Source: a bacterium (GTDB lineage Bacteria > UBA8248). Taken from it: DNA of 64,000 nt. The DNA lies in assembly GCA_965204535.1 (NCBI GenBank), contig OZ241996.1:928001-992000 (forward strand), written 5' to 3'. Below are positions 1 to 64,000 of the stretch, piece by piece. The notes below the pieces were generated by a model. It was given only the letters and a program-made list of their open reading frames with translations. It was not told the DNA's origin and ran no database searches. How positions within the stretch are numbered: the first letter of the stretch is position 1; each line of letters begins with the position of its first letter. The translations under genes were made by a program, and so were the position numbers.

Positions 1-1
1 G

Positions 2-76
2 CCGATCGTCCAGAAGTTCGCGAAGGAAAGGTGCCGGCCCGGACTGCTCGAGGACATCGCCAAACAGGGGATGTAG
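2..76 (+). CDS. 3' end of probable TRAP substrate-binding protein (partial)
   Basis: Open frame PIVQKFAKERCRPGLLEDIAKQGM* directly upstream of dctQ/dctM; call rests on context. Confidence 0.55.
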   Translation, partial: PIVQKFAKERCRPGLLEDIAKQGM

Positions 77-184
77 CCGCTTTTCCGCTCAACCCCTCCG
101 GCGCCTCGTGATCGATTTCGCGGGGCGCCGGGGGTTTCTCGAGGGTTTTCTCCTCATTCTATCCATGCGGGGGGTTCGGGGTTC

Positions 185-700
185 GTGACTTCCAGGTCGC
201 CTAGGCCATTGTTGCGGAACGTGACCTATATTGTCACGGGCGTCGCCCTCGTAGGCTTCTGCGGAATGCTCCTCTCGACATGGGCGCAGATTCTCTTCCG
301 AAAACTCGCGATATCGGTCGACTGGACCGAAGAGCTGGCAAGAATCCTCTTTATCACGAGCGTGTTCCTGGGCATCGCCATCGGCGTCGCCGAAAAACGC
401 CACATCGTCGTGGATTTTCTCCTGAACCGGCTTCCGCCGCGCCTCCGCGCCCTCGTCGGGATGCTGTTCAACGCCGTCATCCTCGTTTTCCTGATTTTTC
501 TGCTGCGGGGTGCTGCGGCGATGGTTTCCGTGACCTGGGAATCCTACATGATAGCCATCTCCTGGCTGCGCACCGGGTATCTCTACTTCATCGAGTGCGT
601 CGCCATCGTGCTGACCATCCTGTACGTTCTCTACGGATTCGGGGAGAGCTTTAAGGCTTTTCTGTCTGGTTCTGGCGATGCGGAAGAAGGCGCCGAGTGA
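185..700 (+). CDS. dctQ: TRAP transporter small permease
   Basis: 4 hydrophobic segments, WTEELAR and RHIVVD motifs; overlaps dctM start (GTGA). Confidence 0.9.
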   Translation: MTSRSPRPLLRNVTYIVTGVALVGFCGMLLSTWAQILFRKLAISVDWTEELARILFITSVFLGIAIGVAEKRHIVVDFLLNRLPPRLRALVGMLFNAVILVFLIFLLRGAAAMVSVTWESYMIAISWLRTGYLYFIECVAIVLTILYVLYGFGESFKAFLSGSGDAEEGAE

Positions 701-1998
701 TGGTCGCCTACGCCTTTCTGGCATTCGCTCTCGTCATCCTGATCATGCTGGGCTTTCCGGTGGGATTCGGGGCGGGCACCGTATCCATGATAGGGGCGGG
801 TTATTTCTTCGGCGATTTCCTGGACCCGCGCACCTCTTCGATGATCGCCCGCCTCGCGTTCGCCAAGATCAACAACTTTCTCCTGCTGGCCATCCCGTTC
901 TTCCTCCTGACCGGCCGGCTCATGAACGTGGGCGGAATCACCGAGCGGCTCTTCGGCTTCGTGAGCGTCGTGTCGCGCCCCCTGAAGGGGGGCCTCGGCC
1001 ATGCGAACGTGCTGGCGAGCATGATCTTTGCGGGCATGTCGGGTGCCGCGACGGCGGACGCCGTCGGCCTCGGCACGGTGGAGATGCGCGCCATGCTGCA
1101 GGAGGGCTACGACCGCGAATTCAGCTCAGGCATCACGGCGGCGTCTTCGCTCATCGGCCCCATCATCCCGCCGAGCATCCCGCTCGTGGCCTACGGCGTC
1201 ATCGCGGAGGAATCCATCGGCTCGCTGTTCCTGGGCGGCGTCATCCCCGGCACGCTGATGGCCATCGCCTTCATCATCTACGTGAGCTACCGTGCCCGCA
1301 AGGGCAATTACCCCTCGGGATCGATGGCGGGAATCCGCGAACTCCTCGTTTCCTTCCGGAACGCCTTCTTGCCGCTGATGACGCCCGTCATCATCATCGG
1401 CGGCATTTACGGGGGCATCTTCACCCCGACCGAGGCGGCCGCCGTCGCGGCGTTCTACGCCATGGTGCTGGGGCTGCTCTTCTACAGGGAGTACGGCTGG
1501 CGCCACCTGCTGCGCGAGATCAAGGGCACGATGATCGACACGGCCGTCATCATGCTGGTCATCGCCTTCACCTCGGCCTTCGGCGTGGTGATGATTCGGG
1601 GGCAGGTGCCCGACGCCCTGGCCGCCCTGATCACGCAGATATCCAGCGACCCGACGGTGCTGCTGTTCCTGTTCACGATATTGTGGATGATCGTCGGCTG
1701 CTTCATGGCGGAGACGCCCGCCATCCTCATCCTGACGCCGATTCTGCTGCCCACGGCGGAGAAATTCGGCATCGACCCCATTCATTTTGGCGTCGTCATG
1801 ACGGTCGCCCTGACGATAGGCCTCTTGACGCCGCCCGTCGGCATGGTGCTCTACGCGCTCATCCCCGTCACGGAACTGCCCTTCGAGCGGCTGGCCGTCC
1901 TGGCGATCCCCTACATTCTGCTCTCGCTCATCGTCGTCGCCCTGACGATCGTCTTCCCCGAACTCGTGCTCTGGCTCCCGCGGGTGGTCATGAGCTGA
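697..1998 (+). CDS. dctM: TRAP transporter large permease
   Basis: LLAIPFF, GMSGAATADA, IIPPSIP, FTPTEAAA, GLLTPPVG motifs. Confidence 0.95.
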   Translation: MMVAYAFLAFALVILIMLGFPVGFGAGTVSMIGAGYFFGDFLDPRTSSMIARLAFAKINNFLLLAIPFFLLTGRLMNVGGITERLFGFVSVVSRPLKGGLGHANVLASMIFAGMSGAATADAVGLGTVEMRAMLQEGYDREFSSGITAASSLIGPIIPPSIPLVAYGVIAEESIGSLFLGGVIPGTLMAIAFIIYVSYRARKGNYPSGSMAGIRELLVSFRNAFLPLMTPVIIIGGIYGGIFTPTEAAAVAAFYAMVLGLLFYREYGWRHLLREIKGTMIDTAVIMLVIAFTSAFGVVMIRGQVPDALAALITQISSDPTVLLFLFTILWMIVGCFMAETPAILILTPILLPTAEKFGIDPIHFGVVMTVALTIGLLTPPVGMVLYALIPVTELPFERLAVLAIPYILLSLIVVALTIVFPELVLWLPRVVMS

Positions 1999-2039
1999 GG
2001 TAGGAAGGGTTTGGGTAGGCGAGAGCGCGGGATTCCACT

Positions 2040-2375
2040 GTAGGGGCAGACCTGCGTGTCCGCCCATTTTTCGTTATAGCGGGTGCAGGGCGGATACACG
2101 GGTCCGCCCCTACGGGTTGATGCGGTTTTGACGTGAGAATGGTTGACGTTCGTAGGGACAGGCCCCCGTGCCTGTCCTGTATTGGGGTGAATACGCCCGA
2201 CGGGCGGCCACGGGGGGCCGCCCCTACGATGGTCATTCGAGGGGGTGTGTAGGTCGGACATATATGTCCGACATATTATGCGACCCGCATTGTGAAGGCG
2301 AAAAGGACGGGCCGCATGTATGCGGCCCCTACAGTGGCATCCCGCCAGAGTGGCAAGGGGTTTTCAACAACCCCG
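2040..2375. repeat. Cluster of three GTAG-type REP pairs (REPIN-like) plus a TTTTCAACAACCCC end
   Basis: GTAGGGGCAGACCTGCGTGTCCGCCC (2040), GTAGGGACAGGCCCCCGTGCCTGTCC (2152), GTAGGTCGGACATATATGTCCGAC (2249), each followed by an inverted ...CCCTAC partner. Confidence 0.85.
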
Positions 2376-2386
2376 TACGCCCGGCC

Positions 2387-2644
2387 CTAGAACGTGGTGA
2401 CGCCGCCCTCGATCCCGAACAATCTGGGTATCAGGCCGTGGAAGTAGTAGACGTCGATCAGCACCAGGGCGAAAAACACCGCGATGAAGATGAGGATCAG
2501 GCCCGCGATGAAACACGGTATCTGGGCGATGGCTTTGAAGACGCCCGCGATGCTGCCTTTTCGCAAGGGATAGCCGCAGTGCGGGCATGTCCTGGCTTCG
2601 GTGCTCAGGAGCCCCCCGCATTCGGGGCAGTTGAGAAGCGACAC
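2387..2644 (-). CDS. Small zinc-ribbon membrane protein
   Basis: GTG start just after the acyl-CoA synthetase stop; CPECG...CPHCG then a hydrophobic segment; 85 aa. Confidence 0.7.
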   Translation of the reverse strand: MSLLNCPECGGLLSTEARTCPHCGYPLRKGSIAGVFKAIAQIPCFIAGLILIFIAVFFALVLIDVYYFHGLIPRLFGIEGGVTTF

Positions 2645-2645
2645 C

Positions 2646-4592
2646 TCATCGCGCCTCTGTGATCGCGCGTAAAAATTCAGGCACCTCGATGGATGAGGTG
2701 TCGATGTTCGCGGGGTCCTCGCCCATGTAGACCTTCTTGATGGCGGCGCGCACGATCTTGGCCGAGCGCGTCTTTGGGAGCGCATCGACGAACTTGACCT
2801 CATCGGGGCGCAGGCTTTTTCCTAGATATTTCACGGTCTCTTCCTTGAGGTCGTCGCGGAGCGCGTCGCTCGGCTCATGGCCCCCGACCAGGACCACGTA
2901 ACAGCAAAGACCCTCGCCCTTGATGGGGTGCGGCGCGCCGATGACAGCGGCTTCCACCACGGCGGGATGCCGGATGAGGGCGGCCTCCACCTCAGCGGGT
3001 CCCACGCGCTTGCCCGCGACGTTGATGGTGTCGTCAGACCGCCCGAAGAGATACCACTGCCCGTCTTCGTCCAGGCGCGCCCAGTCGCCGTGGTACCAGA
3101 CGTCCGGCCAGCGGGAGAAATAGGTTTCCAGAAAGCGCGCGTCGTCTTTCAGGAAGCCCTTGGTCATCGAGGGGACGGGTTGCTTGAGCACGAGGTGCCC
3201 GATCTCCCCGCGCACGGGCTGCCCCTCTTCGTTGAACACGTCGGCGTCCGAACCCAGGGCCGGGCCGCCCAGGGAGCACGGGGTGAGCGGGACGATGGGG
3301 TAGGGTTGGAGTATGCAGCCGCAAAGCTCGGTGCCGCCCGATATGTTCATGACGGGGCACTGCGAGCCGCCCACCTTTTCAAAATACCACATGTAGGATT
3401 CGGGGTCCCAGGGCTCGCCGGTCGAGCCCAGCACGCGAAGCGAGGAGAGGTCGTGTTTTTCCACCCACTCATCGCCCGCGCTGATGAGCAGCCGCACGGC
3501 GGTGGGCGAGACGCCGAAGATGGAGACCTTGTGATCGCTCAGCATCTTCCAGAGCCTGTCGGGTTCGGGCCAGTTGGGCGCGCCCTCGTAAATCAGATAC
3601 GTCCCGCCCCCGAACTGGACGCCTATCATCTTCCAGGGACCCATCATCCAGCCGATGTCCGTCACCCAGAAGAGGGTGTCCGAATCGCGCAGGTCCATGC
3701 AGTAGCGGATCTCCTTGGCCACGTTGAGCATGCACCCCGCGTGGGTGTGCACCGAGCCTTTCGGCTTTCCCGTCGTGCCCGAGGTGTAGATGATGAGGGA
3801 GAGGGCCTCGGCGGGCAGGCGCTCGGTTTCGGCGGTGTCGGGCTGGCCGCTTGCGAAATCGTCCCAGTCGACGTCCCGTCCGGCCTGCATGGGAACGTCC
3901 GATTCGGTTCTTCTGAAGACCACGACCTTCTCGACCCGGGTTTCGAGGGTCAGGGCCTTGTCCATCAGGGCCTTCACGCCGATCTCCTTGCCCCGGCGCA
4001 TCCCGCCGTTCGAGGTGAAGACGAGCCGCGCGTCTGCGTGGTCGAGACGCTCGGCGACCGCCTCGGGGCCGAAGCCCGAGAAGATGGGGATCGCCACGAC
4101 GCCGATCTTGAGACAAGCGAACATGGCGAAGACCGTCTCGGGGAGCATGGGCATGAAGATGCCCGCGCTGTCGCCGGGGCGCATCCCCATCGCACGCATG
4201 GCGTTCGCCAGGCGGCAGACGTGGGCGTTCATCTCGGCGTAGGTGTAGCGGCGCACTTCGCCGCCGTCCCCCTCCCAGATGAGGGCCGTCATGTCGCGTT
4301 TGGAGGTCGTGAGGTGCCTGTCGATGCAGTTGTGGACGATGTTGAGTTCGCCGCCCAGGAACCACTTCGTCCAGGGCAGGCCGCCCGATGCGTCCATGAT
4401 CTCGTCATACGGCCTGTACCAGGAGACGCCCATGTCCTTCTCGATGGCCGACCAGAAGCGGCCGACGTCTTCTCTGAAATAATCGATCAACGCCTCATAG
4501 CTCGTAAGCCCCTGTTTCTTCATGAAGCGGGCGACGTTCGAGTTCTCGAGAAAATCCTCGTTTGGCCGCCAGATGATTTCGGAATTGCTCAC
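2646..4592 (-). CDS. Acetate-CoA ligase-like AMP-binding acyl-CoA synthetase
   Basis: YTSGTTGKPKG, TDIGWMMG, GRSDD, LPKTRSAKI motifs. Confidence 0.92.
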   Translation of the reverse strand: MSNSEIIWRPNEDFLENSNVARFMKKQGLTSYEALIDYFREDVGRFWSAIEKDMGVSWYRPYDEIMDASGGLPWTKWFLGGELNIVHNCIDRHLTTSKRDMTALIWEGDGGEVRRYTYAEMNAHVCRLANAMRAMGMRPGDSAGIFMPMLPETVFAMFACLKIGVVAIPIFSGFGPEAVAERLDHADARLVFTSNGGMRRGKEIGVKALMDKALTLETRVEKVVVFRRTESDVPMQAGRDVDWDDFASGQPDTAETERLPAEALSLIIYTSGTTGKPKGSVHTHAGCMLNVAKEIRYCMDLRDSDTLFWVTDIGWMMGPWKMIGVQFGGGTYLIYEGAPNWPEPDRLWKMLSDHKVSIFGVSPTAVRLLISAGDEWVEKHDLSSLRVLGSTGEPWDPESYMWYFEKVGGSQCPVMNISGGTELCGCILQPYPIVPLTPCSLGGPALGSDADVFNEEGQPVRGEIGHLVLKQPVPSMTKGFLKDDARFLETYFSRWPDVWYHGDWARLDEDGQWYLFGRSDDTINVAGKRVGPAEVEAALIRHPAVVEAAVIGAPHPIKGEGLCCYVVLVGGHEPSDALRDDLKEETVKYLGKSLRPDEVKFVDALPKTRSAKIVRAAIKKVYMGEDPANIDTSSIEVPEFLRAITEAR

Positions 4593-4612
4593 GGCTTTTC
4601 CTCGGGTGGTTA

Positions 4613-5473
4613 TTACGTTTTGCGCTTATAAGCCAGGTGCATGAGTTCTTTTAATGCATCGCCTCGTTTTTCGATATCGTCCTTATTGAGATCAATATCA
4701 TAAGCACGTCTGTGTCTGTTATATGCAAAGGCAATATCTGTTTGTTGTTCGAGTCGTTCGTCGGTTTCTTGTGTTCTCTCCCAGAAAATCCTGAGGCGGA
4801 GGCGATTTTTCTGGGGGATGAGGGCAATAAAGTTGTTTACTCGACCATTTTGGGAGAGGCCAATGTAATACTTGTTGTATTTTGGTTCCACATCTGGAGC
4901 GAACCCTCTAATCATTCCTATTAGTTGATCGGCAAGTGAAACAGTGGCTTTAGAACCTCGCTGCTCCCAATATGTACGATCTGCGGGTGTTTGAGGTTCT
5001 TCGTCCTCGTCTCCTCGCACTAGTACATCCATTACAGTAGTAAAAACCAATGAAATGTAATCGCCGATCTTCAAGGCTTGAAACTGAATCGCGATCAGGG
5101 GAATCGCGCCGTTGAACAGTGAAACGACATTCAAGAAACGACTAGTGACGTCCTCAGCGACCAGAACCGCGGAATGCTCGTATTGCGGATAACGCTTCCG
5201 CTCAATGTCCCAATACTCGATGGTGCGGATGATGTGCGATTCGTCGGTTGCCCCAAGCTGGATTTCGACTTCGTATCTGTGGTCTGTTTTCGAATCTTGA
5301 AGCAGTAGGTCTAAACGGCCTGCACTGGGCTGTTTTCGCTCCGTATCCATCAAAACAAGATCGCCCAGCCCTAATATGGATGGGTCTTCGGAGATTCTAT
5401 CCTGCACCCATTTTTCGTTCAGTTCGGGATGAGGATTCTTCAGCCAAATTCTTTCTGGCTTCACGTATTGCAC
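4613..5473 (-). CDS. Low-GC putative PD-(D/E)xK (NucS-like) nuclease-fold protein
   Basis: EKWVQ...GRLDLL...EVEIQLG pattern; visibly more AT-rich than neighbours. Confidence 0.6.
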   Translation of the reverse strand: MQYVKPERIWLKNPHPELNEKWVQDRISEDPSILGLGDLVLMDTERKQPSAGRLDLLLQDSKTDHRYEVEIQLGATDESHIIRTIEYWDIERKRYPQYEHSAVLVAEDVTSRFLNVVSLFNGAIPLIAIQFQALKIGDYISLVFTTVMDVLVRGDEDEEPQTPADRTYWEQRGSKATVSLADQLIGMIRGFAPDVEPKYNKYYIGLSQNGRVNNFIALIPQKNRLRLRIFWERTQETDERLEQQTDIAFAYNRHRRAYDIDLNKDDIEKRGDALKELMHLAYKRKT

Positions 5474-5510
5474 TGAACCGTCTCCTTAGGGATGTCTATT
5501 GTCCCTTTCC

Positions 5511-7463
5511 TCACACCGCTTCCCGGATGGCGTCCAGGTGCGCGGGGTTTTCGAGCGAGTTCAGGTCCATGTGGTCCACCTGTTCGCCGAGATACACTTT
5601 CTTGATGGCGCCCCGCACGATTTTGGCCGAGCGCGTCTTGGGCAGGGCCTTGACGAACCGGACCTCGTCGGGCCTCAGGCTCTTGCCGAGGTACTCCACC
5701 GCCTGGTCTTTCAACTCCTCGCGCAGGGCGTCGTTAAGCTCAAAGGAATCGTGCATGACGACGAAGCAGGTGAGGCCTTCTCCCTTCACCGGGTGGGGCG
5801 TCCCCACGACGGCGGCCTCGATGACGCCGGGATGCTTGATGAGTTCGGACTCGATTTCGTTCGGCCCCACGCGCTTGCCCGATACCTTGATGGTGTCGTC
5901 CGAGCGCCCGTAGAGATACCAGAGCCCCTGCTCGTCCACCTTGGCCCAGTCGCCGTGGTACCAGACACCCTCCCAGCGCGAGAAATAGGTCTCCAGGTAG
6001 CGGTCCGGCTCCTTCCAGAAGCCGTTGGTGAGCGAGGGGATGGGCTGTTTGAGCACGAGGTGGCCCACCTCGCCGCGGAGCGGCCTGGCGTCCTCGCCGA
6101 ACACGTCGGCGTCCGTGCCCATGGCGGGCGCGCCCAGCGTGCAGGGGGAGAGGTCCATGACGGGCAGGGGTTGCAAGAGACAGGCGCCGATCTCGGTGCC
6201 GCCCGATATGTTCATGATGGGGCACCTGCCGCCGCCCACCTTTTCGAAATACCACATGTAGGATTCCGGGTCCCAGGGTTCGCCCGTGGAGGCGAGCACG
6301 CGCAGGCAGGAGAGATCGTGTTTCTCCACCCACTCATCACCCGCGCTTATCAGCACGCGCACCGCCGTTGGCGAAAGCCCCAGGTGGGTGACCCCGTTCC
6401 GGGAGATGATCTGCCACAGCCTGTCGGGCGCCGGGTGGTTCGGCACGCTCTCATAGAGCTGGCAGGCGTGGCCGTTGAAGTGAGAGCCCACGAGTTCATA
6501 GGGCGCCATCACCCAGCCGAAATCCGTCACCCAGAAGACCGTATCGCCGTCGCGCATGTCGAGGCAGTACTTGAGTTCGCGCCCCGGCCCGCTCATCAGC
6601 CCCGCATGGGTGTAGACGGTGCCCTTGGGCTTTCCGGTCGTGCCCGAGGTGTACATGATCATCGAGACGGCGTCGGCGGGGAGCCGCTCCGTCTCGGCTT
6701 GCGAGGATTGTCCCGCAACGAAATCGTCCCAGGTGACGTCGCGCCCCGCCTTCATGGGGACCTCATCGCCCGAGCGCGTGAGGACGACCACCTTTTCCAC
6801 CTTCGTGCCGCGCTCTAAAGCCGCGTCCGCCGTGCCCTTGAGCGGCACCTTCTTGCCCCGGCGGACGGCGCCGTCCACCGTGAAGAGGATGCGCGCTTCC
6901 GCGTGTATCAACCGCTCGGCCAGACCCTCGGGGCCGAAGCCCGAGAAGACGGGGAGCACGGCCACCCCCGTCTTGAAACACGCGTACATGACGATGGCGG
7001 CTTCTGGCACCATGGGGAGGAACACGCCCGCCACGTCGCCCGGCTTGAGACCCATCTCGCGCATGGCGTTGGCCAAGCGCGAGACTTCCGCCGAGAGTTC
7101 GGCGTAGGTGAACGTCCGCACCTCGCCCCCGTCGCTCTCCCATACGAGGGCGGTCTGATCGCGGCGCCCGCCCTCTACGTGGCGGTCGATGCAGTTCAGG
7201 ACGAGGTTCGTCTCGCCTCCGATGAACCATTTCGCCCACGGGAAGCCGCCGCTCAGGTCGAGCAACTCGTCATAGGGCCTGTACCATTCAAGCCCCATGT
7301 CTTCGAGCACGACCTCCCAGAAGCGCCGGATGTCCTCGATGGACCACTTGAGGAACTCGCGGTAATCGGCGATGCCGAGCTTTTTCATCAGCTTGGCGAC
7401 GTGGCTGTTCGTGAGAAAATCCTCATCCGGCCGCCATATGATGTCAGAAGCGTTCACTTGCAT
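5511..7463 (-). CDS. Acetate-CoA ligase-like acyl-CoA synthetase (paralogue of 2646..4592)
   Basis: YTSGTTGKPKG, TGEPWDPESYMWYFEKVGG and LPKTRSAKI shared with paralogue. Confidence 0.92.
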   Translation of the reverse strand: MQVNASDIIWRPDEDFLTNSHVAKLMKKLGIADYREFLKWSIEDIRRFWEVVLEDMGLEWYRPYDELLDLSGGFPWAKWFIGGETNLVLNCIDRHVEGGRRDQTALVWESDGGEVRTFTYAELSAEVSRLANAMREMGLKPGDVAGVFLPMVPEAAIVMYACFKTGVAVLPVFSGFGPEGLAERLIHAEARILFTVDGAVRRGKKVPLKGTADAALERGTKVEKVVVLTRSGDEVPMKAGRDVTWDDFVAGQSSQAETERLPADAVSMIMYTSGTTGKPKGTVYTHAGLMSGPGRELKYCLDMRDGDTVFWVTDFGWVMAPYELVGSHFNGHACQLYESVPNHPAPDRLWQIISRNGVTHLGLSPTAVRVLISAGDEWVEKHDLSCLRVLASTGEPWDPESYMWYFEKVGGGRCPIMNISGGTEIGACLLQPLPVMDLSPCTLGAPAMGTDADVFGEDARPLRGEVGHLVLKQPIPSLTNGFWKEPDRYLETYFSRWEGVWYHGDWAKVDEQGLWYLYGRSDDTIKVSGKRVGPNEIESELIKHPGVIEAAVVGTPHPVKGEGLTCFVVMHDSFELNDALREELKDQAVEYLGKSLRPDEVRFVKALPKTRSAKIVRGAIKKVYLGEQVDHMDLNSLENPAHLDAIREAV

Positions 7464-7473
7464 GTACCCTCCG

Positions 7474-8289
7474 CTATTTTCTCGCGTTATCGTTCGTCCA
7501 TATCTTCATGTCGCCGGAGACGTACTCATCCACGACGCCCCACTTGCCTGCTTCCACCTTGACGGGCGGGTCGTGAGCGCCGGCAGCCACTTCTTCCACG
7601 AACTGCGCCATGCGCCCGATAATGGAAATATCCTCGCACGGGTCGGTGTGGCCCGAGCAGACGAATCGGGCGTCGTTATCTTCCGCGATTCTCTGGAGTC
7701 TCCGCATGGAAGGCCCGTACTGGGACAGGACGGCCGTCGGCACCTGGATGAAGAGCGGCTGGCCGGGCTTCACCAGATCGCCCGAGATCAAGACGCGCTC
7801 TTTCTCGTCATAGAGCGAGATGCTGCACGGCGAGTGACCCGGCGTGTCGTAGACGTGGATTTTCCTGCCGCCGAGGTCTATCGTGTCGCCTTCCTGCACC
7901 GCCCACCCGAACTTTCCGGGCGGTATGGTGAAGGTCTCAGGCTCAAACCCCTCGGGAAAGGGTATTCCGTCCCAGGTCGCAACGAAATCACGGCAGCCCG
8001 CCGTGTAGTCGTTCGCCAGCTTGTCCTTGCCGCTGGGGTGAACGCCCACGGCGTCCCATTCGTGGATCGCGCCCACGTGGTCCCAGTGCGTGTGGGTCAG
8101 GACGTGTTCCACGGGCAGGTCGGTTATCGACTCACACAACCTGCGCACGCTGCCCACGCCGATTCCGCCGTCGAGCGAGAGGGCCTTCTCCTCGCCCACG
8201 AGGAGGAACATGTTCCACCGCCCGGCTTCCGATATCTGATAGGTGTCCGGCGCGAACTCGATGACCTCATACCACCTTTGCGTGTCCAT
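7474..8289 (-). CDS. MBL-fold metallo-hydrolase
   Basis: THTHWDH, TPGHS, SGD, SGH motifs; start taken at MDTQRW by alignment to its paralogue. Confidence 0.88.
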   Translation of the reverse strand: MDTQRWYEVIEFAPDTYQISEAGRWNMFLLVGEEKALSLDGGIGVGSVRRLCESITDLPVEHVLTHTHWDHVGAIHEWDAVGVHPSGKDKLANDYTAGCRDFVATWDGIPFPEGFEPETFTIPPGKFGWAVQEGDTIDLGGRKIHVYDTPGHSPCSISLYDEKERVLISGDLVKPGQPLFIQVPTAVLSQYGPSMRRLQRIAEDNDARFVCSGHTDPCEDISIIGRMAQFVEEVAAGAHDPPVKVEAGKWGVVDEYVSGDMKIWTNDNARK

Positions 8290-8306
8290 GGCGTCTTTTC
8301 CCGGAA

Positions 8307-9128
8307 TTACTTTCTCGCGTGATCCTGAATCCACACCTTGACGCGGGGGAACACGTACTCGTCCACTTCGCCCCACGCGCCGCCGTCCACCTTGGCGGGC
8401 GGGTCGTGCACGCCGGCCTCCAGTTCCTCCATGTTCTGCGCTATCTCGCCGATGATGGAGGGGTCCGGGTAGGGGTCGGTGTGGCCCGAGGTGATCCAGC
8501 GCACCTCGTTCTCCGCGGCGACTTTCTCGAGCTTGCGCAGCGAGGGCGCATATTCGGAGAGCACCGCCGTGGGCACCTGCAGGAAGAGGTATTCCTCGCA
8601 GCGGATCAGGTCGCCCGATACGAGAATCTTCTCGCGCTCGTCATAGAGCGAGATGCTGCAGGGCGAATGACCGGGTGTCTCGTAGACGTGGAACTTCCTG
8701 TTGCCCAGGTCGAAGGTGTCGCCCTCTTCGAGCGTCCAGCCGAACGTGGCGGGCTTGATGCCGTAGGCCTCCTCGTCGAACCAGTCGGGGAAGGTGTTCC
8801 CGTTGTTCTTCCACATGTTCACGAAGGCCTGCTCGAGTTTCGAGAAATCGTTGGCGAGCAAGTCCTTGCCGACGGGGTGCACGCCCACGCTGTCCCACTG
8901 CGAGGCCGCGCCCAGGTGGTCCCAGTGCGTGTGGGTGAGGACGAAGTCGATGGGCTTGTCCGTGATGCTCTCGTAGAGTTTCCGCAAATTCGCGACCCCG
9001 ATGCCGCCGTCGATGGCGACCGCCTTCTCGTCTCCTTCCAAGAGGAGCATGTTGAACCTGCCGCCCTCGGTGATTTGGTAGCTGCCCGGTGCGAAATTGT
9101 TGACGGAATACCAGTCCTGGGTTTCCAT
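8307..9128 (-). CDS. MBL-fold metallo-hydrolase (paralogue)
   Basis: THTHWDH, TPGHSPCSISLYDE, SGD, SGH motifs. Confidence 0.88.
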   Translation of the reverse strand: METQDWYSVNNFAPGSYQITEGGRFNMLLLEGDEKAVAIDGGIGVANLRKLYESITDKPIDFVLTHTHWDHLGAASQWDSVGVHPVGKDLLANDFSKLEQAFVNMWKNNGNTFPDWFDEEAYGIKPATFGWTLEEGDTFDLGNRKFHVYETPGHSPCSISLYDEREKILVSGDLIRCEEYLFLQVPTAVLSEYAPSLRKLEKVAAENEVRWITSGHTDPYPDPSIIGEIAQNMEELEAGVHDPPAKVDGGAWGEVDEYVFPRVKVWIQDHARK

Positions 9129-9298
9129 AGAAAAGCCTTTCTGCTTGAGGGATAAGAATTTATTCGCTTTCGGATACAGGACGTTCTCGCCCCTACCATT
9201 TGTACGAATCGATGGCCCTAATCTAGCCCCATTGCCCCGCGCGAATCAAGCGGGGGCGAGATTGGGCGAACCGCCCTCGCGCCCGCCGCCCGGCGGCT

Positions 9299-10210
9299 TC
9301 AGCCCTTGTAAACGGGCGCGGGCTGGCTGAAGAAGCGCTCGATGAGATGAAAGACGATGCCGTGGTTCTTCTCCTGCAGGCTCGCGTGGGCGATGCCCGG
9401 CATCATGACGAACTGCTTGTCGGGGTTCGGCAGCAGCCGGAAGAATTCCACCAGATCGTCGAGATGGGCGATGCCGTCGAACTCGCCGCGCGCTATCATC
9501 ACCGGCGCGGTGATTTTTTTGGGGTTCACGAGCGGCAGCCGCTCGCACATGTCGATGTAGGTGCCGTTCGGGATCGTGTCGTCGAGCGCGCAGATGGCTT
9601 TTGCGTATTCACGGATGACGTCGCGGTACGCCGTGCCGGGATGATCGCGCATGAAGATGCTCTCGATGAACCCGGCGTTCACGGGCCTTCTCGACGTGGA
9701 GGCCACGCCGCGGAATCGCTTGCGCCTCTCCGCGAGCGTCGGGCTTCCTTCGCCCGTCCAGACGAAGGCGTCGAGGATCAGCCGCTTCACGCGCCGGGGG
9801 TTTTTCTGCGCGAACAGGGCGGCGCGCAGGGCACCGGAGGAGATGCCGTAGAGGTGAAGCGCGTTCTTTCTGCTGACTCGCCGGATCACGTTCGCCGCCG
9901 CGAGAACGTCCCTGGCGCCGCGCTCGATGCCGCAGGAGACCCGCCTCGATTTGGTGGACCTCCCGTAACCCTCGCAGTCGACGCACCAGACGTCGTAGCC
10001 GCGCCCGGCGAGATGGTCCATCAGGGAGTATCCGGGCCGCGATTTCACCTGGAGGTCAAACGTGGGGGTGGAGGCCATGGACGAGCCGTGCACGAGGAGC
10101 ACCGCGCCTCGCGGTTTATCCGGCCCCTCTTTTCGCTTCCTCCACAGGAACAGGTCGGCGCCGTCGTGATGCGCATGGTGCTCCTCGCCCGTGATCTTTA
10201 TTTTCGGCAT
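9299..10210 (-). CDS. Alpha/beta-fold hydrolase
   Basis: LLVHGS, GISSG nucleophile elbow, GEFD, PGIAH. Confidence 0.85.
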   Translation of the reverse strand: MPKIKITGEEHHAHHDGADLFLWRKRKEGPDKPRGAVLLVHGSSMASTPTFDLQVKSRPGYSLMDHLAGRGYDVWCVDCEGYGRSTKSRRVSCGIERGARDVLAAANVIRRVSRKNALHLYGISSGALRAALFAQKNPRRVKRLILDAFVWTGEGSPTLAERRKRFRGVASTSRRPVNAGFIESIFMRDHPGTAYRDVIREYAKAICALDDTIPNGTYIDMCERLPLVNPKKITAPVMIARGEFDGIAHLDDLVEFFRLLPNPDKQFVMMPGIAHASLQEKNHGIVFHLIERFFSQPAPVYKG

Positions 10211-10233
10211 GGGTATCCTTTCTGAATGTGAGT

Positions 10234-10820
10234 TATTGAAAAATCCCGTGCGGCGTGAGCTAAACCTCTCTCCCTCCTCAGAATCACCCCCCCCTACCCC
10301 CCCTTGTCAGGGGGGCAAGAAAAAACAAAAGCCCTCCTGACAAGGGGGGGTAGGGGGGGGTGCCTTTATCCCCTGACAAGGCGACCGGGGGTTGCTCCCA
10401 AGGAGTTTTCCCGTCCATGGGCCTTTTTCAACAATCCCTTTGCGGGTCGGGCATCCTCCACCGGGGAGAACTCCAAATCACTCCCCCCTTGGGGCTTGTT
10501 GAAAACTCTTCATCGGGCGGATCTCTTGTGTGTAGGGGTCGCATACATGCGACCCGGCCTTTTTGCCTTCCAACGACGGGCCGCATGTATGCGGCCCTAC
10601 ACTCCTTTCGCCAAGGCGGAATCCCGTTGCTGTCATTCCGGCATTGCAGGACTTTTTTAACAGCCCCCCTCAAGGGGGGAGTGGATTTCCCCTACTCCTT
10701 GTTTGGCAAAACCCTTAAGTGGTCAAACCCGATGAAGAAAGAACCCGTAGGGACAGGTCGCGACCTGTCCCTACAAAACCTGCAACCCTCCTTCGTTGTA
10801 TTTTTCCAACAACCCCCTCA
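10234..10820. repeat. Composite repeat cluster
   Basis: CCCCCCTACCCCCCCTTGTCAGGGGGG pair, CACTCCCCCCTT...CCCTCAAGGGGGGAGTG, GTTGAAAA/TTTTCAAC ends, several GTAG REPs. Confidence 0.85.
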
Positions 10821-10917
10821 ACCTGAAAATCGTTTGTGCAAACGGCGCTTCCTGTGGGATTCTCGGTTCAGCGTAATATGACCGCGCGAATATGAACAAT
10901 CACGAAAGGAGTTTTTT

Positions 10918-11328
10918 GTGGAATACCGATACGACCACGTGCATTTTCTGACACACGACGTGCGCGCGCTGGCGGATTTCTTCGAGAACGTCTTCGAACT
11001 GGAAATGATCTCCTACGAGGAAAACTTCAAGAGCGCGCCCTACGCCATATTGAAACTGGGCGACGGGGACCTGCGCATCCGGGGATACCGCCCCGGCGAT
11101 AAGCCGGACGCCGTGGCGCCCATGCTGACGCACGGCCTTGACCATCTCGGCGTCGCTGTGGACGACGTGGAAGCGGCGGTCGCCCGCCTCGTGGAGCGCG
11201 GGGCGGAGGTCGACATGGCGCCCTTGCCTGCAGGCGTGGGCGGGCGGATGATCGCCTTCATCAAGGGCCCCGAGAACATCCGCATCGAGATATGCGAGCG
11301 GCCCCGTGTGTCCGGGGAGAGCGATTGA
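10918..11328 (+). CDS. VOC/glyoxalase family protein
   Basis: DHVHF, DHLGVAVDD, GPENIRIE motifs; AGGAG RBS. Confidence 0.85.
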   Translation: MEYRYDHVHFLTHDVRALADFFENVFELEMISYEENFKSAPYAILKLGDGDLRIRGYRPGDKPDAVAPMLTHGLDHLGVAVDDVEAAVARLVERGAEVDMAPLPAGVGGRMIAFIKGPENIRIEICERPRVSGESD

Positions 11329-11369
11329 CCAGCCGCCCGGTTTCACCGCAATCATCCGCCGGTGCGGGC

Positions 11370-12245
11370 ATGACGCTCGAACTGGTGCTGGGCTCGCTCC
11401 TCCTGACGACGGTGTGGGGCATGGCGCAGCCCGTCATCAAGGGCGCCTACGCGGGCCTGACGCCCTTCGGCCTCTTGTGGCTGCGGTGCGCCGCGGGGGT
11501 GCTGACCCTCACGCTCTACAGGCTCGTGATGCGCATCCCCGAGAGCGTGACCTACCACGACCCCTGGCGGGAGAAGGGCCACCGCATCCTGAACGCCTGC
11601 ATGCACAACGCCTACGTCTGGTTCCTCTACCAGGGGATGTTCGGAACCGCCGCCGCGCGCGCCTCGGTGCTGCTCTACACGCAGCCCGTCTGGGTGATGC
11701 TGCTGAGCGCCCTCTTTCTCACGGGCGAGCGCATCACGCTGGTGCGGGCGCTGGGCTTCGCGACGGCGATGGCGGGCACCGTCACTGTCTTCTCGCACAG
11801 CCTCGACGCGGGCGGCTCCATGCGGGCCGATTTCTACATCCTCATCGCCGCCGCCGGCTGGGCGACGCAGACGATCCACTACCGCCGGTATCTCGGCAAA
11901 TCCGACGTTACCTCGATCGCCAGATGGTCCATGCTCATCGGCGCGCCGACCTATTTCCTCCTCTCTTCCTCCCAGCCCGATTTCGGGATCACCCATATCG
12001 GCGGCCCGCAGATTTTCGCGGTCATCTACATGGGCGTGATAGCGAGCGCGCTGCTCCTGGCCTACTGGGGCCATCTGCTGCTCCGCTACTCGCCCGCCAA
12101 GATATCGGTGTTCTTCTTCATGACGCCCATCGTCGGCGTGGTGGGCAGCGCCCTATACCTCGGCGAGCAACTAGGCTGGCATCTGCTGGTCGGCGCCGCC
12201 CTTACGGCGACGGGCGTGTGGCTCGTGACGGGGGAGAGGAGATAA
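11370..12245 (+). CDS. DMT/EamA family transporter
   Basis: ~10 hydrophobic segments, YTQPVW, LTGERIT, LYLGEQL; alternative TTG start at 11325. Confidence 0.85.
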   Translation: MTLELVLGSLLLTTVWGMAQPVIKGAYAGLTPFGLLWLRCAAGVLTLTLYRLVMRIPESVTYHDPWREKGHRILNACMHNAYVWFLYQGMFGTAAARASVLLYTQPVWVMLLSALFLTGERITLVRALGFATAMAGTVTVFSHSLDAGGSMRADFYILIAAAGWATQTIHYRRYLGKSDVTSIARWSMLIGAPTYFLLSSSQPDFGITHIGGPQIFAVIYMGVIASALLLAYWGHLLLRYSPAKISVFFFMTPIVGVVGSALYLGEQLGWHLLVGAALTATGVWLVTGERR

Positions 12246-12249
12246 CGCT

Positions 12250-13395
12250 TCAAGAACGCGCGGGCACGCAGACCATTCCTTCCATGAGCCTTCGCGCCGT
12301 GCGGTAGACGATGACTTTCTCGGCGACGGGGCCACCGGGCGTCTCCGAGACCACGGCGTTAATCGTCTGCACGCCGGAGGGATGCCCCAGGCGAATGTCG
12401 CCCGCTGCGCCTCGGGCGGCCTCGTGCACGATGGTGCCTGGTATCCGCGCGGCGACGGCGAGGCACATCGCGCCCGTGAGGGCGAAGGCGCGGTGCGTCT
12501 TGCCCATGGAGATGATGCGGGCCGCGATGTCGCAATCCTCCGCCGAGATGATCTCGCCTTTCAAGTCGATGTATTCCAGCGGCGGGGCGACGATCACCAC
12601 CTTCGGCACCGCCTGGACGCTTTCGGAAGCCTCCCGCCTGTCACGCGCGAGCCCCATGCGCACCGCCGCTTCGGCGCGGATCTGCTCCAGATTCACCATC
12701 ACCTCGACGCGGCTGTCGATAAGGCCGGGGCCTTCTCCGCCTGATAGCCCTAAGTCTCCGGCGCGCACGAAGACCATCGGGTTGGTGGCGTCCACCATGC
12801 TCGCCTCGATGGCGCCGATTCCCTCGATCTCGAAGGTATCCACCGCATTCCCCGAGGGCAGGAGTTTCCCGGTAGCCGCGCCGCCCGGGTCCATGAATTC
12901 GAGCGTGATGCGCGCCCCCGCGCCCGAGACGCCGGGCAGTTCGTACGTGCCGCCAACGCCCGCGGCGCCTTCTTCCACCGGAAAGCGCGCGTGATAGGTC
13001 TTGCCCGTGTTCGTGTTGAATATGCGCACGGTGGCGGTTCCCTCATCCACCTCTACCAGGCCCTCATCCACGGCGAACGGCCCGACCGCGCTCGATATGT
13101 TCCCGCAGGTGCCGACGTAGTCCACGGTCTCATCCGTAACGCCCACCTGCGCGAAGGTGAAATCCACGTCCGCATCGGCGCGCGCGGAGGGCGCCACGAC
13201 CGCGATTTTGCTTAAACTGGATACCCCGCCTCCCAGGCCGTCGAGCTGGCGTCCGTTCGGGTCGGGACTGCCGAGGGCTTTCAGGAATATGGCGTCGCGC
13301 TCGAACTGGTCTTCGGGCAGGTCTTTCGCGTGGAAGACGATGGCGCGGCTCGTGCCCCCGCGCATGAAGACGGCCGGATATTTCCTTTGGCCCAT
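12250..13395 (-). CDS. prpF: PrpF-family (methyl)aconitate isomerase
   Basis: MRGGTSR, GSPDPNGRQLDGLGGG, CGNISSAVGPFA, GHPSG, RTARRLMEG. Confidence 0.92.
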   Translation of the reverse strand: MGQRKYPAVFMRGGTSRAIVFHAKDLPEDQFERDAIFLKALGSPDPNGRQLDGLGGGVSSLSKIAVVAPSARADADVDFTFAQVGVTDETVDYVGTCGNISSAVGPFAVDEGLVEVDEGTATVRIFNTNTGKTYHARFPVEEGAAGVGGTYELPGVSGAGARITLEFMDPGGAATGKLLPSGNAVDTFEIEGIGAIEASMVDATNPMVFVRAGDLGLSGGEGPGLIDSRVEVMVNLEQIRAEAAVRMGLARDRREASESVQAVPKVVIVAPPLEYIDLKGEIISAEDCDIAARIISMGKTHRAFALTGAMCLAVAARIPGTIVHEAARGAAGDIRLGHPSGVQTINAVVSETPGGPVAEKVIVYRTARRLMEGMVCVPARS

Positions 13396-13396
13396 A

Positions 13397-15379
13397 TCAA
13401 GCGCCGTCCCGCGCCGGGGCGGGGTCTGCGGAGCCTGCGCCGCCTCCCTCGATGCGCGCGAGAGCCAGCGCGCCGCCCGCGGCGAGCATCCGGCGCTCGC
13501 GCTCGGTGAGCGCGCACGTCGCGACGAAGGCGTGGCCCGTATCCGTGTTTTCGACTTTGAAATTGCCCGCGGCGATCGAATCCTGGATGTTGGAGATCGC
13601 CAGCTTCTGCCCGGCCTCTATCTCCTCGTAATCGTCCTCGTCAGCGAACGCGAGAGGCAGGATCCCCCAGTTGATGAGGTTCGCCCGGTGGATTCTCGCA
13701 AAGCTCTTGGCGATGACGGCGCGGACGCCGAGTATCATCGGGCAGATGGCCGCCTGCTCGCGGGCGGAACCCTGGCCGTATGTCTTCGCCCCGACGATGA
13801 CCCCGCCGCCCGCCTCTCGCGCGCGGGAGGCGAAGGTCTCATCCACGCGCCTGAAGGTGAAATCGGCGAGTGCGGGCATGTTCGTTCTGTAGGTGATGGC
13901 CTCGACCCCCGCCGGGCTGATGTGGTCGGTCGAGACGTTGTCGCCGAGCTTGATCAGTACCTCTCCCGTGTAGGCATCTCCTAAAGCCTCTCCCACGGGC
14001 ACGGGCTGAATGTTCGGCCCTCTGATGATCTCCACCGCCGCCGGGTCTTCCGCTGGCTCCACGATTCCCGTCTTATCACTCGCGAAGCGGTAGGGGAGCA
14101 GCACGTCGGGCGCCTTGCCCTCGTCCCTAGGGTCTCTTATCTCGCCGTGCAGTGCGGCCACGGCGGCGAGTTCGGGACTCGCGAGATAGACGGCGTCCTC
14201 GCTCAGCCCCGAGCGGCCCTTGAAGTTCCGGTTGAACGCGCGCAGGGAGTTCATGCCGGGCGCCGGGATGTGGGCGTAACCGGGGCAGGAGCCGCAGGTG
14301 GATTCCGAGACGCATACGCCCGCGGCCAGCAGGTCGGCCAGGTGGCCCTCTCTCGCGAGTTCCTCGAAGGCCTGCCTGCTGCCCGGAAAGACGATCGCGT
14401 CGACGCCGTCCGCCACCTTTCGGCCACGCAGCACCTGCGCGAAAGAGGCCACGTCCGTGAACGTGCCGTTCGTGCAGCTTCCGATGATGACCTGGTGGAC
14501 CGGCGTGCCGACGGTCTCCGATACGGGCACCACGTTCTCGGGGTTCGAGGGCAGGGCGACGAGCGGCTGTACGTCCCCGAGGTTCAGTTCGATTCTCTCG
14601 TCATACGTTGCGCCCGATTCCGCTTCCTGCGGCTTCCAGTCGGCCGCGCGGCCGATGCGCTCGTAGAACGTCCTGGTCTGCGCGTCGCTCGGGAAGATGC
14701 TGCCCGTAAGGCCGAGTTCCGTGCCCATGCTGGCGATAGTGAAGCGCTCCGGAACCGTGAGCGCCCGGACGCCGGGGCCCGTGTATTCGAAATACTTGCC
14801 GATTCCCCCGCGCGCGCCGAGGCGGCGCAGGAGTTCCAGGATCACGTCTTTCGCCGTCGCCCAGGGGCCGAGCTTTCCGGTGAGCCGCACCTCGACGATG
14901 GCCGGACGCGGGATGATGGTCGCGCCCGTCGCCATGGCGGTCGCCACGTCCATGCCGCCGGCGCCGATTGCCAGCATTCCCACCGCGCCGCCTTGGGGGG
15001 TGTGGGAGTCCGTGCCTAGGAGGCTCTCGCCCGGAACGGAGAATTCCTCGAGATGAACGTTGTGGCAGATGCCGTTTCCCGGTTTCGAGAAGTGGATGCC
15101 GTGCTTGCGGCAGAAGCCGAGCATGAAGCGGTGCGCGTCGGTGTGGAGGCTGTTGACCTGGATGGTCTGGTGGTCGCCGTACATGACCGCTGTTTTCTGC
15201 TTCACTTGGGCTAAGCCCATGGCCTCGAAATGGAGGAGGGCGGTGGGGCCGGATGCGTCCTGCAGCAGCACCTGGTCGATTCGTATCTCGACTTCCTCAC
15301 CCGGCGTTCTCGCAGCGCCCGAGACCAGATGCGCGTCGATGAGCTTTTGCGTGAGGCTGCGCGAGCCCGACTCAGCCAC
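13397..15379 (-). CDS. Short single-chain aconitase-family hydratase
   Basis: GTDSHT, IGSCTNG, CGSCPG [4Fe-4S] ligands, NRNFKGR, STDHISPAG, YGQGSARE. Confidence 0.9.
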   Translation of the reverse strand: MAESGSRSLTQKLIDAHLVSGAARTPGEEVEIRIDQVLLQDASGPTALLHFEAMGLAQVKQKTAVMYGDHQTIQVNSLHTDAHRFMLGFCRKHGIHFSKPGNGICHNVHLEEFSVPGESLLGTDSHTPQGGAVGMLAIGAGGMDVATAMATGATIIPRPAIVEVRLTGKLGPWATAKDVILELLRRLGARGGIGKYFEYTGPGVRALTVPERFTIASMGTELGLTGSIFPSDAQTRTFYERIGRAADWKPQEAESGATYDERIELNLGDVQPLVALPSNPENVVPVSETVGTPVHQVIIGSCTNGTFTDVASFAQVLRGRKVADGVDAIVFPGSRQAFEELAREGHLADLLAAGVCVSESTCGSCPGYAHIPAPGMNSLRAFNRNFKGRSGLSEDAVYLASPELAAVAALHGEIRDPRDEGKAPDVLLPYRFASDKTGIVEPAEDPAAVEIIRGPNIQPVPVGEALGDAYTGEVLIKLGDNVSTDHISPAGVEAITYRTNMPALADFTFRRVDETFASRAREAGGGVIVGAKTYGQGSAREQAAICPMILGVRAVIAKSFARIHRANLINWGILPLAFADEDDYEEIEAGQKLAISNIQDSIAAGNFKVENTDTGHAFVATCALTERERRMLAAGGALALARIEGGGAGSADPAPARDGA

Positions 15380-16508
15380 GGCTTCTCATGGTCCTGTAGG
15401 GCCGCTTTCCGGGGCCGGTGTAGCGCGCCCGGGGGCGGATGAGGCGGTTGTCGGCCTGTTGCTCCAGGATGTTGGCCGTCCAGCCCGCGACGCGCGACAT
15501 GGCGATGATGGGGACGAACAGCTCCATGGGGATGCCCAGCCCCTGCCATAGGGGTGCGGAGTAGAAATCCACGTTCGGGATGACGCCCTTTCGGCTCTGC
15601 ACGGCGTGGTCGAGCGCGCGCGCCATATCGAACCACCTGGCGTCGCGGCCGGGCTGGTGGCACACCTCCTCCGCCAGTTCGATGAGCACGCTCGCGCGCG
15701 GGTCGCCGCTCTTCGTATAGACCCGGTGGCCGAAGCCCATGAACAGGCGTTTCTTCGCGAGCGCCGCCTCGACGAAGGGCTCCACGTTCTCGATATCGCC
15801 GATCTCTCTTAAAGTCTCCATCACTGCGAGGCCCGCGCCCCCGTGCAGGGGGCCTTTCAAGGCGCTGATGCCCGCCGTGACGGCGGAGTAGATGTCCGAC
15901 ATGGTGGAGGTGACGACGCGCGTCGCGAAAGTGGACGCATTGAACTCGTGCTCCGCATAGAGGACGAGGGTGGCGTCGAGCGCGCGCGCGTCGAGCTTGT
16001 CGGGCGCCTGGCCCGTGATCATGTAGAGGAAATTCGCCGCATGCCCGAGTCCTCTGCGGGGGTTGAGCGGCTTGAGGCCTGCCGCCAGGCGGTGCTGGGC
16101 GGCGACGATGGTGGGTATTTTCGCGGTGAGCCGAAGCGCCTTTCTGCGGTTCGCCTCCGGCGAGTCGTCCTCAGCTTCTTCGTCGAACAGCCCCTGGATG
16201 CCCACGCCGCCTCTCAGCGCCGCCGTTCTCTGCGAGCCTGTGGGTATCTGCCTCAAGGCGCGCAGCATTCCGGGCGAGAGCGCGCGCTCGGCCTTCATGG
16301 CCCCGTCGAATTCCTTCAAGCGCTCTCGGGTGGGGAGTTCGCCGTGCCACAGGAGATAGACGATCTCCTCGAAGGTGACCTTCTTGCGCACCATCTCGGG
16401 CACGTCGTAGCCGTAATACCCCAGAATCCCGTTCACGCCGTCGAGCGAGCATATCCGCGTGTCGGCCGCGATGACGCCCTCGAGGCCTCGAACCGGTGTA
16501 TCTTCCAT
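15372..16508 (-). CDS. Citrate/2-methylcitrate synthase
   Basis: HEFNASTF, GPLHGGA, GFGHRVY, DPR, PNVDFYS. Confidence 0.92.
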   Translation of the reverse strand: MEDTPVRGLEGVIAADTRICSLDGVNGILGYYGYDVPEMVRKKVTFEEIVYLLWHGELPTRERLKEFDGAMKAERALSPGMLRALRQIPTGSQRTAALRGGVGIQGLFDEEAEDDSPEANRRKALRLTAKIPTIVAAQHRLAAGLKPLNPRRGLGHAANFLYMITGQAPDKLDARALDATLVLYAEHEFNASTFATRVVTSTMSDIYSAVTAGISALKGPLHGGAGLAVMETLREIGDIENVEPFVEAALAKKRLFMGFGHRVYTKSGDPRASVLIELAEEVCHQPGRDARWFDMARALDHAVQSRKGVIPNVDFYSAPLWQGLGIPMELFVPIIAMSRVAGWTANILEQQADNRLIRPRARYTGPGKRPYRTMRSRG

Positions 16509-16532
16509 GACGACTCTCCTCTGCGGCGCGTT

Positions 16533-17489
16533 TTAGTCGTAGATTTCCGGATTGGCGAGCGAGGTGACTTTCTCACCCTCCACCGCCCGCTTGATATTAT
16601 CGCACAAAAGCTTGTAGCTCTCACGCTGGACGCTTTCGGTCTGGGCGGCGTTGTGGGGCGACATGACGACGTTGGGAAAACCGTTCAGCGGATGATCCGC
16701 AGGCAACGGGTCCGGCTCGACCACGTCGAGGCCTGCGCCCGCGATTTTGCCCTCGCGGACCGCGTCGGTGAGCGCATCGGTATCCACGTGGGGGCCGCGC
16801 GATACGTTGACGAGAGAGGCCGTCTCCTTCATCAGGTCGAATTCTTTTTCACCAATCATGCCCGTGTTCTCGGGCGTCAGGGGCAGGGTGAGGACAAGGA
16901 AATCGACGCGCGGGAGGAGTTCGTGGAGCGTCTTCACCTCTTCCACCTCGAAGCCCTCGGGCTGGAACTTCCCCCGCGTGCGCGTGTAGGCGCAGATTTC
17001 CATCTCGAAGGCGGCGGCGCGCTTGGCCAGCGCTTGGCCGATGTTCCCGAGACCCACGATACCCAGCGTCGCGCCCTGAAGCTGGAAGTGGAGTTTGCGT
17101 TCTCCAATCGGCCAGAGCCAGGGCCTTCTGGCCATGATGAGGGTGAGCGCCATGGCGTGCTCCGCCACCGGGATGCAGCGCATCCAGCCGGGCGCGTTGG
17201 CGACGGGGATGCCGAGTTCGGTGGCTCCCGCCAAGTCGATGTTGTCCACGCCGGTGCCCACCTTGCCGACCACCTTGATATCCGGCCCCGCCTCCATCAT
17301 CTCCCGCGTGATGGGGGCGAACCCGGTAGTGAGCGCGCACGCGCTCTCGGCCTCCTTGAGCAGACTCGCGTCGTCGAAGGATTCCGGCTCTACGAACTCA
17401 TAGCCCTCGTGCAGGTATTCCACCATGAAGGCCTTGCGGGCGGGCTGTGTTTTCGTGCGCTCATCCACGCTCAAGACGCGGTGTGTCAT
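16533..17489 (-). CDS. D-isomer-specific 2-hydroxyacid dehydrogenase
   Basis: GLGNIG, NVSRG, LDVVEPDP, SPHNA; GGAGG RBS before MTHRV. Confidence 0.9.
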   Translation of the reverse strand: MTHRVLSVDERTKTQPARKAFMVEYLHEGYEFVEPESFDDASLLKEAESACALTTGFAPITREMMEAGPDIKVVGKVGTGVDNIDLAGATELGIPVANAPGWMRCIPVAEHAMALTLIMARRPWLWPIGERKLHFQLQGATLGIVGLGNIGQALAKRAAAFEMEICAYTRTRGKFQPEGFEVEEVKTLHELLPRVDFLVLTLPLTPENTGMIGEKEFDLMKETASLVNVSRGPHVDTDALTDAVREGKIAGAGLDVVEPDPLPADHPLNGFPNVVMSPHNAAQTESVQRESYKLLCDNIKRAVEGEKVTSLANPEIYD

Positions 17490-17626
17490 TTTGATGATTT
17501 CCTCCATTGTGTCGGTGCATCATGGGAATGTGGAAAAAGCTCCCTCAAGCCGGGGATGGATTTATCAATCGACATACGTTTATGAAATGGCTTCCTCTTG
17601 GGGTTCATTGCGCCCCCTGAAGGGCC

Positions 17627-17873
17627 GTTGAAAAGTCGCGCGGAGCGATTTTGGTTGGCGCAAGTTTTTGAATTTCACTCCCCCCTTGAGGGGGAGTCGA
17701 GGAAGCCGAGCGGTTTGTGCGAAGGCTGACTCGGTGGGGGGTGAAATGCGTTTTATCGCCAGTCCGAATTATACCCCCCACCGAATCGCTTTCGGGCTTA
17801 CGCCCTCAGCTCTTCGACTCCCCCTCAAGGGGGGAGTGAAATTCCTCTCTCCTCGGACTTTTTCAACAACCCC
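17627..17873. repeat. GTTGAAAA...TTTTTCAACAACCC element enclosing a CACTCCCCCCTTGAGGGGGAG-type palindrome
   Basis: TTTCACTCCCCCCTTGAGGGGGAGTCGA ... TCGACTCCCCCTCAAGGGGGGAGTGAAA inverted repeat. Confidence 0.85.
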
Positions 17874-17877
17874 GTCA

Positions 17878-18507
17878 TCATGATGGCTGGCCGAATTTCT
17901 CTTTCGCGTCCGCCATGCTCGAAACGCCGGGCCGCCAGGCGGGGGGCGGGTCGGCCTCGTCGCGCGAGAATCCGTCGCGCTCAAGCCTGTCGCGGAACCA
18001 CGCCTCGTTTATGCGGTTGGTGTCCGCGTCCATTCTGGCCAGGTCGCAGAAAATCTCGATCCCGTTTCCGCACGGGTCGTGAAAATAGAAGGCGCGGTTC
18101 TCGCCCAGGGTGCCGTCGCCCTCGGGGTGCGTGGGGCTGTGGACGAGCGGCCCCGCCGCGACCCTGATTCCCTTCGAGCGGATGTGCGCCGCCCAGGCTT
18201 CGAGTTCTTCCTTGGAGCCGACCTCGAAGGCCACGTGGTGGAGGCCGACTTCGGGTTTTCGCATGCCGCCCTCTTTGGGTGTCAGGCCGGCTTCCTTGGG
18301 ATAGGCGATGAGGGATACCTCGTGATGGCCCTCGCCGCAGCGCATGAAGCATATCCCCCACGGGCTGTGGGGATTGTCGCCCGACTCGTAGCGGTCCGAC
18401 ACCCGGAGCCCCATGACGTCGCGGTAGAAGGCCACCGCCTCGTCCAAGTCGTGGACCTTGAGACCCACGTGCTGGATGCGCCTGAGAGCGGGAGGAGCTT
18501 TGCTCAT
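17878..18507 (-). CDS. VOC family protein (extradiol-dioxygenase-like domain)
   Basis: HVGLKV, HHEVSL, GLHHVAFEV, YFHDPCGNGIE. Confidence 0.85.
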   Translation of the reverse strand: MSKAPPALRRIQHVGLKVHDLDEAVAFYRDVMGLRVSDRYESGDNPHSPWGICFMRCGEGHHEVSLIAYPKEAGLTPKEGGMRKPEVGLHHVAFEVGSKEELEAWAAHIRSKGIRVAAGPLVHSPTHPEGDGTLGENRAFYFHDPCGNGIEIFCDLARMDADTNRINEAWFRDRLERDGFSRDEADPPPAWRPGVSSMADAKEKFGQPS

Positions 18508-18535
18508 GGTGCCTCCTTCTCGGGAACTGCTTGAA

Positions 18536-21004
18536 TTAAGCGGGTACCGGGTCTTCGCCGCCGCGCGTGCGCTGTAAGACGAACACCGCTGCGATGGCGA
18601 TGATGCCGGCGGCGTAGGAGAGATACCTCAAGTCTCCTTCCAGCGGGGTGATGAAGGTCACGAAATTCCCCACGGGGAGGAGGAGGCATACCGAACTGAT
18701 GAACATCAGGGCCCGCTCCACGCCGTTCGCATGGCGCGTCATGAAGTTCTCCATCCATCCCGCCCAGCCGACGATGCCGATGAGACACGCCCCGAAGGTA
18801 ATCGCCACCTCTGTCGTCGTGCCGCTCAAGAGGAGCGGGGTGTAGACGAACAGGAACGGCATGATGAACAGCCACGAGGCGAGTTTCAGCGCCTGGAAGC
18901 CGGTCTGCACCGGGTCGGACACGGCGATAGCGCTCGCCGCGTAGGCGGCCAGGGCGACCGGCGGGGTAACGGCGCTCACGACGGCCACCCAGAAGCAGAT
19001 GAGGTGCGCGTGAACGGTCGGCACGCCCAGGTTGGTGAGCGCGATGACGCCGAAGATGACCAGCACCACGTAGCTCGCCGTGATGGGCAGGCCCATGCCG
19101 ACGATGTAGCCCGCGATGATAACCCATATGATGGTGAGCGGCAGGAGGCCGAAGCTGAACTCGGTCAACAAAATGGAGATGCGGCCCGACAGGTCGCTTT
19201 GCGTCGCGCAGGAGAGCAGGATGCCCAGCACGCACGCGATGCAGCCGATGACGAGCGTGTTCCGCGCGCCCGCTTCCAGGGATATCCAGGTGACCTTGAC
19301 GATATCCACCACGAGTTCCCACAGCCGCCTGAAGAGAATCGGCCCCGTCTCGTATTCGGACTCTCCGGTTTCCGCCCGTATCCCGGTCGCGACGATCTCG
19401 GCGAGTTTCAGTACGATGAACGCTGTCACCGTCCAGAACAGGGCGTCTCCCCAGTTCATCCCGCGCAGCGTGTCCGCGAACCAGGAGAACGGAGCCCCGA
19501 TTTGCAGGCCGAAGAAATAGGAGAAGACGCCGAAGGCGATCGAGACGTACAGGAACGGGCGGGCCGTCTGGTCTGCTGTGGGTATATTGATGTTCGAGAG
19601 CAGTTCGCAGGTCTTCAGCATCACGATGAGGCAGATGGTCTTGAAGGCCGCCAGGAACGCGGAATCGCCGATGACGAGGAAGTACACCATGACGGGAATG
19701 GGCAGCAGGAAGTGGAGGCGCGGGATGATCCTGCTCCAGGGGGGCAACTCCGAGGGGTCGACGCCGTGGAGTCCGCGCCGCACGGCGCGGATGTAGACCA
19801 TGTAGCCCACCGAGAGATAGTAGAGAATGGCCGGGAGCGTCGCTATCTTGACGATGTCGAAATAAGAGGTTTCGGTGAGCTGAGCGACGAGAAAGGCCCC
19901 GCCCGCCATGATGGGCGGCATGTAGGCCCCTCCCGTAGAGGCGGCGGCCTCGACCGCGCCTGCAAATTCGGAGCGGTAGCCCACCCGCTTCATGAGGGGG
20001 ATGGTGAACGTGCCCGTCGTCACCACGTTGGCCACGCCGCTGCCCGAGATCATGCCGAACAGCCCGCTCGACATGACGGCCGTAAGGCCGGGGCCGCCTG
20101 TTTTCTGGCCCGTCACCCGGTAGGTGGCGTCGATGAGGAATTCGCCCAGCCCCGTTTTTTCCAGAAAAGCGCCCAGGACGACGAAGATGACGATGTAGGT
20201 GGCGAAGACCTCGACGATGAGGCCGGTGATGCCGTCGGCCTCCAGCATGAGGAACTCGGTCACGCGGTCGAGCCCGAAGCCGTCGTGGTAGAGAAGGCCC
20301 GGCGATATCTGCGCGATGGGCTTGAAACTGTAGATCAGGAAGAAGAAGCCGATGAACGGGATGACGGGGCCGATGACGCGCCTGGCGATGTCGAAACTCA
20401 CCGCCGTCAGGAGCAGCGTGTATATCACCACCGAGGTGGGCACCGGGCCGCCGATGCGCGTGGTGAGTTCGATGTTGTAGATGTTCCACCAGATGATGGG
20501 GGCGACGGCCGAAACGATGAACAGCCAGTCCGAGAGCGTTGGGTATTCCGATACGCGCTCTGTGGTGGCTTCAAACCGGTAGAGGAACGCGCCGAACAGA
20601 CCGCCGAGCAGGGCGACCATGTAGGTTCCCCCGACCATGAATTCGCTCCAGAGCACGTCGCCGAAGAAAGCGCCCCAATACGCCCACAGGGCCAGGGTGG
20701 CGCACATGACGACGATGGCGGAAAACGAGAAGATTTCATCGAGATAGGCGAACCCCTCCCGAACCGGCCTTTGCCTGCCCTTGTAGACGAGGATGCACAA
20801 GCTGGCGGTCGCCAGAATGTAGACGCCCTTGAATATCTCCGAACGCGGGGGGCCGAAGAATGAGATATGAACGAAGAAGTAGGAAAACGCGACGGAAATA
20901 ATCGAGACGATGACGCGCGAATAACCCCGGAGGTCGCGTGGTAGGACCATCTCGTCCGATATGAGGCCGATCTTCATCAAAAAGGGCAGGAGATTTCGGT
21001 ACAT
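18536..21004 (-). CDS. TAXI-TRAP fused 4TM/12TM permease
   Basis: SGSGVANVVTTGTFTIPLMKR, EAAASTGG, GMGLPITASY, VTPPVALAAYAA. Confidence 0.93.
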   Translation of the reverse strand: MYRNLLPFLMKIGLISDEMVLPRDLRGYSRVIVSIISVAFSYFFVHISFFGPPRSEIFKGVYILATASLCILVYKGRQRPVREGFAYLDEIFSFSAIVVMCATLALWAYWGAFFGDVLWSEFMVGGTYMVALLGGLFGAFLYRFEATTERVSEYPTLSDWLFIVSAVAPIIWWNIYNIELTTRIGGPVPTSVVIYTLLLTAVSFDIARRVIGPVIPFIGFFFLIYSFKPIAQISPGLLYHDGFGLDRVTEFLMLEADGITGLIVEVFATYIVIFVVLGAFLEKTGLGEFLIDATYRVTGQKTGGPGLTAVMSSGLFGMISGSGVANVVTTGTFTIPLMKRVGYRSEFAGAVEAAASTGGAYMPPIMAGGAFLVAQLTETSYFDIVKIATLPAILYYLSVGYMVYIRAVRRGLHGVDPSELPPWSRIIPRLHFLLPIPVMVYFLVIGDSAFLAAFKTICLIVMLKTCELLSNINIPTADQTARPFLYVSIAFGVFSYFFGLQIGAPFSWFADTLRGMNWGDALFWTVTAFIVLKLAEIVATGIRAETGESEYETGPILFRRLWELVVDIVKVTWISLEAGARNTLVIGCIACVLGILLSCATQSDLSGRISILLTEFSFGLLPLTIIWVIIAGYIVGMGLPITASYVVLVIFGVIALTNLGVPTVHAHLICFWVAVVSAVTPPVALAAYAASAIAVSDPVQTGFQALKLASWLFIMPFLFVYTPLLLSGTTTEVAITFGACLIGIVGWAGWMENFMTRHANGVERALMFISSVCLLLPVGNFVTFITPLEGDLRYLSYAAGIIAIAAVFVLQRTRGGEDPVPA

Positions 21005-21145
21005 GGCGTCCTTACCTCGGCCCGGGCGAGCGGGCCTTGAATGGCGAGAAAAGTCGTGAAGCGAAAGAATCCCGGGGAGAAGGAGGTTTTCCCGGTTTCT
21101 CCTCCTCCCCGGGCGCGATTTCTCGCCGGATTATCGTTGCGAGAA

Positions 21146-22138
21146 TCAGAAGCCTTTCACGACCTCGTCGGGCACCTTCACGCCGCGTTCTTTCCAGTAA
21201 CGCGCGGCGGCGGGGTGCACCCAGATCTTGTGCACCTTGAGGGCGTTGAAGTTGCCGCTCAGGTCACGCCAGTAGCGCGCCGTCTTGGTCAGCTGCTTGA
21301 GGTTCTCGGGCGAGGCGATGACCTTGAGCATGTTGTAAACGGCGTCGTTGGACATCTGCTTGTGGGCGATCCACCAGACGTCGTAGGCGATGGAGCGCGC
21401 CGGCGCTTTCATTCCGATGACTTCTTTCTGAACGGGAATGGTGATCGGCACGTAAAACTTGTGAGCGCTGGTCACATTCTTCTGCTCGGCCTCGCTCAGG
21501 CTGATGTAGCGCACCGGCTTCTGGATGGAGAGCCGGGTGAGGGCCGGGATGGTGAAGGGCGCGCCGGCGGAGCAGTACACGTCGATCTGGCGGTCGCCCA
21601 GGGCGCGGCCCGAGGCGGAGAAGCCCAGGTAGCGCGGCTGAATCTTGTCGAGGAGCCCGACGGCGGCGAAGATGTTCTTGCAGTTCACGTGGCTGCCCGT
21701 TCCCTGCTTGAGCAGGTTCACCCGCTTGCCGGCCATGTCCTTGTAGGACTTGATGGGGCTGTCCGCCAGCACGGCGATGATCTGCGACTGCGCGCGGACG
21801 TTGGCGACGATGCGGAAGTCCTTGTTGGCGCCGTCTTTCTTGAACAGGCCGGTGCCCGTCCAGGACTGGTAGACCTGGCCGACATGGCCCCACGAGGTGG
21901 CGAACTCGCCCAGGCTCACGCGGCGGACGTTGGCCACCGAACCGGCCGAGGGGGAATACTGGAAGTAGAACTTCCGTCCGACCTTTCGGTTCAGAAGCTG
22001 GGTTCCCGCGCTGATGGAGGGATGCCACGCGCCGCCGGAGGGGCCTCCGCCGAAGCGATAGCGTTCGGCCGCATCGACCGCGCCGAAGGTAAACGCCACG
22101 GCTGCCGCCACTGTTGCCAGGAATGCGAATTTCTTCAT
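21146..22138 (-). CDS. TAXI-family TRAP solute receptor
   Basis: Signal peptide, GGGPSGGAW, SAGSVAN, HPAAARYWKE. Confidence 0.92.
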   Translation of the reverse strand: MKKFAFLATVAAAVAFTFGAVDAAERYRFGGGPSGGAWHPSISAGTQLLNRKVGRKFYFQYSPSAGSVANVRRVSLGEFATSWGHVGQVYQSWTGTGLFKKDGANKDFRIVANVRAQSQIIAVLADSPIKSYKDMAGKRVNLLKQGTGSHVNCKNIFAAVGLLDKIQPRYLGFSASGRALGDRQIDVYCSAGAPFTIPALTRLSIQKPVRYISLSEAEQKNVTSAHKFYVPITIPVQKEVIGMKAPARSIAYDVWWIAHKQMSNDAVYNMLKVIASPENLKQLTKTARYWRDLSGNFNALKVHKIWVHPAAARYWKERGVKVPDEVVKGF

Positions 22139-22444
22139 TACAAACTCCTTTTGATGGTGAAAACGTGCACACGAAATTTTGATGATGACGACTCATCACC
22201 ACATGAACGCCTGTGTCTTTTCAGAGTTCCCCGTGAACTCAAGTCCTCTATCTTCTCATGCTATCCGTCCCGCCGTCCGCTCGGACAGGGCGTGCGATTT
22301 TGCTTGCCTGATGAGAATGCCTCATTATCTCCGCTGAAAACTCCGTGTCAAGACCTCCGGCCGCCCGCGCGGCGAACGCGCAGGTCCGCTCCTGTGCGAA
22401 TAATCCCCCACACGCCTCACTTTCAAGGGGACAGTCCCCACATG

Positions 22445-22558
22445 CCTCACCCTGAGTAGCGGCGGAGCCGCGTATCGAAGGGCGCTCCCCTCGCCGCCGG
22501 GAGAGATGGCTCGGCATCCATCCTTCGATACGACCCTCCGGGTCTACTCAGGATGAGG
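22445..22558. repeat. Palindromic element CCTCACCCTGAGTAG...CTACTCAGGATGAGG
   Basis: Nested inverted arms including CGTATCGAAGG/CCTTCGATACG; partial copy at ~23001. Confidence 0.7.
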
Positions 22559-22654
22559 CGGGGGTGGCCCTTCGGGTCTGCTCGGTAATGAGGGTGGCTT
22601 GTTTGACGGGGCCGGGGGATGAGGTTGCATGGAGTTGTTTATAGGGGCCCGCAT

Positions 22655-23360
22655 GGGGCTGTTGAAAAAGTCCGAGAAGAAATGAACCACTCCTCCCTGA
22701 GGGGTTGTTAAAAAAGGCCCGATAAACGAGGGTTCGATGCAACCGACGAGAAGAAAGCCTGTGGGGGCCGTTCGCGAACGGCCCCTACGCCGCCTCGACC
22801 CGTAGATCGTCGTCATTCCGGCGCATGCCGGAATCCAGGGACTTTGTTTTTGAATTTGCTTTTTCGCTTTATCGTTTTTCTTGGTCTTCCTGTGACTCGG
22901 TATCCCCGTCTGCTCTGGATTTCGGCTTTCGCCGGAATGACGGTGGTTTTCCCGCATTGAGGGGCTTTTTCAACAACCCTTGAGGGAACAGCCTCCCATG
23001 CCTCACGCTGAGTAGCGGTCGAAAGTAAAACGCGACTGAGAAGGGGTTGTTGAAAAAGTCCACCGAGGAGGGAGGGAATCCCGATCATCGAATTGTTCAT
23101 CGTAGGGACAGGCCTCCGTGCCTGTCCGAAACCCTGCGCCTGTCCTCATGAAGGACAACCACGGAGGGTTGTCCCTACGGGCTCGATCCCAATGAATGCG
23201 AAATGGTTTCACCCGTAGGGGCGGCCCCCCGTGGCCGCCCGTATCGGAAATATCGGTCCCCGTGGTTGCGCTTCACAGGGACAGGCACAGGGGCCTGTCC
23301 CTACCCTCCGATGGTTCCTTTCGCTAAATCATGATGTCAGGACTTTTTCAACAACCCCGA
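22655..23360. repeat. Composite repeat cluster
   Basis: GTTGTTGAAAAA/TTTTTCAACAAC pairs, GTCATTCCGGC...GCCGGAATGAC pair, GTAG REP pairs. Confidence 0.85.
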
Positions 23361-23535
23361 GAAAGGAGCGTTTGTATCGAAGGGCGCGCTACTGGTCGCC
23401 TTGCGGGGAGCGGTCCCGGAAGAAAGAGCATTTTCTGCCGATGTGTGATAAGGAATAGGGGATCGGAACAATCCATTGTCCATTTTTTGAGATAACGACG
23501 AGGCGCACGGCGCCCCAATTCGATGGGAGAAGAAG

Positions 23536-24516
23536 ATGAAGGCGATACACGTGCATGAATTCGGCGGCCCAGAGGTGATGGTGCTCGAAGATGCGGCGGA
23601 CCCGGCGCCCGGGGCGGGCCAGATACTGGTGGACGTGAAGGCGGCGGGTGTGAACCCCGTGGACACCACCTTCCGCTCGGGCGCGCATCCGCTCTCGAAG
23701 AGCCTGGCCCTGCCCTGGACGCCCGGCATCGACGCGGCGGGCGACGTGACGGCCGTGGGCGAGGGGGTGAGCGGCTTCTCCACCGGTGACAGGGTGTTCG
23801 GCGCGGCGGTGAGCGGCGCTTATGCCGAAAAGGCGCTCCTGAATCCCTTCCGCACGGCGAAACTGCCGGACAACCTCTCCTATGAGGAGGGCGCGTCCCT
23901 GCCGGTGGTCCTGTACACGGCGTATTACGCGCTGATTTACAAGGCGCAGATCAAGGCGGGCGAGACGGTGCTCATCCACGCGGGCGCAGGCGGCGTGGGC
24001 TGCATGGGGATTCAGATCGCAAAAGCCGCCGGGGCGCGCGTCATCACGACGGTGAGTTCAGAAGATAAGGCCGCGTTTTGCCGCGGGTTCGGCGCCGACG
24101 TGGTTGTCAACTACCGCGAGGAGGATGTCGCCGAGCGCTGCCTGGCCGAGACCGGCGGCGTCGGTGTGGATTCGGTGATCGAGATGGTGGCGGTGGAGAA
24201 TTTCGACGCCGACTGCCGGGCGGTCAAGAAATACGGCACGATCGTCGTGCTCGGCGCGGGCACCGGCAAGAACCCGGTGGGTTCGGTGAACTATCCGCCG
24301 TTTTATTCAAAAGACATCGACGTGCGCGGATTGAGCCTGTTCAACTCAGACCCCGTATTCCCGGAGATGATTCGCCAGCTGGACCTCATGCTGGCCGACG
24401 GCAGGGTGCGCGCCTCGGTGGGGGAGACGATGCCGCTTGCGGATGCGCCTCGCGCTCACGACGTGCTGATGACCGGGAAAGTCTTCGGGAAAATCGTGCT
24501 GACGATGGGTGGATAG
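23536..24516 (+). CDS. NADPH:quinone oxidoreductase (zeta-crystallin/MDR)
   Basis: FGGPEV, GVNPVD, HAGAGGVG, GKIVL. Confidence 0.92.
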   Translation: MKAIHVHEFGGPEVMVLEDAADPAPGAGQILVDVKAAGVNPVDTTFRSGAHPLSKSLALPWTPGIDAAGDVTAVGEGVSGFSTGDRVFGAAVSGAYAEKALLNPFRTAKLPDNLSYEEGASLPVVLYTAYYALIYKAQIKAGETVLIHAGAGGVGCMGIQIAKAAGARVITTVSSEDKAAFCRGFGADVVVNYREEDVAERCLAETGGVGVDSVIEMVAVENFDADCRAVKKYGTIVVLGAGTGKNPVGSVNYPPFYSKDIDVRGLSLFNSDPVFPEMIRQLDLMLADGRVRASVGETMPLADAPRAHDVLMTGKVFGKIVLTMGG

Positions 24517-24547
24517 CCGCCGTATCGCGGTCGCCTGGTGAACCCAC

Positions 24548-24973
24548 ATGAATGAAGACGCGATTCAGCCGGGAATCGAGGGGACGTATTCCGTCGTCGT
24601 GGCGGATGAGCACGTGCCCCTGCACCTCCGCGGTACGAACGCAGAGGTGGTGGCGACGCCCGAACTGGTGCGCTTCATGGAAAAGGCCGCCATGGACGCG
24701 CTGGCGGCGCACCTGGGGCCTGATGAGACGAGCGTGGGGACGAAGGTTTCGCTCACCCACATGGCGGGAACGCCCAAGGGGATGCGGGTTAAGGCGCGGG
24801 CGCGGCTGGTCGAGCGTGACCGCAGGCGCTGCACCTTCGAGGTGGAGATACATGACGAGGTCGAACTCGTCGCCCGGGGGACGAACGAGCGCTTCATCGT
24901 GCCCCGTGAGCGCAAGAATGAAAAACTGATGCAGAAGATAGAAAAAGTAAATAAACAAATACAAAACAGTTAA
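24548..24973 (+). CDS. FlK-like hotdog thioesterase
   Basis: VATPELVRFME and SVGTKVSLTH supply the Thr/Glu/His set typical of this family. Confidence 0.85.
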   Translation: MNEDAIQPGIEGTYSVVVADEHVPLHLRGTNAEVVATPELVRFMEKAAMDALAAHLGPDETSVGTKVSLTHMAGTPKGMRVKARARLVERDRRRCTFEVEIHDEVELVARGTNERFIVPRERKNEKLMQKIEKVNKQIQNS

Positions 24974-25009
24974 ATAACACATATAATTCATGTGATTTCA
25001 AGGAAAGAC

Positions 25010-26182
25010 ATGGACGGGCTGGAAGGAATTCGGGTGCTGGACCTCACGCATTACGTGGCGGGGCCGTTCTGCACGCTGATGATGGGGGACGCGGGCGCGG
25101 ACGTGGTGAAGCTCGAACCGCCCGAGGGCGACCGCGTGCGGAATTTTCCGTCTTCCTTCGCCGGAGAGAGCAGGCTGTTCCTGGGGCTGAACCGCAGCAA
25201 GCGCAGCCTCGCCCTGAATCTGCGGGCGGAGCAGGGCAGGGAGATCGCCAAAAAACTGGCCGCGCAAGCCGACGTGTTCGTAGAGGGCTACCGCCCCGGC
25301 GCGGTCGAGAAGTTCGGCCTCGGCGCGGACGCCCTGATGCGCGAAAACCCCCGTCTCATCTATCTCTCGGTCTCCGCCTACGGGCAGGGCGGCCCCCTGC
25401 GCGAACGGCGAGGCATCGACCCCATCATCCAGACCACGGCCGGCATTCCCGCCGAGCAGGGCGGGGGCGGCGCGCCCGAACTCGTGCAGGGTTCTTTCGT
25501 GGACTACATGACGGGCGCGCTCGCGTACGGCGCGGTGATGATGGCGCTCTACGTCCGGGAGCGCACGGGCGAGGGCCAGCGGGTCGACGCATCGCTCCTG
25601 GGCGGGGCGACGGCCATGCAGTTCGGACGCCTCATGTGGGCGAGTGATTCAGAGCCCGTCTCGGAGGTGGAAGACGCCCTGAACGACCGCATCGCCCGCG
25701 TGTATGAAGTCTCCGACGGCCATATCTATCTCTACATGGACGTGGACGGCTTCTGGGAGAAATCCTCAGAAATTCTGGGTCTTCCCGAACTGCTCGAAGA
25801 AGAGGCCTGGCGGACCTTCCGGGGAAGGCACGATGCGAGAGGCGTCATCATCCCCCTGGTGCAGGAGGTTCTGCGCACGGCGCCGGGCGAGGAATGGGTG
25901 CGCAAGTTCGAGGGCGAGGGCGTGCCCTGCGCACGCGTGCGAAAGCCCACGGATCTGTATGAGGACCCGCAGATGAAGGCGATGGGCTATCTGGCGCGGG
26001 CCGAGCATCCCGAATACGGGGTGTTGCAGCTCGGCGGCGTGCCCGTGAAGTTCGACAAGACGCCCTCTTCGGTGCGCAGGCCGCCGCCCGTGCTCGGCCA
26101 GCATTCCGATGAGGTGCTGCGCGAACTCGGCTTATCAGTTGAGGAAATTGCCGCTCTCAGGAGGGAGGACGTCGTCCGCTAG
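25010..26182 (+). CDS. CaiB/BaiF family III CoA-transferase
   Basis: LEGIRVLDLT, AGPFC, NRSKRS, D of FVDY, PPPVLGQH. Confidence 0.92.
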   Translation: MDGLEGIRVLDLTHYVAGPFCTLMMGDAGADVVKLEPPEGDRVRNFPSSFAGESRLFLGLNRSKRSLALNLRAEQGREIAKKLAAQADVFVEGYRPGAVEKFGLGADALMRENPRLIYLSVSAYGQGGPLRERRGIDPIIQTTAGIPAEQGGGGAPELVQGSFVDYMTGALAYGAVMMALYVRERTGEGQRVDASLLGGATAMQFGRLMWASDSEPVSEVEDALNDRIARVYEVSDGHIYLYMDVDGFWEKSSEILGLPELLEEEAWRTFRGRHDARGVIIPLVQEVLRTAPGEEWVRKFEGEGVPCARVRKPTDLYEDPQMKAMGYLARAEHPEYGVLQLGGVPVKFDKTPSSVRRPPPVLGQHSDEVLRELGLSVEEIAALRREDVVR

Positions 26183-26320
26183 CGGATTTTACTTTCGAGT
26201 CGGGTGGATTGACCGAAGAATGTCGACGCGCTCGGTATTCCGCCCGAATCCAGGACAGATAAATTTCCCGGCGAAACTTCTTTTTGCCATTTTCATCAAA
26301 CATCAAACGTGGAGAGTAAA

Positions 26321-27541
26321 ATGATTCGCAGACTACGCACCGAAAGAGACAACCAGCAGTGGATGCTCGACCTGGCCCTGAACATGAGGGGCCGCGTCCA
26401 GAACTTCGAGCGCGATTACTTGGAAGTCCCCCAGGGCAAGCGCGCCCACAACTACCAGATGCTGCCCAAGGTCTGGCGCGAGTCCGCGGAATTTCACGAG
26501 ACACTCGGCAAGAAGGCCCAGCGAGAGGGGTTCGACGCCACGGCCACGGAGCACTACGACCACGCCATCGAGGCCTACCGCATGGCGCAGCACCCGATCT
26601 TCTACGACGACAACCCGGTGAAGATCTACCTGTGCAACAAGCTGAAGGAAATGGTCGACAGGCGCTCGGAGACGGCGTCTTATCCCATCGAGCGCGTCGA
26701 GGTGCCCTTCGACGACGGCAAGACGATCTCCTGCCTCCTGCACCTGCTTCCCGACCGGAGAAAAGCGCCCTGCATCATCTACGTGCCGGGCATGGATCAG
26801 AGCAAAGAAGTATTCCCCCACGCGCGGCACAACGTGGCGGCGGACAGGGGCTTTCACGTCATTGCGATGGACGGTCCGGGGCAGGGCAACTCCAACATCC
26901 AGAAGATCCGCGCCGTCGGCGACAACTACGAGCGCGCGGGTGCTGCGGTGATGGACTACCTCCTCGGGCGCGAGGAGGTCGAACCCACCAAGATCGGCAT
27001 CTACGGCATCAGCATGGGGAGCTTCTGGTCGCTCCGCCTGGCGAGCTACGACCACCGGGCGGCGGCGGTGGCGAGTGCGGTGGCGTGTTTCAACCCGAAC
27101 AACACCATCTTCACGCAGTCCTCGCCTCGCTTCAAGCAGGTGTTCATGTACATGGCGGGGATGGACGATGAGGACGCGTTCGACGAGATGGCGCGCAACA
27201 TGACCGTCAAGGGCTATATGGACAAGGTGCAGTGCCCCACGCTGCTCGTGACGGGCGAATTCGACCCGCTCTGCCCGCTCGAGGACGCCATCGAGGTGTA
27301 TGAGGATTTGACGTGCAAGAAGGAGATGTGGGTGTTCGAGAACCAGTTCCACCCCCTCGTGAACCTCTCGAACCTGGGCGGCGTGGACAACCACCAGTAC
27401 ATTCTCGACTGGCTGCACCGCGCCCTGATAGGCGAGAGCGTAAGCGACGACCGCATCGCCTACGTCAAGGAGAACGGCGACGGCCCCTTCGGCGAGTGCG
27501 AGTGGACGCCGCCCGTAAGGCCCGGCGAGGTGTATTTCTAG
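26321..27541 (+). CDS. Alpha/beta hydrolase, FrsA / 2,6-dihydroxypseudooxynicotine-hydrolase-like
   Basis: PGMDQSKE, DGPGQG, GISMG, GEFDPL, QFH. Confidence 0.8.
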   Translation: MIRRLRTERDNQQWMLDLALNMRGRVQNFERDYLEVPQGKRAHNYQMLPKVWRESAEFHETLGKKAQREGFDATATEHYDHAIEAYRMAQHPIFYDDNPVKIYLCNKLKEMVDRRSETASYPIERVEVPFDDGKTISCLLHLLPDRRKAPCIIYVPGMDQSKEVFPHARHNVAADRGFHVIAMDGPGQGNSNIQKIRAVGDNYERAGAAVMDYLLGREEVEPTKIGIYGISMGSFWSLRLASYDHRAAAVASAVACFNPNNTIFTQSSPRFKQVFMYMAGMDDEDAFDEMARNMTVKGYMDKVQCPTLLVTGEFDPLCPLEDAIEVYEDLTCKKEMWVFENQFHPLVNLSNLGGVDNHQYILDWLHRALIGESVSDDRIAYVKENGDGPFGECEWTPPVRPGEVYF

Positions 27542-27644
27542 GGGGAGCCGAGAGGCGGGGAACTGAGCGTTACTCCGCTGTCTTGATGGGTTTTTGGGGT
27601 TCACTTCCCTCTTGAGGATTGTTGCCGACCGAGGAGAGAAGAAA

Positions 27645-27981
27645 TTCACTCCCCCCTTGAGGGGTCTGTTGAAAAACCCCTCGTCGGGGGGGATGTTGCC
27701 TTTGGCGGGAAGGCCGCTTTCGCGCGAACCCCCGACCTCCTTCGTCGAAAACCAACCCCCCCTACCCCCCCTTGACAGGGGGGTATAAAAAGACGATGCG
27801 CCCCCGCTAGGCTGAGGGGTTTGCCTTTTCTTACCCCCCTGTCAAGGGGGGGTAGGGGGGGTTGCTCTTTTAAGGAAGGTTTTTTCTACAACCCTCAAGG
27901 GGGGAGTTTATCTTGCTCCCTTGCGAACATTGCGGGAAGGATTGCGTTTTATAGGTAGCGCTCCCTTCTTGGGAGCGCTAC
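27645..27981. repeat. Nested composite repeat plus GTAGCGCTCCC...GGGAGCGCTAC palindrome
   Basis: CACTCCCCCCTTGAGGGG | TGTTGAAAAA ... TTTCTACAA | CCCTCAAGGGGGGAGT enclosing a CCCCCCTACCCCCCCTTG pair. Confidence 0.85.
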
Positions 27982-27994
27982 AGACATGCGGCCC

Positions 27995-28042
27995 TTAAAG
28001 ATGGCCGGGAGAGGAAAGGGTGGCCTCAAGAACGACCCGCAC
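27995..28042 (-). pseudogene. Possible truncated PIN-toxin remnant (MRVVLEATLSSPGHL*)
   Basis: GTG start overlapping the RHH gene end; resembles the MRVVLD PIN N-terminus, stops after 15 aa. Confidence 0.45.
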
Positions 28043-28262
28043 GCGCGGCGTCCACTTCCTCGTCGATTAGATCGAGGAGGTCCTGCTGGTCAAGTCGGGC
28101 GTTGCGCTCCTTGACCTGGCTGACGGTGAGTTCCAAAACGCGGCGTCGCACGGCTTCATCCACGAAGCGGGAGAGGTCTCCTTTCTTGCCGCCGTTTCGC
28201 GCAAGAAAGGTTCGGACCGCGCGGTCGGTTTCTTCGGGGATGGAAAGGTTCCATCGGGTCAT
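28026..28262 (-). CDS. Ribbon-helix-helix protein (antitoxin-like)
   Basis: MTRWNLSI...GGKKGDLSRFVDEAV; GGAG RBS. Confidence 0.8.
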   Translation of the reverse strand: MTRWNLSIPEETDRAVRTFLARNGGKKGDLSRFVDEAVRRRVLELTVSQVKERNARLDQQDLLDLIDEEVDAARAGRS

Positions 28263-28408
28263 GGGCCAGTCTCCTGCGCATATGCACATAAGCGCATACA
28301 CACCTATCTTATCGAAACTTGGTTCTCTCCGTCAAATTTCCGCCTGCTGAATGATCTTGGCTTCCCGCGGCCCCGGCGAGGTGTATTTCTAGGGGTGATC
28401 AGAGGCGG

Positions 28409-28798
28409 TTACCGGACTCTCGTAACATATCTGCCCACCCGAACCGTGCGGTCGGGCGTCAGTGTGACTTCGAGAACCTGACCGGCGAGGTCGACCTCCG
28501 CCAATTGAACCAGGGCGTGCTCGAACAGCTTCGTTTGGACGTTCAAGCTCATGAGCCCGTGCGCTACGTTGATGCAGACGAGACCGGGGTGGCCGCGCTC
28601 CCGTTCCATGAGCGACGTGAAATCCACTGCGTCGTTCGTCACGAGCACAAATCCGTCTCGAATGGCACGCCGGACGAGGAGCCAGTTCTTTCGGGACCTC
28701 AATCCGATCCAGTTCACGTGCGTCGATTCCGGAAACCCCCGTTTCCGGGCGATGGCCGCGAGCGCAGGGCTCAGGCATTCGTCGATGAGAAACTTCAC
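28409..28798 (-). CDS. DUF5615 PIN-like toxin
   Basis: KFLIDECLSP, LVTNDAVDF, HPGLV; start overlaps DUF433 stop (GTGA). Confidence 0.85.
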   Translation of the reverse strand: MKFLIDECLSPALAAIARKRGFPESTHVNWIGLRSRKNWLLVRRAIRDGFVLVTNDAVDFTSLMERERGHPGLVCINVAHGLMSLNVQTKLFEHALVQLAEVDLAGQVLEVTLTPDRTVRVGRYVTRVR

Positions 28799-29418
28799 CG
28801 GCTCGGAGGCAATTCCCGGAAATCGACCTCGCTCGATATGACCGGTTTTCGGCTGCGCCAGAAGGGTCCTTGACGGGGGCGGCCGCGGCGCGGGTAGGCC
28901 CGGGCATAGAGGGCCGCGGCTTCGATCTGGGCTTCCACGAGGGAGGGGTAAGCCGCGCGGACGGCGTCCACGCCGTCGCCGCCAGCGAGCATTTCGGCGA
29001 TATCGTGAACGGGTATGCGGGTTCCCTTGATGCACGCTGTACCGGAAAGTACGGCCTCATCGGACGCGATCATCTTGCGCGCCCTCGCCAGCCTGGAAAG
29101 CCCTCTGCGCACTTGGCCCTTCATGGGCCGCACGTCGACGGACACGTTGTTCTCACGGGCCGTCCCGGCCTTCGGATTCTCGAGAAGATAGCGCACGAGC
29201 CGACGGCGTCCGTCGAGGGTGAGGGTGTCCGTCGTCTCGTGGGCGAGCTTGAGGCCCACCAGGCCGTCGTAAAGGATGAAGCGGGAGCCCTTTTGGCTTT
29301 CCGCGGCGGCGCCCAGAAGGCCCGAGTCGATGATGCGGTGCACCTGTTTCAGAGGTACGCCGGTGACACAGGCCGCCTCGTTCGCCGACATGGCCCGGTC
29401 CGCAATGCCAGTCGCCAT
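28795..29418 (-). CDS. DUF433-domain antitoxin with N-terminal HTH
   Basis: SGTACIKGTRIPV...AYPSL...IEAAALYA. Confidence 0.88.
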   Translation of the reverse strand: MATGIADRAMSANEAACVTGVPLKQVHRIIDSGLLGAAAESQKGSRFILYDGLVGLKLAHETTDTLTLDGRRRLVRYLLENPKAGTARENNVSVDVRPMKGQVRRGLSRLARARKMIASDEAVLSGTACIKGTRIPVHDIAEMLAGGDGVDAVRAAYPSLVEAQIEAAALYARAYPRRGRPRQGPFWRSRKPVISSEVDFRELPPSR

Positions 29419-29658
29419 TATCTTTCCTCCATTCTGGAAAGAATATAGCCCATCGTGGATCAAAATGCCAGCCCGCTTACGCCGTGGGCCGGCTCCCTGA
29501 CCCTGGCCAAGACGAAGAGGGATATCGGATCTGCATGAGGCTCCAGAACATATGAAAGGAACTGGCCGTCCCGCCGGACACTTCACGCAACGCGGGCGGC
29601 GCTTTTCGCTCGCCTGGTGTAGAATCCCGCGAAACCGGACGTTTCACGGGAGGCGCGC

Positions 29659-30174
29659 ATGTTTTCTATCGCCCTGATAGCACTGCTTTTGCCGCTCGTT
29701 CCCGCCGGAGGCGCGTCCGCCGCACAGCCCGTCTCCGAGTGCAACCCGGCGATGGTCGGCGAGTGGATTTGCGGGGAGATCCGGTACCTGAAAATATCCT
29801 TTGAGGTGGGTGAAGACGCGATTACGAGAGTGACCTTCGTAGACGCTTCGGTTTCCGGAGAGGGGCGCGGGCGCAAAACGCACACGGAAATCGTGGACGG
29901 GAAGGTCCATGCTCTTGAGAACGGCGCCCGGTACGCCTCTTCGTGCAACCATAGAATCGGCCCGAGGGGCCATAAAATTTATCGACGCGCCGCCCGGGAT
30001 GATACCACCGGAAGGGTTCTCATCGGGGATTACATCGTCCTGGAAGACGGGCGAATGCTCATCGGCCTGTTCGGCGATGGAAAGATGGAAGGCTACGATG
30101 TCAAGAATTCCTCCAGGCCGAACGAGCCGGACCACATCGTCGAGTGCATCAGGTGTAAAAAAACCGGCTGTTGA
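29659..30174 (+). CDS. Hypothetical secreted protein
   Basis: GGAGG RBS and signal-peptide-like N-terminus; no recognised domain. Confidence 0.5.
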   Translation: MFSIALIALLLPLVPAGGASAAQPVSECNPAMVGEWICGEIRYLKISFEVGEDAITRVTFVDASVSGEGRGRKTHTEIVDGKVHALENGARYASSCNHRIGPRGHKIYRRAARDDTTGRVLIGDYIVLEDGRMLIGLFGDGKMEGYDVKNSSRPNEPDHIVECIRCKKTGC

Positions 30175-30287
30175 GGCCTTGCCGGCCGGATCGATTCTGC
30201 CGTTTGGCGGCGCGGCGACTATCGCCCGGGTGAACGCGCAAGCGGCGTGCGCCAAGTGAGTCAGCAAGCCTAACCCTGGAGAATTTC

Positions 30288-31163
30288 TTGAACCCCTTGC
30301 TGGCTTCGTTCTTCGCGCTCGCCTCCTCAGTGCTGTTCGCCGTCTTCAGCGTCATGGCGCGAAGGTACATGCGCTACACGAGCGCCTTCACGGGCAGCCT
30401 CATCACGCTGAGCATCGGCACGGTGGTTCTGGTCGCGATCTCGGCCTTTCTTTCCCCGTGGAGGGAGCTCACGCTGCCGGTCGCCCTGTGGTTTCTGGCG
30501 GGCGGTGCGCTCGCGCCCGGATTGGCGCAGGCGCTCATGTTCCTGAGCATCGGTTATATCGGGGTGGGCCGCGCCATGCCGCTCATCACGGTGACGCCTT
30601 TTTTCTCCACCCTCGTGGCGATGGCCTGGCTCGGCGAGCGGCCGGGCGTCGTGGTCCTGGCGGCGACGCTCTTCGTCGTCGCGGGATGCGTCCTGCTGGC
30701 GCTCAGGAGAGAAGGCGAGAAACCCTGGCGGCGGATTTTCATCCTCATGCCGATGGCGCACGCCGTATCGTTCGCCTTCGCCGCGTCCATCAGAAAACAC
30801 GTGCTCGCCCTCATGCCCGAACCGCTGCTGGGCGCCACGCTTTCCTATGCGATCTCCATCCCCGTGCTGTTCGTGTTCTATCCCTTCCTGCCCGAAGACG
30901 AGCGGCTCTCCTTCAACCGCGCGGGCGTGAAGGGGTTCGCGGTGGCGGGCTCGATTCTCACGCTTTCTTTTTTCTGCCATTTCACGTCGTACCGCTACGG
31001 GGACGTGTCGATCATCGCGCCCATCGTGTATACGGCGCCGCTGTTCTCCCTGCTGCTCGCGCGGATATGGCTCAAGGGGGAAGAAGAGATTACCTGGCAG
31101 AAAACGGTGGGCGCGGTCTTGTTGTTCATCGGGATGGTGGTGATCATCTGGCAGGCGGCGTGA
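30288..31163 (+). CDS. DMT/EamA family transporter
   Basis: ~10 TM segments, WLGERP, GDVSIIAP. Confidence 0.88.
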   Translation: MNPLLASFFALASSVLFAVFSVMARRYMRYTSAFTGSLITLSIGTVVLVAISAFLSPWRELTLPVALWFLAGGALAPGLAQALMFLSIGYIGVGRAMPLITVTPFFSTLVAMAWLGERPGVVVLAATLFVVAGCVLLALRREGEKPWRRIFILMPMAHAVSFAFAASIRKHVLALMPEPLLGATLSYAISIPVLFVFYPFLPEDERLSFNRAGVKGFAVAGSILTLSFFCHFTSYRYGDVSIIAPIVYTAPLFSLLLARIWLKGEEEITWQKTVGAVLLFIGMVVIIWQAA

Positions 31164-31199
31164 GGCCTGCGGGCGCGGACGAAAAACGAGGTATGCATA

Positions 31200-31592
31200 A
31201 TCACTCCCCCCTTGAGGGGGTTGTTGAAAAAGCTCCTGAGAGGGGAATGGCAACCCCTTGAAAGGGAAACCACATAAAGGCAACCCCCCCTTGTCAGGGG
31301 GGTAAAAAAGCGACGCCCGCCGCCGGTTCGCCAATCGTCGGTTGAGGGGCTTTTGTTTTTTCTTGCCCCCCTGACAAGGGGGGTAGGGGGGGGTGCTCCT
31401 TTGGCTAAGGTTTTTTCAACAGCCCCTCCCCGGTCGGCATTGATTGCCGGAATGACGAGCAATAGCGGTATCCACATTGTAGGGGCGGTGCGCGAACCGC
31501 CCCTACGGGGCCACGGGGAAGCGTATTCCGGGGTTAAGGTATAAGAACAGGCGCGCTCGCACAGTAGGGACAGGTCGCGACCTGTCCCTACA
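31200..31592. repeat. Composite repeat cluster
   Basis: CACTCCCCCCTTGAGGGG|GTTGTTGAAAAA...TTTTTCAACAGCCC, TTGTCAGGGGGG pair, two self-palindromic GTAG REPs. Confidence 0.85.
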
Positions 31593-31600
31593 ATCAAAAC

Positions 31601-32569
31601 CTACTTCGCTTTATCCAGAATCCCCGTCGCCTCCAGGTCCTTGCGGAACGCGTCCTTCTCGCGCTGCGTCAGGGGCACGATGGGCGGGCGCGGCTCGCCC
31701 GCGGGCAGGCCGAGCAGCTTCGTCCATTCCTTGAGATAGGCCGTCGTGCGCCCGTTCGGACCCGTCGTGAAATACTTCTTGCGCACCGCCCGCAGGGGTT
31801 CCAGCGAGTAGTTGATCTGCCAGGCCTTTTCCGTGTCGCCGGCCATCGCGGCTTCGTAGTAGTCGCGGATCGGCGTGTAGCCCGGCACCTGGAAGAGATA
31901 CGGCACGGGCGAGGACATGTGCACCTGCATATCCAGATGCAGGAGGCTGACCAGGAAGTTCTCCTCGTTCGGGTCGCAGACGACGATCTCATCCCCCACG
32001 CGGCGGCGCACCTCGCTCTGGTGCGCCATGCTGGGGACGGCGTTCTTGATGCAGCAGATGTTCTCGAGCGTGCACAGCCGCTCGATAAGCTCGGGGCTGA
32101 GCGTCGTGCCCGACTTGGGCTGGTTGAACAGCGAGAGGCCGATGTCTATCTGATCGCAGATGGTCTTGAAGTAGAGGAAAATCTCGTCGTCATCGTGCGC
32201 GCCGTAGACCGGGTTGATCATGATGGCGTAATCGGCCCCCACTTCCTCGGCGTGTTTCGTTAGCTCCACCGCTTCTTTGATGTTGATGTGCGGCGTGTGG
32301 GGGATGGTCTGCGCGCCGCCCCGGCTCTCCTCGCAGACGATGTGCTGCACGCGCTTTCGCTCCTCTGGCGACAGCGACCAGAACTCGCCCATCAGCCCGT
32401 TGCAGAAAAACCCGTCTATCTTGAGGTCGTCGATGCACGTTCTTACGATCTTGCGAAGGCCCTCCTCGTCCAGTTCGCCATCGGGCGTGAAGGGCGTCGT
32501 CAACGCGGCCCAGACCCCCGTCATGTGCTCCCTGCAATACGCTTTCGCTTCCGATTTCGTGTATTCCAT
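31601..32569 (-). CDS. DapA/NAL-superfamily aldolase-like protein
   Basis: TTPFTPDGELDEEG, GLMGEFWSLS, IKNA Schiff-base Lys, PRPP. Confidence 0.85.
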   Translation of the reverse strand: MEYTKSEAKAYCREHMTGVWAALTTPFTPDGELDEEGLRKIVRTCIDDLKIDGFFCNGLMGEFWSLSPEERKRVQHIVCEESRGGAQTIPHTPHINIKEAVELTKHAEEVGADYAIMINPVYGAHDDDEIFLYFKTICDQIDIGLSLFNQPKSGTTLSPELIERLCTLENICCIKNAVPSMAHQSEVRRRVGDEIVVCDPNEENFLVSLLHLDMQVHMSSPVPYLFQVPGYTPIRDYYEAAMAGDTEKAWQINYSLEPLRAVRKKYFTTGPNGRTTAYLKEWTKLLGLPAGEPRPPIVPLTQREKDAFRKDLEATGILDKAK

Positions 32570-32708
32570 GATGCGCTCCCCTTTTCAAGGACGATGCGGA
32601 ACCAAAGAAAACCCGATGGCCGGTTATCTTGCACCGGCGCTTTATTTTCTCGAATATCTTTCCATCATATACCCGCCAACCCTCACCGCAAAGCGCCGCG
32701 CGTGGGTT

Positions 32709-33635
32709 TCAATTCCTGAAAGAAGGCCGCAACTGCGCGATCCCCCTCCCGTATATGAAGCCCATGATCCCGCGCGGGGCGTAGAGGATGATCAGCACGA
32801 TAAAGATTCCCGAAGCCAGCTTGTGGAAATGGGGAAAATGCGCCCAGCTGAACTCAAGTATGAGATAGAGCGCCGTCGCCCCGATCACGGGCCCCCACGC
32901 CGTGCCCCGCCCGCCCAGGATGCACATGAGCACCATCTGGACGCTGAACAGGATGTTGAACACCGTCTCGGGGTCGATGTAGGTGATGTAGCGGGCGTAG
33001 ATCCCACCGACGACGCCAGGGAAGAACGCGCTCATGATGAAGGCGATCAGCTTGTAGAGGGTCGTGTTCGTCCCCAGCGTGTCGGCGGCCGTCTCGTCCT
33101 CTCGTATCGAGAGGAGTCTCAGGCCGAAGCGGCTCGATTCGAGCCAACGCATCACGAGAAATACGGATAGTGCCGTCAGCCCCATCGCGAAGTAGAGCGG
33201 GACGATTTGCCGGATGATGGGGAGGGATATCCCCTCCGCACCGCCCGTGATCTCGTCGAACACCGAGGCGATGATGGCCATGAGCTCGTTCAGACCGAGC
33301 ATGAAGATGGCGAAAAAAGGCCCCCGGAGCCTAAGGCAGAGCGCGCCCACGGGAACCGCCAGCAGGGATGCGCCTAAGCCCCCGATCAGGGAAGCGGGCA
33401 GCCAGTGGGTTCCCCAGTTGGTTATCTGCAGCGCCGTCAGGTACGCGCCGACCCCGAAGAAGACCGCGTGCCCCAGCGAGATGTAGCCCGCGAAGCCGGA
33501 GATGATGTTCCAGCCGCTGGCCAGGCTGATGTACATGAAGATCAAAAGCGCCATCGATATGAAATAAGGCCCCATGAACACGGGATACAGGCAAAGCGCG
33601 GCCAGTGCGGCGATGAAGAGAGCGTATTTTTTCAC
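32709..33635 (-). CDS. Branched-chain amino acid ABC permease (LivM-like)
   Basis: GYISLGHAVFFGVGAY, IREDETAA, ILGGRGTAWGP. Confidence 0.92.
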   Translation of the reverse strand: MKKYALFIAALAALCLYPVFMGPYFISMALLIFMYISLASGWNIISGFAGYISLGHAVFFGVGAYLTALQITNWGTHWLPASLIGGLGASLLAVPVGALCLRLRGPFFAIFMLGLNELMAIIASVFDEITGGAEGISLPIIRQIVPLYFAMGLTALSVFLVMRWLESSRFGLRLLSIREDETAADTLGTNTTLYKLIAFIMSAFFPGVVGGIYARYITYIDPETVFNILFSVQMVLMCILGGRGTAWGPVIGATALYLILEFSWAHFPHFHKLASGIFIVLIILYAPRGIMGFIYGRGIAQLRPSFRN

Positions 33636-33642
33636 TTGCGCT

Positions 33643-34521
33643 TCATTCCACCCGGCGGCCCATGAGGCCCGTGGGGCGGAAGATGAGGATGAGCAGCAGG
33701 ATGGCGAATGAAATCGCTCCGCCTCCCTCTCCGCTCAGGTAGAGGCTGCCCACGCCCTCCGCCACCCCGAGGATCATCCCGCCGAGCATGGCGCCCACGA
33801 CGTGGCCCATTCCCCCGAGCACGATGACGGTGAACGAGCGCATGAGGAACGACTCGCCCATCTCGGGATAGATGGCGAACATGATGCTCGCCAGCACGCC
33901 CGCGGCCCCGCCCATCGCGCTCGCCAGGCCGAAGGTGATGAAGTAGATGCGCTTCACGTAGATACCGCAGGTGGCCGCGAGGTCGTGGCTGCCTGCGGTG
34001 GCGCGGATGGCTTTCCCCAGCCGGGAGAATTTGAGGAAGAAGTAGACGCCTCCGGTCAGCACGATGGCGAGGACGGCGGCCACCACGCGGGGCTTGGGAA
34101 ACACCAGCGAGCCGTAGAGCCACGAGCCGGAGAGGTAGGGGATGGCCTTGAAGTCGGTGGTCCACAGCCAGATGCCGATGTTCACGATGCAGATGGAGAT
34201 ACCGAAGGTAACGAGGAGGGAGTTCGTCTCGATGTCCTCGACGATCTTGTCGACGATGCCCTTTTCGATGAGGGCGCCCACGGCGAACATGAGCGGGGCG
34301 GCGGCCAGGATGGCCAACAGGGGACTCAGGCCGAACTGGTGAAAGAGCCAGAAGCTCACGTAGGCGCCCAGCATGAGCATCTCGCCGTGAGAGATGTTGA
34401 TGACGTGCATGACGCCGAAGACCATCGTGAGGCCGAGCGCGAGAAGGGCGTACACCGTGCCCATCAGTATGCCGCTGATGACGGCTTGAGATAACATGAT
34501 CGGCATCATTTCCATGCTCAC
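33643..34521 (-). CDS. Branched-chain amino acid ABC permease (LivH-like)
   Basis: YALLALGLTMVFG, GKAIRA, VLGGMG, RPTGLMG. Confidence 0.92.
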   Translation of the reverse strand: MSMEMMPIMLSQAVISGILMGTVYALLALGLTMVFGVMHVINISHGEMLMLGAYVSFWLFHQFGLSPLLAILAAAPLMFAVGALIEKGIVDKIVEDIETNSLLVTFGISICIVNIGIWLWTTDFKAIPYLSGSWLYGSLVFPKPRVVAAVLAIVLTGGVYFFLKFSRLGKAIRATAGSHDLAATCGIYVKRIYFITFGLASAMGGAAGVLASIMFAIYPEMGESFLMRSFTVIVLGGMGHVVGAMLGGMILGVAEGVGSLYLSGEGGGAISFAILLLILIFRPTGLMGRRVE

Positions 34522-34674
34522 GGCGTAGAGTCTCCTTGCGGTTCATGAGGTAATGCCTCTTCAATGAGGGCAACCCCTGAGCCGACCCCCTCTCTCCTTG
34601 GGTTTAGGTGTCACATAGATTGTCTATCTTCCGGTCGCAACCTGCGACCTGTTTCATCAATAGGCTACCCGGTA

Positions 34675-34930
34675 GGGCTTGTTGAAAAACCCGGAGAGGG
34701 GAAATTTGTTTGTGTAGGTCGGACATATATGTCCGACATATATGCGTCCCTGGTTTTTCGCCGCCCGTCATGGGCCGCATGTATGCGGCCCCTACAAAAC
34801 CGCTCCTCCCCGGTCGCGTCAAACCCTCGTTCATCAGGGCTTTTTCAACAAGCCCCGATAGGGGCGGTTCGCGAACCGCCCCTACTCCAACTCTCATCAG
34901 CCTTCGGACAGGTCGCGACCTGTCCTTACG
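34675..34930. repeat. MITE-like element (GGGCTTGTTGAAAAA...TTTTTCAACAAGCCC) carrying REPs, inside the liv operon
   Basis: Terminal inverted repeats at 34675 and ~34855; internal GTAGGTCGGACATATATGTCCGAC / GGGCCGCATGTATGCGGCCCCTAC pair. Confidence 0.8.
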
Positions 34931-34952
34931 TCCTTTCCGGCGCAGAAAGCAG

Positions 34953-36170
34953 CTAGTTTCTTGCTCTCCACTTGGGTGTGGGGTAGACGAATTCGCCCGT
35001 GGCGACATTCTTCGGCCATACGATCACCTTCTTGCCGTTTTGCCACTGGAAGGCCGCCCACTCGTGGCCGAGCTGCATGCCTGACTTCGGGTCCACCCGG
35101 AACTGTCCCGGCATCAGACTGCTGAACTTCATCGAGGCGATGGCGTCGCGTATCTTGTCGCGGTCGAACGAACCGACCTGGTTCACCGCCCGCTCCATCA
35201 CCTCGCCGACGAGGTAGCCGTAGGCGACGTGCGAGTCCATCAAGCGCTCGTCCTTGTATTGATCGAAATACTTCTTCACGAACTCCTTGTTCCCCGGCGT
35301 TTTCATGAACGGTTCCCAGCCCGTGTAGCCGCTCACGTAGTTCGCGTCCTGGCCCGCGCCCTTCTTGGAGCCGTACTCGTCATAAGAGGCTCCCAGCATG
35401 ACGTTCAAATGGCGGGGGTTCACGTCCAACTCCTTGACCTGTTTGGAGATGGCCAGCCCGTCGGGATAGTAGCCGAACAGGCAGAGCACGTCGGGGTCGA
35501 GGCCCTTCGCCTTGAGGAGAAGCGAGGTGAAGTCCGTCGTTTTCGGGGGATACTTGTCCACCGAGAGCACCTTGAAGCCGAGTTCCTTGCTCAGCTTGAC
35601 GACTCCTTTGGAGAGAGAAGCCGGGTAGATGCTCGCCGAGTGGATGATGGCGATGGTCTTGGCACCCTTCTCCTTTAATAAGGTGAGATTGCCCAGCAGG
35701 GCGTGGTTGTTCACCCGCATCACCTGGAAGAGGTATTTATATCCTCTCGAGAACGGCTTGGAACTGCTCGATCCGCCCGCGATCATCGGAAAACGGTATT
35801 TCTCGGTGACCGTGCTCGTCGCGTAGGTGACCGGACTGCTGAACGGGCCGAAGATCATGTCCACCTTGTCGCGGTTGATGAGGCGTTCGACGAGTTTCGC
35901 CCCGGTGGTGGGGTTGCTCTCATCGTCATAGACCTTGAACGTCACCTTCCGGCCCAGGAGCCCGCCTTTCGCGTTGACGTCGCGCTGCCACATCTCGTAC
36001 CCGCGCAGCGTGAGCTTCCCGGATTTGGAGACCTTGCCGGTCAAGGCGATGGCCACCCCGATCGTGAGCGGCTTTTTCGCTGCATCGGCGGGCGCGGCGG
36101 AGAGAACGATTCCCAAAGCAAACGCCAGCCCGATGAAAATGCAAAACACTCGTTTCACTTGCGCGCTCAT
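34953..36170 (-). CDS. Liv-type ABC substrate-binding protein
   Basis: Signal peptide, NAKGGLLGRKV, YDDES, FGPFSS, QWQNGK; start MSAQVK with GAGG RBS. Confidence 0.9.
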   Translation of the reverse strand: MSAQVKRVFCIFIGLAFALGIVLSAAPADAAKKPLTIGVAIALTGKVSKSGKLTLRGYEMWQRDVNAKGGLLGRKVTFKVYDDESNPTTGAKLVERLINRDKVDMIFGPFSSPVTYATSTVTEKYRFPMIAGGSSSSKPFSRGYKYLFQVMRVNNHALLGNLTLLKEKGAKTIAIIHSASIYPASLSKGVVKLSKELGFKVLSVDKYPPKTTDFTSLLLKAKGLDPDVLCLFGYYPDGLAISKQVKELDVNPRHLNVMLGASYDEYGSKKGAGQDANYVSGYTGWEPFMKTPGNKEFVKKYFDQYKDERLMDSHVAYGYLVGEVMERAVNQVGSFDRDKIRDAIASMKFSSLMPGQFRVDPKSGMQLGHEWAAFQWQNGKKVIVWPKNVATGEFVYPTPKWRARN

Positions 36171-36218
36171 GGTTTTTCCTCTCGGTGAAGGGGCCGCGCC
36201 GCCGGACAACGACTTCGG

Positions 36219-38000
36219 GAGACTGTGAGAGTATTGGATTTCACAGTCTCCGGAACAGGGCTCGCTTACGCTTGCAGCCCGATGGCCGGACACTGTCTTC
36301 AACTTCGGGAGCAACAACACCGCAGAGCCGGGAGAGAAACGTCTCGGCGGCCGGTCAGCTCGGGGTCGCGGTCAAGTCCTCGAAGAATCGGCTTCAAGTT
36401 CACACGCCATTCGTCCCCAACCGCTGTTTTTGCAGACAATGCTCCACAAATGCAGCTCCGCCCAGCACACGCATGACCCGCTTGAAGTTGTAACCCAGCG
36501 TCATCAGGCTGAATTCGCCGCGGCATTTGCCGAGTCCGCGCATCACAAAATGATCCATCCCCGCCCAGCGCTTGATCGTACCGAATGGATGTTCGACGAG
36601 TGTGCTTCGCCCGCGCATCAATGGCACACGGGCGTTCATCTTCTTGCGATGCCGGTCCACCACGTCCTCATGCTCCCAGCGTTGTATCCTGCGCGTCGAT
36701 CTCGACTTTGTCAGGCATCGGCCCGACAACGAACAGTCCCGGCAAACCGCCGCCGTCCCGCGATAAAAGTAATACAGCCTGCCCCTGACGGTGGTCGTGC
36801 CGCCTCGAACCAGACGCTCTCCGGCCGGACAGACATACGTGTCATCCTGCGCATCGTAACGGAATTCATCGCTGCCGAATCGTCCGTCCTTGCCCTTGCG
36901 GGCCGTCTGGTTCGGTATCGGAACATACACCTCCATTCCCTTGTCTTCGCAACTCTTCAACTGTGCGCCGTTGAAGTAGCCCGAATCCGCCAGGCCGACC
37001 AGGCGTTCGCTGCCCATGGCTTCGCCGGCTTTCGTCATCATCGGCTCCAACTGAGCGGAGTCATTGCCGTCCTGCACCACATCCTCCGCGACAATCAGCT
37101 TGTGCTTGTCGTCCACCGCGATCTGGCAGTTGTATCCGCCCACCATTATATCGCCGTTCCTCAGAAGTCGAGCATCTGCATCGACCCCCGATACCTGACG
37201 CTCTCCGCTTTCCTGCAAATGCTCTTGCAGTGCCTTCTTCTTTTGTTGCCTCTCGATCAAGGCCTTGAGCTTCACCGGCAGGTCCGGATCCTCCGAACCG
37301 TCCCCACACTCCTCCCCGCGCGCATCCGCCTCGTCCAACTGCCGGTGATACGCCGCAATCCTCTTCTCCAAACGCCTCAGGTCCCTTGCCAGGGACCGCT
37401 TGGTTTGGAAGCTGTCCAGGTTCGCATCGGCCTTCAAAAAAGTCCCGTCGACCGCCACCCGGCTGCCGCCCAGCAGCGAGAGTTCGCGGCACAGCAGCAC
37501 GAACTCCCGGTTGGCCTCCTGCAGCGCAGCCACATTGTTCTTGCGAAAATCCGCAATCGTCTTGTAGCTCGGCGTCGCACCCTGGCACAGCCAGATCACT
37601 TCCAGATTGCGCCGCGTCTCCGCTTCGAGACGGCGCGAACTCCGTACCCGGTGCTGGTAGCCGTACAGATACAGCTTCAGCAGCAGCGCCGGGTCGAAAG
37701 CCGGCTGACCGGCGCCGCAGTTCGCTTCGGCATGCGCGAACCCCAGCGCCTCCAGGTCCAGCGTGCCGACGAACGCATCGATCGCGCGCACCGCATTGTG
37801 CTCGGACACGTAGTCGTCCAGACACGGCGGAAGCAGCATCATCTGGCTTCGGGACTGCACCTCCTGATAACGTCTCTCGGACATGGTGGTGACCCTTTAT
37901 GTGGTTATCTCACTCACCGGTAAAGATAGCATGTACAGACAACCCGGGCATCGCTCGCCAGCGTCACCCACCAGAATCGTGGGAATACTTTCACAGTCTC
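36219..38000 (-). mobile_element. Complete IS1182-family insertion sequence
   Basis: 17-bp IRs GAGACTGTGAGAGTATT / AATACTTTCACAGTCTC (1 mismatch); 16-bp target duplication CGGACAACGACTTCGG at 36203 and 38001. Confidence 0.92.
36400..37884 (-). CDS. IS1182-family DDE transposase
   Basis: LLKLYLYGY...SSRRLE, PSYKTIADFR, AVDGT, ADSGY, VEHPFGTIK. Confidence 0.95.
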   Translation of the reverse strand: MSERRYQEVQSRSQMMLLPPCLDDYVSEHNAVRAIDAFVGTLDLEALGFAHAEANCGAGQPAFDPALLLKLYLYGYQHRVRSSRRLEAETRRNLEVIWLCQGATPSYKTIADFRKNNVAALQEANREFVLLCRELSLLGGSRVAVDGTFLKADANLDSFQTKRSLARDLRRLEKRIAAYHRQLDEADARGEECGDGSEDPDLPVKLKALIERQQKKKALQEHLQESGERQVSGVDADARLLRNGDIMVGGYNCQIAVDDKHKLIVAEDVVQDGNDSAQLEPMMTKAGEAMGSERLVGLADSGYFNGAQLKSCEDKGMEVYVPIPNQTARKGKDGRFGSDEFRYDAQDDTYVCPAGERLVRGGTTTVRGRLYYFYRGTAAVCRDCSLSGRCLTKSRSTRRIQRWEHEDVVDRHRKKMNARVPLMRGRSTLVEHPFGTIKRWAGMDHFVMRGLGKCRGEFSLMTLGYNFKRVMRVLGGAAFVEHCLQKQRLGTNGV

Positions 38001-38414
38001 CGGACAACGACTTCGGGCGCTGCGGCCCGGGTAGAAAAGAAAAGCGCCCGAACGGGAACGCGTCGGGGCGCTGCGATATTTCCTGAGACTGGATGTAGAA
38101 GGCGGTTTTCCGCCCGAAGAACTCGCGGAGGGATGCTGCGAGGATGGCTGTCGGGAAAAAAGGGGAGAACCCATCGCAAGCGCCTCCTGGTTTCGTGCAG
38201 GAAGGCCGTCTCGAATCCGGTTCTTTATGAAGGATGATGAATGGAAAGAATCGTATGGCCCGGGTGATTCCGTGTCAAGCTTGGGGACGGGGGGGGAGAG
38301 GGTGGAAGTGAAGGGTATTGCGCAGAGACAGGCCTCCGTGACTGTCTGGTCCGTTGAGGGACGGGGGGACAACCACAGGGGGTTGCCCCTGCGGGATTTC
38401 GGCAAGCCCTCCCG

Positions 38415-39833
38415 CTACCCGGACATCTTCCCGGCCAGAGCTTCGAACGCTTTCTGGAACGGCGCTTCGGGCGCGCGGAGGACGCCTGCGCCTATCTGGC
38501 CGACGCCCGGCTCGCGGTGGGCGATGCCCGTGTTGATGACGGGGTAGATGCCCGTCTCGATCACCTTGCGGATATCGACCCCCGTCGGCGCGCCCGCGAA
38601 ATCGAGGGCGGGCAGGGTGTAGTCGCGGCTCCGCGCCCAGGTGATCCCGTACATCTCGTTCGTCGCCCGAAAGGCCTCCGCCGTCGAGCCGCCCACGAAC
38701 TCGACGATGGCGGGCGCCGCCGCCATCGCGAAGCCGCCGACGCCGAGCGTTTCCATGATCGCCGAATCGCCGATGTCGGGATTGGCGTCTTCCTGCGAGT
38801 AGCCGGGGAAGAAGAGCCCCACGGGATTTTTCGCGGGCGCCGTGAACCACGCATCGCCCAGACCGGCGACCCTGATGCCGAAATCCGTGCCGTTGCGCGA
38901 CATGGCGTAGACCAGGGAGCAGCCCTCGACCCCCGCCATGGCGTCGAGGCTCGCCTTGGCGGCGGGCATCGCGAGGTTCAGGAAGAAGTGGTCGTTGCCC
39001 GCGAGAAATTCCGCCGCGCGGGAGATCACCTTGGTGTCATTCACAGCGTCCGCGAGCCAGGGCATGAGGGTGCGGGCGACCGTCGAGGTGGCCGCGACGT
39101 TCCGGTTGTGCGCCTCATCACCCATCTGCAGGGCGCGCGCGATGACGTTTTTGATGTCCAGCCCCTCCGGCATGGCCCGAAGCGCCGCGCGCAGGGCAGG
39201 GGCGAGTTCGTCCGCCATCCATTTCAGGCGCGCCAGCACGTCCTCTGAATACGCGCCGTAGCGGAGCACCTTGCCCAGGCCCTCGTTCAGCGTGCAGTAA
39301 GCCCTCCCGCCGCCACCGAGTTCCTCAGGCGCCCGGTTTTCGATGATGCTCACCGGCATCGAGGGCGAGACCACGCCCGCCATCGGCCCCACCGCCGAGT
39401 GGTGGTGACAGGGCTCGAAAGCGATATCGCCGCTTGCGCAGAGTTTTTCGGCCGCCTCCGCGTCCTGCGCCCAGCCTTCGAGAAGCGCCGCGCCGATCAT
39501 CGCGCCCTTGAGAGGCCCCGACATTCTACCCCACGCGATGGGAGGGCCCGCGTGCAGGAGGGTGCGCTCGCCCATGCCCGGCACCACGTCTATGGCTGTT
39601 CCGATATCCACCCACACGGGTCTGGCCGCCTGGAGGCGCTCGATGGCGGCGTCGTTGGCCGCATCGCAAGCGGCCAGTCGGTCGAGTCGGTCGATCATGT
39701 CGGGGTCTCCTCCGGCGGGGGGACGCCAGTCCACCTGCACCACGGGGGCATTCTGCGCGGCCAGGCTCTCCGCGAACAGCTCCACGCCGACGTTGGCGAC
39801 GCGGACGCCCTCCAGCAAGTTTTTCGCACTCAT
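38415..39833 (-). CDS. DUF1116 (YlbE/YahG, AllG-like) protein
   Basis: LHAGPP, PCHHHSAVGPMAG, NEGLGKVLRYGA, MGDEAHNRN, DIGDSAIMET, INTGIAH. Confidence 0.9.
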   Translation of the reverse strand: MSAKNLLEGVRVANVGVELFAESLAAQNAPVVQVDWRPPAGGDPDMIDRLDRLAACDAANDAAIERLQAARPVWVDIGTAIDVVPGMGERTLLHAGPPIAWGRMSGPLKGAMIGAALLEGWAQDAEAAEKLCASGDIAFEPCHHHSAVGPMAGVVSPSMPVSIIENRAPEELGGGGRAYCTLNEGLGKVLRYGAYSEDVLARLKWMADELAPALRAALRAMPEGLDIKNVIARALQMGDEAHNRNVAATSTVARTLMPWLADAVNDTKVISRAAEFLAGNDHFFLNLAMPAAKASLDAMAGVEGCSLVYAMSRNGTDFGIRVAGLGDAWFTAPAKNPVGLFFPGYSQEDANPDIGDSAIMETLGVGGFAMAAAPAIVEFVGGSTAEAFRATNEMYGITWARSRDYTLPALDFAGAPTGVDIRKVIETGIYPVINTGIAHREPGVGQIGAGVLRAPEAPFQKAFEALAGKMSG

Positions 39834-41386
39834 CCGCCCGGACCCTCGAGTGCGGCGGCAGCGGCGAGGCACGCCCCTTCGTGCGTATCCGCCACGAGGA
39901 CGCCTGCCTCTTTAAGTTTCACGCGCTGTGCCGTCAAACCCTGCGGGTCGCCCTCTGTGCCCGTCACCGAGCCGACGAACAGGACACCGGGACTCGACTC
40001 CTGGGCCTCCTCAATCGCCTTCGCCGCCTCTCCCGCCGGGTCTTCATGCGCGCCGAGTCCCAGCACCACGTCGAAGAGCACGACCGCCGTTTCGGGGTCT
40101 CCCGCTTCCTGGATGATGCGCTTGCTTCTGGGCGCGGGGTCGATCATGGGATGGGGTTTCCCCCGCGTGAAGAGGTCGTCGCCCATGTCCACGACCGCGT
40201 GGCCTTTCGATTTCAGGGGGTCGGGCATTTGTCCGCTAATTTTATCGAGGGGCGCGTTGGAGGAAATCCCCGGAGTTGATTTGCCGATTATCGCCTGCGC
40301 CTCGGCGCACAGCGTACCGCCCGTATAGACGCCGCGCAGGAAACGGCGGCCTTCCTCGCGCGCGCGGCTCCACCCGGCGATTCTCTCTCTCGTATCGGAG
40401 TCGAGTCCAGGAGCCGCCGCGTCGGCGCGCCCGCCGCTCAGCGAGACGGCGAGCCTCCCCGCTTCGGCCAGCGAGTCCGCGGCGTGAAGACCGGGATGCG
40501 CGAGGATATCCTCGTCCCGGCCCCCGACGAAGTGGATGACGGCGGGCTTTCCACACCGCGCAACCGTCTCCAATACTTTCTCCATCGCCGCGGCTTCGGG
40601 CGGTTTTCCGAGTACGAGGAGGACCTCCGTCGCCGCATCCTCGCTCAAGGTCTCGATAGCCTGGATCATGGCGAGGCCGCCGACGGCGTCGGTGACGTCG
40701 CGCCCCCCTGTTCCCAGGGCGCAGGAGATTCCGCCGCCTGCGGCGTCGATGGCGGCCATCGCCTCCTGAATCCCCGTTCCGGCGGCGCCGACGATTCCGA
40801 TTCCGCCGGCCCTCATGACGTTGCAGAAACCCAAGCCCACGCCTGCGATGTGCGCCGTGCCGCAGTCGGGGCCCATGACGAGCAAGCCCTTGTCGCGTCC
40901 GATCTTCTTGAGCGCCACCTCGTCTTCCACCGATACGTTGTCGCTGAAGATGAGGCAGTGGAGGCCTTTATTGAGCGCGCGTTCGGCCTCGCGGCGCACG
41001 CTCGGGCCGGGAACCGAGAAAAGGGCGAGGTTGATGAGCGGGTCTTCCCCGAGCGCCGCGTCGAGCGTGGGTGCGGAGAGGCTCGCGAGCGCTCCCGCTC
41101 CGCCGCTCGCGCGGGGGGCGGTGAGCGCCGCTTCCATCATGGCGAGCTCTTCCTGCGCCGTCTGCGTGTCTTGCGCCTCGGCGACGAGGACGAGGTCGTT
41201 CGGGCCGGCGCCTTTCGCTTCTTGTGAGAGAAGGCCGCTCGATGCGAGTTGTTCCAGGTTCATCGGCGTGCCCATGAGGGCCGCCGCTTGCCTGATGTGA
41301 GTCTTCTCCGAGGCGGCGGCGCTGATTCGCATGAGCTTCACCGAATCGTGGTACGCGCCGCTTAAGACGCGGACGGCCAGCGCCAT
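39830..41386 (-). CDS. fdrA: FdrA-family protein
   Basis: YHDSVKLM, MGTPMN, FSDNV, MGPDCGTA, GTGGRD, TGGTLC, GKPHPMIDP. Confidence 0.92.
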   Translation of the reverse strand: MALAVRVLSGAYHDSVKLMRISAAASEKTHIRQAAALMGTPMNLEQLASSGLLSQEAKGAGPNDLVLVAEAQDTQTAQEELAMMEAALTAPRASGGAGALASLSAPTLDAALGEDPLINLALFSVPGPSVRREAERALNKGLHCLIFSDNVSVEDEVALKKIGRDKGLLVMGPDCGTAHIAGVGLGFCNVMRAGGIGIVGAAGTGIQEAMAAIDAAGGGISCALGTGGRDVTDAVGGLAMIQAIETLSEDAATEVLLVLGKPPEAAAMEKVLETVARCGKPAVIHFVGGRDEDILAHPGLHAADSLAEAGRLAVSLSGGRADAAAPGLDSDTRERIAGWSRAREEGRRFLRGVYTGGTLCAEAQAIIGKSTPGISSNAPLDKISGQMPDPLKSKGHAVVDMGDDLFTRGKPHPMIDPAPRSKRIIQEAGDPETAVVLFDVVLGLGAHEDPAGEAAKAIEEAQESSPGVLFVGSVTGTEGDPQGLTAQRVKLKEAGVLVADTHEGACLAAAAALEGPGG

Positions 41387-41406
41387 ATCAATCGCTCCCC
41401 GGGAGG

Positions 41407-42126
41407 CTAGTCGTCGATGATCGCCACCGCGCGAATGGGGGAGCCCGACATGCCCCGGAACTTGATGGGCAGCACCGAGAGCTTGAACCCGTGGGACTTG
41501 GGAATGAGGTTCAGGTTGATCATGTTCTCGATGTGGCAGTAGTCCTTCTCCAGCATGACCCGGTGGGCCTCCCAGTAGCTGCGCGTCTCGTGCATCTTCC
41601 AGATCGGCACGTCCCAGCCGCTCGCGTCTATCCCCATCACGCGGATGCCGTTGTCGATGAGGTAGTGGGTCGCCTCGGCGCTCATGCCGGGCTGGTTCAT
41701 CGTGTAGTCGGGGTTGGTCTGCCAGTCCACGCTCGCGTCGGTGCGGATGAGCACGATGTCGAGCGGCTTGAGGGTGTAGTCGATCTTGTTAAGCGCGCCT
41801 TCTAAGTCCGCCGCCGTGATGGCGTAGCCCGATTCCCTATCCGTGAAATCGAGGACGACGCCGTCCGAAAGACACCATTCGAGCGGGATGCGCTCGGTCG
41901 TGAAGGCGTCGGGATTGTTGTGCCAGGGGGAATCGATGTGCGTGCCCGTATGGTCGCTCATGAAGATGACGCAGTGGTTCGTCACGATGGGGGCGCCGTA
42001 GTTAATCGAGCCCGTCCGCCTTGCCACGGTGTCCCAGTCTTCATCGACGGTGAGGGAGGGGCCGGGCAGGTCCGGGTAAATCGGCATGTCCCGGTATATT
42101 TCCATGCTCAGATCGATCAATTCCAT
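41407..42126 (-). CDS. Cyclase / kynurenine-formamidase-family metal hydrolase
   Basis: HTGTHIDSPWH, GID, HIEN, GSPIRAVA. Confidence 0.9.
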   Translation of the reverse strand: MELIDLSMEIYRDMPIYPDLPGPSLTVDEDWDTVARRTGSINYGAPIVTNHCVIFMSDHTGTHIDSPWHNNPDAFTTERIPLEWCLSDGVVLDFTDRESGYAITAADLEGALNKIDYTLKPLDIVLIRTDASVDWQTNPDYTMNQPGMSAEATHYLIDNGIRVMGIDASGWDVPIWKMHETRSYWEAHRVMLEKDYCHIENMINLNLIPKSHGFKLSVLPIKFRGMSGSPIRAVAIIDD

Positions 42127-42275
42127 CTCGGAGGTCTCCTTTTGGACGAAGAAAAGAAACGATCTCCATCTTGGGTGGTCGGTTCATTAGGGGAAGCGTT
42201 TGCAATGCGCGCATTATGTATGAACCCGAAGCGGCGGGCAACGCATCCGGTTTCCTCGCGAACGAGATGCGACGG

Positions 42276-42636
42276 GGGCTGTTGAAAAAGTCCCCCTAAG
42301 GGGTTCTTGCCCCCAATCGAGATTGTTCACCGTCATTCCGGCAATCCCTCCCTCACCGGGTGGAATTGATTGTAGGGGCCGCATATATGCGGCCCGTCGC
42401 TGGAAGGCGAAAAGGTAGGGTCGCGTATACGTCGGACATATATGTCCGACCTACACATCCCCCTCAAGGGTAGCTGTTGAAAAACCTTCATCAATCAAGC
42501 TCGACACGTAGGGGCGGACCTATGTGTCCGCCCAATCGCTCGGACGTAAACACGGAAAACGGGAGCACACACAGTCAGACATATATGTCTGACCCCTACG
42601 CCGAACCACCCAATCCGGGCCTTTTCAACAGCCCCA
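42276..42636. repeat. Composite repeat cluster between divergent operons
   Basis: GGCTGTTGAAAAA ends, several GTAG REPs, TTTTCAACAGCCC. Confidence 0.85.
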
Positions 42637-42846
42637 GAGGGGTCGGATTTGTGGAACCAGGACAAATAACTGGGAAAAGGAATCCACGTTACACGCCGGA
42701 AACATGAAACCTGTATATTTTGAATTTGGGTACGCATGAGGCATACTGGCGGAAAGCGACAAGGATAAATACACCTCGTCTCCCGAGCGGCGGCGCACGG
42801 AGACGGGTTTTCGCATTTTCACACCACACGCGGGGAGTGCGCCTTC

Positions 42847-43788
42847 TTGTCCCTCTTGTTCGACATATCCCTTTTCCAGCTCACGATGCTCATGATGGCC
42901 CCGCTCATCATCGCGTGTCTGGGCGAGACCATCATCGAGCGCTCGGGGATTCTCAACGTCGGCATCGAGGGGGTCGTGACGCTCGGCTCGGTGACGGGCT
43001 TTCTGCTCACCTACTATTCGGGCAGCGCGATCATCGGCTGCATGGTCGCGGCGCTCTCGGGGAGCGTCCTCACGCTGCTCCTGGCGTATTTCTCGATCAC
43101 CCTGCGGGCGAACCAGATCGTCATCGGGCTGGGGATATTCGTCCTGGGGCTGGGGATATCGCCCACCATCTACCGGCTGGCGGTGGGCGTGGTGCAGTCC
43201 ATCCCCCAGGTGCCGACGTTAAAAGAGATACCCATCCCGCTTTTGGGGAGCATCCCCTTTATCGGCGAGATTTTCTTCGCGCAAAACGGACTGGTCTACA
43301 TGTCCTATTTCCTGGTCGCGGCGGTGAGTTTCTTCCTCTTCAAGACGCCGCTGGGTCTGAGGCTGCGCGCCTGCGGGGAGAACCCCCGCGCGGCGGACAC
43401 GGTGGGGATCGACGTCGCCCGCATGCGCTACGGCGCGTGCGCTGTGGGCGGACTCTTCCTGGGCGTCGCGGGCGCATACCTGCCGCTCGTGATCTCGGGC
43501 TCGTTCACGGACAACATCGTGAACGGAAGAGGGTGGCTCGCCCTGATGCTGGTGATATTCGGACGCTGGGTGCCGGTATGGTCGTTCGTCGGCGCGCTGC
43601 TGTTCGCCTACGTGGACGCCTTTCAGTTCAAGGTCAACGCCCTGCCGCAGTTCGCCAAGATCATTCCGCCGCAATTCCTGCTCATGCTGCCGTACGTGTT
43701 CGCCATGATAGTTCTGGTTCAGGTCGCGCGGGGGGCGGAGAGCCCCCGCGCGCTGACGAGGCCATACGACCGTGAAGCCCGGGATTGA
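42847..43788 (+). CDS. Nucleoside-type ABC permease
   Basis: ERSGILNVGIEG, ACGENPRAAD, GRGWLAL, MLPYV. Confidence 0.92.
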   Translation: MSLLFDISLFQLTMLMMAPLIIACLGETIIERSGILNVGIEGVVTLGSVTGFLLTYYSGSAIIGCMVAALSGSVLTLLLAYFSITLRANQIVIGLGIFVLGLGISPTIYRLAVGVVQSIPQVPTLKEIPIPLLGSIPFIGEIFFAQNGLVYMSYFLVAAVSFFLFKTPLGLRLRACGENPRAADTVGIDVARMRYGACAVGGLFLGVAGAYLPLVISGSFTDNIVNGRGWLALMLVIFGRWVPVWSFVGALLFAYVDAFQFKVNALPQFAKIIPPQFLLMLPYVFAMIVLVQVARGAESPRALTRPYDREARD

Positions 43789-43833
43789 GCCACGTCCGGG
43801 CAACCGTGCTTTCTCATCAAGGAGGAGTGTGAA

Positions 43834-44835
43834 ATGAAAACCAAATGGACACGCCGATTGTTCTTCGCAGCCGCCGCATTCACGGCCCTGGCGCTGGCCG
43901 TACCCGGCCCTGCCCTCGCCGCGAAGGCGCACAAGTTCGCCATCATCCTGCCCGGACCCATCGAGGATGCGGACTACAACTTCCGGGGCTACGAGGTGGC
44001 GCAGGACGTCAAGAAGATGTTCAAGATCGAGACTTCCTACTCCGAGCGCATCTCGCCCGCGGACGCCGAGCGGGTGGCGCGCGAGTACATCTCCTCGGGC
44101 TTCAACATCATCGGCTTCCACGGCGGGCAGTACGTCCGGCTCGTGCAGAAGCTGGCCCCGAAGTTCCCCGAGGTGACGTTCATCATGGAGAGTTCGGCGA
44201 AATTCAAGGTGCCCAAGAACGTCTGGAACATTCACCGCCACTATTTCGAGGCCTTCTATCCCTTCGGCGTGCTGGCCGGCCTCGCCACGAAGACGAACAA
44301 GGTGAGCGTCATCGCGGGAATCCCGCTTCCGGACTTCAAGGCTTCCATCAACACCATCTCGGACGCGCTCAAGGCGACCAACCCCAAGGCGGAGCTCACC
44401 TACTCCTTCACCGGAAACCAGAACGATCCGGTCAAGGCGCGCCAGACCGCCGACGCCATGATCGCGGGCGGCGTCGACTTCATCATCAACATGGTGAACC
44501 TCGGCGTGTACGGCGTGGTCGAGGCCGCCAAGAAGTCGAAGCGCAAGGTGCTGGTCACCACGTTCTACACCGACAAGACGGACAAGGCGCCCAAGCATTT
44601 CGCCGGCACGCTGATCATCGATTTCCGGCCGCCCTACCGCAAGGCCCTGGCGGGAATCCTGAAAGGATCGCCCGGGGGATACGTGCCCATGCGCCCCGGC
44701 GTCGGTTTCGAGATCGAGTCTCTGGGCAACGTGTCGGCCGAGGCCATGAAGCGGACCAAGGAGGCCTATCAAAAGGTGCGTTCCGGGGAGATCAAGCCCC
44801 GGCTGGAGATGAAGAAGGTCATGTTGGCGAAATAA
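43834..44835 (+). CDS. BMP-family ABC substrate-binding protein
   Basis: Signal peptide, PGPIEDADYN, TKTNKV, DPVKA; GGAGG RBS. Confidence 0.88.
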   Translation: MKTKWTRRLFFAAAAFTALALAVPGPALAAKAHKFAIILPGPIEDADYNFRGYEVAQDVKKMFKIETSYSERISPADAERVAREYISSGFNIIGFHGGQYVRLVQKLAPKFPEVTFIMESSAKFKVPKNVWNIHRHYFEAFYPFGVLAGLATKTNKVSVIAGIPLPDFKASINTISDALKATNPKAELTYSFTGNQNDPVKARQTADAMIAGGVDFIINMVNLGVYGVVEAAKKSKRKVLVTTFYTDKTDKAPKHFAGTLIIDFRPPYRKALAGILKGSPGGYVPMRPGVGFEIESLGNVSAEAMKRTKEAYQKVRSGEIKPRLEMKKVMLAK

Positions 44836-44887
44836 CAGCGCGAGCGCCCCGCCCCAATCTTCCGGGCGGGGCGGGGCGTGAGAACGG

Positions 44888-46444
44888 ATGAAAGTGATGA
44901 CGGAAAAAACTGTTTCCTGCGTCGAGATGTACGGCGTCAGCAAGTCCTTCGGGGAAGTCCGCGCCCTAGACGCGGTCGACTTCGAGGCCGCCGAGGGGGA
45001 GATCCACGCCCTCCTGGGCGAGAACGGCGCGGGCAAGACCACGCTCATGAACATCCTGAGCGGCCTCTACCGCATGGACGAGGGCCAGATCGCGATCGAA
45101 GGGCGCGAGGTGGACATCCACTCCCCGCAGGATGCGATCGCGGTCGGCGTCGGGATGGTTCACCAGCACGTGGAGCTGATCGGCAACTTCACCGCGCTCG
45201 AGAACATCCTGCTCGGGCGCGAGGGCTCGCGCTGGCGGCTCGACGTCGAAGCCCGGCGCGGTTCGGTGGAGGAGCTCGCGGCGAATTACGGCCTCTCCAT
45301 TCCGCTCGATGAGGGGGTGAAGAGCCTGCCCGCGGGCATTCAGCAGAAAGTGGAGATTTTGAAAGCCCTCTACCACGGCGCGGACATCCTGATCCTGGAC
45401 GAGCCGACGACCATGCTCACCCCCCACGAGGTGGACGGGCTGTTCTCGATCCTCAAATCCTTCGCCAAGGGCGGGCTGACGGTCGTCTTCATCACGCACA
45501 AGATCCAGGAGGTGCTGGACAACTGCGACAGCATCACCGTGTTCCGGGGCGGGCGGAAGATCGACACCATCCCCCGCGAGGAGGCCACCCGCGAGATACT
45601 CGTCCAGATGATGATGGGCGAGCGCGGGATGCCGCCCGAGGGCGAGCGGCCGGCGGGGCCGTCTGCGGCCATAGAGGGGGGTCCCGCGCTTTCGGTGCGG
45701 GGGGTGCGCACCTCGGCGAAGTGGGGGGTGCCGCTCAGGGACGTCGCCTTCGACGTCCCCCGGGGGCTCATCGTCGGCATGGCGGGCATCTCGGGGAACG
45801 GCCAGAAGGAACTGGCGGAAGCCCTGGCCGGGCTGATCGAAACGGAAGAGGGCGAGGTTCACCTGGACGGTGAGCAAGTATCAAACCTCTCGGTGGCCGG
45901 ACGCATCGCGCGGGGGATGAGCCTCCTGCCGCAGGACAGGATAGAGGAGGGGATTCTGCCGGGCCTGAGCCTGGCCGAGAATTTCGTGCTCGGCCTCCAC
46001 CCCCACATCTTCAGGCGGCGCGGCGTTTTCGAGCGCGAGGCCGCCTTCGAGCTCGGCAGGAACGCCATCGCGGAATTCAACATCCTCGCGCGAAACGAGC
46101 ACGTGCCGGCCGCGCACCTCTCGGGCGGGAACATCCAGAAGACCATCGTGGCGCGCTCGGTCATGCTCGCCCACAAGACGGGCGGGAAGGTGATGATCGC
46201 GAACAACCCCACGCGCGGCCTCGACGTCATGGCCGCCTCGTTCGTGCACGGCCGGCTGCGCGAGCTTCGCGCGGGCGGGGCGGGCGTTTTGCTGATATCG
46301 GAAGACTTGGACGAGCTTTGCCTGATGAGCGACCGCATCGTCGTCATCTATGCGGGGGAGATTCTCGGCGCCTTCGACGGCCCCGAATACGACATCTACC
46401 GGATAGGCGCGCTCATGGCGGGCCAGAGAGATGAGGTGTCCTGA
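44888..46444 (+). CDS. Nucleoside/sugar ABC ATPase (tandem domains)
   Basis: GENGAGKTT, ILDEPT, LSGGNIQK, PTRGLD. Confidence 0.95.
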   Translation: MKVMTEKTVSCVEMYGVSKSFGEVRALDAVDFEAAEGEIHALLGENGAGKTTLMNILSGLYRMDEGQIAIEGREVDIHSPQDAIAVGVGMVHQHVELIGNFTALENILLGREGSRWRLDVEARRGSVEELAANYGLSIPLDEGVKSLPAGIQQKVEILKALYHGADILILDEPTTMLTPHEVDGLFSILKSFAKGGLTVVFITHKIQEVLDNCDSITVFRGGRKIDTIPREEATREILVQMMMGERGMPPEGERPAGPSAAIEGGPALSVRGVRTSAKWGVPLRDVAFDVPRGLIVGMAGISGNGQKELAEALAGLIETEEGEVHLDGEQVSNLSVAGRIARGMSLLPQDRIEEGILPGLSLAENFVLGLHPHIFRRRGVFEREAAFELGRNAIAEFNILARNEHVPAAHLSGGNIQKTIVARSVMLAHKTGGKVMIANNPTRGLDVMAASFVHGRLRELRAGGAGVLLISEDLDELCLMSDRIVVIYAGEILGAFDGPEYDIYRIGALMAGQRDEVS

Positions 46445-46463
46445 GGTGGCGGGCGCGGCAGGC

Positions 46464-47516
46464 GTGAGCGAGAAGAAAAAGGCGGCGCTTGAGTTCGCCG
46501 TCACCTACGCGGCGGCGGGGGCGCTGGCGCTCGCCTGCGGGGCCGTCTTCATCGTCGCCTTCGGCGGCGACGTGCTCGTGGCGCTCGGCACGGTGCTTCG
46601 CTCCTCGCTCGGCACGTGGGGCGGGTTCGCGCAGACCTTGAACAAGTTCTGCCCGCTCCTGCTCGGCTCGCTCGCGGTCGCCTTCGGGATGCGCGGCGGG
46701 CACTTCAACATCGGCGTGGACGGGCAGATCTACGCGGGCGCCATCGGCATGACGGGCACGGCCTTCGCCCTGGAAGGCATGAACCTCCCCTGGCCGGTCT
46801 TCGTGCCCCTGGGGCTGCTGGGCGGAATCGCCGGCGGGTGGCTGTGGGGCTTCATCCCCGGCATCCTGCGCGTGCGCTTCCAGGTGAGCGAGATTTTCGT
46901 GACGGTCATGCTGAACTTCGTGGCGCTCTACCTCGTGGACTACCTCGCCAACGGCCCCTGGAACGATCCGCTCGCGGGAGAGGCCATCTCGCTCCCGATC
47001 CCCGACGCCTCCGTGCTGCCCCAAGTGATGCCGAGGGCGGGCGCGCACGCGGGCTTCCTCATCGCGCTCGCCGCCGCCGTCGGCATGTACTTCTTCATGA
47101 CGCGCACCATCGCGGGCTACGAGATACGCGCGGTGGGCGACAACCCCCGCGCCGCGCGCTTCGGCGGCATCAACGTCGCGCGCGTCACGCTCATCATCAT
47201 GCCGACCTGCGGCGCGCTCTCGGGCCTCGCGGGCGCCATCGAGGTCTCGGGGTTCCACCAGAGCCTCCTGCTCGGCATCAGCGGGGCGGAGGGCGCGCCC
47301 AACTACGGCGCGATGGCCATCTTGATCGCCGTCATCGGGCGCAACAATCCGCTCGGCGTCACGATAGCCGCCGCCGTGTTCGCCGTGCTCGTCTCGGGCT
47401 CCGACTCCTTACAGCGCAGCATCGGCCTCCCCGGCGCCGCCGTGTTCGTCTTCCAGGCGATCATCGTCCTGACCGTCGTCTTCGTGCAGGCGCGCCGCAG
47501 CGTGCGGGCGGGGTAG
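46464..47516 (+). CDS. Nucleoside-type ABC permease
   Basis: FNIGVDGQ, VMLNF, VGDNPRAA, NNPLG; start uncertain. Confidence 0.9.
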   Translation: MSEKKKAALEFAVTYAAAGALALACGAVFIVAFGGDVLVALGTVLRSSLGTWGGFAQTLNKFCPLLLGSLAVAFGMRGGHFNIGVDGQIYAGAIGMTGTAFALEGMNLPWPVFVPLGLLGGIAGGWLWGFIPGILRVRFQVSEIFVTVMLNFVALYLVDYLANGPWNDPLAGEAISLPIPDASVLPQVMPRAGAHAGFLIALAAAVGMYFFMTRTIAGYEIRAVGDNPRAARFGGINVARVTLIIMPTCGALSGLAGAIEVSGFHQSLLLGISGAEGAPNYGAMAILIAVIGRNNPLGVTIAAAVFAVLVSGSDSLQRSIGLPGAAVFVFQAIIVLTVVFVQARRSVRAG

Positions 47517-47547
47517 GGGGGTATTTTTCCGTGGGTTCATGGATTTT

Positions 47548-48432
47548 GTAGGGGCCGCATATATGCGGCCCTTGTAGAGGGTGAAAAAAACCAGGGTCGC
47601 ATATATGCGACCCCTACACTCCCTTTGGCAAGGTGAAATTGACCGACCGAGGCGCGGGAGTGCGATCGTGATTTTCGTAGGGGTCAGACATATATGTCTG
47701 ACTATGTATCCGCCCGTGCCAAGGCGGGCGTCATGAAACCGGGCGGGCACAGGGGCCCGCCCCTACGGGTGAAACGCGATTGATGCGCGAGGAATTGTAG
47801 GGACAGGGTCGCGACCTGTCCGAGGTCGCTCCCCCCTTGGGGGAATTCCCCACCGACGAAAGAAGGATTCACTCCCCCCTTGAGGGTCGGGCTTCCCGAG
47901 GGGAAAGCCCGACGAGGAAGCCGAGCGGTTTATGCGAAGGCTGAATCGGTGGGGGGACATGCCACAGAAAAAAACTCCCCCCACCGGCGCGACTTCGGGC
48001 TTCGCCCTCGTCTTGCCGTCTGGCTTTCCCCTCGGGAAGCCCGACCCTCAAGGGGGGAGTTTATCCCTCTCTCGTCGGTTGGAAATAACACCGGAATGAC
48101 GAGCAAAACCGCAACGACCGCCCGTAGGGACAGGCCCCCGTGCCTGTCCGAAATCCCATAAAGGCAACCCCCCCTACCCCCCCTTGTCAGGGGGGTAAGA
48201 AAAATCAAAACCCCCTCAGCCCGGTGGTGGGCGACGTCTTTTTATACCCCCTTGGCAGGAAGGCAAGAAAAATCGAAACCCCTCCACCGGCAGGGGCGGA
48301 TCGCCTTTTTATACCCCCCTGACAAGGGGGGGGTAGGGGGGGTTGGTTTTCGTCGAGGGAGGTCGGGGGTTCACGCATCATTGCGGTCTTACGCGGGTCG
48401 CATATATGTCGGACATATATGTCCGACCTACA
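47548..48432. repeat. Large composite repeat cluster
   Basis: Many GTAG REPs, CACTCCCCCCTTGAGGG element with TTCCCnAGGGGAAAGCC sub-hairpins, CCCCCCTACCCCCCCTTGTCAG pair. Confidence 0.85.
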
Positions 48433-48494
48433 GAAACCCTTCGCGTCACTCCTCCTTGTTATGTATACGCTCGCCAGCCGTATCGAGCGACGCC

Positions 48495-49598
48495 CTACAC
48501 CGCCCTTACGACCGCGGCGACGGGGCCGCCGCCGGGAGGCCCCTGGTGCTCGGCCCCGCCCGAGACGTAGGTCATCGTGTCGCCGACGACCGAAGACACC
48601 ACCGCGTTCACCACCGAGCGCGCGTGGCGCGTGTTGTTGATGTCCGAATCGTCGAGCATCGTGTGCCGCCGCCCGCGCACCAGCCCGTCGGGGGAGGCCT
48701 CGCACTTGGCGAAGACGTTCACGACGCGCCCGCGCTGTGCGGGCGTGAGCGCCCACTCGAACGCGACCCCTGCGTTCACGATGGCCTCGCGCACGGCGTC
48801 GCGGTCGATGGCGTCTTGCATGACGCTGTGGCCGACGACGAGGTCCCCGCCCCAGGCCGCGCTGTTGCCGATGACCATCGCCTCGTTGCACATGAGCTCG
48901 ATTCCCGCCGAAGTCGAGGCGACGCCCGATTGGAGCGACCAGTCCGCACAGATCACCTCATCGCTCAGGGCGCTTTCGGCCACCTCGCCCGCCGCGAGCG
49001 CCACCCCCAGCGCCGACGCCCCGCGCGAGTAGCCCATGGATTTATACGTGTCCTCCGTGCAGACGCTCTCCCCGCGCCTGGCCGCGTCCGCCATGCGCTC
49101 GCCCGTGAGGAGGGGGCACTTCACCTGGACGAAGTGCAGGTCCGCCGCGCTCTCGATCTGCGCCTCATCCATCAGCCTTCGCACGAGGTCCGCCGTCGCG
49201 CGGGCCTGCGCCATGCGGCCCATTTCTTCCGGTAAAAAATCCGCCGTGTGGCCCGAGGCGATGGCGAGGCGCTTGGCGCGCCCGTCGCCCGCGCCGTTCT
49301 CGGACTTCGTGAACACCGAGAAGTGCGGGCACATGACGCCTTCCGTTCCGCCGGACATGATGAGGGCGATCTGCGCCTCCACCTCCTCGCGGCTCTTGCC
49401 CATCAGGCGTGAGAAATAATCGAGCAGGACGAAGTTGCTGAACCCGCGCGAGAAATCGTTCACGCAGCCGTTGCCCTCGGTCTTGCCCATGATGCCGACG
49501 ACGTCCTCCGCCCGGCATTCGCCCCCCTCGATGAGAGCGGCGATCCCTGAGATGTCGTCGGGCGAGTCCATCGCCACGCGGAACAGGTCGGCCTGCAT
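48495..49598 (-). CDS. atzD: Cyanuric acid hydrolase / barbiturase family ring-opening amidohydrolase (AtzD-like)
   Basis: GKTEGNGCVNDFSRG, MSGGTEG, HFVQVKCPLLT, SMGYSRGASALG, YVSGGAEHQGPPGGGP. Confidence 0.88.
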   Translation of the reverse strand: MQADLFRVAMDSPDDISGIAALIEGGECRAEDVVGIMGKTEGNGCVNDFSRGFSNFVLLDYFSRLMGKSREEVEAQIALIMSGGTEGVMCPHFSVFTKSENGAGDGRAKRLAIASGHTADFLPEEMGRMAQARATADLVRRLMDEAQIESAADLHFVQVKCPLLTGERMADAARRGESVCTEDTYKSMGYSRGASALGVALAAGEVAESALSDEVICADWSLQSGVASTSAGIELMCNEAMVIGNSAAWGGDLVVGHSVMQDAIDRDAVREAIVNAGVAFEWALTPAQRGRVVNVFAKCEASPDGLVRGRRHTMLDDSDINNTRHARSVVNAVVSSVVGDTMTYVSGGAEHQGPPGGGPVAAVVRAV

Positions 49599-49726
49599 CT
49601 TGCGTCCCCCTTTCGCAAAGGCGCGCGCGGGCGCGCTCGCGGATACCGGAATTTTTATGGGGAAAAACGTAGCACCGCAGGGAGCGCCTGTCCAAAGGGC
49701 GTGTATATAAGAGGTGGGGTTTTGCG

Positions 49727-50640
49727 GGGACAGGCCTCCGCCCCTGTCCGGATGAATTCTTTGACGATTGAAACGGGATTCGGGCGGGCACAGGGGCCCG
49801 CCCCTACGGAAACCGACGACGAGCAAAGCCGCAACGACTGCCCGTAGGGACAGGCCCCCGTGCCTGTCCGGGGTCACTCCCCCCTTGAGGGAATTCCCCA
49901 CCGACGAAAGAAGGATTCACTCCCCCCTTGAGGGTTGTTGGCGACTGACGAGAGAGAAAATCACTCCCCCCTTGAGGGGGAGTCGATGAAGCCGAGCGTT
50001 TTATGCGAAGGCTGAATCGGTGGGGGGTAAAATGCGTTTTATCGCCAATCCGAATTTTACCCCCCACCGAATCGCTTTCGGGCTTACGCCCTCAGTTCTT
50101 CGTCTGGCTTCCCCATCGGGAAGCCAGACCCTCAAGGGGGGAGTGAATCCTCTCTGCTGAATTGGGAAAGACCTCAAGGGGGGAGTGATTCATTGTTCTT
50201 CGGGCTTTTTCTTGCCCCCCTGACAAGGGGGGGTAGGGGGGGTTGCCTTTATCCCTGACAAGGGGGTTGGGTTTGTAGGGGCAGGCCTCCGCCCCTGTCC
50301 GGATGAATTCTTTGACGATTGAAACGGGATTCGGGCGGGCACAGGGGCCCGCCCCTACGGAAACCGACGACGAGCAAAGCCGCAACGACTGCCCGTAGGG
50401 ACAGGCCCCCGTGCCTGTCCGGGGTCACTCCCCCCTTGAGGGAATTCCCCACCGACGAAAGAAGGATTCACTCCCCCCTTGAGGGGGAGTCGGTGAGGTA
50501 AGGGCGTAAGCCCGCAAGCGAACCGGTGGGGGGAGATTTTTTCTGTGGCATGTCCCCCCACCGAATCGGCCTTCGCCAAGGCTCGGCCTCTTCGTCTGGC
50601 TTTCCCCTCGGGAAGCCAGACCCTCAAGGGGGGAGTGAAT
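49727..50640. repeat. Composite repeat cluster with ~200-bp direct duplication
   Basis: 49731..49934 repeated at 50282..50485; several palindrome families. Confidence 0.85.
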
Positions 50641-50668
50641 GCCTCTCACACGGCCCATCCTTCACCCC

Positions 50669-51628
50669 TCATTTATATATAAACGTCCCCTTCTCCCCGC
50701 GCAGGGCGGGGAGGGCGTCTTCGAGCGCGGCGATGTGCACCCGCTCGCCGCCGCCTTCGAGAAAGCGGATAGCCGCCTCTATCTTGGGGCCCATGCTGCC
50801 GGGCGGGAAATGGCCCTGGGCGTGGTATCCCTTTATCTCGTCGAGCGACACGCGCTCAAGCTCGCGCTGCGCGGGCGTCCCGAAGTGGACGGCCACCCTC
50901 GGCACGGCGGTCAGGATCATCATCGTCTCGATCCCCAGGACGTTCGCCATGAGTGCGGAGGTCAAATCCTTATCGATCACGGCGGCCAGCCCGCGCCGCG
51001 CGCCGTCCGCTTCCCGCACGACGGGGATGCCCCCGCCGCCGCCCGCGATGACCACCGCTCCGCTCCTGGCGATCGTCTCGATGAGCGAGATGTCCACGAT
51101 GTGTTTGGGCTTTGGCGAGGGAACGACGTGCCGCCAGCCGCGTCCGGCGTCCTCGCGGAACGTCCAGCCCATCTCGCGCTCATAGCGCCTCGCTTCTTCT
51201 TCCGTGTAGGTGTAGCCCACGAACTTGGTCGGCGCGTCGAACGCCGGGTCCGCCGGGTCGACCTCCACCTGCGTCAGGAGGCACACCACGTGGCGCGGGT
51301 CGCCCGCGCGTCTTAACGCGTTCTCGAACGCCTGCATCAGGAGGTAGGCGATGCCCCCCTGGCTGTGGGCGACGCAGATGTCGAGCGTCATGGGCGTCAC
51401 CTGCTCGCTCGATACCGCCTGGCGCATGAGTATCTTGCCCACCACGGGGCCGTTGCCGTGCGTGATGACGAGTTCGTTTTCGAGTCGTAAGAGCGGGAGC
51501 AGGGCGCGGCCGGTCGCGGCGGCGATGGCGGCCTGTTCCGCCGCGGTGCCGCGTATCTCGGGCGGGTGGGTCGCGTTGCCGCCGACGGCGACGAGCAGGC
51601 GCCGGGGAAGATCGGGCGGGGGAGCCAT
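50669..51628 (-). CDS. arcC: Carbamate kinase
   Basis: AVGGNA, THGNGPVVG, PTKFVG, VVPSPKP, GGGGIPV, VIDKD, GSMGPK. Confidence 0.93.
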   Translation of the reverse strand: MAPPPDLPRRLLVAVGGNATHPPEIRGTAAEQAAIAAATGRALLPLLRLENELVITHGNGPVVGKILMRQAVSSEQVTPMTLDICVAHSQGGIAYLLMQAFENALRRAGDPRHVVCLLTQVEVDPADPAFDAPTKFVGYTYTEEEARRYEREMGWTFREDAGRGWRHVVPSPKPKHIVDISLIETIARSGAVVIAGGGGGIPVVREADGARRGLAAVIDKDLTSALMANVLGIETMMILTAVPRVAVHFGTPAQRELERVSLDEIKGYHAQGHFPPGSMGPKIEAAIRFLEGGGERVHIAALEDALPALRGEKGTFIYK

Positions 51629-51744
51629 GTCGGATTCTCCCGATGAACCCCCGACGACGGGACGCGGTGGCATACAATCCACGTAAGAGACCCGCGGTCC
51701 GCGCCCCGGGCCGGGAGTGACATCTTACAACATACGGGCGGTGA

Positions 51745-52402
51745 GGGGTCAAACGCCAGCGAGAAGCGAGCGTTTGACGCGATTGAGGAAACCAACCCCT
51801 CTCGCTCTCTCTCGCCTTGAAAAGCAACCCCCCCTCGTCAGGGGACAAAGGCAACCCCCCCTACCCCCCCTTGTCAGGGGGGTAAAAAAGGCCGACGCCC
51901 CGGCAAGTGGAGGATATGAAAAAAGCCGACGCCCGCCGCCGGGCCAGGGGTTTTGATTTTTCTTACCCCCCTGTCAAGGGGGGGTAGGGGGGGTTGCCTT
52001 TATACCTGACAATGGGGGGAGTGAATTCCCGAACGACAAGGCTCCCGTAGGGGCGGCCCCCTGTGGCCGCCCGTATCGAAGATGTCTGCGCCCGCGGCCG
52101 CCCCACATCAGGACAGGCACGGGGGCCACGGACAGGCACGGGGGCCTGTCCCTACGGTGAACAATTCGATGATCGGGATTCCTTCCCCACCGGAGGGTTT
52201 TTCAACAGCCCCCTCAAGGGGGGAGTGATTCCCGAACGACAAGGCTCCCGTAGGGGCGGCCCCCTGTGGCCGCCCGTATCGAAGATGTCTGCGCCCGCGG
52301 CCGCCCCGCATCAGGACAGGCACGGGGGCCTGTCCCTACGGAGCCCCGAAACGCTCCCTCCCCAATCGCGTCAAACGCTCATTCATCAATCGGGTTTGAC
52401 CC
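51745..52402. repeat. Composite repeat cluster including two copies of the RAYT-related REPIN
   Basis: TCAAACGC...GTTTGAC hairpins, TTGTCAGGGGGG pair, REPINs at ~52047 and ~52250. Confidence 0.85.
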
Positions 52403-52484
52403 GCAATCCCCGATGCTTCATAATCGAACCATATCCGAACCGCCCGGCGCGCAGCGCAAGTTGCCCGCAAGTTGAAATAAAGGG

Positions 52485-52517
52485 TTGACAAAAGCGGAAA
52501 ACTTGCCGCACTATCAT
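52485..52517 (+). promoter_or_regulatory. Putative sigma70 promoter for the lipoprotein leader
   Basis: Perfect TTGACA at 52485 after an A-rich tract; weak -10 candidates CACTAT/TATCAT. Confidence 0.4.
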
Positions 52518-52689
52518 GGAAGTCAAGGAATACGCGAGAGTAGTCGCCTTCAGGGCCGCCCGCTCGAAGCAACGCGGATTTCTCCCGGAAGACGGAGCGG
52601 GCGGAAGCCCACGGGAGGAGCCTGCTCTCACGAATCGCCTGACAGCCCGGAAGACGACGACCCAGAAGGTTCCGGGCGCTTGCAGCAGA

Positions 52690-53240
52690 CATCACGAGGC
52701 CAGAGGACTCAACCCACGGCGAACCACGCCACCCATCCCCTCCAGTCTCGTGAACGGCAAGGCCCGGCGGCCCGCGCAGCAGGCGGCGCTCAGGCCGGGA
52801 ACGGCAAGCCCGGCGAAAGCCGGAAGACGGAATATCACGAGGCCAGAGGACTCAACTCATGATGCGCCACGCCGCAAATCCCTCTCCAGTCTCGTGAACG
52901 ATTCAGGGCAAGGCCCGGCGCGAGCCTGAAACGAAAAATTCGGCTCGGGGCCAGGAAGTTTTTTATCGCGAGGCTGGAGGACTCAAACATCATGAATCCT
53001 GACCAGAATCCCACACCAGTCTCGTGGATAAGCCGGCCACCGGCCCGGGCGCGTGAGTCCGGGTCGGCGGCCGCGCGCTCCGGCCCCGGTTCGATGAAAC
53101 GATGAAACGATAGAAGCCCGAAAACGAAGGATAAGGAAAGTCGGAAAGTCAAAGAAAGGAGGTCGAATCCGAACACTTCAAAGTTTTGTTGGTTGCAAAG
53201 CTCTTTAATATCACGAGACTAGGAGGACTCAAAAGTGATG
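52690..53240 (+). promoter_or_regulatory. Repeated RBS-like/anti-SD hairpin units in a long 5' leader
   Basis: ATCRCGAG..GAGGACTCAA at ~52691, 52834, 52965, 53210; complementary CCAGTCTCGTG arms at ~52742, 52886, 53016. Confidence 0.7.
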
Positions 53241-54848
53241 AAACTCACCAGCAACAAAATCTTTTCATTCATGCTGGCGGCGGCCTTCGCGCTGACGCTG
53301 GCCGGCTGCGGCGGCGGTGGCGGCAGCACTACGCAAACGCCGACCGATATGCCCGACCCGCAAGCGGCATGTGAAGCCGATGGCGGCGAATACAGGGACG
53401 GGACTTGCGTCACGGCCGCAGAACTGACGGCGGAGCGCATGGCTTCGCAGCGCATGGCCATCGACACGGCGATCGATGCGGCCGAAACCGCGGTTGCCGG
53501 GATCGACGACGATTCCACGGATTCGGAAGTCACCGCCGCCAACATGGCGGTCGCGGCTGCCCGGACGGCGATCTCGGATGCGGCCGATCTTCCGCAGGCC
53601 GAGAAGGACGCGAACACCGGAACGGTCGACGCGATTGCCAACCGGCTCTCTGCCGCCCTGGAAAGCCGCATGGCCGCCATGGACGATGAGCAGAAGGCCG
53701 CGGATGCGGCCATGATGGCGACGGCCCTGAAGCTGCACGCGGGCCTCGAGCACGGCCTTGGCGATACCGACAACGTCCGAACCGGCGCAAGTGACGCCGA
53801 CGGCGTCATCAGCGTGACTATCGGCACGGCCAACGCCGTCCCACTGGCGGAAGACAAGGATACGACGGTCGCCGCCAACCACGGCTGGACAGGCAAGAGG
53901 CACACGGCCGAGCCCACGGGTGATGTCGGCACGTACGAGGCGTATGTCTACTCGAACGTCGGCACCGGGACGGAGGGCGACCCGTTCAATGAAGAGTACA
54001 CGCTGAACGCAGACGGCGAAACAGGGGATATCACTGCCCTCGCTGGCTATGTTACGGGCCGCGTCGCCAGCCCGAACTTCGACCAGTCCGCCGGCAGCAA
54101 ACTATTCAAGTTGCCGACCAATGCGGTCCGGGTGCTGGTTGCCGGCAGCTATCACGGGGTGTCGGGCACCTATTACTGCACCCCCACCAGCGGTGAGACG
54201 TGCTCCGCTACCATAGCCGTAAGCGGTTTCACGCTTGCGGGCGGGACCTGGTCGTTCAAGCCCACCACCGCGACGGCCAGGGTCACGACCGTGGCGGACA
54301 CGATTTATGCTTCCTACGGCTGGTGGCTCCACAAGTCCGAGGACGGCAACACCTTCACCGCGAGCGCTTTCGCGACGGCCAGGGGCACCGTCCCGGCCGC
54401 CACGGGCATCGATACCCTGCGTGGAACGGCGACATACATGGGCGGCGCCGCCGGCAAGTACGCGCTCCACAGCGCCACCGGGGGGACGAACGACGCCGGC
54501 CACTTCACCGCGCGGGCGACGCTCGAAGCCGATTTCAACGCCGACATGATCACGGGCACCATCGACCAGTTCATGGGCGCGGACGGTGAGTCTCGGAACT
54601 GGTCCGTCGAGTTGAAGAAGTCCGGCGTCGGCGCTGGCGGGGCCATTACCGGTAGCGACGGCACCGGCGATCCGATGCAGACGGTCTGGACCATCGACGG
54701 GACGGCCGCGGCCGCCGCCGGCCAGTGGTCCGGTACTCTCTACGACAACGGCGACGACGGCGTTCCGAAGGTCGGGACCGGCACGTTCCATTCGACGTAC
54801 AGCACGTCCGGCAGGATGGTCGGCGCGTTCGGCGTGGACAAGCAGTAG
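53238..54848 (+). CDS. Surface lipoprotein with TbpB-like C-terminal beta-barrel
   Basis: Lipobox LAGC + polyG, Ala-rich helical stalk, YGWWL, ATYMGGAAGKY, LEADF, C-terminal GAFG. Confidence 0.8.
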   Translation: MKLTSNKIFSFMLAAAFALTLAGCGGGGGSTTQTPTDMPDPQAACEADGGEYRDGTCVTAAELTAERMASQRMAIDTAIDAAETAVAGIDDDSTDSEVTAANMAVAAARTAISDAADLPQAEKDANTGTVDAIANRLSAALESRMAAMDDEQKAADAAMMATALKLHAGLEHGLGDTDNVRTGASDADGVISVTIGTANAVPLAEDKDTTVAANHGWTGKRHTAEPTGDVGTYEAYVYSNVGTGTEGDPFNEEYTLNADGETGDITALAGYVTGRVASPNFDQSAGSKLFKLPTNAVRVLVAGSYHGVSGTYYCTPTSGETCSATIAVSGFTLAGGTWSFKPTTATARVTTVADTIYASYGWWLHKSEDGNTFTASAFATARGTVPAATGIDTLRGTATYMGGAAGKYALHSATGGTNDAGHFTARATLEADFNADMITGTIDQFMGADGESRNWSVELKKSGVGAGGAITGSDGTGDPMQTVWTIDGTAAAAAGQWSGTLYDNGDDGVPKVGTGTFHSTYSTSGRMVGAFGVDKQ

Positions 54849-55069
54849 CAGCGAAGAGCACGACGCCTCAGGCTTCCGGGGCTTCACGGCCCCGGGGCCG
54901 GGGCGTGTGTCTGATAAGCAAGTCGGAAACAGGAAAGGGCAGGTTGCCGGGAAGGAGCGAGTGACCTTTGGGGGTTACTCATTGGTTGCTCTACATCGTC
55001 GGGAGCAAATTGTACCGGCCCATTCTACAGAGTTTGAGTCCTCTCGGTGTGGGACGGGAACAATGAGTA

Positions 55070-55276
55070 ACCCCCAGCCACTGCCGGCTCGTATGGGAGG
55101 GGAACAATTCAAACGCTCGTTCATCAATCGCGTTTGACCCCCAACCACTGCTATCGTATGGGAGGGGAACAAATCAAACGCTCATTCACCAATCGCGTTT
55201 GACCCCCAGCCACTGCTATCGTGTGGGAGGGGACAAATCAAACGCTCATTCACCAATCGCGTTTGACCCCCAGCCA
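55070..55276. repeat. Tandem repeat, three units of 64-67 bp
   Basis: ACCCCCAGCCACTGC-like starts at 55070, 55137, 55202, 55266; each unit holds TCAAACGC...GCGTTTGA. Confidence 0.9.
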
Positions 55277-55330
55277 TTCCTATAGCTGGTTTCCCGGCGT
55301 TTGGCAACCCCAGGCAGGACGGATTCGAAG

Positions 55331-55362
55331 AGGCGGTCCCGGAAGAGGGGCCGCCTTTTTTT
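55331..55362 (+). terminator. Intrinsic terminator-like hairpin
   Basis: AGGCGGTCCC-GGAAGA-GGGGCCGCCT followed by a T run. Confidence 0.6.
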
Positions 55363-55502
55363 GTTGGGTGTGGGAAAATCCTCCTCGGCCGGAATTGACC
55401 ACCGCCGTGGTTTCGGCCACCGACCCCGTAGGGGCGGCCCCCCGTGGCCGCCCTGCCCCCTGTGGCCGCCCCGCCCCCCGTGGCCGCCCGTGTTGAAGGT
55501 GT

Positions 55503-56099
55503 CTACGCCCGGTTTGCCGGGTTGTATTCATCGAGCGCCCATTTCAATGGGTTGTTCCGGATGTATTCCCGGATGCGGTTCAGATCGTCATCGCCCCGGA
55601 TGACGCGGTCGTAGAACGATCGTTGCCATAGTTTCTTGTCAAACGGTTTCCATTCACCATCCTTGACGTTCGCCATGTATCTATGGGTCGTCAAGGATTT
55701 GAACCGATGCACAATGTCGGATAACGACATCGTAGGGACAACCCCCCGTGGTTGTCCCACCCCCCGTGGTTGTCCCGCCCCCCGTGGTTGCCCTGCATCA
55801 GGACAGGCACGGGGGCCTGTCCCTACGGTTCCGCGGGGAAATTCGTTTCCCGTAATAACGATGACGCCGTGGACGTGATTGGGCATGACCTGAAATTGAT
55901 CCGTCTCGACACCGCGATAGAATTCCGGCAATTCATTCCAGGTTCTTTCCACCATCCGCCCCGCCTCGCTCAAAACTATCTCACCGCCGATGATTTCACC
56001 GAACAATTCTTCTCTGCTTTGCGCGCAAATCGTCACGAAATAACACCCATCTTCTGAATAATCGCATCCCTCCAACCTGTTCGCCTTCCTGTCTTTCAT
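55503..56099 (-). CDS. REP-associated tyrosine transposase (RAYT, IS200/Y1 HUH family)
   Basis: DYS..G.YFVTIC, VMPNHVHG (HUH), FKS, WQRSFYD, EYIRNNP; GTAG REPs on both flanks. Confidence 0.9.
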   Translation of the reverse strand: MKDRKANRLEGCDYSEDGCYFVTICAQSREELFGEIIGGEIVLSEAGRMVERTWNELPEFYRGVETDQFQVMPNHVHGVIVITGNEFPRGTVGTGPRACPDAGQPRGAGQPRGVGQPRGVVPTMSLSDIVHRFKSLTTHRYMANVKDGEWKPFDKKLWQRSFYDRVIRGDDDLNRIREYIRNNPLKWALDEYNPANRA

Positions 56100-56121
56100 T
56101 TCCAGGAACCCCGTTTTTCAT

Positions 56122-56442
56122 TCCGGCCACCGACCCCGTAGGGGCGGCCCCCCGTGGCCGCCCGTCGGTCGTATTCACCTCGATACAGGAAAGACACAAA
56201 GGGCCCCGGACAGGCACAGGGGCCTGTCCCTACGGGCGGTGAGGTTTCCGCTCGATATCGATCCCGTAGGGGCGGCCCCCCCGTGGCCGCCCGTGTTGAA
56301 GATGTCTACGCCCGTGGTCGCCCCACATCAGGACAGGCGCGGGGAGGACAGGCACGGGGGCCTGTCCCTACGGTTACGTCCTGCCGATGTGGAAATATAA
56401 TCCCGTTGCGTGGCGTACAGGCGCAGAGGCCTGTCCCTACGG
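56122..56442. repeat. REP/REPIN cluster upstream of the RAYT
   Basis: GTAGGGGCGGCCCCCCGTGGCCGCCC and GGACAGGCACRGGGGCCTGTCCCTAC pairs. Confidence 0.88.
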
Positions 56443-56449
56443 AGTTCGA

Positions 56450-56749
56450 CTACCTGGTTCGTTTGATGAGTTCGCGCAGGGAGGCCATGGCCTCCTCGTG
56501 CCTGCGGACGCCGTCTTCCTCCCTTCGGCGGATATCCTCCATCGCCTCCTCGTGCCTGCGCTTGGAATCTTCCTCCCGGCGGCGGGATTCGGCCATCGCC
56601 TCGTCGTGTTTGGCCATCGCCTCAAGGTGCTTGCGTTCCGAATCGACGGTGCGCATGGCGGCGTTCCTGTCCATCGTGCGGATGCCGTGGTAGATGAGGC
56701 CGAGGCCGCCGTAGGAGGCGATGAGGTTGAGGTATTCGTACGTCGTCAT
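56450..56749 (-). CDS. Small membrane-anchored coiled-coil protein with HxEAM repeats
   Basis: Short hydrophobic N-terminus; KHLEAM, KHDEAM, RHEEAM x2; GC-rich third positions. Confidence 0.65.
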   Translation of the reverse strand: MTTYEYLNLIASYGGLGLIYHGIRTMDRNAAMRTVDSERKHLEAMAKHDEAMAESRRREEDSKRRHEEAMEDIRRREEDGVRRHEEAMASLRELIKRTR

Positions 56750-56859
56750 GTTTTTCCCCGGGGTGGGCCGTGCGGAACTCTCGTGGACGCGCAGTATAAA
56801 AAGAGGTTCCGCGCGTCGTCAAACGTCCGCGCGCCCGTCCTTTCGCGCCCGCCCGTGGT

Positions 56860-57732
56860 CCGTCATTCCGGCGAATGCCGGAATCCAGGCGGACATGAGT
56901 GGAAGAAAGTCCATCATTCGGCGATCCGATACGGGCGGCGGGATTTCTTGAACCCCGGGTTCTCTCATCGGCTCTGGATTCCGGCTCAAGGCCGGAATGA
57001 CGGCAATGGGATTCCGCCTTGCCCTGAAAAGCAACCCCCCCTTGAACAGGACATCCTATAAAGGCAACCCCCCTTGACAGGGGACAAAGGCAACCCCCCC
57101 TACCCCCCCTTATCAGGGGGGTAAGAAAGAGCAAAACCCCCTCGGCCCGGTGGGAGCGCATTGCCTTTTTATACCCCCCTGTCAAGGGGGGGGTAGGGGG
57201 GGTTGGTTTTCGGGGCGGGGGCGCAATTCCCCGCATTTGCCGTGCGTTCCCGAACTGCGGATCCGCTATCGTGCGCGCAAAGCGGGGAAACGGCGATCCC
57301 TGATTGATCGGGATCGATCTTCCCAGGGAGAGGAGGCTTTCTGATGGAATCGGGCGAGCGGGCGGGGGTGAATGCGGCGGTGAACGCGCTTTCGCCCATC
57401 GTTTCGGCCACCGACTTCGTAGGGACAGGCCCCTGTGCCTGTCCTCGCGTTTCGGCCACCGACCCCGTAGGGACAGGTCGCGACCTGTCCCTACCGATGC
57501 GGGAGCATGTTGGTTCCGTAGCGGGACAACCCCCTGTGGTTGTCCCGCCCCCCGTGGCCGCCCGTATCGAAGATGTCTACGCCCGTGGCCGCCCCATATC
57601 AGGACAGGCGCGGGGAGGACAGGCACAGGGGCCTGTCCCTACGGTTACGTCCTGCCGATGTGGAAATATAATCCCGTTGCGTGGCGTACAGGCGCGGGGC
57701 CTCGGACAGGCACGGGGGCCTGTCCCTACGGT
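56860..57732. repeat. Composite repeat cluster
   Basis: GTCATTCCGGC...CCGGAATGAC pair, CCCCCCTACCCCCCCT pair, GTAG REPs; 57552..57690 nearly duplicates 56281..56420. Confidence 0.85.
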
Positions 57733-57986
57733 TACGCCCTGCCGATATGGACGCGGGAGGAGCACGGAAATGAAAATAATGATATTTCCCGTAAAATTCC
57801 ATAAATTCACGGGGTTTTTCCATAAATTCCTGAAATTGTTCGAGGCGGAAACTATCTTGATTATTTGCCGTGATTCAAAGATATGCCGGGATATGTTAAA
57901 GTATCACTTCAGGAAATTACGGAAATTTACGGAATTAAAAAAGTTTTTCCGGATCCTGCATTTGCCCGCAATTGCCCGCGCGGGCC

Positions 57987-58520
57987 TCACGCCCGCTCCA
58001 GCCACACGCCGTCCTCGCCGTCGACCTCGCGGGTCCGCACCCGGATGCGCTCGGCGGGCGCGGTGGGCACGTTCTTGCCGATGAAGTCGGGGCGGAAGGG
58101 GAGCTCGCGGTGGCCCCGGTCGATGAGGGCGGCGAGCCATATCTTGCGCGGGCGGCCCAGCTCCATCAGGGCGTCGATGGCCGCGCGCGCCGTCCGGCCC
58201 GTGAAGAACACGTCGTCGACCAGGAAGACGCCCCGGCCCGTCAGGTCGAAATCGATGAGGGTGCGCTCGAAGCCGCGCCCCTGGGCGGGGTGGCCGCCGT
58301 CGTCGCGGTGGAGCCCGATGTCGAGCGCGCCCAGAGGCGGCGAGACGCCCTCCATCTCCTCGATGTGCCCCGCCAGGCGCCGCGCGAGCGGCTCCCCCCG
58401 GGTGAGCACGCCGATGAGCGCTACGTCCGCCGCCGCCGCGCACGCCTCGGCCATCTCGGAGGCGATCCTCCTGAGCGAGCGTTCGAGTTCCGGCGCCGTC
58501 ATGATGGCGATTCGCGTCAT
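57987..58520 (-). CDS. pyrR: Bifunctional pyr attenuation regulator / uracil phosphoribosyltransferase
   Basis: TRGEPLA, LDIGLHRDD, LVDDVFFTGRTARAA, DRGHRELP, GKNVPT. Confidence 0.93.
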   Translation of the reverse strand: MTRIAIMTAPELERSLRRIASEMAEACAAAADVALIGVLTRGEPLARRLAGHIEEMEGVSPPLGALDIGLHRDDGGHPAQGRGFERTLIDFDLTGRGVFLVDDVFFTGRTARAAIDALMELGRPRKIWLAALIDRGHRELPFRPDFIGKNVPTAPAERIRVRTREVDGEDGVWLERA

Positions 58521-58648
58521 GGGGGTGTCCAGCGTCGGCGGAAAGCGGGTTCACGCCATCCTAGCGCCGATGGGCGCGCGGATCAATCAACGACCCCCGG
58601 AGGGCGGGTGTTGGAAATCCCTTGAAGCGGTGGGGGCGCGATGGTTCT

Positions 58649-58975
58649 GTAGGGACAGGCCCCTGTGCCTGTCCTCATGATGAAGCGCAACCACGCGGAT
58701 GGACATACCCGATACGGGCGGCCACGGGGGGCCGCCCCTACGGGGCGGTGCCTCTTCGATCAGTTTGGTTGCCCTCTCGACTGGAAAAGTAACCCCCTTG
58801 AAAGGGAAACCCCATAAAACCAACCCCCCCCTACCCCCCCTTGTCAGGGGGGCAAGAAAAAGCAAAGCCCCTCTACCCGGCGGGGGGATATCGCCTTTTT
58901 ATACCCCCCTGACAAGGGGGGGTAGGGGGGGGTTGCCTTTGTCCCCCGGCAAGAGGGGCTTTCTCAACAACCCCC
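58649..58975. repeat. Composite repeat cluster
   Basis: GTAG REP pair, CCCCCCTACCCCCCCTTGTCAG pair, TTTCTCAACAACCCC end. Confidence 0.85.
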
Positions 58976-60292
58976 CGGAAGCGGGAAACGCCGCCGGGCG
59001 AAATCCCGGGCCTCCTCCCCGGTGGAGATGCGGCCTTCGAGCTGCTCGTCCTCTATCGCGGTGAGGATCTCGCCCAGCCCGGGACCCGGCGGGTAGCCCA
59101 TCGCCATGAGTTCGCGGCCGTCGAGCAGGCGCGGCGGGCGCAGGCCTTCTTCTTGAATTTCCCGGAGTTTCCGCGCGCAGAATTCATGGGTCCGCAGATT
59201 CCCGTGGCTCGCGAGGCAGTCGACCCGGTGGAGTTCGAGCAGTTCCTCGAAATACGGCTCGCGCAGGAAGCGCTTGAGGCGGCTCTCGCGCATCTTCTCG
59301 ACGTGCATGAAGCGCATGTGGTTGGCGACCAGGTCGCGGATTCTCGCCGCGCGCGCTTTGGGCATGCGGAGCCTCCCGCAGACCTCTTCGCTCATCGCCG
59401 CGCCGGCCTTGTCGTGCCCGTTGAAGCGGATCCTGTCCGTCTCGGTATACGTCGCCGGTTTCCCCACGTCGTGGAGCAGTATGCCCCAGGCGAGCGCCGG
59501 CGAGGCGGAGCGTTTCTTGATGCGCAGCATGGCGAGCACGTGCGTCCACACGTCGCCCTCGGGGTGGAATTCCGGCGGCTGCGCCACCCCGCGCATGGCG
59601 GCGACTTCGGGCAGGACGTGTTCCAGGAGGCCCGTGGAACCCAAGGCGGCGAAAGCGGCGTCGGCGTTTTCCCCGGTCAGTATCGCCGTCAGCTCGTCGC
59701 GGATTCTCTCCGGGCTGATTTTCCCGATGCGCCCCGCACCCGCTTCGATGGCGGCGGCGGTCGCCGGCTCGATCGCGAAGCCGAACCTCGCCGAGAAGCG
59801 AACCGCCCGCATCATCCGCAGGTGGTCTTCGCCGAATCTCAAGGCCGGCTCGCCGATGGCGCGGATGATCCCCTCGTCCAGGTCGCGCCGGCCGCCCACG
59901 TAATCGAGGAGCTGGTTATGCGACACGTCGTAAAACATCCCGTTGATGGTGAAATCGCGCCGGCTCGCGTCGCCCTTTTCATCGGAGGGGCGAACCGAGT
60001 CGGGGCGCCTCCCGTCGCCGTAGGGGCCGTCTTCGCGGAACTGCGCCACCTCGAACTCCCGGTCGTCCACCCGCACGCGCACCACGCCGAACTGCGCTCC
60101 CACCGCGACGGTTTTCTCGAAGAGGCCCCCCACGGCTTCGGGCGCCGCGTCCGTGGCGATGTCCCAGTCCTTCGGCTCGTGGCCGAGCAGGGCGTCGCGC
60201 ACGCACCCGCCCGCCAGGAGCGCGCGGTGGCCCGCCGCTTCCAGGGTCCGGATAATCCGAATCGCCGCATCGGGCGGCCGTATGTTCAACAT
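58964..60292 (-). CDS. cca: CCA-type tRNA nucleotidyltransferase with HD domain
   Basis: GGCVRD, DWDIAT, RRDFTIN, EDHLRMMRAVRF, HPEGDVWTH, LLHDVGKP; CC-, A- or CCA-adding specificity not determined. Confidence 0.88.
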   Translation of the reverse strand: MLNIRPPDAAIRIIRTLEAAGHRALLAGGCVRDALLGHEPKDWDIATDAAPEAVGGLFEKTVAVGAQFGVVRVRVDDREFEVAQFREDGPYGDGRRPDSVRPSDEKGDASRRDFTINGMFYDVSHNQLLDYVGGRRDLDEGIIRAIGEPALRFGEDHLRMMRAVRFSARFGFAIEPATAAAIEAGAGRIGKISPERIRDELTAILTGENADAAFAALGSTGLLEHVLPEVAAMRGVAQPPEFHPEGDVWTHVLAMLRIKKRSASPALAWGILLHDVGKPATYTETDRIRFNGHDKAGAAMSEEVCGRLRMPKARAARIRDLVANHMRFMHVEKMRESRLKRFLREPYFEELLELHRVDCLASHGNLRTHEFCARKLREIQEEGLRPPRLLDGRELMAMGYPPGPGLGEILTAIEDEQLEGRISTGEEARDFARRRFPLPGGC

Positions 60293-60429
60293 CGTCACCC
60301 CGCCGTGGTTGAAATGCCGGAACCTCGATACTACGATAGGCCCAATTCCGGGCGCGGGCAAACCCTCGTTCGGGGAGCCGCCCGCCCGTTCCAGAGCCGC
60401 CCGCCCGCGCATTGATTGCTGGAGGAGCA

Positions 60430-61446
60430 ATGGCGTCCCGTTTCGCGAGAATACTCGTTTTTTTCGTCGTTTTCCCGGCGTCGGCGAACCTCGCTCATGG
60501 CGCTTCGCTGGATGAGAAATCGATTGACGCAGGGCTCGAACAGGTCGCCGCGGGCGATTATTCCGCGGCGTCTGATGCGTTCGACCGGGTGATAGCGTCC
60601 GCGCCCGGGCGTCCCGAGGGATATTTCTTCAAGGCGTCGGTTTTCCATATCCTGAAAAGCCATATCCGGCGGGAGGACTATCAGGAGACCTGGCGGGAAA
60701 ACGCCGAGAAGGCGCTGGCCCTCTCCGAGGCGTTGCTGGAGAAAAACCCCGAAGACGCGAGAGCGCTCCTCCTCGCCGGTCTGACGGAGGGCATGCGCAT
60801 CGTCGATGCGCTCGATAACAGTAGCTATCTCACCGCGTTCCTGCGGGCGGGCGCGATGCAGAATCATCTCGAAAAAGCGGTCGAACTGGAGCCGAAACTC
60901 TATGACGCCTACTACGGGCTGGGGGTTTACCACATCCGGGGCAGCACCGAGAGCTGGGTCAGGATGTTCCGGTTTTTCATCGGCGATACGAGTGCGAAGG
61001 GCAGAGCCTATCTGCGACGCGCGGTGGACGGGAAAGGCTGGATATCCAACACGGCGCGGCTGGCCCTCATCTGGGCGCAGTTGCGGGCGGAGAAATTCAA
61101 GGAGGCGAGAGGGGACGTCGAGTACCTGCGCGCGCGCTATCCCCAAAACGTCTTGTACGAGGTCGCCCATGCGGAGAGCTTTTTCCTCGCCGAGGATTAC
61201 CCGCGCGCGCGGGCGGAATATGCGAAGTTGACGGCCCGGTTGAAACAGGCGGAAGACGAGATTTCGAGCCTGTACCGCGAATTTTCAAAATGGCGGGTCA
61301 TTCGCTGTGATTACGCCTTGGGCAAACACCAGGACGTGGAGGAGGAAACCAGGGAGTTGCTCACCGAAAAACACATGTACGCCTCCCTGATGGAGCAGAT
61401 TCGTCTGGAACTGGAATCCGCGTCCGGTGTGTTGAAAGAGAAATGA
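60430..61446 (+). CDS. Secreted TPR-like protein
   Basis: Signal peptide; LEKAVELEP..YDAYYGLG TPR pattern; GGAGG RBS. Confidence 0.75.
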   Translation: MASRFARILVFFVVFPASANLAHGASLDEKSIDAGLEQVAAGDYSAASDAFDRVIASAPGRPEGYFFKASVFHILKSHIRREDYQETWRENAEKALALSEALLEKNPEDARALLLAGLTEGMRIVDALDNSSYLTAFLRAGAMQNHLEKAVELEPKLYDAYYGLGVYHIRGSTESWVRMFRFFIGDTSAKGRAYLRRAVDGKGWISNTARLALIWAQLRAEKFKEARGDVEYLRARYPQNVLYEVAHAESFFLAEDYPRARAEYAKLTARLKQAEDEISSLYREFSKWRVIRCDYALGKHQDVEEETRELLTEKHMYASLMEQIRLELESASGVLKEK

Positions 61447-62297
61447 TGCGCTATTCGAAAGTGCGGGGCGGCCTGGCGGCTTTCCTGACCATTGTAGCGA
61501 TTTCCCTGCATGCGGGTTTCGCGTGGTCCGCTCCCGTCAGCGTGGATCTGGAGCTCGTCCTGGCCGTCGACGTTTCCGGCAGCGTGGACGAGGTGGAGGG
61601 GAGGCTCCAGCGGATGGGGTATGTGAACGCCTTCCGCTCCCCTGCTGTCTTGCGCGCCATCCAGTCCGGCAGGCGCAAAAGCATTGCGGTCACCTACGTG
61701 GAGTGGGCCGGCTTCGATTTTCAGCGAGTCGTGGTGGGCTGGAAGCGGATTCACGACGGCGCGAGCGCCGAGGCGTTCGCTTACCTGCTCTCTCAGGCGC
61801 CGATAGGGGTGGGGCCCTACACGTCTATCAGCGGCGCGATAGAATTCGCGCTGCCGCTGTTCGAGAACAACGGGTTCACGAGTGAGCGCCGCACCATCGA
61901 CATATCCGGGGACGGGCCGAACAACAGCGGGGACTACGTGACGAATGCGCGGGACAGGGCCGTACGGGCCGGCGTGACGATAAACGGGCTTCCGATCGTG
62001 AACAACCGGCCGAGTCCCTGGGGAAGAATGCCGATGCCGAACCTGGATCTGTATTACAGAAAATGCGTCATCGGGGGCAGGCGCTCTTTCCTGGTGGTCG
62101 CGAATGACTTCAAGTCTTTCGGTCGCGCCATCCGCAGGAAACTGATTCTGGAGATTGTCGGCCTGCCGGGGAGAGAGGGGCGGCAACAGGCGCATGACCG
62201 GCGCCGGCCGAAGGAAGGCCCGGTTCTGGTGTCGAGGGCGGCCCCGCCGTGTGACGCCGGCGAGAAGCGGCGCAGAAGCTGGACGGATGAGTATTAA
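61443..62297 (+). CDS. DUF1194 (vWA-like) protein
   Basis: VDLELVLAVDVSGSVD MIDAS motif, IDISGDGPNN, AIRRKLILEI. Confidence 0.9.
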   Translation: MMRYSKVRGGLAAFLTIVAISLHAGFAWSAPVSVDLELVLAVDVSGSVDEVEGRLQRMGYVNAFRSPAVLRAIQSGRRKSIAVTYVEWAGFDFQRVVVGWKRIHDGASAEAFAYLLSQAPIGVGPYTSISGAIEFALPLFENNGFTSERRTIDISGDGPNNSGDYVTNARDRAVRAGVTINGLPIVNNRPSPWGRMPMPNLDLYYRKCVIGGRRSFLVVANDFKSFGRAIRRKLILEIVGLPGREGRQQAHDRRRPKEGPVLVSRAAPPCDAGEKRRRSWTDEY

Positions 62298-62391
62298 ATT
62301 TTCACGTATGCCTGATAAAGTATGAGGCGGGATATTCTAATCGTTCGATAATTTTCGGACTGTTTCTCAAAACCGAGGAGTGAAAATTCTG

Positions 62392-63366
62392 ATGAAAGCG
62401 GTGCGCGTGCATGAATTCAACATGGATGTCCCCATGCGGGTGGACGAGGTGGAAGACGCACGGCCGGCGCCCGGCGAGGTGCTGGTAAAAGCCGGCGCAG
62501 TCGGCGTGAACCCGGTGGACCTGGCGATACGGGCCGCCAAGCACCCTTACGCCAAACTGGTGACGCCCCCTTATGTTCCGGGCGCCGAGGCGGCGGGAGA
62601 GATCATCGCCCTGGGCGAGGGCGTGGAGGGCTGGCGGATCGGGCAGCGGGTGTATGGCCGCGCCATGGGGGGAAGCTACGCCGAGAACGTGCGGCTCGTC
62701 GCCGACGCCACGGCGGAACTGCCCGAAGCCTACTCTTATGAAGAGGGGGCCTGCATCACGGTGGCGTTCTACACGGCCTGGAACGCGCTCGTCATCAAGG
62801 CGCAGGCGGGACCCGGCGAGACGGTGCTGGTGCAAGGCGGCGCCGGTGGCGTCGGGATGGCGGCGATTCAACTCGCCAAGCGGCTGGGCTGCCGCGTTTT
62901 CGCGACGGTGAGTTCCGATGCGAAGGCGCAATTCTGCAAGGAAATGGGCGCGGACGAGACGATCAACTACCGCGAGGAGGATTTCGCCGAGCGCTGCATG
63001 GAGCTCACCGGCGGGCGCGGGGTCGACGTCGTCGTCGAGCTTTGCGCCTGCGATAATTTCGACAAGGACCTGGACGCCATCCGCGTGGACGGGAAAATCA
63101 TCGTTATCGGCACGGGCACGGGCAAGGGGCCGGGCGCGGAATTCCGGGTGCCCGCGGTCATGACGAAAGACGCGGTGGTGCTGGGGCTGGCCGTGGTGAA
63201 CCTGTTTCCGAAAATGCCGGAGCTGGTGCGCCGCTTCACGCCCCTGCTGCGCGAGGGCGCGTTCCGAGTCAACGTCGATAAGGCGTCTAGTTTCGAAGAA
63301 GCGAACGAAGCGCATGATTACGTTCTGGATGGTCAGTTTCTGGGCAAGGTCGTCCTGGTCCCGTAG
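62392..63366 (+). CDS. NADPH:quinone oxidoreductase (MDR)
   Basis: GVNPVD, QGGAGGVG, GKVVL. Confidence 0.9.
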   Translation: MKAVRVHEFNMDVPMRVDEVEDARPAPGEVLVKAGAVGVNPVDLAIRAAKHPYAKLVTPPYVPGAEAAGEIIALGEGVEGWRIGQRVYGRAMGGSYAENVRLVADATAELPEAYSYEEGACITVAFYTAWNALVIKAQAGPGETVLVQGGAGGVGMAAIQLAKRLGCRVFATVSSDAKAQFCKEMGADETINYREEDFAERCMELTGGRGVDVVVELCACDNFDKDLDAIRVDGKIIVIGTGTGKGPGAEFRVPAVMTKDAVVLGLAVVNLFPKMPELVRRFTPLLREGAFRVNVDKASSFEEANEAHDYVLDGQFLGKVVLVP

Positions 63367-63396
63367 CTGCGGGCCAAGGCGTAAAAGGAGAATGCG

Positions 63397-64000
63397 ATGA
63401 AAGCAGTACGAGTAACGCGGTTCGGGCTCGATCATCCCATGGAGTTGGAGGAGGTGCCGGAGCCCGAACCCGGGCCGGGTGAGATGCTGGTGCGGATAGC
63501 GGCGGCCGGGGTGAACCCTCTGGAAGTCGCCATTCGCTCGGGGAATCACCCGCGCGCGGGGGCGATGACGCTGCCTTATACGTGCGGTACGGACGTCGCC
63601 GGCGAAGTGGAAGCGGTGGGCGAGGGCGTCGAGGCGTTCGAGCCGGGCGACCGGGTGTGGGGCCGCGCCTCCACCGGGGCGTACGCCGAGAAAGGATTGC
63701 TGCCCGCTGGCTCTACGGGCAAGCTGCCGGATTCGATGTCTTCTGCGGAGGGGGCCGCGCTGCCCATCCCGCTCCTTACGGCCTGGAACGCCCTGGTCGT
63801 GAAGGGAGAGGCGGCTCCGGGCGATTGCGTGCTCGTGCAGGGGGGAGCCGGCGGCGTGGGCTATCTGGCGATCCAGCTTGCCCGCACGTTAGGCTGCCGG
63901 GTGTTCACGACGGTCAGTTCCAAGGAAAAAGCGGATTTCTGTCTTGGAGGGGGCGCCGAGGCGGCCATCAACTACAGGGAAGAAGACGTGCCCGAGCGTG
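63397..64000 (+). CDS. NADPH:quinone oxidoreductase paralogue (partial, runs off window)
   Basis: AGGAG RBS; MKAVRV, GVNPLE, QGGAGGVG; no stop before window end. Confidence 0.88.
   Translation, partial: MKAVRVTRFGLDHPMELEEVPEPEPGPGEMLVRIAAAGVNPLEVAIRSGNHPRAGAMTLPYTCGTDVAGEVEAVGEGVEAFEPGDRVWGRASTGAYAEKGLLPAGSTGKLPDSMSSAEGAALPIPLLTAWNALVVKGEAAPGDCVLVQGGAGGVGYLAIQLARTLGCRVFTTVSSKEKADFCLGGGAEAAINYREEDVPER

Follow-up and report, generated by a model that had tools for sequence, protein, structure and literature searches.

A cyanuric acid hydrolase gene clustered with fdrA, DUF1116 and carbamate kinase genes suggests a possible phosphorolytic branch in cyanurate degradation

Cyanuric acid is a common end point in the breakdown of atrazine, melamine and pool disinfectants, and its degradation routes in the literature covered are purely hydrolytic, serving nitrogen supply only. 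In the bacterial DNA analysed here (GCA_965204535.1 OZ241996.1:928001-992000; 64,000 nucleotides, hereafter the window, with positions counted from its first letter), a gene of the AtzD/TrzD family lies near genes for FdrA, a DUF1116 protein, carbamate kinase, a cyclase and a BMP-type ABC importer. Do these genes belong to one pathway, and is it a phosphorolytic one, by which cells would recover ATP or biosynthetic carbamoyl phosphate from cyanurate?

The nine genes between positions 38415 and 51628 (13.2 kb) are all real and intact. Re-deriving their families and coordinates confirmed the cluster within 13 kb that a preliminary description had observed, and the motifs named there (GCVNDFSRG, MSGGTEG, SRGASALG and YVSGGAEHQG in the hydrolase, THGNGPVVG in the kinase) are all present in the translations. 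The gene order comprises three blocks and not a single operon. On the minus strand, the cyclase gene (41407..42126), allF (fdrA; 39830..41386) and allG (38415..39833) are spaced by 20 and -4 bp, the latter being an overlap of allF with allG. The plus strand carries the importer, in the order permease (42847..43788), BMP protein (43834..44835), ATPase (44888..46444) and second permease (46431..47516), while atzD (48495..49598) and the carbamate kinase gene (50669..51628) are on the minus strand with 1070 bp between them. The gaps flanking atzD are 87-90% covered by repeats present elsewhere in the genome (47517..48494, 660 blastn matches, 90% covered; 49599..50668, 512 matches, 87% covered), and the gap between atzD and the kinase gene is only ~120 bp in the relative L022. 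Five RNA runs contain only 0.05-0.07 of the words, and four of them, compared at 85% likeness, yielded short pieces of contigs from relatives that cover parts of the locus; this shows neither transcription nor habitat.

The hydrolase (367 aa; PF09663, 493 bits) is 64% identical to TrzD, and its best PDB match is TrzD 5T13 (E 4.7e-146), with barbiturase at only 7.8e-79. The three Ser-Lys pairs of the Toblerone fold are aligned in it (K39, S82, K160, S230, K298 and S346). The NF052395 model cannot tell cyanuric acid hydrolase from barbiturase. In the specificity scheme of PMC3758960, cyanurate-type enzymes carry Arg, Thr, Arg, Gly and Gly, and the window protein has these residues (R192, T323, R327, G347 and G348); the barbiturase signature (Asn, His, Lys, Val, Ser/Ala) is absent from it and present in the related loci L182 and L219. 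The enzyme is thus predicted to be of the cyanurate type, and because of this signature barbiturate, offered earlier as an alternative substrate, is unlikely and was rejected.

AllF (518 aa, with the succinyl-CoA-synthetase-like domains PF02629 and PF00549) scores 452.2 with NF004760 (cut-off 433) and is 39-40% identical to FdrA and YahF. AllG (472 aa; DUF1116/YlbE/YahG type; PF06545, 315.8 bits) is 52% identical to YlbE, 44% to YahG and 51% to the plasmid copy beside trzD. It matches the PDB entries 3CLQ (E 8e-124) and, with its tail, 3DMY, and its first ~55 residues are the counterpart of the E. coli FdrA C-terminal tail (NF004760 positions 501-554). Homologues of these two subunits of the oxamate carbamoyltransferase AllFGH are therefore both present. 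The E. coli AllFGH reaction runs reversibly between oxalurate and oxamate plus carbamoyl phosphate, and allFG alone restored oxamate formation to only 7% (PMC11326118). In this genome allH is not in the operon of allFG; its single copy is located on another contig than the cluster (G000:C2:1496971-1497897). Contamination was considered for this gene (GC 54.5%; genome contamination 5.26%) and rejected, because the allH-panE pair is kept in 3 of 3 close relatives fetched. The scattered genes come closer in relatives, with allH adjoining the kinase gene in L289 and allG in L148, and with the order fdrA-allG-kinase-atzF in L147.

An activity of FdrA/DUF1116 on oxalurate only had been named as a possible objection. 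No oxalurate source is evident, as no AllD in the genome exceeds the cut-off (best 221.9 of 496.2), and the matches to AllB, AllC and AllD are at most 34% identical and unlinked. Moreover, the window AllG falls outside the allantoin-linked clade in a FastTree phylogeny (67 rows, obtained from 126 matches thinned at 85% identity). A single "cyanurate-type" AllG clade was not found in this tree, where hydrolase-linked AllG proteins are scattered. Linked AllG is not one clade, and of 80 metagenome allG loci only 5 (among the 20 of at least 15 kb, 4) include a hydrolase-family gene, so AllFG serves other substrates too.

Carbamate kinase (319 aa), a single match in the genome, scores 308.8 with NF009007 (cut-off 266) and 329 with TIGR00746, below the cut-off of 358, and matches 1E19 in the PDB (E 1.1e-79). 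The catalytic motifs GGN, HGNGP, the PTK lysine, DKD and GSMGPK are kept. The motif THGNGPVVG, pointed out earlier as unusual, is indeed present, but Val replaces the Gln of HGNGPQVG in all 14 other lineage kinases listed as well; being lineage-wide, and with the other catalytic motifs kept, it says nothing yet about function. The covered part of PMC3474736 names Asn11 and Lys126 as functional, no statement on a role of the Gln/Val residue was found in the covered parts of the carbamate-kinase literature, and a search for support of a changed substrate found none. In the importer, both permeases contain PF02653 and the ATPase contains two ABC domains (two PF00005 stretches), while the BMP/PnrA-type binding protein (PF02608, 112.7 bits) has the atrazine-binding protein AtzT as its best PDB match (E 1.8e-21) and is 29% identical to the BMP protein of the trzD plasmid island.

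The cyclase-family metal hydrolase (PF04199, 129.9 bits; kynurenine formamidase / isatin hydrolase fold) has weak PDB matches (best E 8.6e-14), and an atlas search returned the family name only. Its identity among 10 close relatives is 95-99%, above that of the neighbouring genes. The intermediate step proposed for it is unsupported: the cyclase is specific to this lineage, and since it is missing from 11 of 11 linked loci outside the lineage, it does not represent a general step.

Genome-wide searches place AllH, every isochorismatase, every amidase and the best allantoinase-like matches (at most 32% identity to E. coli AllB) outside the window, so the earlier statement that biuret hydrolase, AtzE/AtzF, allantoinase and DUF2877 are missing from it holds. 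Across the genome, no BiuH exceeds the cut-off (four isochorismatases, the best RutB-like and at 117.9 of 370; BiuH-like proteins under the cut-off score about 250-295), nor does any AtzE (14 amidase loci, best 383.3 of 425.75; true AtzE in other genomes score 593-736), and no urea carboxylase is recognisable. An AtzF amidase domain (allophanate hydrolase) and a complete-looking urease operon are present elsewhere in the genome; in close relatives, AtzF occurs in 10 of 12 and urease in 6 of 12. The expectation that no complete hydrolytic route is recognised is therefore borne out for BiuH and AtzE, while AtzF and urease mean that part of the route may be hydrolytic. AtzF is present, yet no supplier for it (BiuH, AtzE or urea carboxylase) exceeds the cut-off, which supports a route through AllFG(H).

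The linkage of atzD with fdrA/DUF1116 is kept far beyond this lineage, which answers the neighbourhood check proposed in the preliminary description. Either fdrA or allG is found in 23 of 79 related loci from several phyla, and 11 of these 23 come from 10 genomes outside the lineage; allG directly neighbours the hydrolase gene, in the same orientation, on trzD plasmids and in other phyla. Plasmid pSR8 has the order fdrA-DUF1116-hydrolase-arcC-amidohydrolase-BMP ABC importer-DUF2877, with a hydrolase identical to the crystallised TrzD (370 of 370 residues), and the Klebsiella plasmid shares this island, where atzF is the second gene upstream of fdrA. Besides these plasmids, on which it surrounds the well-studied herbicide-degradation gene trzD, the gene set is also found in many anaerobes. 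Among 401 genomes of an Actinomycetota-type sample, allG is present in 19 of the 22 that encode the hydrolase family and in 30 of the 379 that do not, although these and the other genome co-occurrence counts are not phylogenetically independent. In a Bacillota-type sample, allH accompanies fdrA and allG at 5 of 6 loci with the cyanurate signature; at the remaining one, BiuH and AtzF take their place. The module accompanies barbiturases as well: carbamate kinase adjoins them at 13 of 16 loci, and 16 of 16 genomes have allG. Barbiturases form ureidomalonate, which corresponds to carboxybiuret with a CH2 group as the replacement. AtzE, the enzyme known to consume carboxybiuret, is over cut-off in 0 of 30 AllH-positive hydrolase genomes versus 13 of 17 AllH-negative ones. 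The counts over cut-off for BiuH or AtzE (2 of 30 versus 16 of 17) suggested that AllFGH and BiuH strictly exclude each other, but this was rejected, because BiuH-like proteins fall below the cut-off; at 240 bits the counts become 10 of 30 AllH-positive and 17 of 17 AllH-negative genomes, and only the AtzE contrast is absolute. BiuH-like genes (at least 240 bits) also lie inside four linked loci.

Taken from the sequence, we give an even chance to the following pathway. Ring opening of cyanurate gives carboxybiuret. Cyanuric acid, likely brought in by the ABC importer, would be opened to 1-carboxybiuret by the AtzD/TrzD-type hydrolase, and AllF-AllG with the distant AllH would cleave this product phosphorolytically, releasing its terminal carbamoyl group as carbamoyl phosphate and leaving allophanate. 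Carbamate kinase could convert the carbamoyl phosphate to ATP, ammonia and CO2, while allophanate would pass to the AtzF amidase encoded elsewhere or, in organisms without AtzF, through a second round of AllFG(H) cleavage. Here we infer which ligand is transported, what AllFG(H) acts on, that the distant AllH takes part and in which direction the kinase runs. A half-life of carboxybiuret of ~20 min (PMC7948467), or several minutes, counts against it as the substrate. The scattered AllG proteins, the BiuH-like genes of AllH-positive genomes, the hydantoinase A/B fusion of free-living relatives, the remote position of allH and the amidase at 383.3 bits against the AtzE model weigh against the pathway as well. 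The interpretation in the preliminary description is partly supported; as for the energy conservation claimed there, a net ATP gain is doubtful in this organism because ABC import costs ATP, so nitrogen and carbamoyl phosphate may be the larger gain. A broader proposal, tentative and possible rather than probable, is that AllFGH is a general acyl-urea carbamoyltransferase on Toblerone-fold products, acting on carboxybiuret twice (two carbamoyl phosphate per cyanurate) and on ureidomalonate once. If true, this would explain what the genes flanking trzD really do, and would provide a third cyanurate and a second barbiturate pathway, with ATP formed by substrate-level phosphorylation from fully oxidised carbon.

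Three other readings have to be weighed. Biuret may be the substrate, with CO2 lost first and AllFG(H) plus phosphate giving urea, for urease or excretion, and carbamoyl phosphate. This is unlikely, but carboxybiuret is short-lived (PMC7948467), the paper on the TrzD structure makes the case that the enzyme assists decarboxylation to biuret (PMC5366886), and the genome has its own urease operon. In addition, nine linked genomes outside the lineage have AtzF, AtzE and urease all not over cut-off, which fits an excreted stable end product, like oxamate in E. coli. However, biuret lacks the terminal carboxylate common to oxalurate, ureidomalonate and carboxybiuret, the four linked loci with BiuH-like genes would encode a competitor for it, and of 12 close relatives 6 lack urease whereas 10 retain AtzF.

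Somewhat less probable again, the locus may combine two modules, with cyclase-AllFG-kinase acting on a different ureide (hydantoin-derived, or oxalurate formed from parabanate), while an unrecognised amidase, AtzF and urease complete cyanurate degradation hydrolytically. The adjacent, co-oriented allG and hydrolase genes in other phyla and on trzD plasmids argue against it, as do the lack of an AllD over cut-off and the position of AllG outside the allantoin clade. On the other hand, the blocks are separately transcribed, 14 amidase loci are available, and cyclase with allFG but no hydrolase is common in other metagenome loci. In free-living relatives a hydantoinase A/B fusion precedes the cyclase-fdrA-allG block (in L150 the 21 kb retrieved include no hydrolase gene). 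Against this reading, no orthologue of the fusion was found in this genome (best 36-39%), which keeps the rest. The covered part of PMC12625717 reads allFGHK beside biuH as oxalurate catabolism.

The least probable reading, the one closest to the preliminary description, is that a hydrolase (the cyclase here, BiuH elsewhere) makes allophanate and AllFG(H) acts only on this, giving carbamate and carbamoyl phosphate: BiuH-like genes in four linked loci of genomes without AtzF over cut-off (G020, G021, G133 and G678), where allophanate needs another outlet, the adjoining allFGHK and biuH of nitrifiers (PMC12625717, part covered) and the cyclase as the most conserved gene of the block favour it, but Moorella-type loci and trzD plasmid islands have neither cyclase nor BiuH, and the lineage keeps AtzF, a competitor for allophanate.

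For phosphorolysis of carboxybiuret, the preferred reading, a search of the openly readable literature found no paper that joins cyanurate hydrolase in one pathway with FdrA/DUF1116 or with carbamate kinase. If true, it would give a role to the neighbour genes of two hydrolases that have applied uses, TrzD and the Moorella enzyme, and the AllFGH family would gain a second and third substrate. It would also make directly testable the report of Jessee et al. 1983 on anaerobic cyanurate degradation, in which the compound reportedly served as energy source. The marine lineage of this organism points to a natural supply of cyanurate, which has been reported from Paramecium and at 147 ng/L in seawater (PMC12342508).

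Compared with the hydrolytic routes AtzD-AtzEG-AtzH-AtzF (Pseudomonas sp. ADP) and CAH-BiuH-AtzF (PMC6219798), this genome shares the first enzyme family with its cyanurate signature and the AtzF amidase domain, but its AtzF is unlinked and has no C-terminal domain, and AllFG with carbamate kinase stands in the place of AtzE or BiuH, neither of which is over cut-off. With E. coli AllFGH (FdrA-YlbE-YlbF) and AllK (PMC11326118) it shares homologues (AllF 39%, AllG 52%, kinase 40%, distant AllH 24%) and the same proposed logic, acyl-urea plus phosphate to amide plus carbamoyl phosphate. It differs in having no adjoining allantoin genes and no AllD, an AllG outside the allantoin clade, an unlinked allH, the FdrA tail on AllG with lengths like YahF/YahG, and a cyanurate hydrolase as the upstream enzyme. 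E. coli yahEFG-yahI-yahJ likewise has DUF2877, FdrA-like, DUF1116, kinase-like and amidohydrolase genes, whose lengths match the AllF/AllG split of the window, but no ring-opening hydrolase, and its annotation names no function. In ammonia-oxidising archaea and comammox Nitrospira, according to the covered part of PMC12625717, AllFGHK adjoins biuret/triuret genes without upstream allantoin genes, and these genomes, unlike the window, have no atzD; that part assigns oxalurate as the substrate beside biuH and does not propose biuret-series compounds. The trzD island (Aminobacter sp. SR38 pSR8; Klebsiella quasipneumoniae pKqs_SB610_3) is a single co-oriented run with DUF2877, a CodA/AtzC-like amidohydrolase and a secondary carrier, and no cyclase is annotated; TrzD itself is characterised, with no paper found in the literature on its neighbour genes. 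With the window, this island shares fdrA, DUF1116, the hydrolase, carbamate kinase and the BMP ABC importer.

Nine intact genes occupy 38415-51628, with coordinates confirmed in the translations and family scans, which bears out the gene set that the preliminary description had placed within 13 kb. By strand and spacing they form three blocks: the tightly packed cyclase-fdrA-allG on the minus strand (a cyclase-family hydrolase, FdrA and AllG/DUF1116), a BMP-type ABC importer on the plus strand (two permeases, binding protein and ATPase), and, on the minus strand, carbamate kinase with the AtzD/TrzD-family ring-opening amidohydrolase (the hydrolase). The kilobase gaps flanking the hydrolase are repeats present hundreds of times across the genome (4.56 Mb, 2 contigs, 95.7% complete, 5.26% contaminated); in one relative (locus L022), about 120 bp separate the kinase from the hydrolase. 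Among the best 80 of 259 matches, part of the closest related loci stand under Nitrospinota titles. Directly after allG, an IS1182-family transposase (36400-37884) precedes a branched-chain-type ABC importer that is without ATPase genes within the window. At 53235-54848 lies a predicted lipoprotein of 537 aa without Pfam or NCBIfam match, and another stretch of the genome (C1:490676-492421) encodes a similar N-terminus.

The best solved relative of the hydrolase is TrzD (5T13; E 4.7e-146), with barbiturase far behind (7.8e-79). In alignment it retains the three Ser-Lys pairs and carries the Arg/Thr/Arg/Gly/Gly signature, which is assigned to cyanurate hydrolases in passages of PMC3758960 and is common to 78 of 79 related loci, the remaining one being incomplete in the alignment. 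For enzymes with this signature, barbiturate is described as an inhibitor, not a substrate (PMC4051656). In a second AtzD-family member of the window's own genome, the signature is mixed (N, T, R, A, G); this gene adjoins a co-oriented AtzA-like amidohydrolase, with another cyclase nearby (C2:94671-97229; L004:9672-12230). Of the NCBIfam models, NF052395 (cyanuric acid amidohydrolase) lets barbiturases through as well, and NF050097 (BiuH) fails to pick up clear relatives of BiuH, so both will mislabel such loci.

Of the suggested co-occurrence of atzD with fdrA, DUF1116 and arcC, the linkage to fdrA/DUF1116 proved to be conserved, in fetched loci, on trzD plasmids and in even genome samples. 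Among the 79 loci fetched by hydrolase similarity, a set biased to relatives because it was picked as the best 80 of 259, fdrA or allG is found in 23 and both genes in 20 (16 of 45 for either gene in loci of 15 kb or more). Twelve of the 23 linked loci are from this lineage and eleven from ten other genomes, titled Pelolinea, Melaminivora (two loci), two other Chloroflexota, Moorella mulderi, Dactylosporangium, two Bacillota, Enterococcus aquimarinus and Naasia. Two different linked modules, L044 and L067, come from a single assembly, Melaminivora alkalimesophila by title; one of them may be foreign or a contaminant, since L067 resembles the Bacillota locus L071. Near some hydrolases stands a gene for the allophanate hydrolase C-terminal domain (PF21986) with no amidase domain beside it (L034:2902-3282, L043:11130-11519, L055:12498-12875, L058:17469-17861, L072:10486-10869).

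Even samples of 401 genomes each, free of similarity bias, were taken from the phyla of Dactylosporangium and Moorella. In the former, 19 of the 22 genomes that have the hydrolase family also have allG, vs 30 of 379 without the family (18 of 21 vs 26 of 375 after removal of five genomes flagged as unpublished). Twenty loci of this phylum were examined, excluding the reference genome and one unpublished genome, and 16 have the barbiturase signature; carbamate kinase accompanies 13 of these 16 and fdrA or allG 10 of 16 in the fetched stretch, while all 16 genomes hold allG. Actinobacterial barbiturases (L259-L274, L182, L219) are nearly always with carbamate kinase and allFGH, and their loci often carry a PucR regulator, a purine/uracil permease and xanthine-dehydrogenase-like genes. 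Three loci have the cyanurate signature: one is linked, the second has BiuH and AtzF and no allG, and the third sits on a 3.7 kb contig from a genome without allG. In the phylum of Moorella, the family occurs in 9 of 401 genomes besides the reference; six have the cyanurate signature, of which five also hold allH, fdrA and allG and one holds BiuH and AtzF instead; 2 of the 3 members with other signatures are linked. Three of those five are Moorella-like and do not count as independent, and the counts for this phylum cover only genomes that have the hydrolase family. The reverse direction is weaker: of 80 allG loci from metagenomes, 5 hold a hydrolase-family gene (4 of the 20 of at least 15 kb). 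Some allG matches lie within open frames of 1011-1051 aa (G433:C14, G236:C9, G155:C265), possibly FdrA-AllG fusions.

Two details of the preliminary description are traits of this lineage. The cyclase, to which an intermediate step was ascribed, is strongly conserved within the lineage (12 of 12 linked loci) and absent from all 11 linked loci elsewhere; it may be a biuret hydrolase analogue. A hydantoinase A/B fusion precedes it in free-living relatives and is missing from the window's genome; the fusion has 1310-1325 aa and stands before cyclase-fdrA-allG (L034:10038-14015, L144, L147, L148, L150). The GPVVG motif of the kinase, noted as a departure from the usual GPQVG, is common to the 15 lineage kinases compared, the window's and 14 others, and the remaining motifs are intact.

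In the window's genome, this carbamate kinase is the only one found, and the other contig carries the single allH with a panE-like gene after it. A search for hydrolytic genes, suggested earlier, gave a divided result: the AtzF amidase domain is present (597 vs cut-off 511) in a protein without the C-terminal domain, and neither BiuH (four isochorismatases, best 117.9 vs 370) nor AtzE (best 383 vs 426) is over cut-off. Urea carboxylase is likewise not over cut-off, which leaves AtzF without a recognised allophanate supplier; since AllD is not over cut-off either, a source of oxalurate is not evident. Urease is present. A second allG forms one operon with a CodA/AtzC-like deaminase (C2:2542013-2544369; L003:8014-10370), and a second fdrA stands alone, on a different contig from this allG (C1:1546048-1547472); they may be another split module that draws on the one allH and the one kinase.

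Across 47 genomes selected from the loci, AtzE exceeds its cut-off in 0 of the 30 that have AllH vs 13 of the 17 that have none. BiuH is over cut-off in 2 of the 30 AllH genomes and in 10 at 240 bits, the sub-cut-off proteins being real BiuH relatives. In nine linked genomes outside the lineage, none of AtzE, AtzF and urease reaches its cut-off, and seven of these genomes are also without a BiuH-like gene; within the lineage, 10 of 12 relatives have AtzF and 6 of 12 have urease. Free-living relatives have fdrA-allG-kinase-atzF-AtzF C-terminal domain (L147) or kinase-allH-panE (L289) as neighbours, or allG adjoining allH-panE (L148), and this neighbourhood would link the remote allH and atzF with the module through shared ancestry.

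Oxalurate, ureidomalonate (the barbiturase product) and 1-carboxybiuret (the cyanurate hydrolase product) are carboxylate-ended acyl-ureas, differing solely in what lies between the carbonyls. A single chemistry, loss of the terminal carbamoyl group, therefore fits all three, and would convert oxalurate to oxamate, ureidomalonate to malonamate and carboxybiuret to allophanate. E. coli AllFGH forms oxalurate from oxamate and carbamoyl phosphate, requiring all three genes for full activity (PMC11326118), and carbamoyltransferases with a catabolic role depend on coupling to a carbamate kinase that pulls the reaction (PMC6022934). We infer that AllFG(H) would remove the terminal carbamoyl from carboxybiuret, the most likely reading, at roughly even chances. 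Against it count the half-life of carboxybiuret, given as about 20 min in PMC7948467, and the TrzD structure paper, which favours assisted decarboxylation (PMC5366886); both points suit biuret as the substrate, which we still consider unlikely. That two unrelated modules are merely clustered is distinctly unlikely, and action on allophanate only is the least likely. In the AllG tree, the allantoin-cluster proteins make up a separate clade (2 rows, support 100), the window AllG groups with its own lineage and the AllG proteins linked to a hydrolase are scattered, so the tree decides against neither rival.

The alignment of FdrA with succinyl-CoA synthetase alpha ends at about residue 235-245 of the latter. 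This is presumably just before the phosphohistidine loop, which, speculatively, would agree with an acyl phosphate being released and a separate kinase being needed. The proposed energy conservation is plausible in the anaerobes, whose loci have a DcuC/YfcC-like secondary carrier; for the window's genome a net ATP gain is doubtful, because an ABC importer would use up roughly the ATP that one or two kinase turnovers yield. The best solved relative of the BMP binding protein is AtzT, weakly. A membrane protein of about 415 aa without Pfam match adjoins the hydrolase in linked loci (L066:8722-9966; also L044, L047, L057, L064, L067, L071, L089, L091) and is placed near DcuC/YfcC-like carriers by the Atlas, a candidate cyanurate importer or substrate/product exchanger.

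In summary, the module is real and conserved, and is probably a third cyanurate pathway beside the two hydrolytic routes given in PMC6219798. Its parts are of known kinds, and the pathway itself is not described in the literature covered: full-text searches, with several key papers outside their scope, returned no description of a cyanurate route via AllFG and carbamate kinase. The nearest report, in passages of PMC12625717, describes allFGHK next to biuH in nitrifiers that have no atzD, and takes it as oxalurate catabolism.

Similar islands exist on plasmids, of which 3 of 132 records with a match were opened. A hydrolase at about 55% identity is on more than 40, mostly enterobacterial, plasmids (L091; matches H6-H51), and the one record opened among these has hydrolase, permease, DUF2877, fdrA, DUF1116 and kinase together. 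Plasmid pSR8 has the order fdrA, DUF1116, hydrolase, arcC, amidohydrolase, BMP ABC importer and DUF2877, and its hydrolase is identical to the crystallised TrzD (370 of 370 residues). A Klebsiella plasmid contains a pSR8-type island plus atzF two genes upstream of fdrA, and in a third type, hydrolase and purine permease are followed by DUF2877, fdrA, DUF1116 and kinase, with atzF some 5 kb beyond.

What the first reader, a model, noticed from the sequence alone, without database searches (positions are those of the whole stretch)
52485..53240. Leader made of repeated copies of the downstream gene's ribosome-binding region, each locked in a hairpin
Seen: TCACGAGGCCAGAGGACTCAA (52692, 52835), TCGCGAGGCTGGAGGACTCAAA (52966) and TCACGAGACTAGGAGGACTCAAAA (53211), the last being the real RBS before GTGATG. 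Copies 1-3 are followed ~45-50 nt later by (CT)CCAGTCTCGTG arms that base-pair with them; copy 4 has no arm of its own. The arms' reverse complement TCACGAGACTGGAG matches the real RBS region better than copies 1-2. Copies 2 and 3 head short uORFs (52859..52897 MMRHAANPSPVS; 52992..53105, 37 aa). A further stem CGCGAGAGTAG/CTGCTCTCACG lies at 52533/52622, after a TTGACA. The motif does not occur in the REP clusters. Inference: an undescribed multi-stage translational switch (alternative pairing or uORF coupling), an array of processed anti-RBS sRNAs or protein decoys, or repeated operator/recombination sites controlling a surface antigen.
Basis: partly seen in the sequence, partly recalled or inferred. 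Interest (0 to 1): 0.8.

Follow-up and report, generated by a model that had tools for sequence, protein, structure and literature searches.

The report
RNA-locked default surface-antigen leader
In a sponge-dwelling bacterium, the long leader of a surface lipoprotein gene repeats its own ribosome-binding region in hairpins that match a previously undescribed two-loop RNA element lying behind about fourteen related genes with flippable promoters, so this RNA likely shuts the default surface protein off whenever a variant is switched on.

Summary
The leader holds three hairpinned copies of the gene's ribosome-binding region, occurs once in the genome and is conserved in 11 other species, with 1, 3 or 4 units. 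Fourteen dispersed paralogous lipoprotein loci, most behind invertible promoters (13 off, 1 on), end in a ~107-nt three-way-junction RNA (no Rfam match, strongly covarying). Its two loops are complementary to the two halves of the repeated site. Perfect two-loop sites number 5 in the genome (shuffled mean 0.09), all in leaders of two lipoprotein genes. The window gene's own 3' RNA has a different loop that fits a third, Slam-linked paralog. In a relative lacking that RNA, the site carries the other base. Best reading: the RNA binds the copies, blocks their short uORFs and frees arms that fit the true ribosome site better, giving hierarchical, mutually exclusive surface-antigen expression. This is Salmonella fljA or Bacteroides UpxZ logic done by RNA. 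No RNA data exist, and equilibrium folding locks the site even without the RNA, so the switch must be kinetic. The scan's index showed no earlier record of this.

The parts
52485..52514 (+). Predicted promoter: -35 hexamer at 52485-52490, -10-like hexamer at 52509-52514 (18-nt spacer)
   Evidence: Sequence; conserved in the 12 aligned leaders. Missed by the consensus scan. Start site not measured.
52522..52643 (+).
   Evidence: z -3.8; 9 of 18 consensus pairs change on both sides in 15 sequences; relatives; no Rfam family
52691..52713 (+). Copy 1 of the two-part target/ribosome-binding region (no ATG in this genome)
52739..52753 (+). Arm 1: pairs with copy 1, and more strongly with the true site
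52834..52856 (+). Copy 2
52859..52897 (+). uORF 2 (12 aa), stop codon inside arm 2 (arm 52884-52897)
   Evidence: the same frame and stop recur in relatives
52965..52987 (+). Copy 3
   Evidence: needs one G.U with loop 1
52992..53105 (+). uORF 3 (37 aa), reads through arm 3 (arm core 53016-53026)
   Evidence: read-through in frame in 11 of 11 leaders that have this last unit (33-47 aa)
53155..53163 (+). Conserved Shine-Dalgarno-like purine run without a start codon; role unexplained
   Evidence: also in the paralog leaders
53210..53233 (+). True two-part target and ribosome-binding site
   Evidence: the 19-mer is invariant in 11 other genomes
53238..54848 (+). Surface lipoprotein, 536 aa: lipobox, helical stalk, C-terminal TbpB/fHbp-like beta domains; body replaced between relatives
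   Evidence: no Pfam hit; model pLDDT 90; Foldseek E 5e-6 to fHbp/TbpB, TM 0.2-0.55; synteny
54871..54899 (+). GC hairpin after the stop codon, no U tract (possible processing/stabilising hairpin)
   Evidence: sequence; shared with paralogs
54968..55078 (+). Class B two-loop RNA (three-way junction); loop 1 at about 54992-55001, loop 2 at 55030-55043; fits the leader of paralog G000:C2:792.3-792.6 kb
   Evidence: z -4.4; no Rfam family

Best explanation
The leader is likely the receiver of an RNA lock: a two-loop RNA, encoded behind each phase-variable paralog and likely co-transcribed with it, would pair with the repeated copies and so likely switch this default surface lipoprotein off. Shown from sequence: the copies, arms and uORFs; the RNA family and its fold; the two-loop complementarity; the invertible promoters in both orientations. 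Inferred: during transcription each arm is trapped by its own copy (and is cleared by ribosomes on the short uORF), so the true site, made last, starts free and the gene is on. When a paralog's promoter flips on, its 3' RNA kisses the open loop of a copy, takes over the 5' strand (G-C where the arm offers only G.U) and blocks the uORF. The freed arm then pairs with the true site (A-U at that position); the RNA can also bind the true site directly. Several units give a slow, Hfq-independent RNA several chances before the true site exists. The gene's own 3' RNA in turn would silence a third, Slam-linked paralog, giving a hierarchy: variants > this gene > that gene.
For: RNA family: 16 forward copies in G000 (14 class A, 1 B, 1 C), found in 16 of 22 other genus genomes and 1 of 28 genomes outside the genus; 96% of cells paired, 22 of 30 pairs with two-sided change, far above slid controls (on a model-fitted alignment). 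Targets: perfect 7+9 pairing gives 5 sites genome-wide for class A (copies 1, 2, the true site, 2 sites of the third paralog; 0 of 300 loop-1 shuffles reach 5, mean 0.09) and 2 for class B (both in the third paralog; 0 of 300, mean 0.04). The class B site occurs in 13 of 23 genus genomes, twice in 12 of them, controls 0. In G004, which has class A and C but no class B RNA, the orthologous site has the base that fits class A/C. Leader: 37 units in 12 genomes, 295 of 296 core cells pair, the G.U is kept in 34 of 37, and 29 of 37 arms prefer the true site; 28 of 30 ATGs are in frame with the arm. All 12 genus genomes with the leader have the RNAs; the 6 without RNA show no leader cluster. Promoters: 13 off/1 on in G000, 9/1 in G002, 1/1 in G003, 0/1 in G014; flanks collinear and 188 bp inverted between an on and an off locus; divergent recombinase ORFs at 6 of 15 loci, one confirmed as PF00589. 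No Hfq or CsrA found.
Against: Nothing is tested at the RNA level. Equilibrium folding pairs the true site with an arm (8-11 bp) in 12 of 12 leaders even without the trans RNA, and blocking a copy changes little, so the on state rests on an untested kinetic or ribosome effect. The leader stems show no two-sided change in their 8-bp core; 8 of 37 arms prefer their own copy; 7 of 37 units lack an ATG. G042 (another genus, 98% complete) has the third paralog's site but no RNA was found; G024 has an RNA but no clear target. In a permissive G.U energy scan, shuffled loops give equally strong best sites, and class C does not rank the copies among its top 8 of 311. Guide-target covariation rests on one base change and on the A/B loop difference. 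Guide limits were chosen after seeing the leader. Flipping within a population was not shown.
Confidence: 0.58

Rival explanations
1. Same RNA partners, different use of the copies: the RNA represses by binding the true site directly, and the copies are decoys that soak up leaky RNA from the off loci (a threshold), or extra sites for decay or Rho-dependent termination. The arms only tune access.
For: Class A loops bind the copies more strongly than the true site (-33 to -36 against -30 kcal/mol). The third paralog also has a duplicated site in 12 of 13 genomes without an obvious long arm. Unit number varies 1-4.
Against: 29 of 37 arms fit the true site better than their own copy, and the true site keeps the base that suits the arm, so occupying a decoy should lock rather than protect the site.
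Confidence: 0.2
2. The leader is a cis-only timer or attenuator (uORF translation and slow refolding limit output). The 3' elements act in cis on their own mRNA's ribosome site through loop 2, or are processing signals, and the match to this leader reflects shared ancestry.
For: Loop 2 pairs with every paralog's own ribosome site (about -15 kcal/mol). Equilibrium folding locks the site unaided. uORF frames are conserved.
Against: Loop 1 never fits the cognate gene but fits another locus: class A fits this leader, class B fits the third paralog. Class C RNA has its own promoter and no gene in G000.
Confidence: 0.1
3. The sites act as DNA: recombination or inversion sites for cassette exchange, or targets of an RNA-guided DNA-binding protein.
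For: The gene body is replaced between relatives while the flanks stay 84-94% identical. The ribosome site and loop 2 form a short inverted repeat around each gene. Recombinase genes lie at several paralogs.
Against: No inverted gene among the G000 loci that carry the element or the 12 leader loci. The two guide parts lie in swapped order and about 30 nt apart, so they form no continuous repeat. Stems depend on G.U. No TnpB/Cas12f found. The recombinases have their own lox-like sites at the promoters.
Confidence: 0.07
4. The leader is cut into small RNAs whose arms act in trans as anti-RBS RNAs.
For: Units are separable hairpins with A-rich linkers.
Against: The only strong target of the arms is this same transcript, and a dedicated trans RNA family already exists.
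Confidence: 0.05

Closest known systems
Salmonella hin-fljBA-fliC phase variation
   Same: An invertible promoter drives a variant surface protein plus a co-transcribed downstream repressor that blocks translation of the default gene (PMC2652032, passages read).
   Different: There the repressor is a protein and there is one variant. Here it is a 3' RNA, about 14 dispersed variant loci share it, the target leader has a multi-unit relay, and there is a second tier.
Bacteroides fragilis UpxY/UpxZ capsule hierarchy
   Same: Many invertible loci, one constitutive locus, and a hierarchy of cross-inhibition (PMC11685472, passages read).
   Different: Protein-protein inhibition of antitermination, not RNA-RNA pairing at ribosome sites.
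Multicopy Hfq-independent sRNAs such as Listeria LhrC (abstract read); two-loop kissing sRNAs RNAIII-rot and OxyS-fhlA (recalled)
   Same: Multicopy RNA with CU-rich sites that blocks translation of a surface protein without needing Hfq.
   Different: Those are stand-alone stress-induced genes. Here the RNA rides on the variant's own transcript, one scaffold carries different loop-1 sequences for different targets, and the target repeats the site with built-in arms.
Plasmid antisense systems Inc RNA-repY/repZ (ColIb-P9) and CopA-tap-repA (recalled, no call)
   Same: Loop-loop pairing blocks a leader peptide and changes long-range pairing at the main ribosome site.
   Different: Those RNAs are cis-encoded, fully complementary and have one site.
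TldR RNA-guided repressors (abstract of 10.64898/2026.09.22.753285; listing)
   Same: An RNA encoded with one paralog silences another paralog of a surface or periplasmic protein.
   Different: TldR needs a TnpB-derived protein and binds DNA with one contiguous guide; no such protein was found here.

Membership tests
Any Rfam family (leader, D0, two-loop RNA) | Match at or near the gathering score | tested here: not met
   only weak hits far below threshold
hin-fljBA-type phase variation | Invertible promoter before the variant gene | tested here: met
   (comparative; flipping within a population not shown)
hin-fljBA-type phase variation | Co-transcribed repressor protein (FljA) | tested here: not met
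   A non-coding structured element follows the variant genes; FljA itself was not searched for
hin-fljBA-type phase variation | Default gene repressed after transcription | not testable with these tools
   Predicted from complementarity only
UpxY/UpxZ hierarchy | NusG paralog and anti-UpxY gene heading each locus | tested here: not met
   Loci inspected hold promoter, leader, lipoprotein(s), RNA, and at 6 of 15 a divergent recombinase
Trans-acting base-pairing sRNA | Conserved structured RNA with exposed loops complementary to a target ribosome site elsewhere | tested here: met
Trans-acting base-pairing sRNA | Expressed as a discrete RNA that represses its target | not testable with these tools
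Csr/Rsm decoy RNA | CsrA/RsmA in the genome | tested here: not met
   (genome 95.7% complete)
TldR / TnpB guide RNA | TnpB-derived protein present | tested here: not met
IS110 bridge RNA / TIGR | Guide parts pair with opposite DNA strands (recalled) and lie beside their recombinase or Tas gene | tested here: not met
   Both loops fit the same (mRNA) strand. Of 5 IS110 hits only one lies near an RNA copy, about 1.5 kb away.
Slam-dependent surface lipoprotein (TbpB/fHbp-like) | Lipobox plus C-terminal beta-barrel fold | tested here: met
   no Pfam match
Slam-dependent surface lipoprotein (TbpB/fHbp-like) | Slam exporter in the genome | tested here: met
   The single PF04575 hit lies directly behind the third paralog; export itself untested

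The most novel reading that the evidence does not exclude
A natural programmable RNA logic circuit: one 107-nt scaffold whose loops are re-written to address different ribosome sites, and a leader that works as a multi-unit strand-displacement relay, together enforcing a three-tier hierarchy of surface antigens in a sponge symbiont with no regulatory protein (or with an unknown protein that reads the conserved junction). Tandem class C copies with varied second loops would be a small guide array.
Probability: 0.35. Interest if true: 0.95.

Novelty: new variant of a known kind. Interest (0 to 1): 0.85.

Why it matters
How bacteria with many independently flipping promoters show one surface antigen at a time is known mainly from protein solutions (FljA, UpxZ). 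This would be an RNA-only solution, in an uncultured sponge symbiont, with a new RNA family whose target can be read from two loops. It is testable in E. coli with reporters and compensatory changes. A natural, Hfq-independent relay that converts slow RNA binding into a lock on a site not yet transcribed would also be a usable design for synthetic regulators.

Tried and rejected
Rfam searches of the leader, the 3' RNA and six related loci found no family. The promoter scan missed the proposed promoter and found no terminator. Sequencing runs: no RNA holder listed, so nothing on expression; uneven contig depth in run X3 was not used. The opposite-strand joint at the on promoter carries the differences of a paralogous off locus, so it is no evidence of flipping. 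A perfect class C site upstream of a zorA-like gene occurs in only 3 of 23 genus genomes (one of the three is a different site) and was dropped as the conserved target. No target found for the G024 RNA. No RNA found in G042, G041 or G026. 33 viral pattern hits all failed the covariance model; 14 of 14 metagenome hits passed and were class A or B. The permissive energy scan did not separate real from shuffled guides by best energy. Equilibrium folding did not show a switch. No long identical tracts indicating recent gene conversion into this locus (longest 75 bp). CsrA, Hfq and TnpB were not found. Literature searches showed no description of this system in titles and abstract starts; subscription journals and supplements were not covered. 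The scan's index gave nothing relevant. A within-window chance estimate for the motif was not obtained; the genome-wide null stands in.

Full report
Observation. The motif occurs 4 times in the 4.56-Mb genome, all in this leader. The unit hairpins have z-scores of -3.2 to -3.7; the true site has none. Public contigs confirm the sequence. Two of 11 related records are labelled Nitrospinota, and 13 of the 23 runs holding the stretch or part of it are labelled sponge metagenome, most at a small share.

The gene. 53238-54848 encodes a 536-aa lipoprotein with no Pfam match. The model (pLDDT 90) resembles fHbp, TbpB, NHBA and HpuA (E about 5e-6, low TM-scores over the whole length). The genome's one Slam gene lies behind a paralog. 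It belongs to a large paralog family.

The leader is conserved. The 19-base true site occurs once in each of 11 other genomes. Their leaders hold 1, 3 or 4 units, 37 in all with the window. In the 8-bp stem core 295 of 296 cells pair, all variation is one-sided, and a G.U at position 7 is kept in 34 of 37; the true site has A there, so 29 of 37 arms fit it better than their own copy. 30 of 37 units have an ATG after the Shine-Dalgarno copy and 28 of these are in frame with the arm. Inner units stop inside the arm; the last unit reads through. The locus is syntenic (flanks 84-94% identical in 6 loci compared), but the gene body is different each time, 509-1352 aa, sometimes two genes, and often closest to another G000 paralog. 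The 5' domain D0 begins just after the -10 box and its basal stem covaries, which fits a start near 52520; the start is not measured.

The partner. 126-181 nt behind the stop codon of the paralogs lies a ~107-nt element. G000 has 16: 14 class A, this gene's class B and a stand-alone class C with its own promoter. It folds as a three-way junction with two loops; on 55 distinct sequences 96% of cells pair and 22 of 30 pairs change on both sides, well above slid controls, though the alignment was fitted to the model. Rfam has no match. It was found in 16 of 22 other genus genomes and in 1 of 28 genomes beyond the genus. Loop 1 of class A is complementary to the 5' half and loop 2 to the 3' half of the repeated site. 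Requiring perfect 7+9 pairing gives 5 sites in the genome: copies 1 and 2, the true site, and two sites in the leader of a third paralog (C2:792.3-792.6 kb); 0 of 300 loop-1 shuffles reach 5 (mean 0.09). Copy 3 needs one G.U. Class B gives 2 sites, both in the third paralog (0 of 300). Class C with one G.U gives 3 sites: copies 1, 2 and one before a zorA-like gene (2 of 300). The guide limits were chosen after seeing the leader, and a permissive G.U energy scan is much less clean: class A ranks the four sites 1, 2, 3 and 5 of 251, class B ranks its two sites 2 and 3 of 301, class C does not place the copies in its top 8 of 311, and shuffled loops reach similar best energies.

Cross-genome tests. 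The class B site is in 13 of 23 genus genomes, doubled in 12, with zero control matches. G004 has class A and C RNA but no class B, and its orthologous site has the one-base form that fits class A/C. This is a single event. G042, another genus, has the same form and no RNA was found there. G018 has the class B site but neither leader nor class B RNA was found in its 280-contig draft. All 12 genus genomes with the leader have the RNAs, and the 6 without RNA show no leader cluster; 5 have RNA but no leader found, 3 of them fragmented. Class B RNA follows the leader locus in 11 of 12 cases; the twelfth contig ends. Kin are not independent, so these counts are descriptive.

The variants are phase-variable. 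Most class A loci have a ~190-bp promoter segment between lox-like inverted repeats. Pattern counts give 13 off and 1 on in G000 (one off promoter precedes a different lipoprotein type), 9 and 1 in G002, 1 and 1 in G003, 0 and 1 in G014, and only off forms in three more; the patterns missed the other genomes. An on and an off locus have collinear flanks and an inverted 188-bp interior. Divergent recombinase ORFs lie at 6 of 15 loci (PF00589). Flipping within a population was not shown.

Mechanism (inferred). The RNA has the same polarity as the arms, so every RNA-level route gives repression: it can cover the true site, block the uORFs, or free an arm. Blocking copy 1, 2 or 3 in silico sends that arm to the true site (8.6-11.8 bp). 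But the unblocked leader is also predicted to lock at equilibrium (8-11 bp in 12 of 12 leaders). The on state must therefore be a kinetic trap from co-transcriptional hairpins, helped by uORF ribosomes. That would explain the repeats: with no Hfq found, several upstream sites let the RNA pre-arm the lock before the true site is made. I put this at 0.58, the decoy or direct-binding use of the same RNAs at 0.2, a cis-only role at 0.1, DNA-level roles at 0.07 and processed leader RNAs at 0.05.

Comparison. It works like Salmonella fljBA-fliC (PMC2652032, passages) and the Bacteroides UpxZ hierarchy (PMC11685472, passages) but lacks their proteins. The RNA resembles LhrC in being multicopy and Hfq-independent (abstract). 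TldR systems silence paralogs with an RNA guide but need a TnpB-derived protein (abstract), not found here. Inc RNA-repY, CopA-tap, RNAIII-rot, OxyS-fhlA and bridge-RNA geometry are recalled, not checked. Seven searches (listings only) showed no description of this system. Verdict: real, conserved, a new variant of a known logic built from an undescribed RNA family and leader architecture; interest 0.85.

Noticed in passing
window 52522-52643; G000:C2:1231.5-1231.7k(-), C2:2470.2k(+), C1:178.8k(-), C2:1318.2k(+), C2:2778.8k(+): The D0 domain is a covarying 5'-terminal RNA motif without Rfam match that starts several transcripts for secreted or lipoprotein genes and the class C RNA; candidate stabiliser, antitermination signal or riboswitch.
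   Followed up: partly
G000:C2:1231.0-1231.8k(-) (L155): One paralog lacks an invertible promoter. Its leader has D0, its own 14-nt anti-ribosome-site arm and a decoy; a second hairpin behind most class A RNAs carries a 13-nt segment complementary to this leader, suggesting a second guide domain.
   Followed up: partly
L072-L082 (e.g. G006:C7:478.1-478.6k): Class C RNAs often lie in tandem pairs or triples about 185 bp apart; the upstream copy keeps loop 1 but has a different loop 2.
   Followed up: partly
G000:C1 first and last bases; C2:2944.4k: The two ends of contig C1 join exactly inside a promoter inverted repeat whose spacer equals that of a C2 locus: an assembly break at a flipping site or recombination between loci.
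   Followed up: no
G000:C2:792.0-796.2k (L022): The third paralog sits directly before the only Slam gene and has repeated short hairpins before its ribosome site; probably the ancestral locus, present also in another genus (G042).
   Followed up: partly
G000:C2:1628.6k(-) (L023): A perfect class C two-loop site lies before a zorA/zorB-like defence operon (identification by eye); same site in G002 only, a different match in G011.
   Followed up: partly
window 53155-53163: A strong Shine-Dalgarno-like run with no start codon is conserved about 75 nt before the start in this leader and in the paralog leaders; possibly a ribosome standby site.
   Followed up: no
G000:C2:376.5k(-): One class A paralog is frameshifted near its start.
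   Followed up: no
window 55503-56099 and REP clusters around 51850-52340, 55100-56450: IS200-like (Y1, REP-associated) transposase and dense REP-type repeats flank the locus.
   Followed up: no
L089, L090, L091: Class B-type RNAs also occur at loci away from the leader gene in G011, G035 and G013.
   Followed up: no
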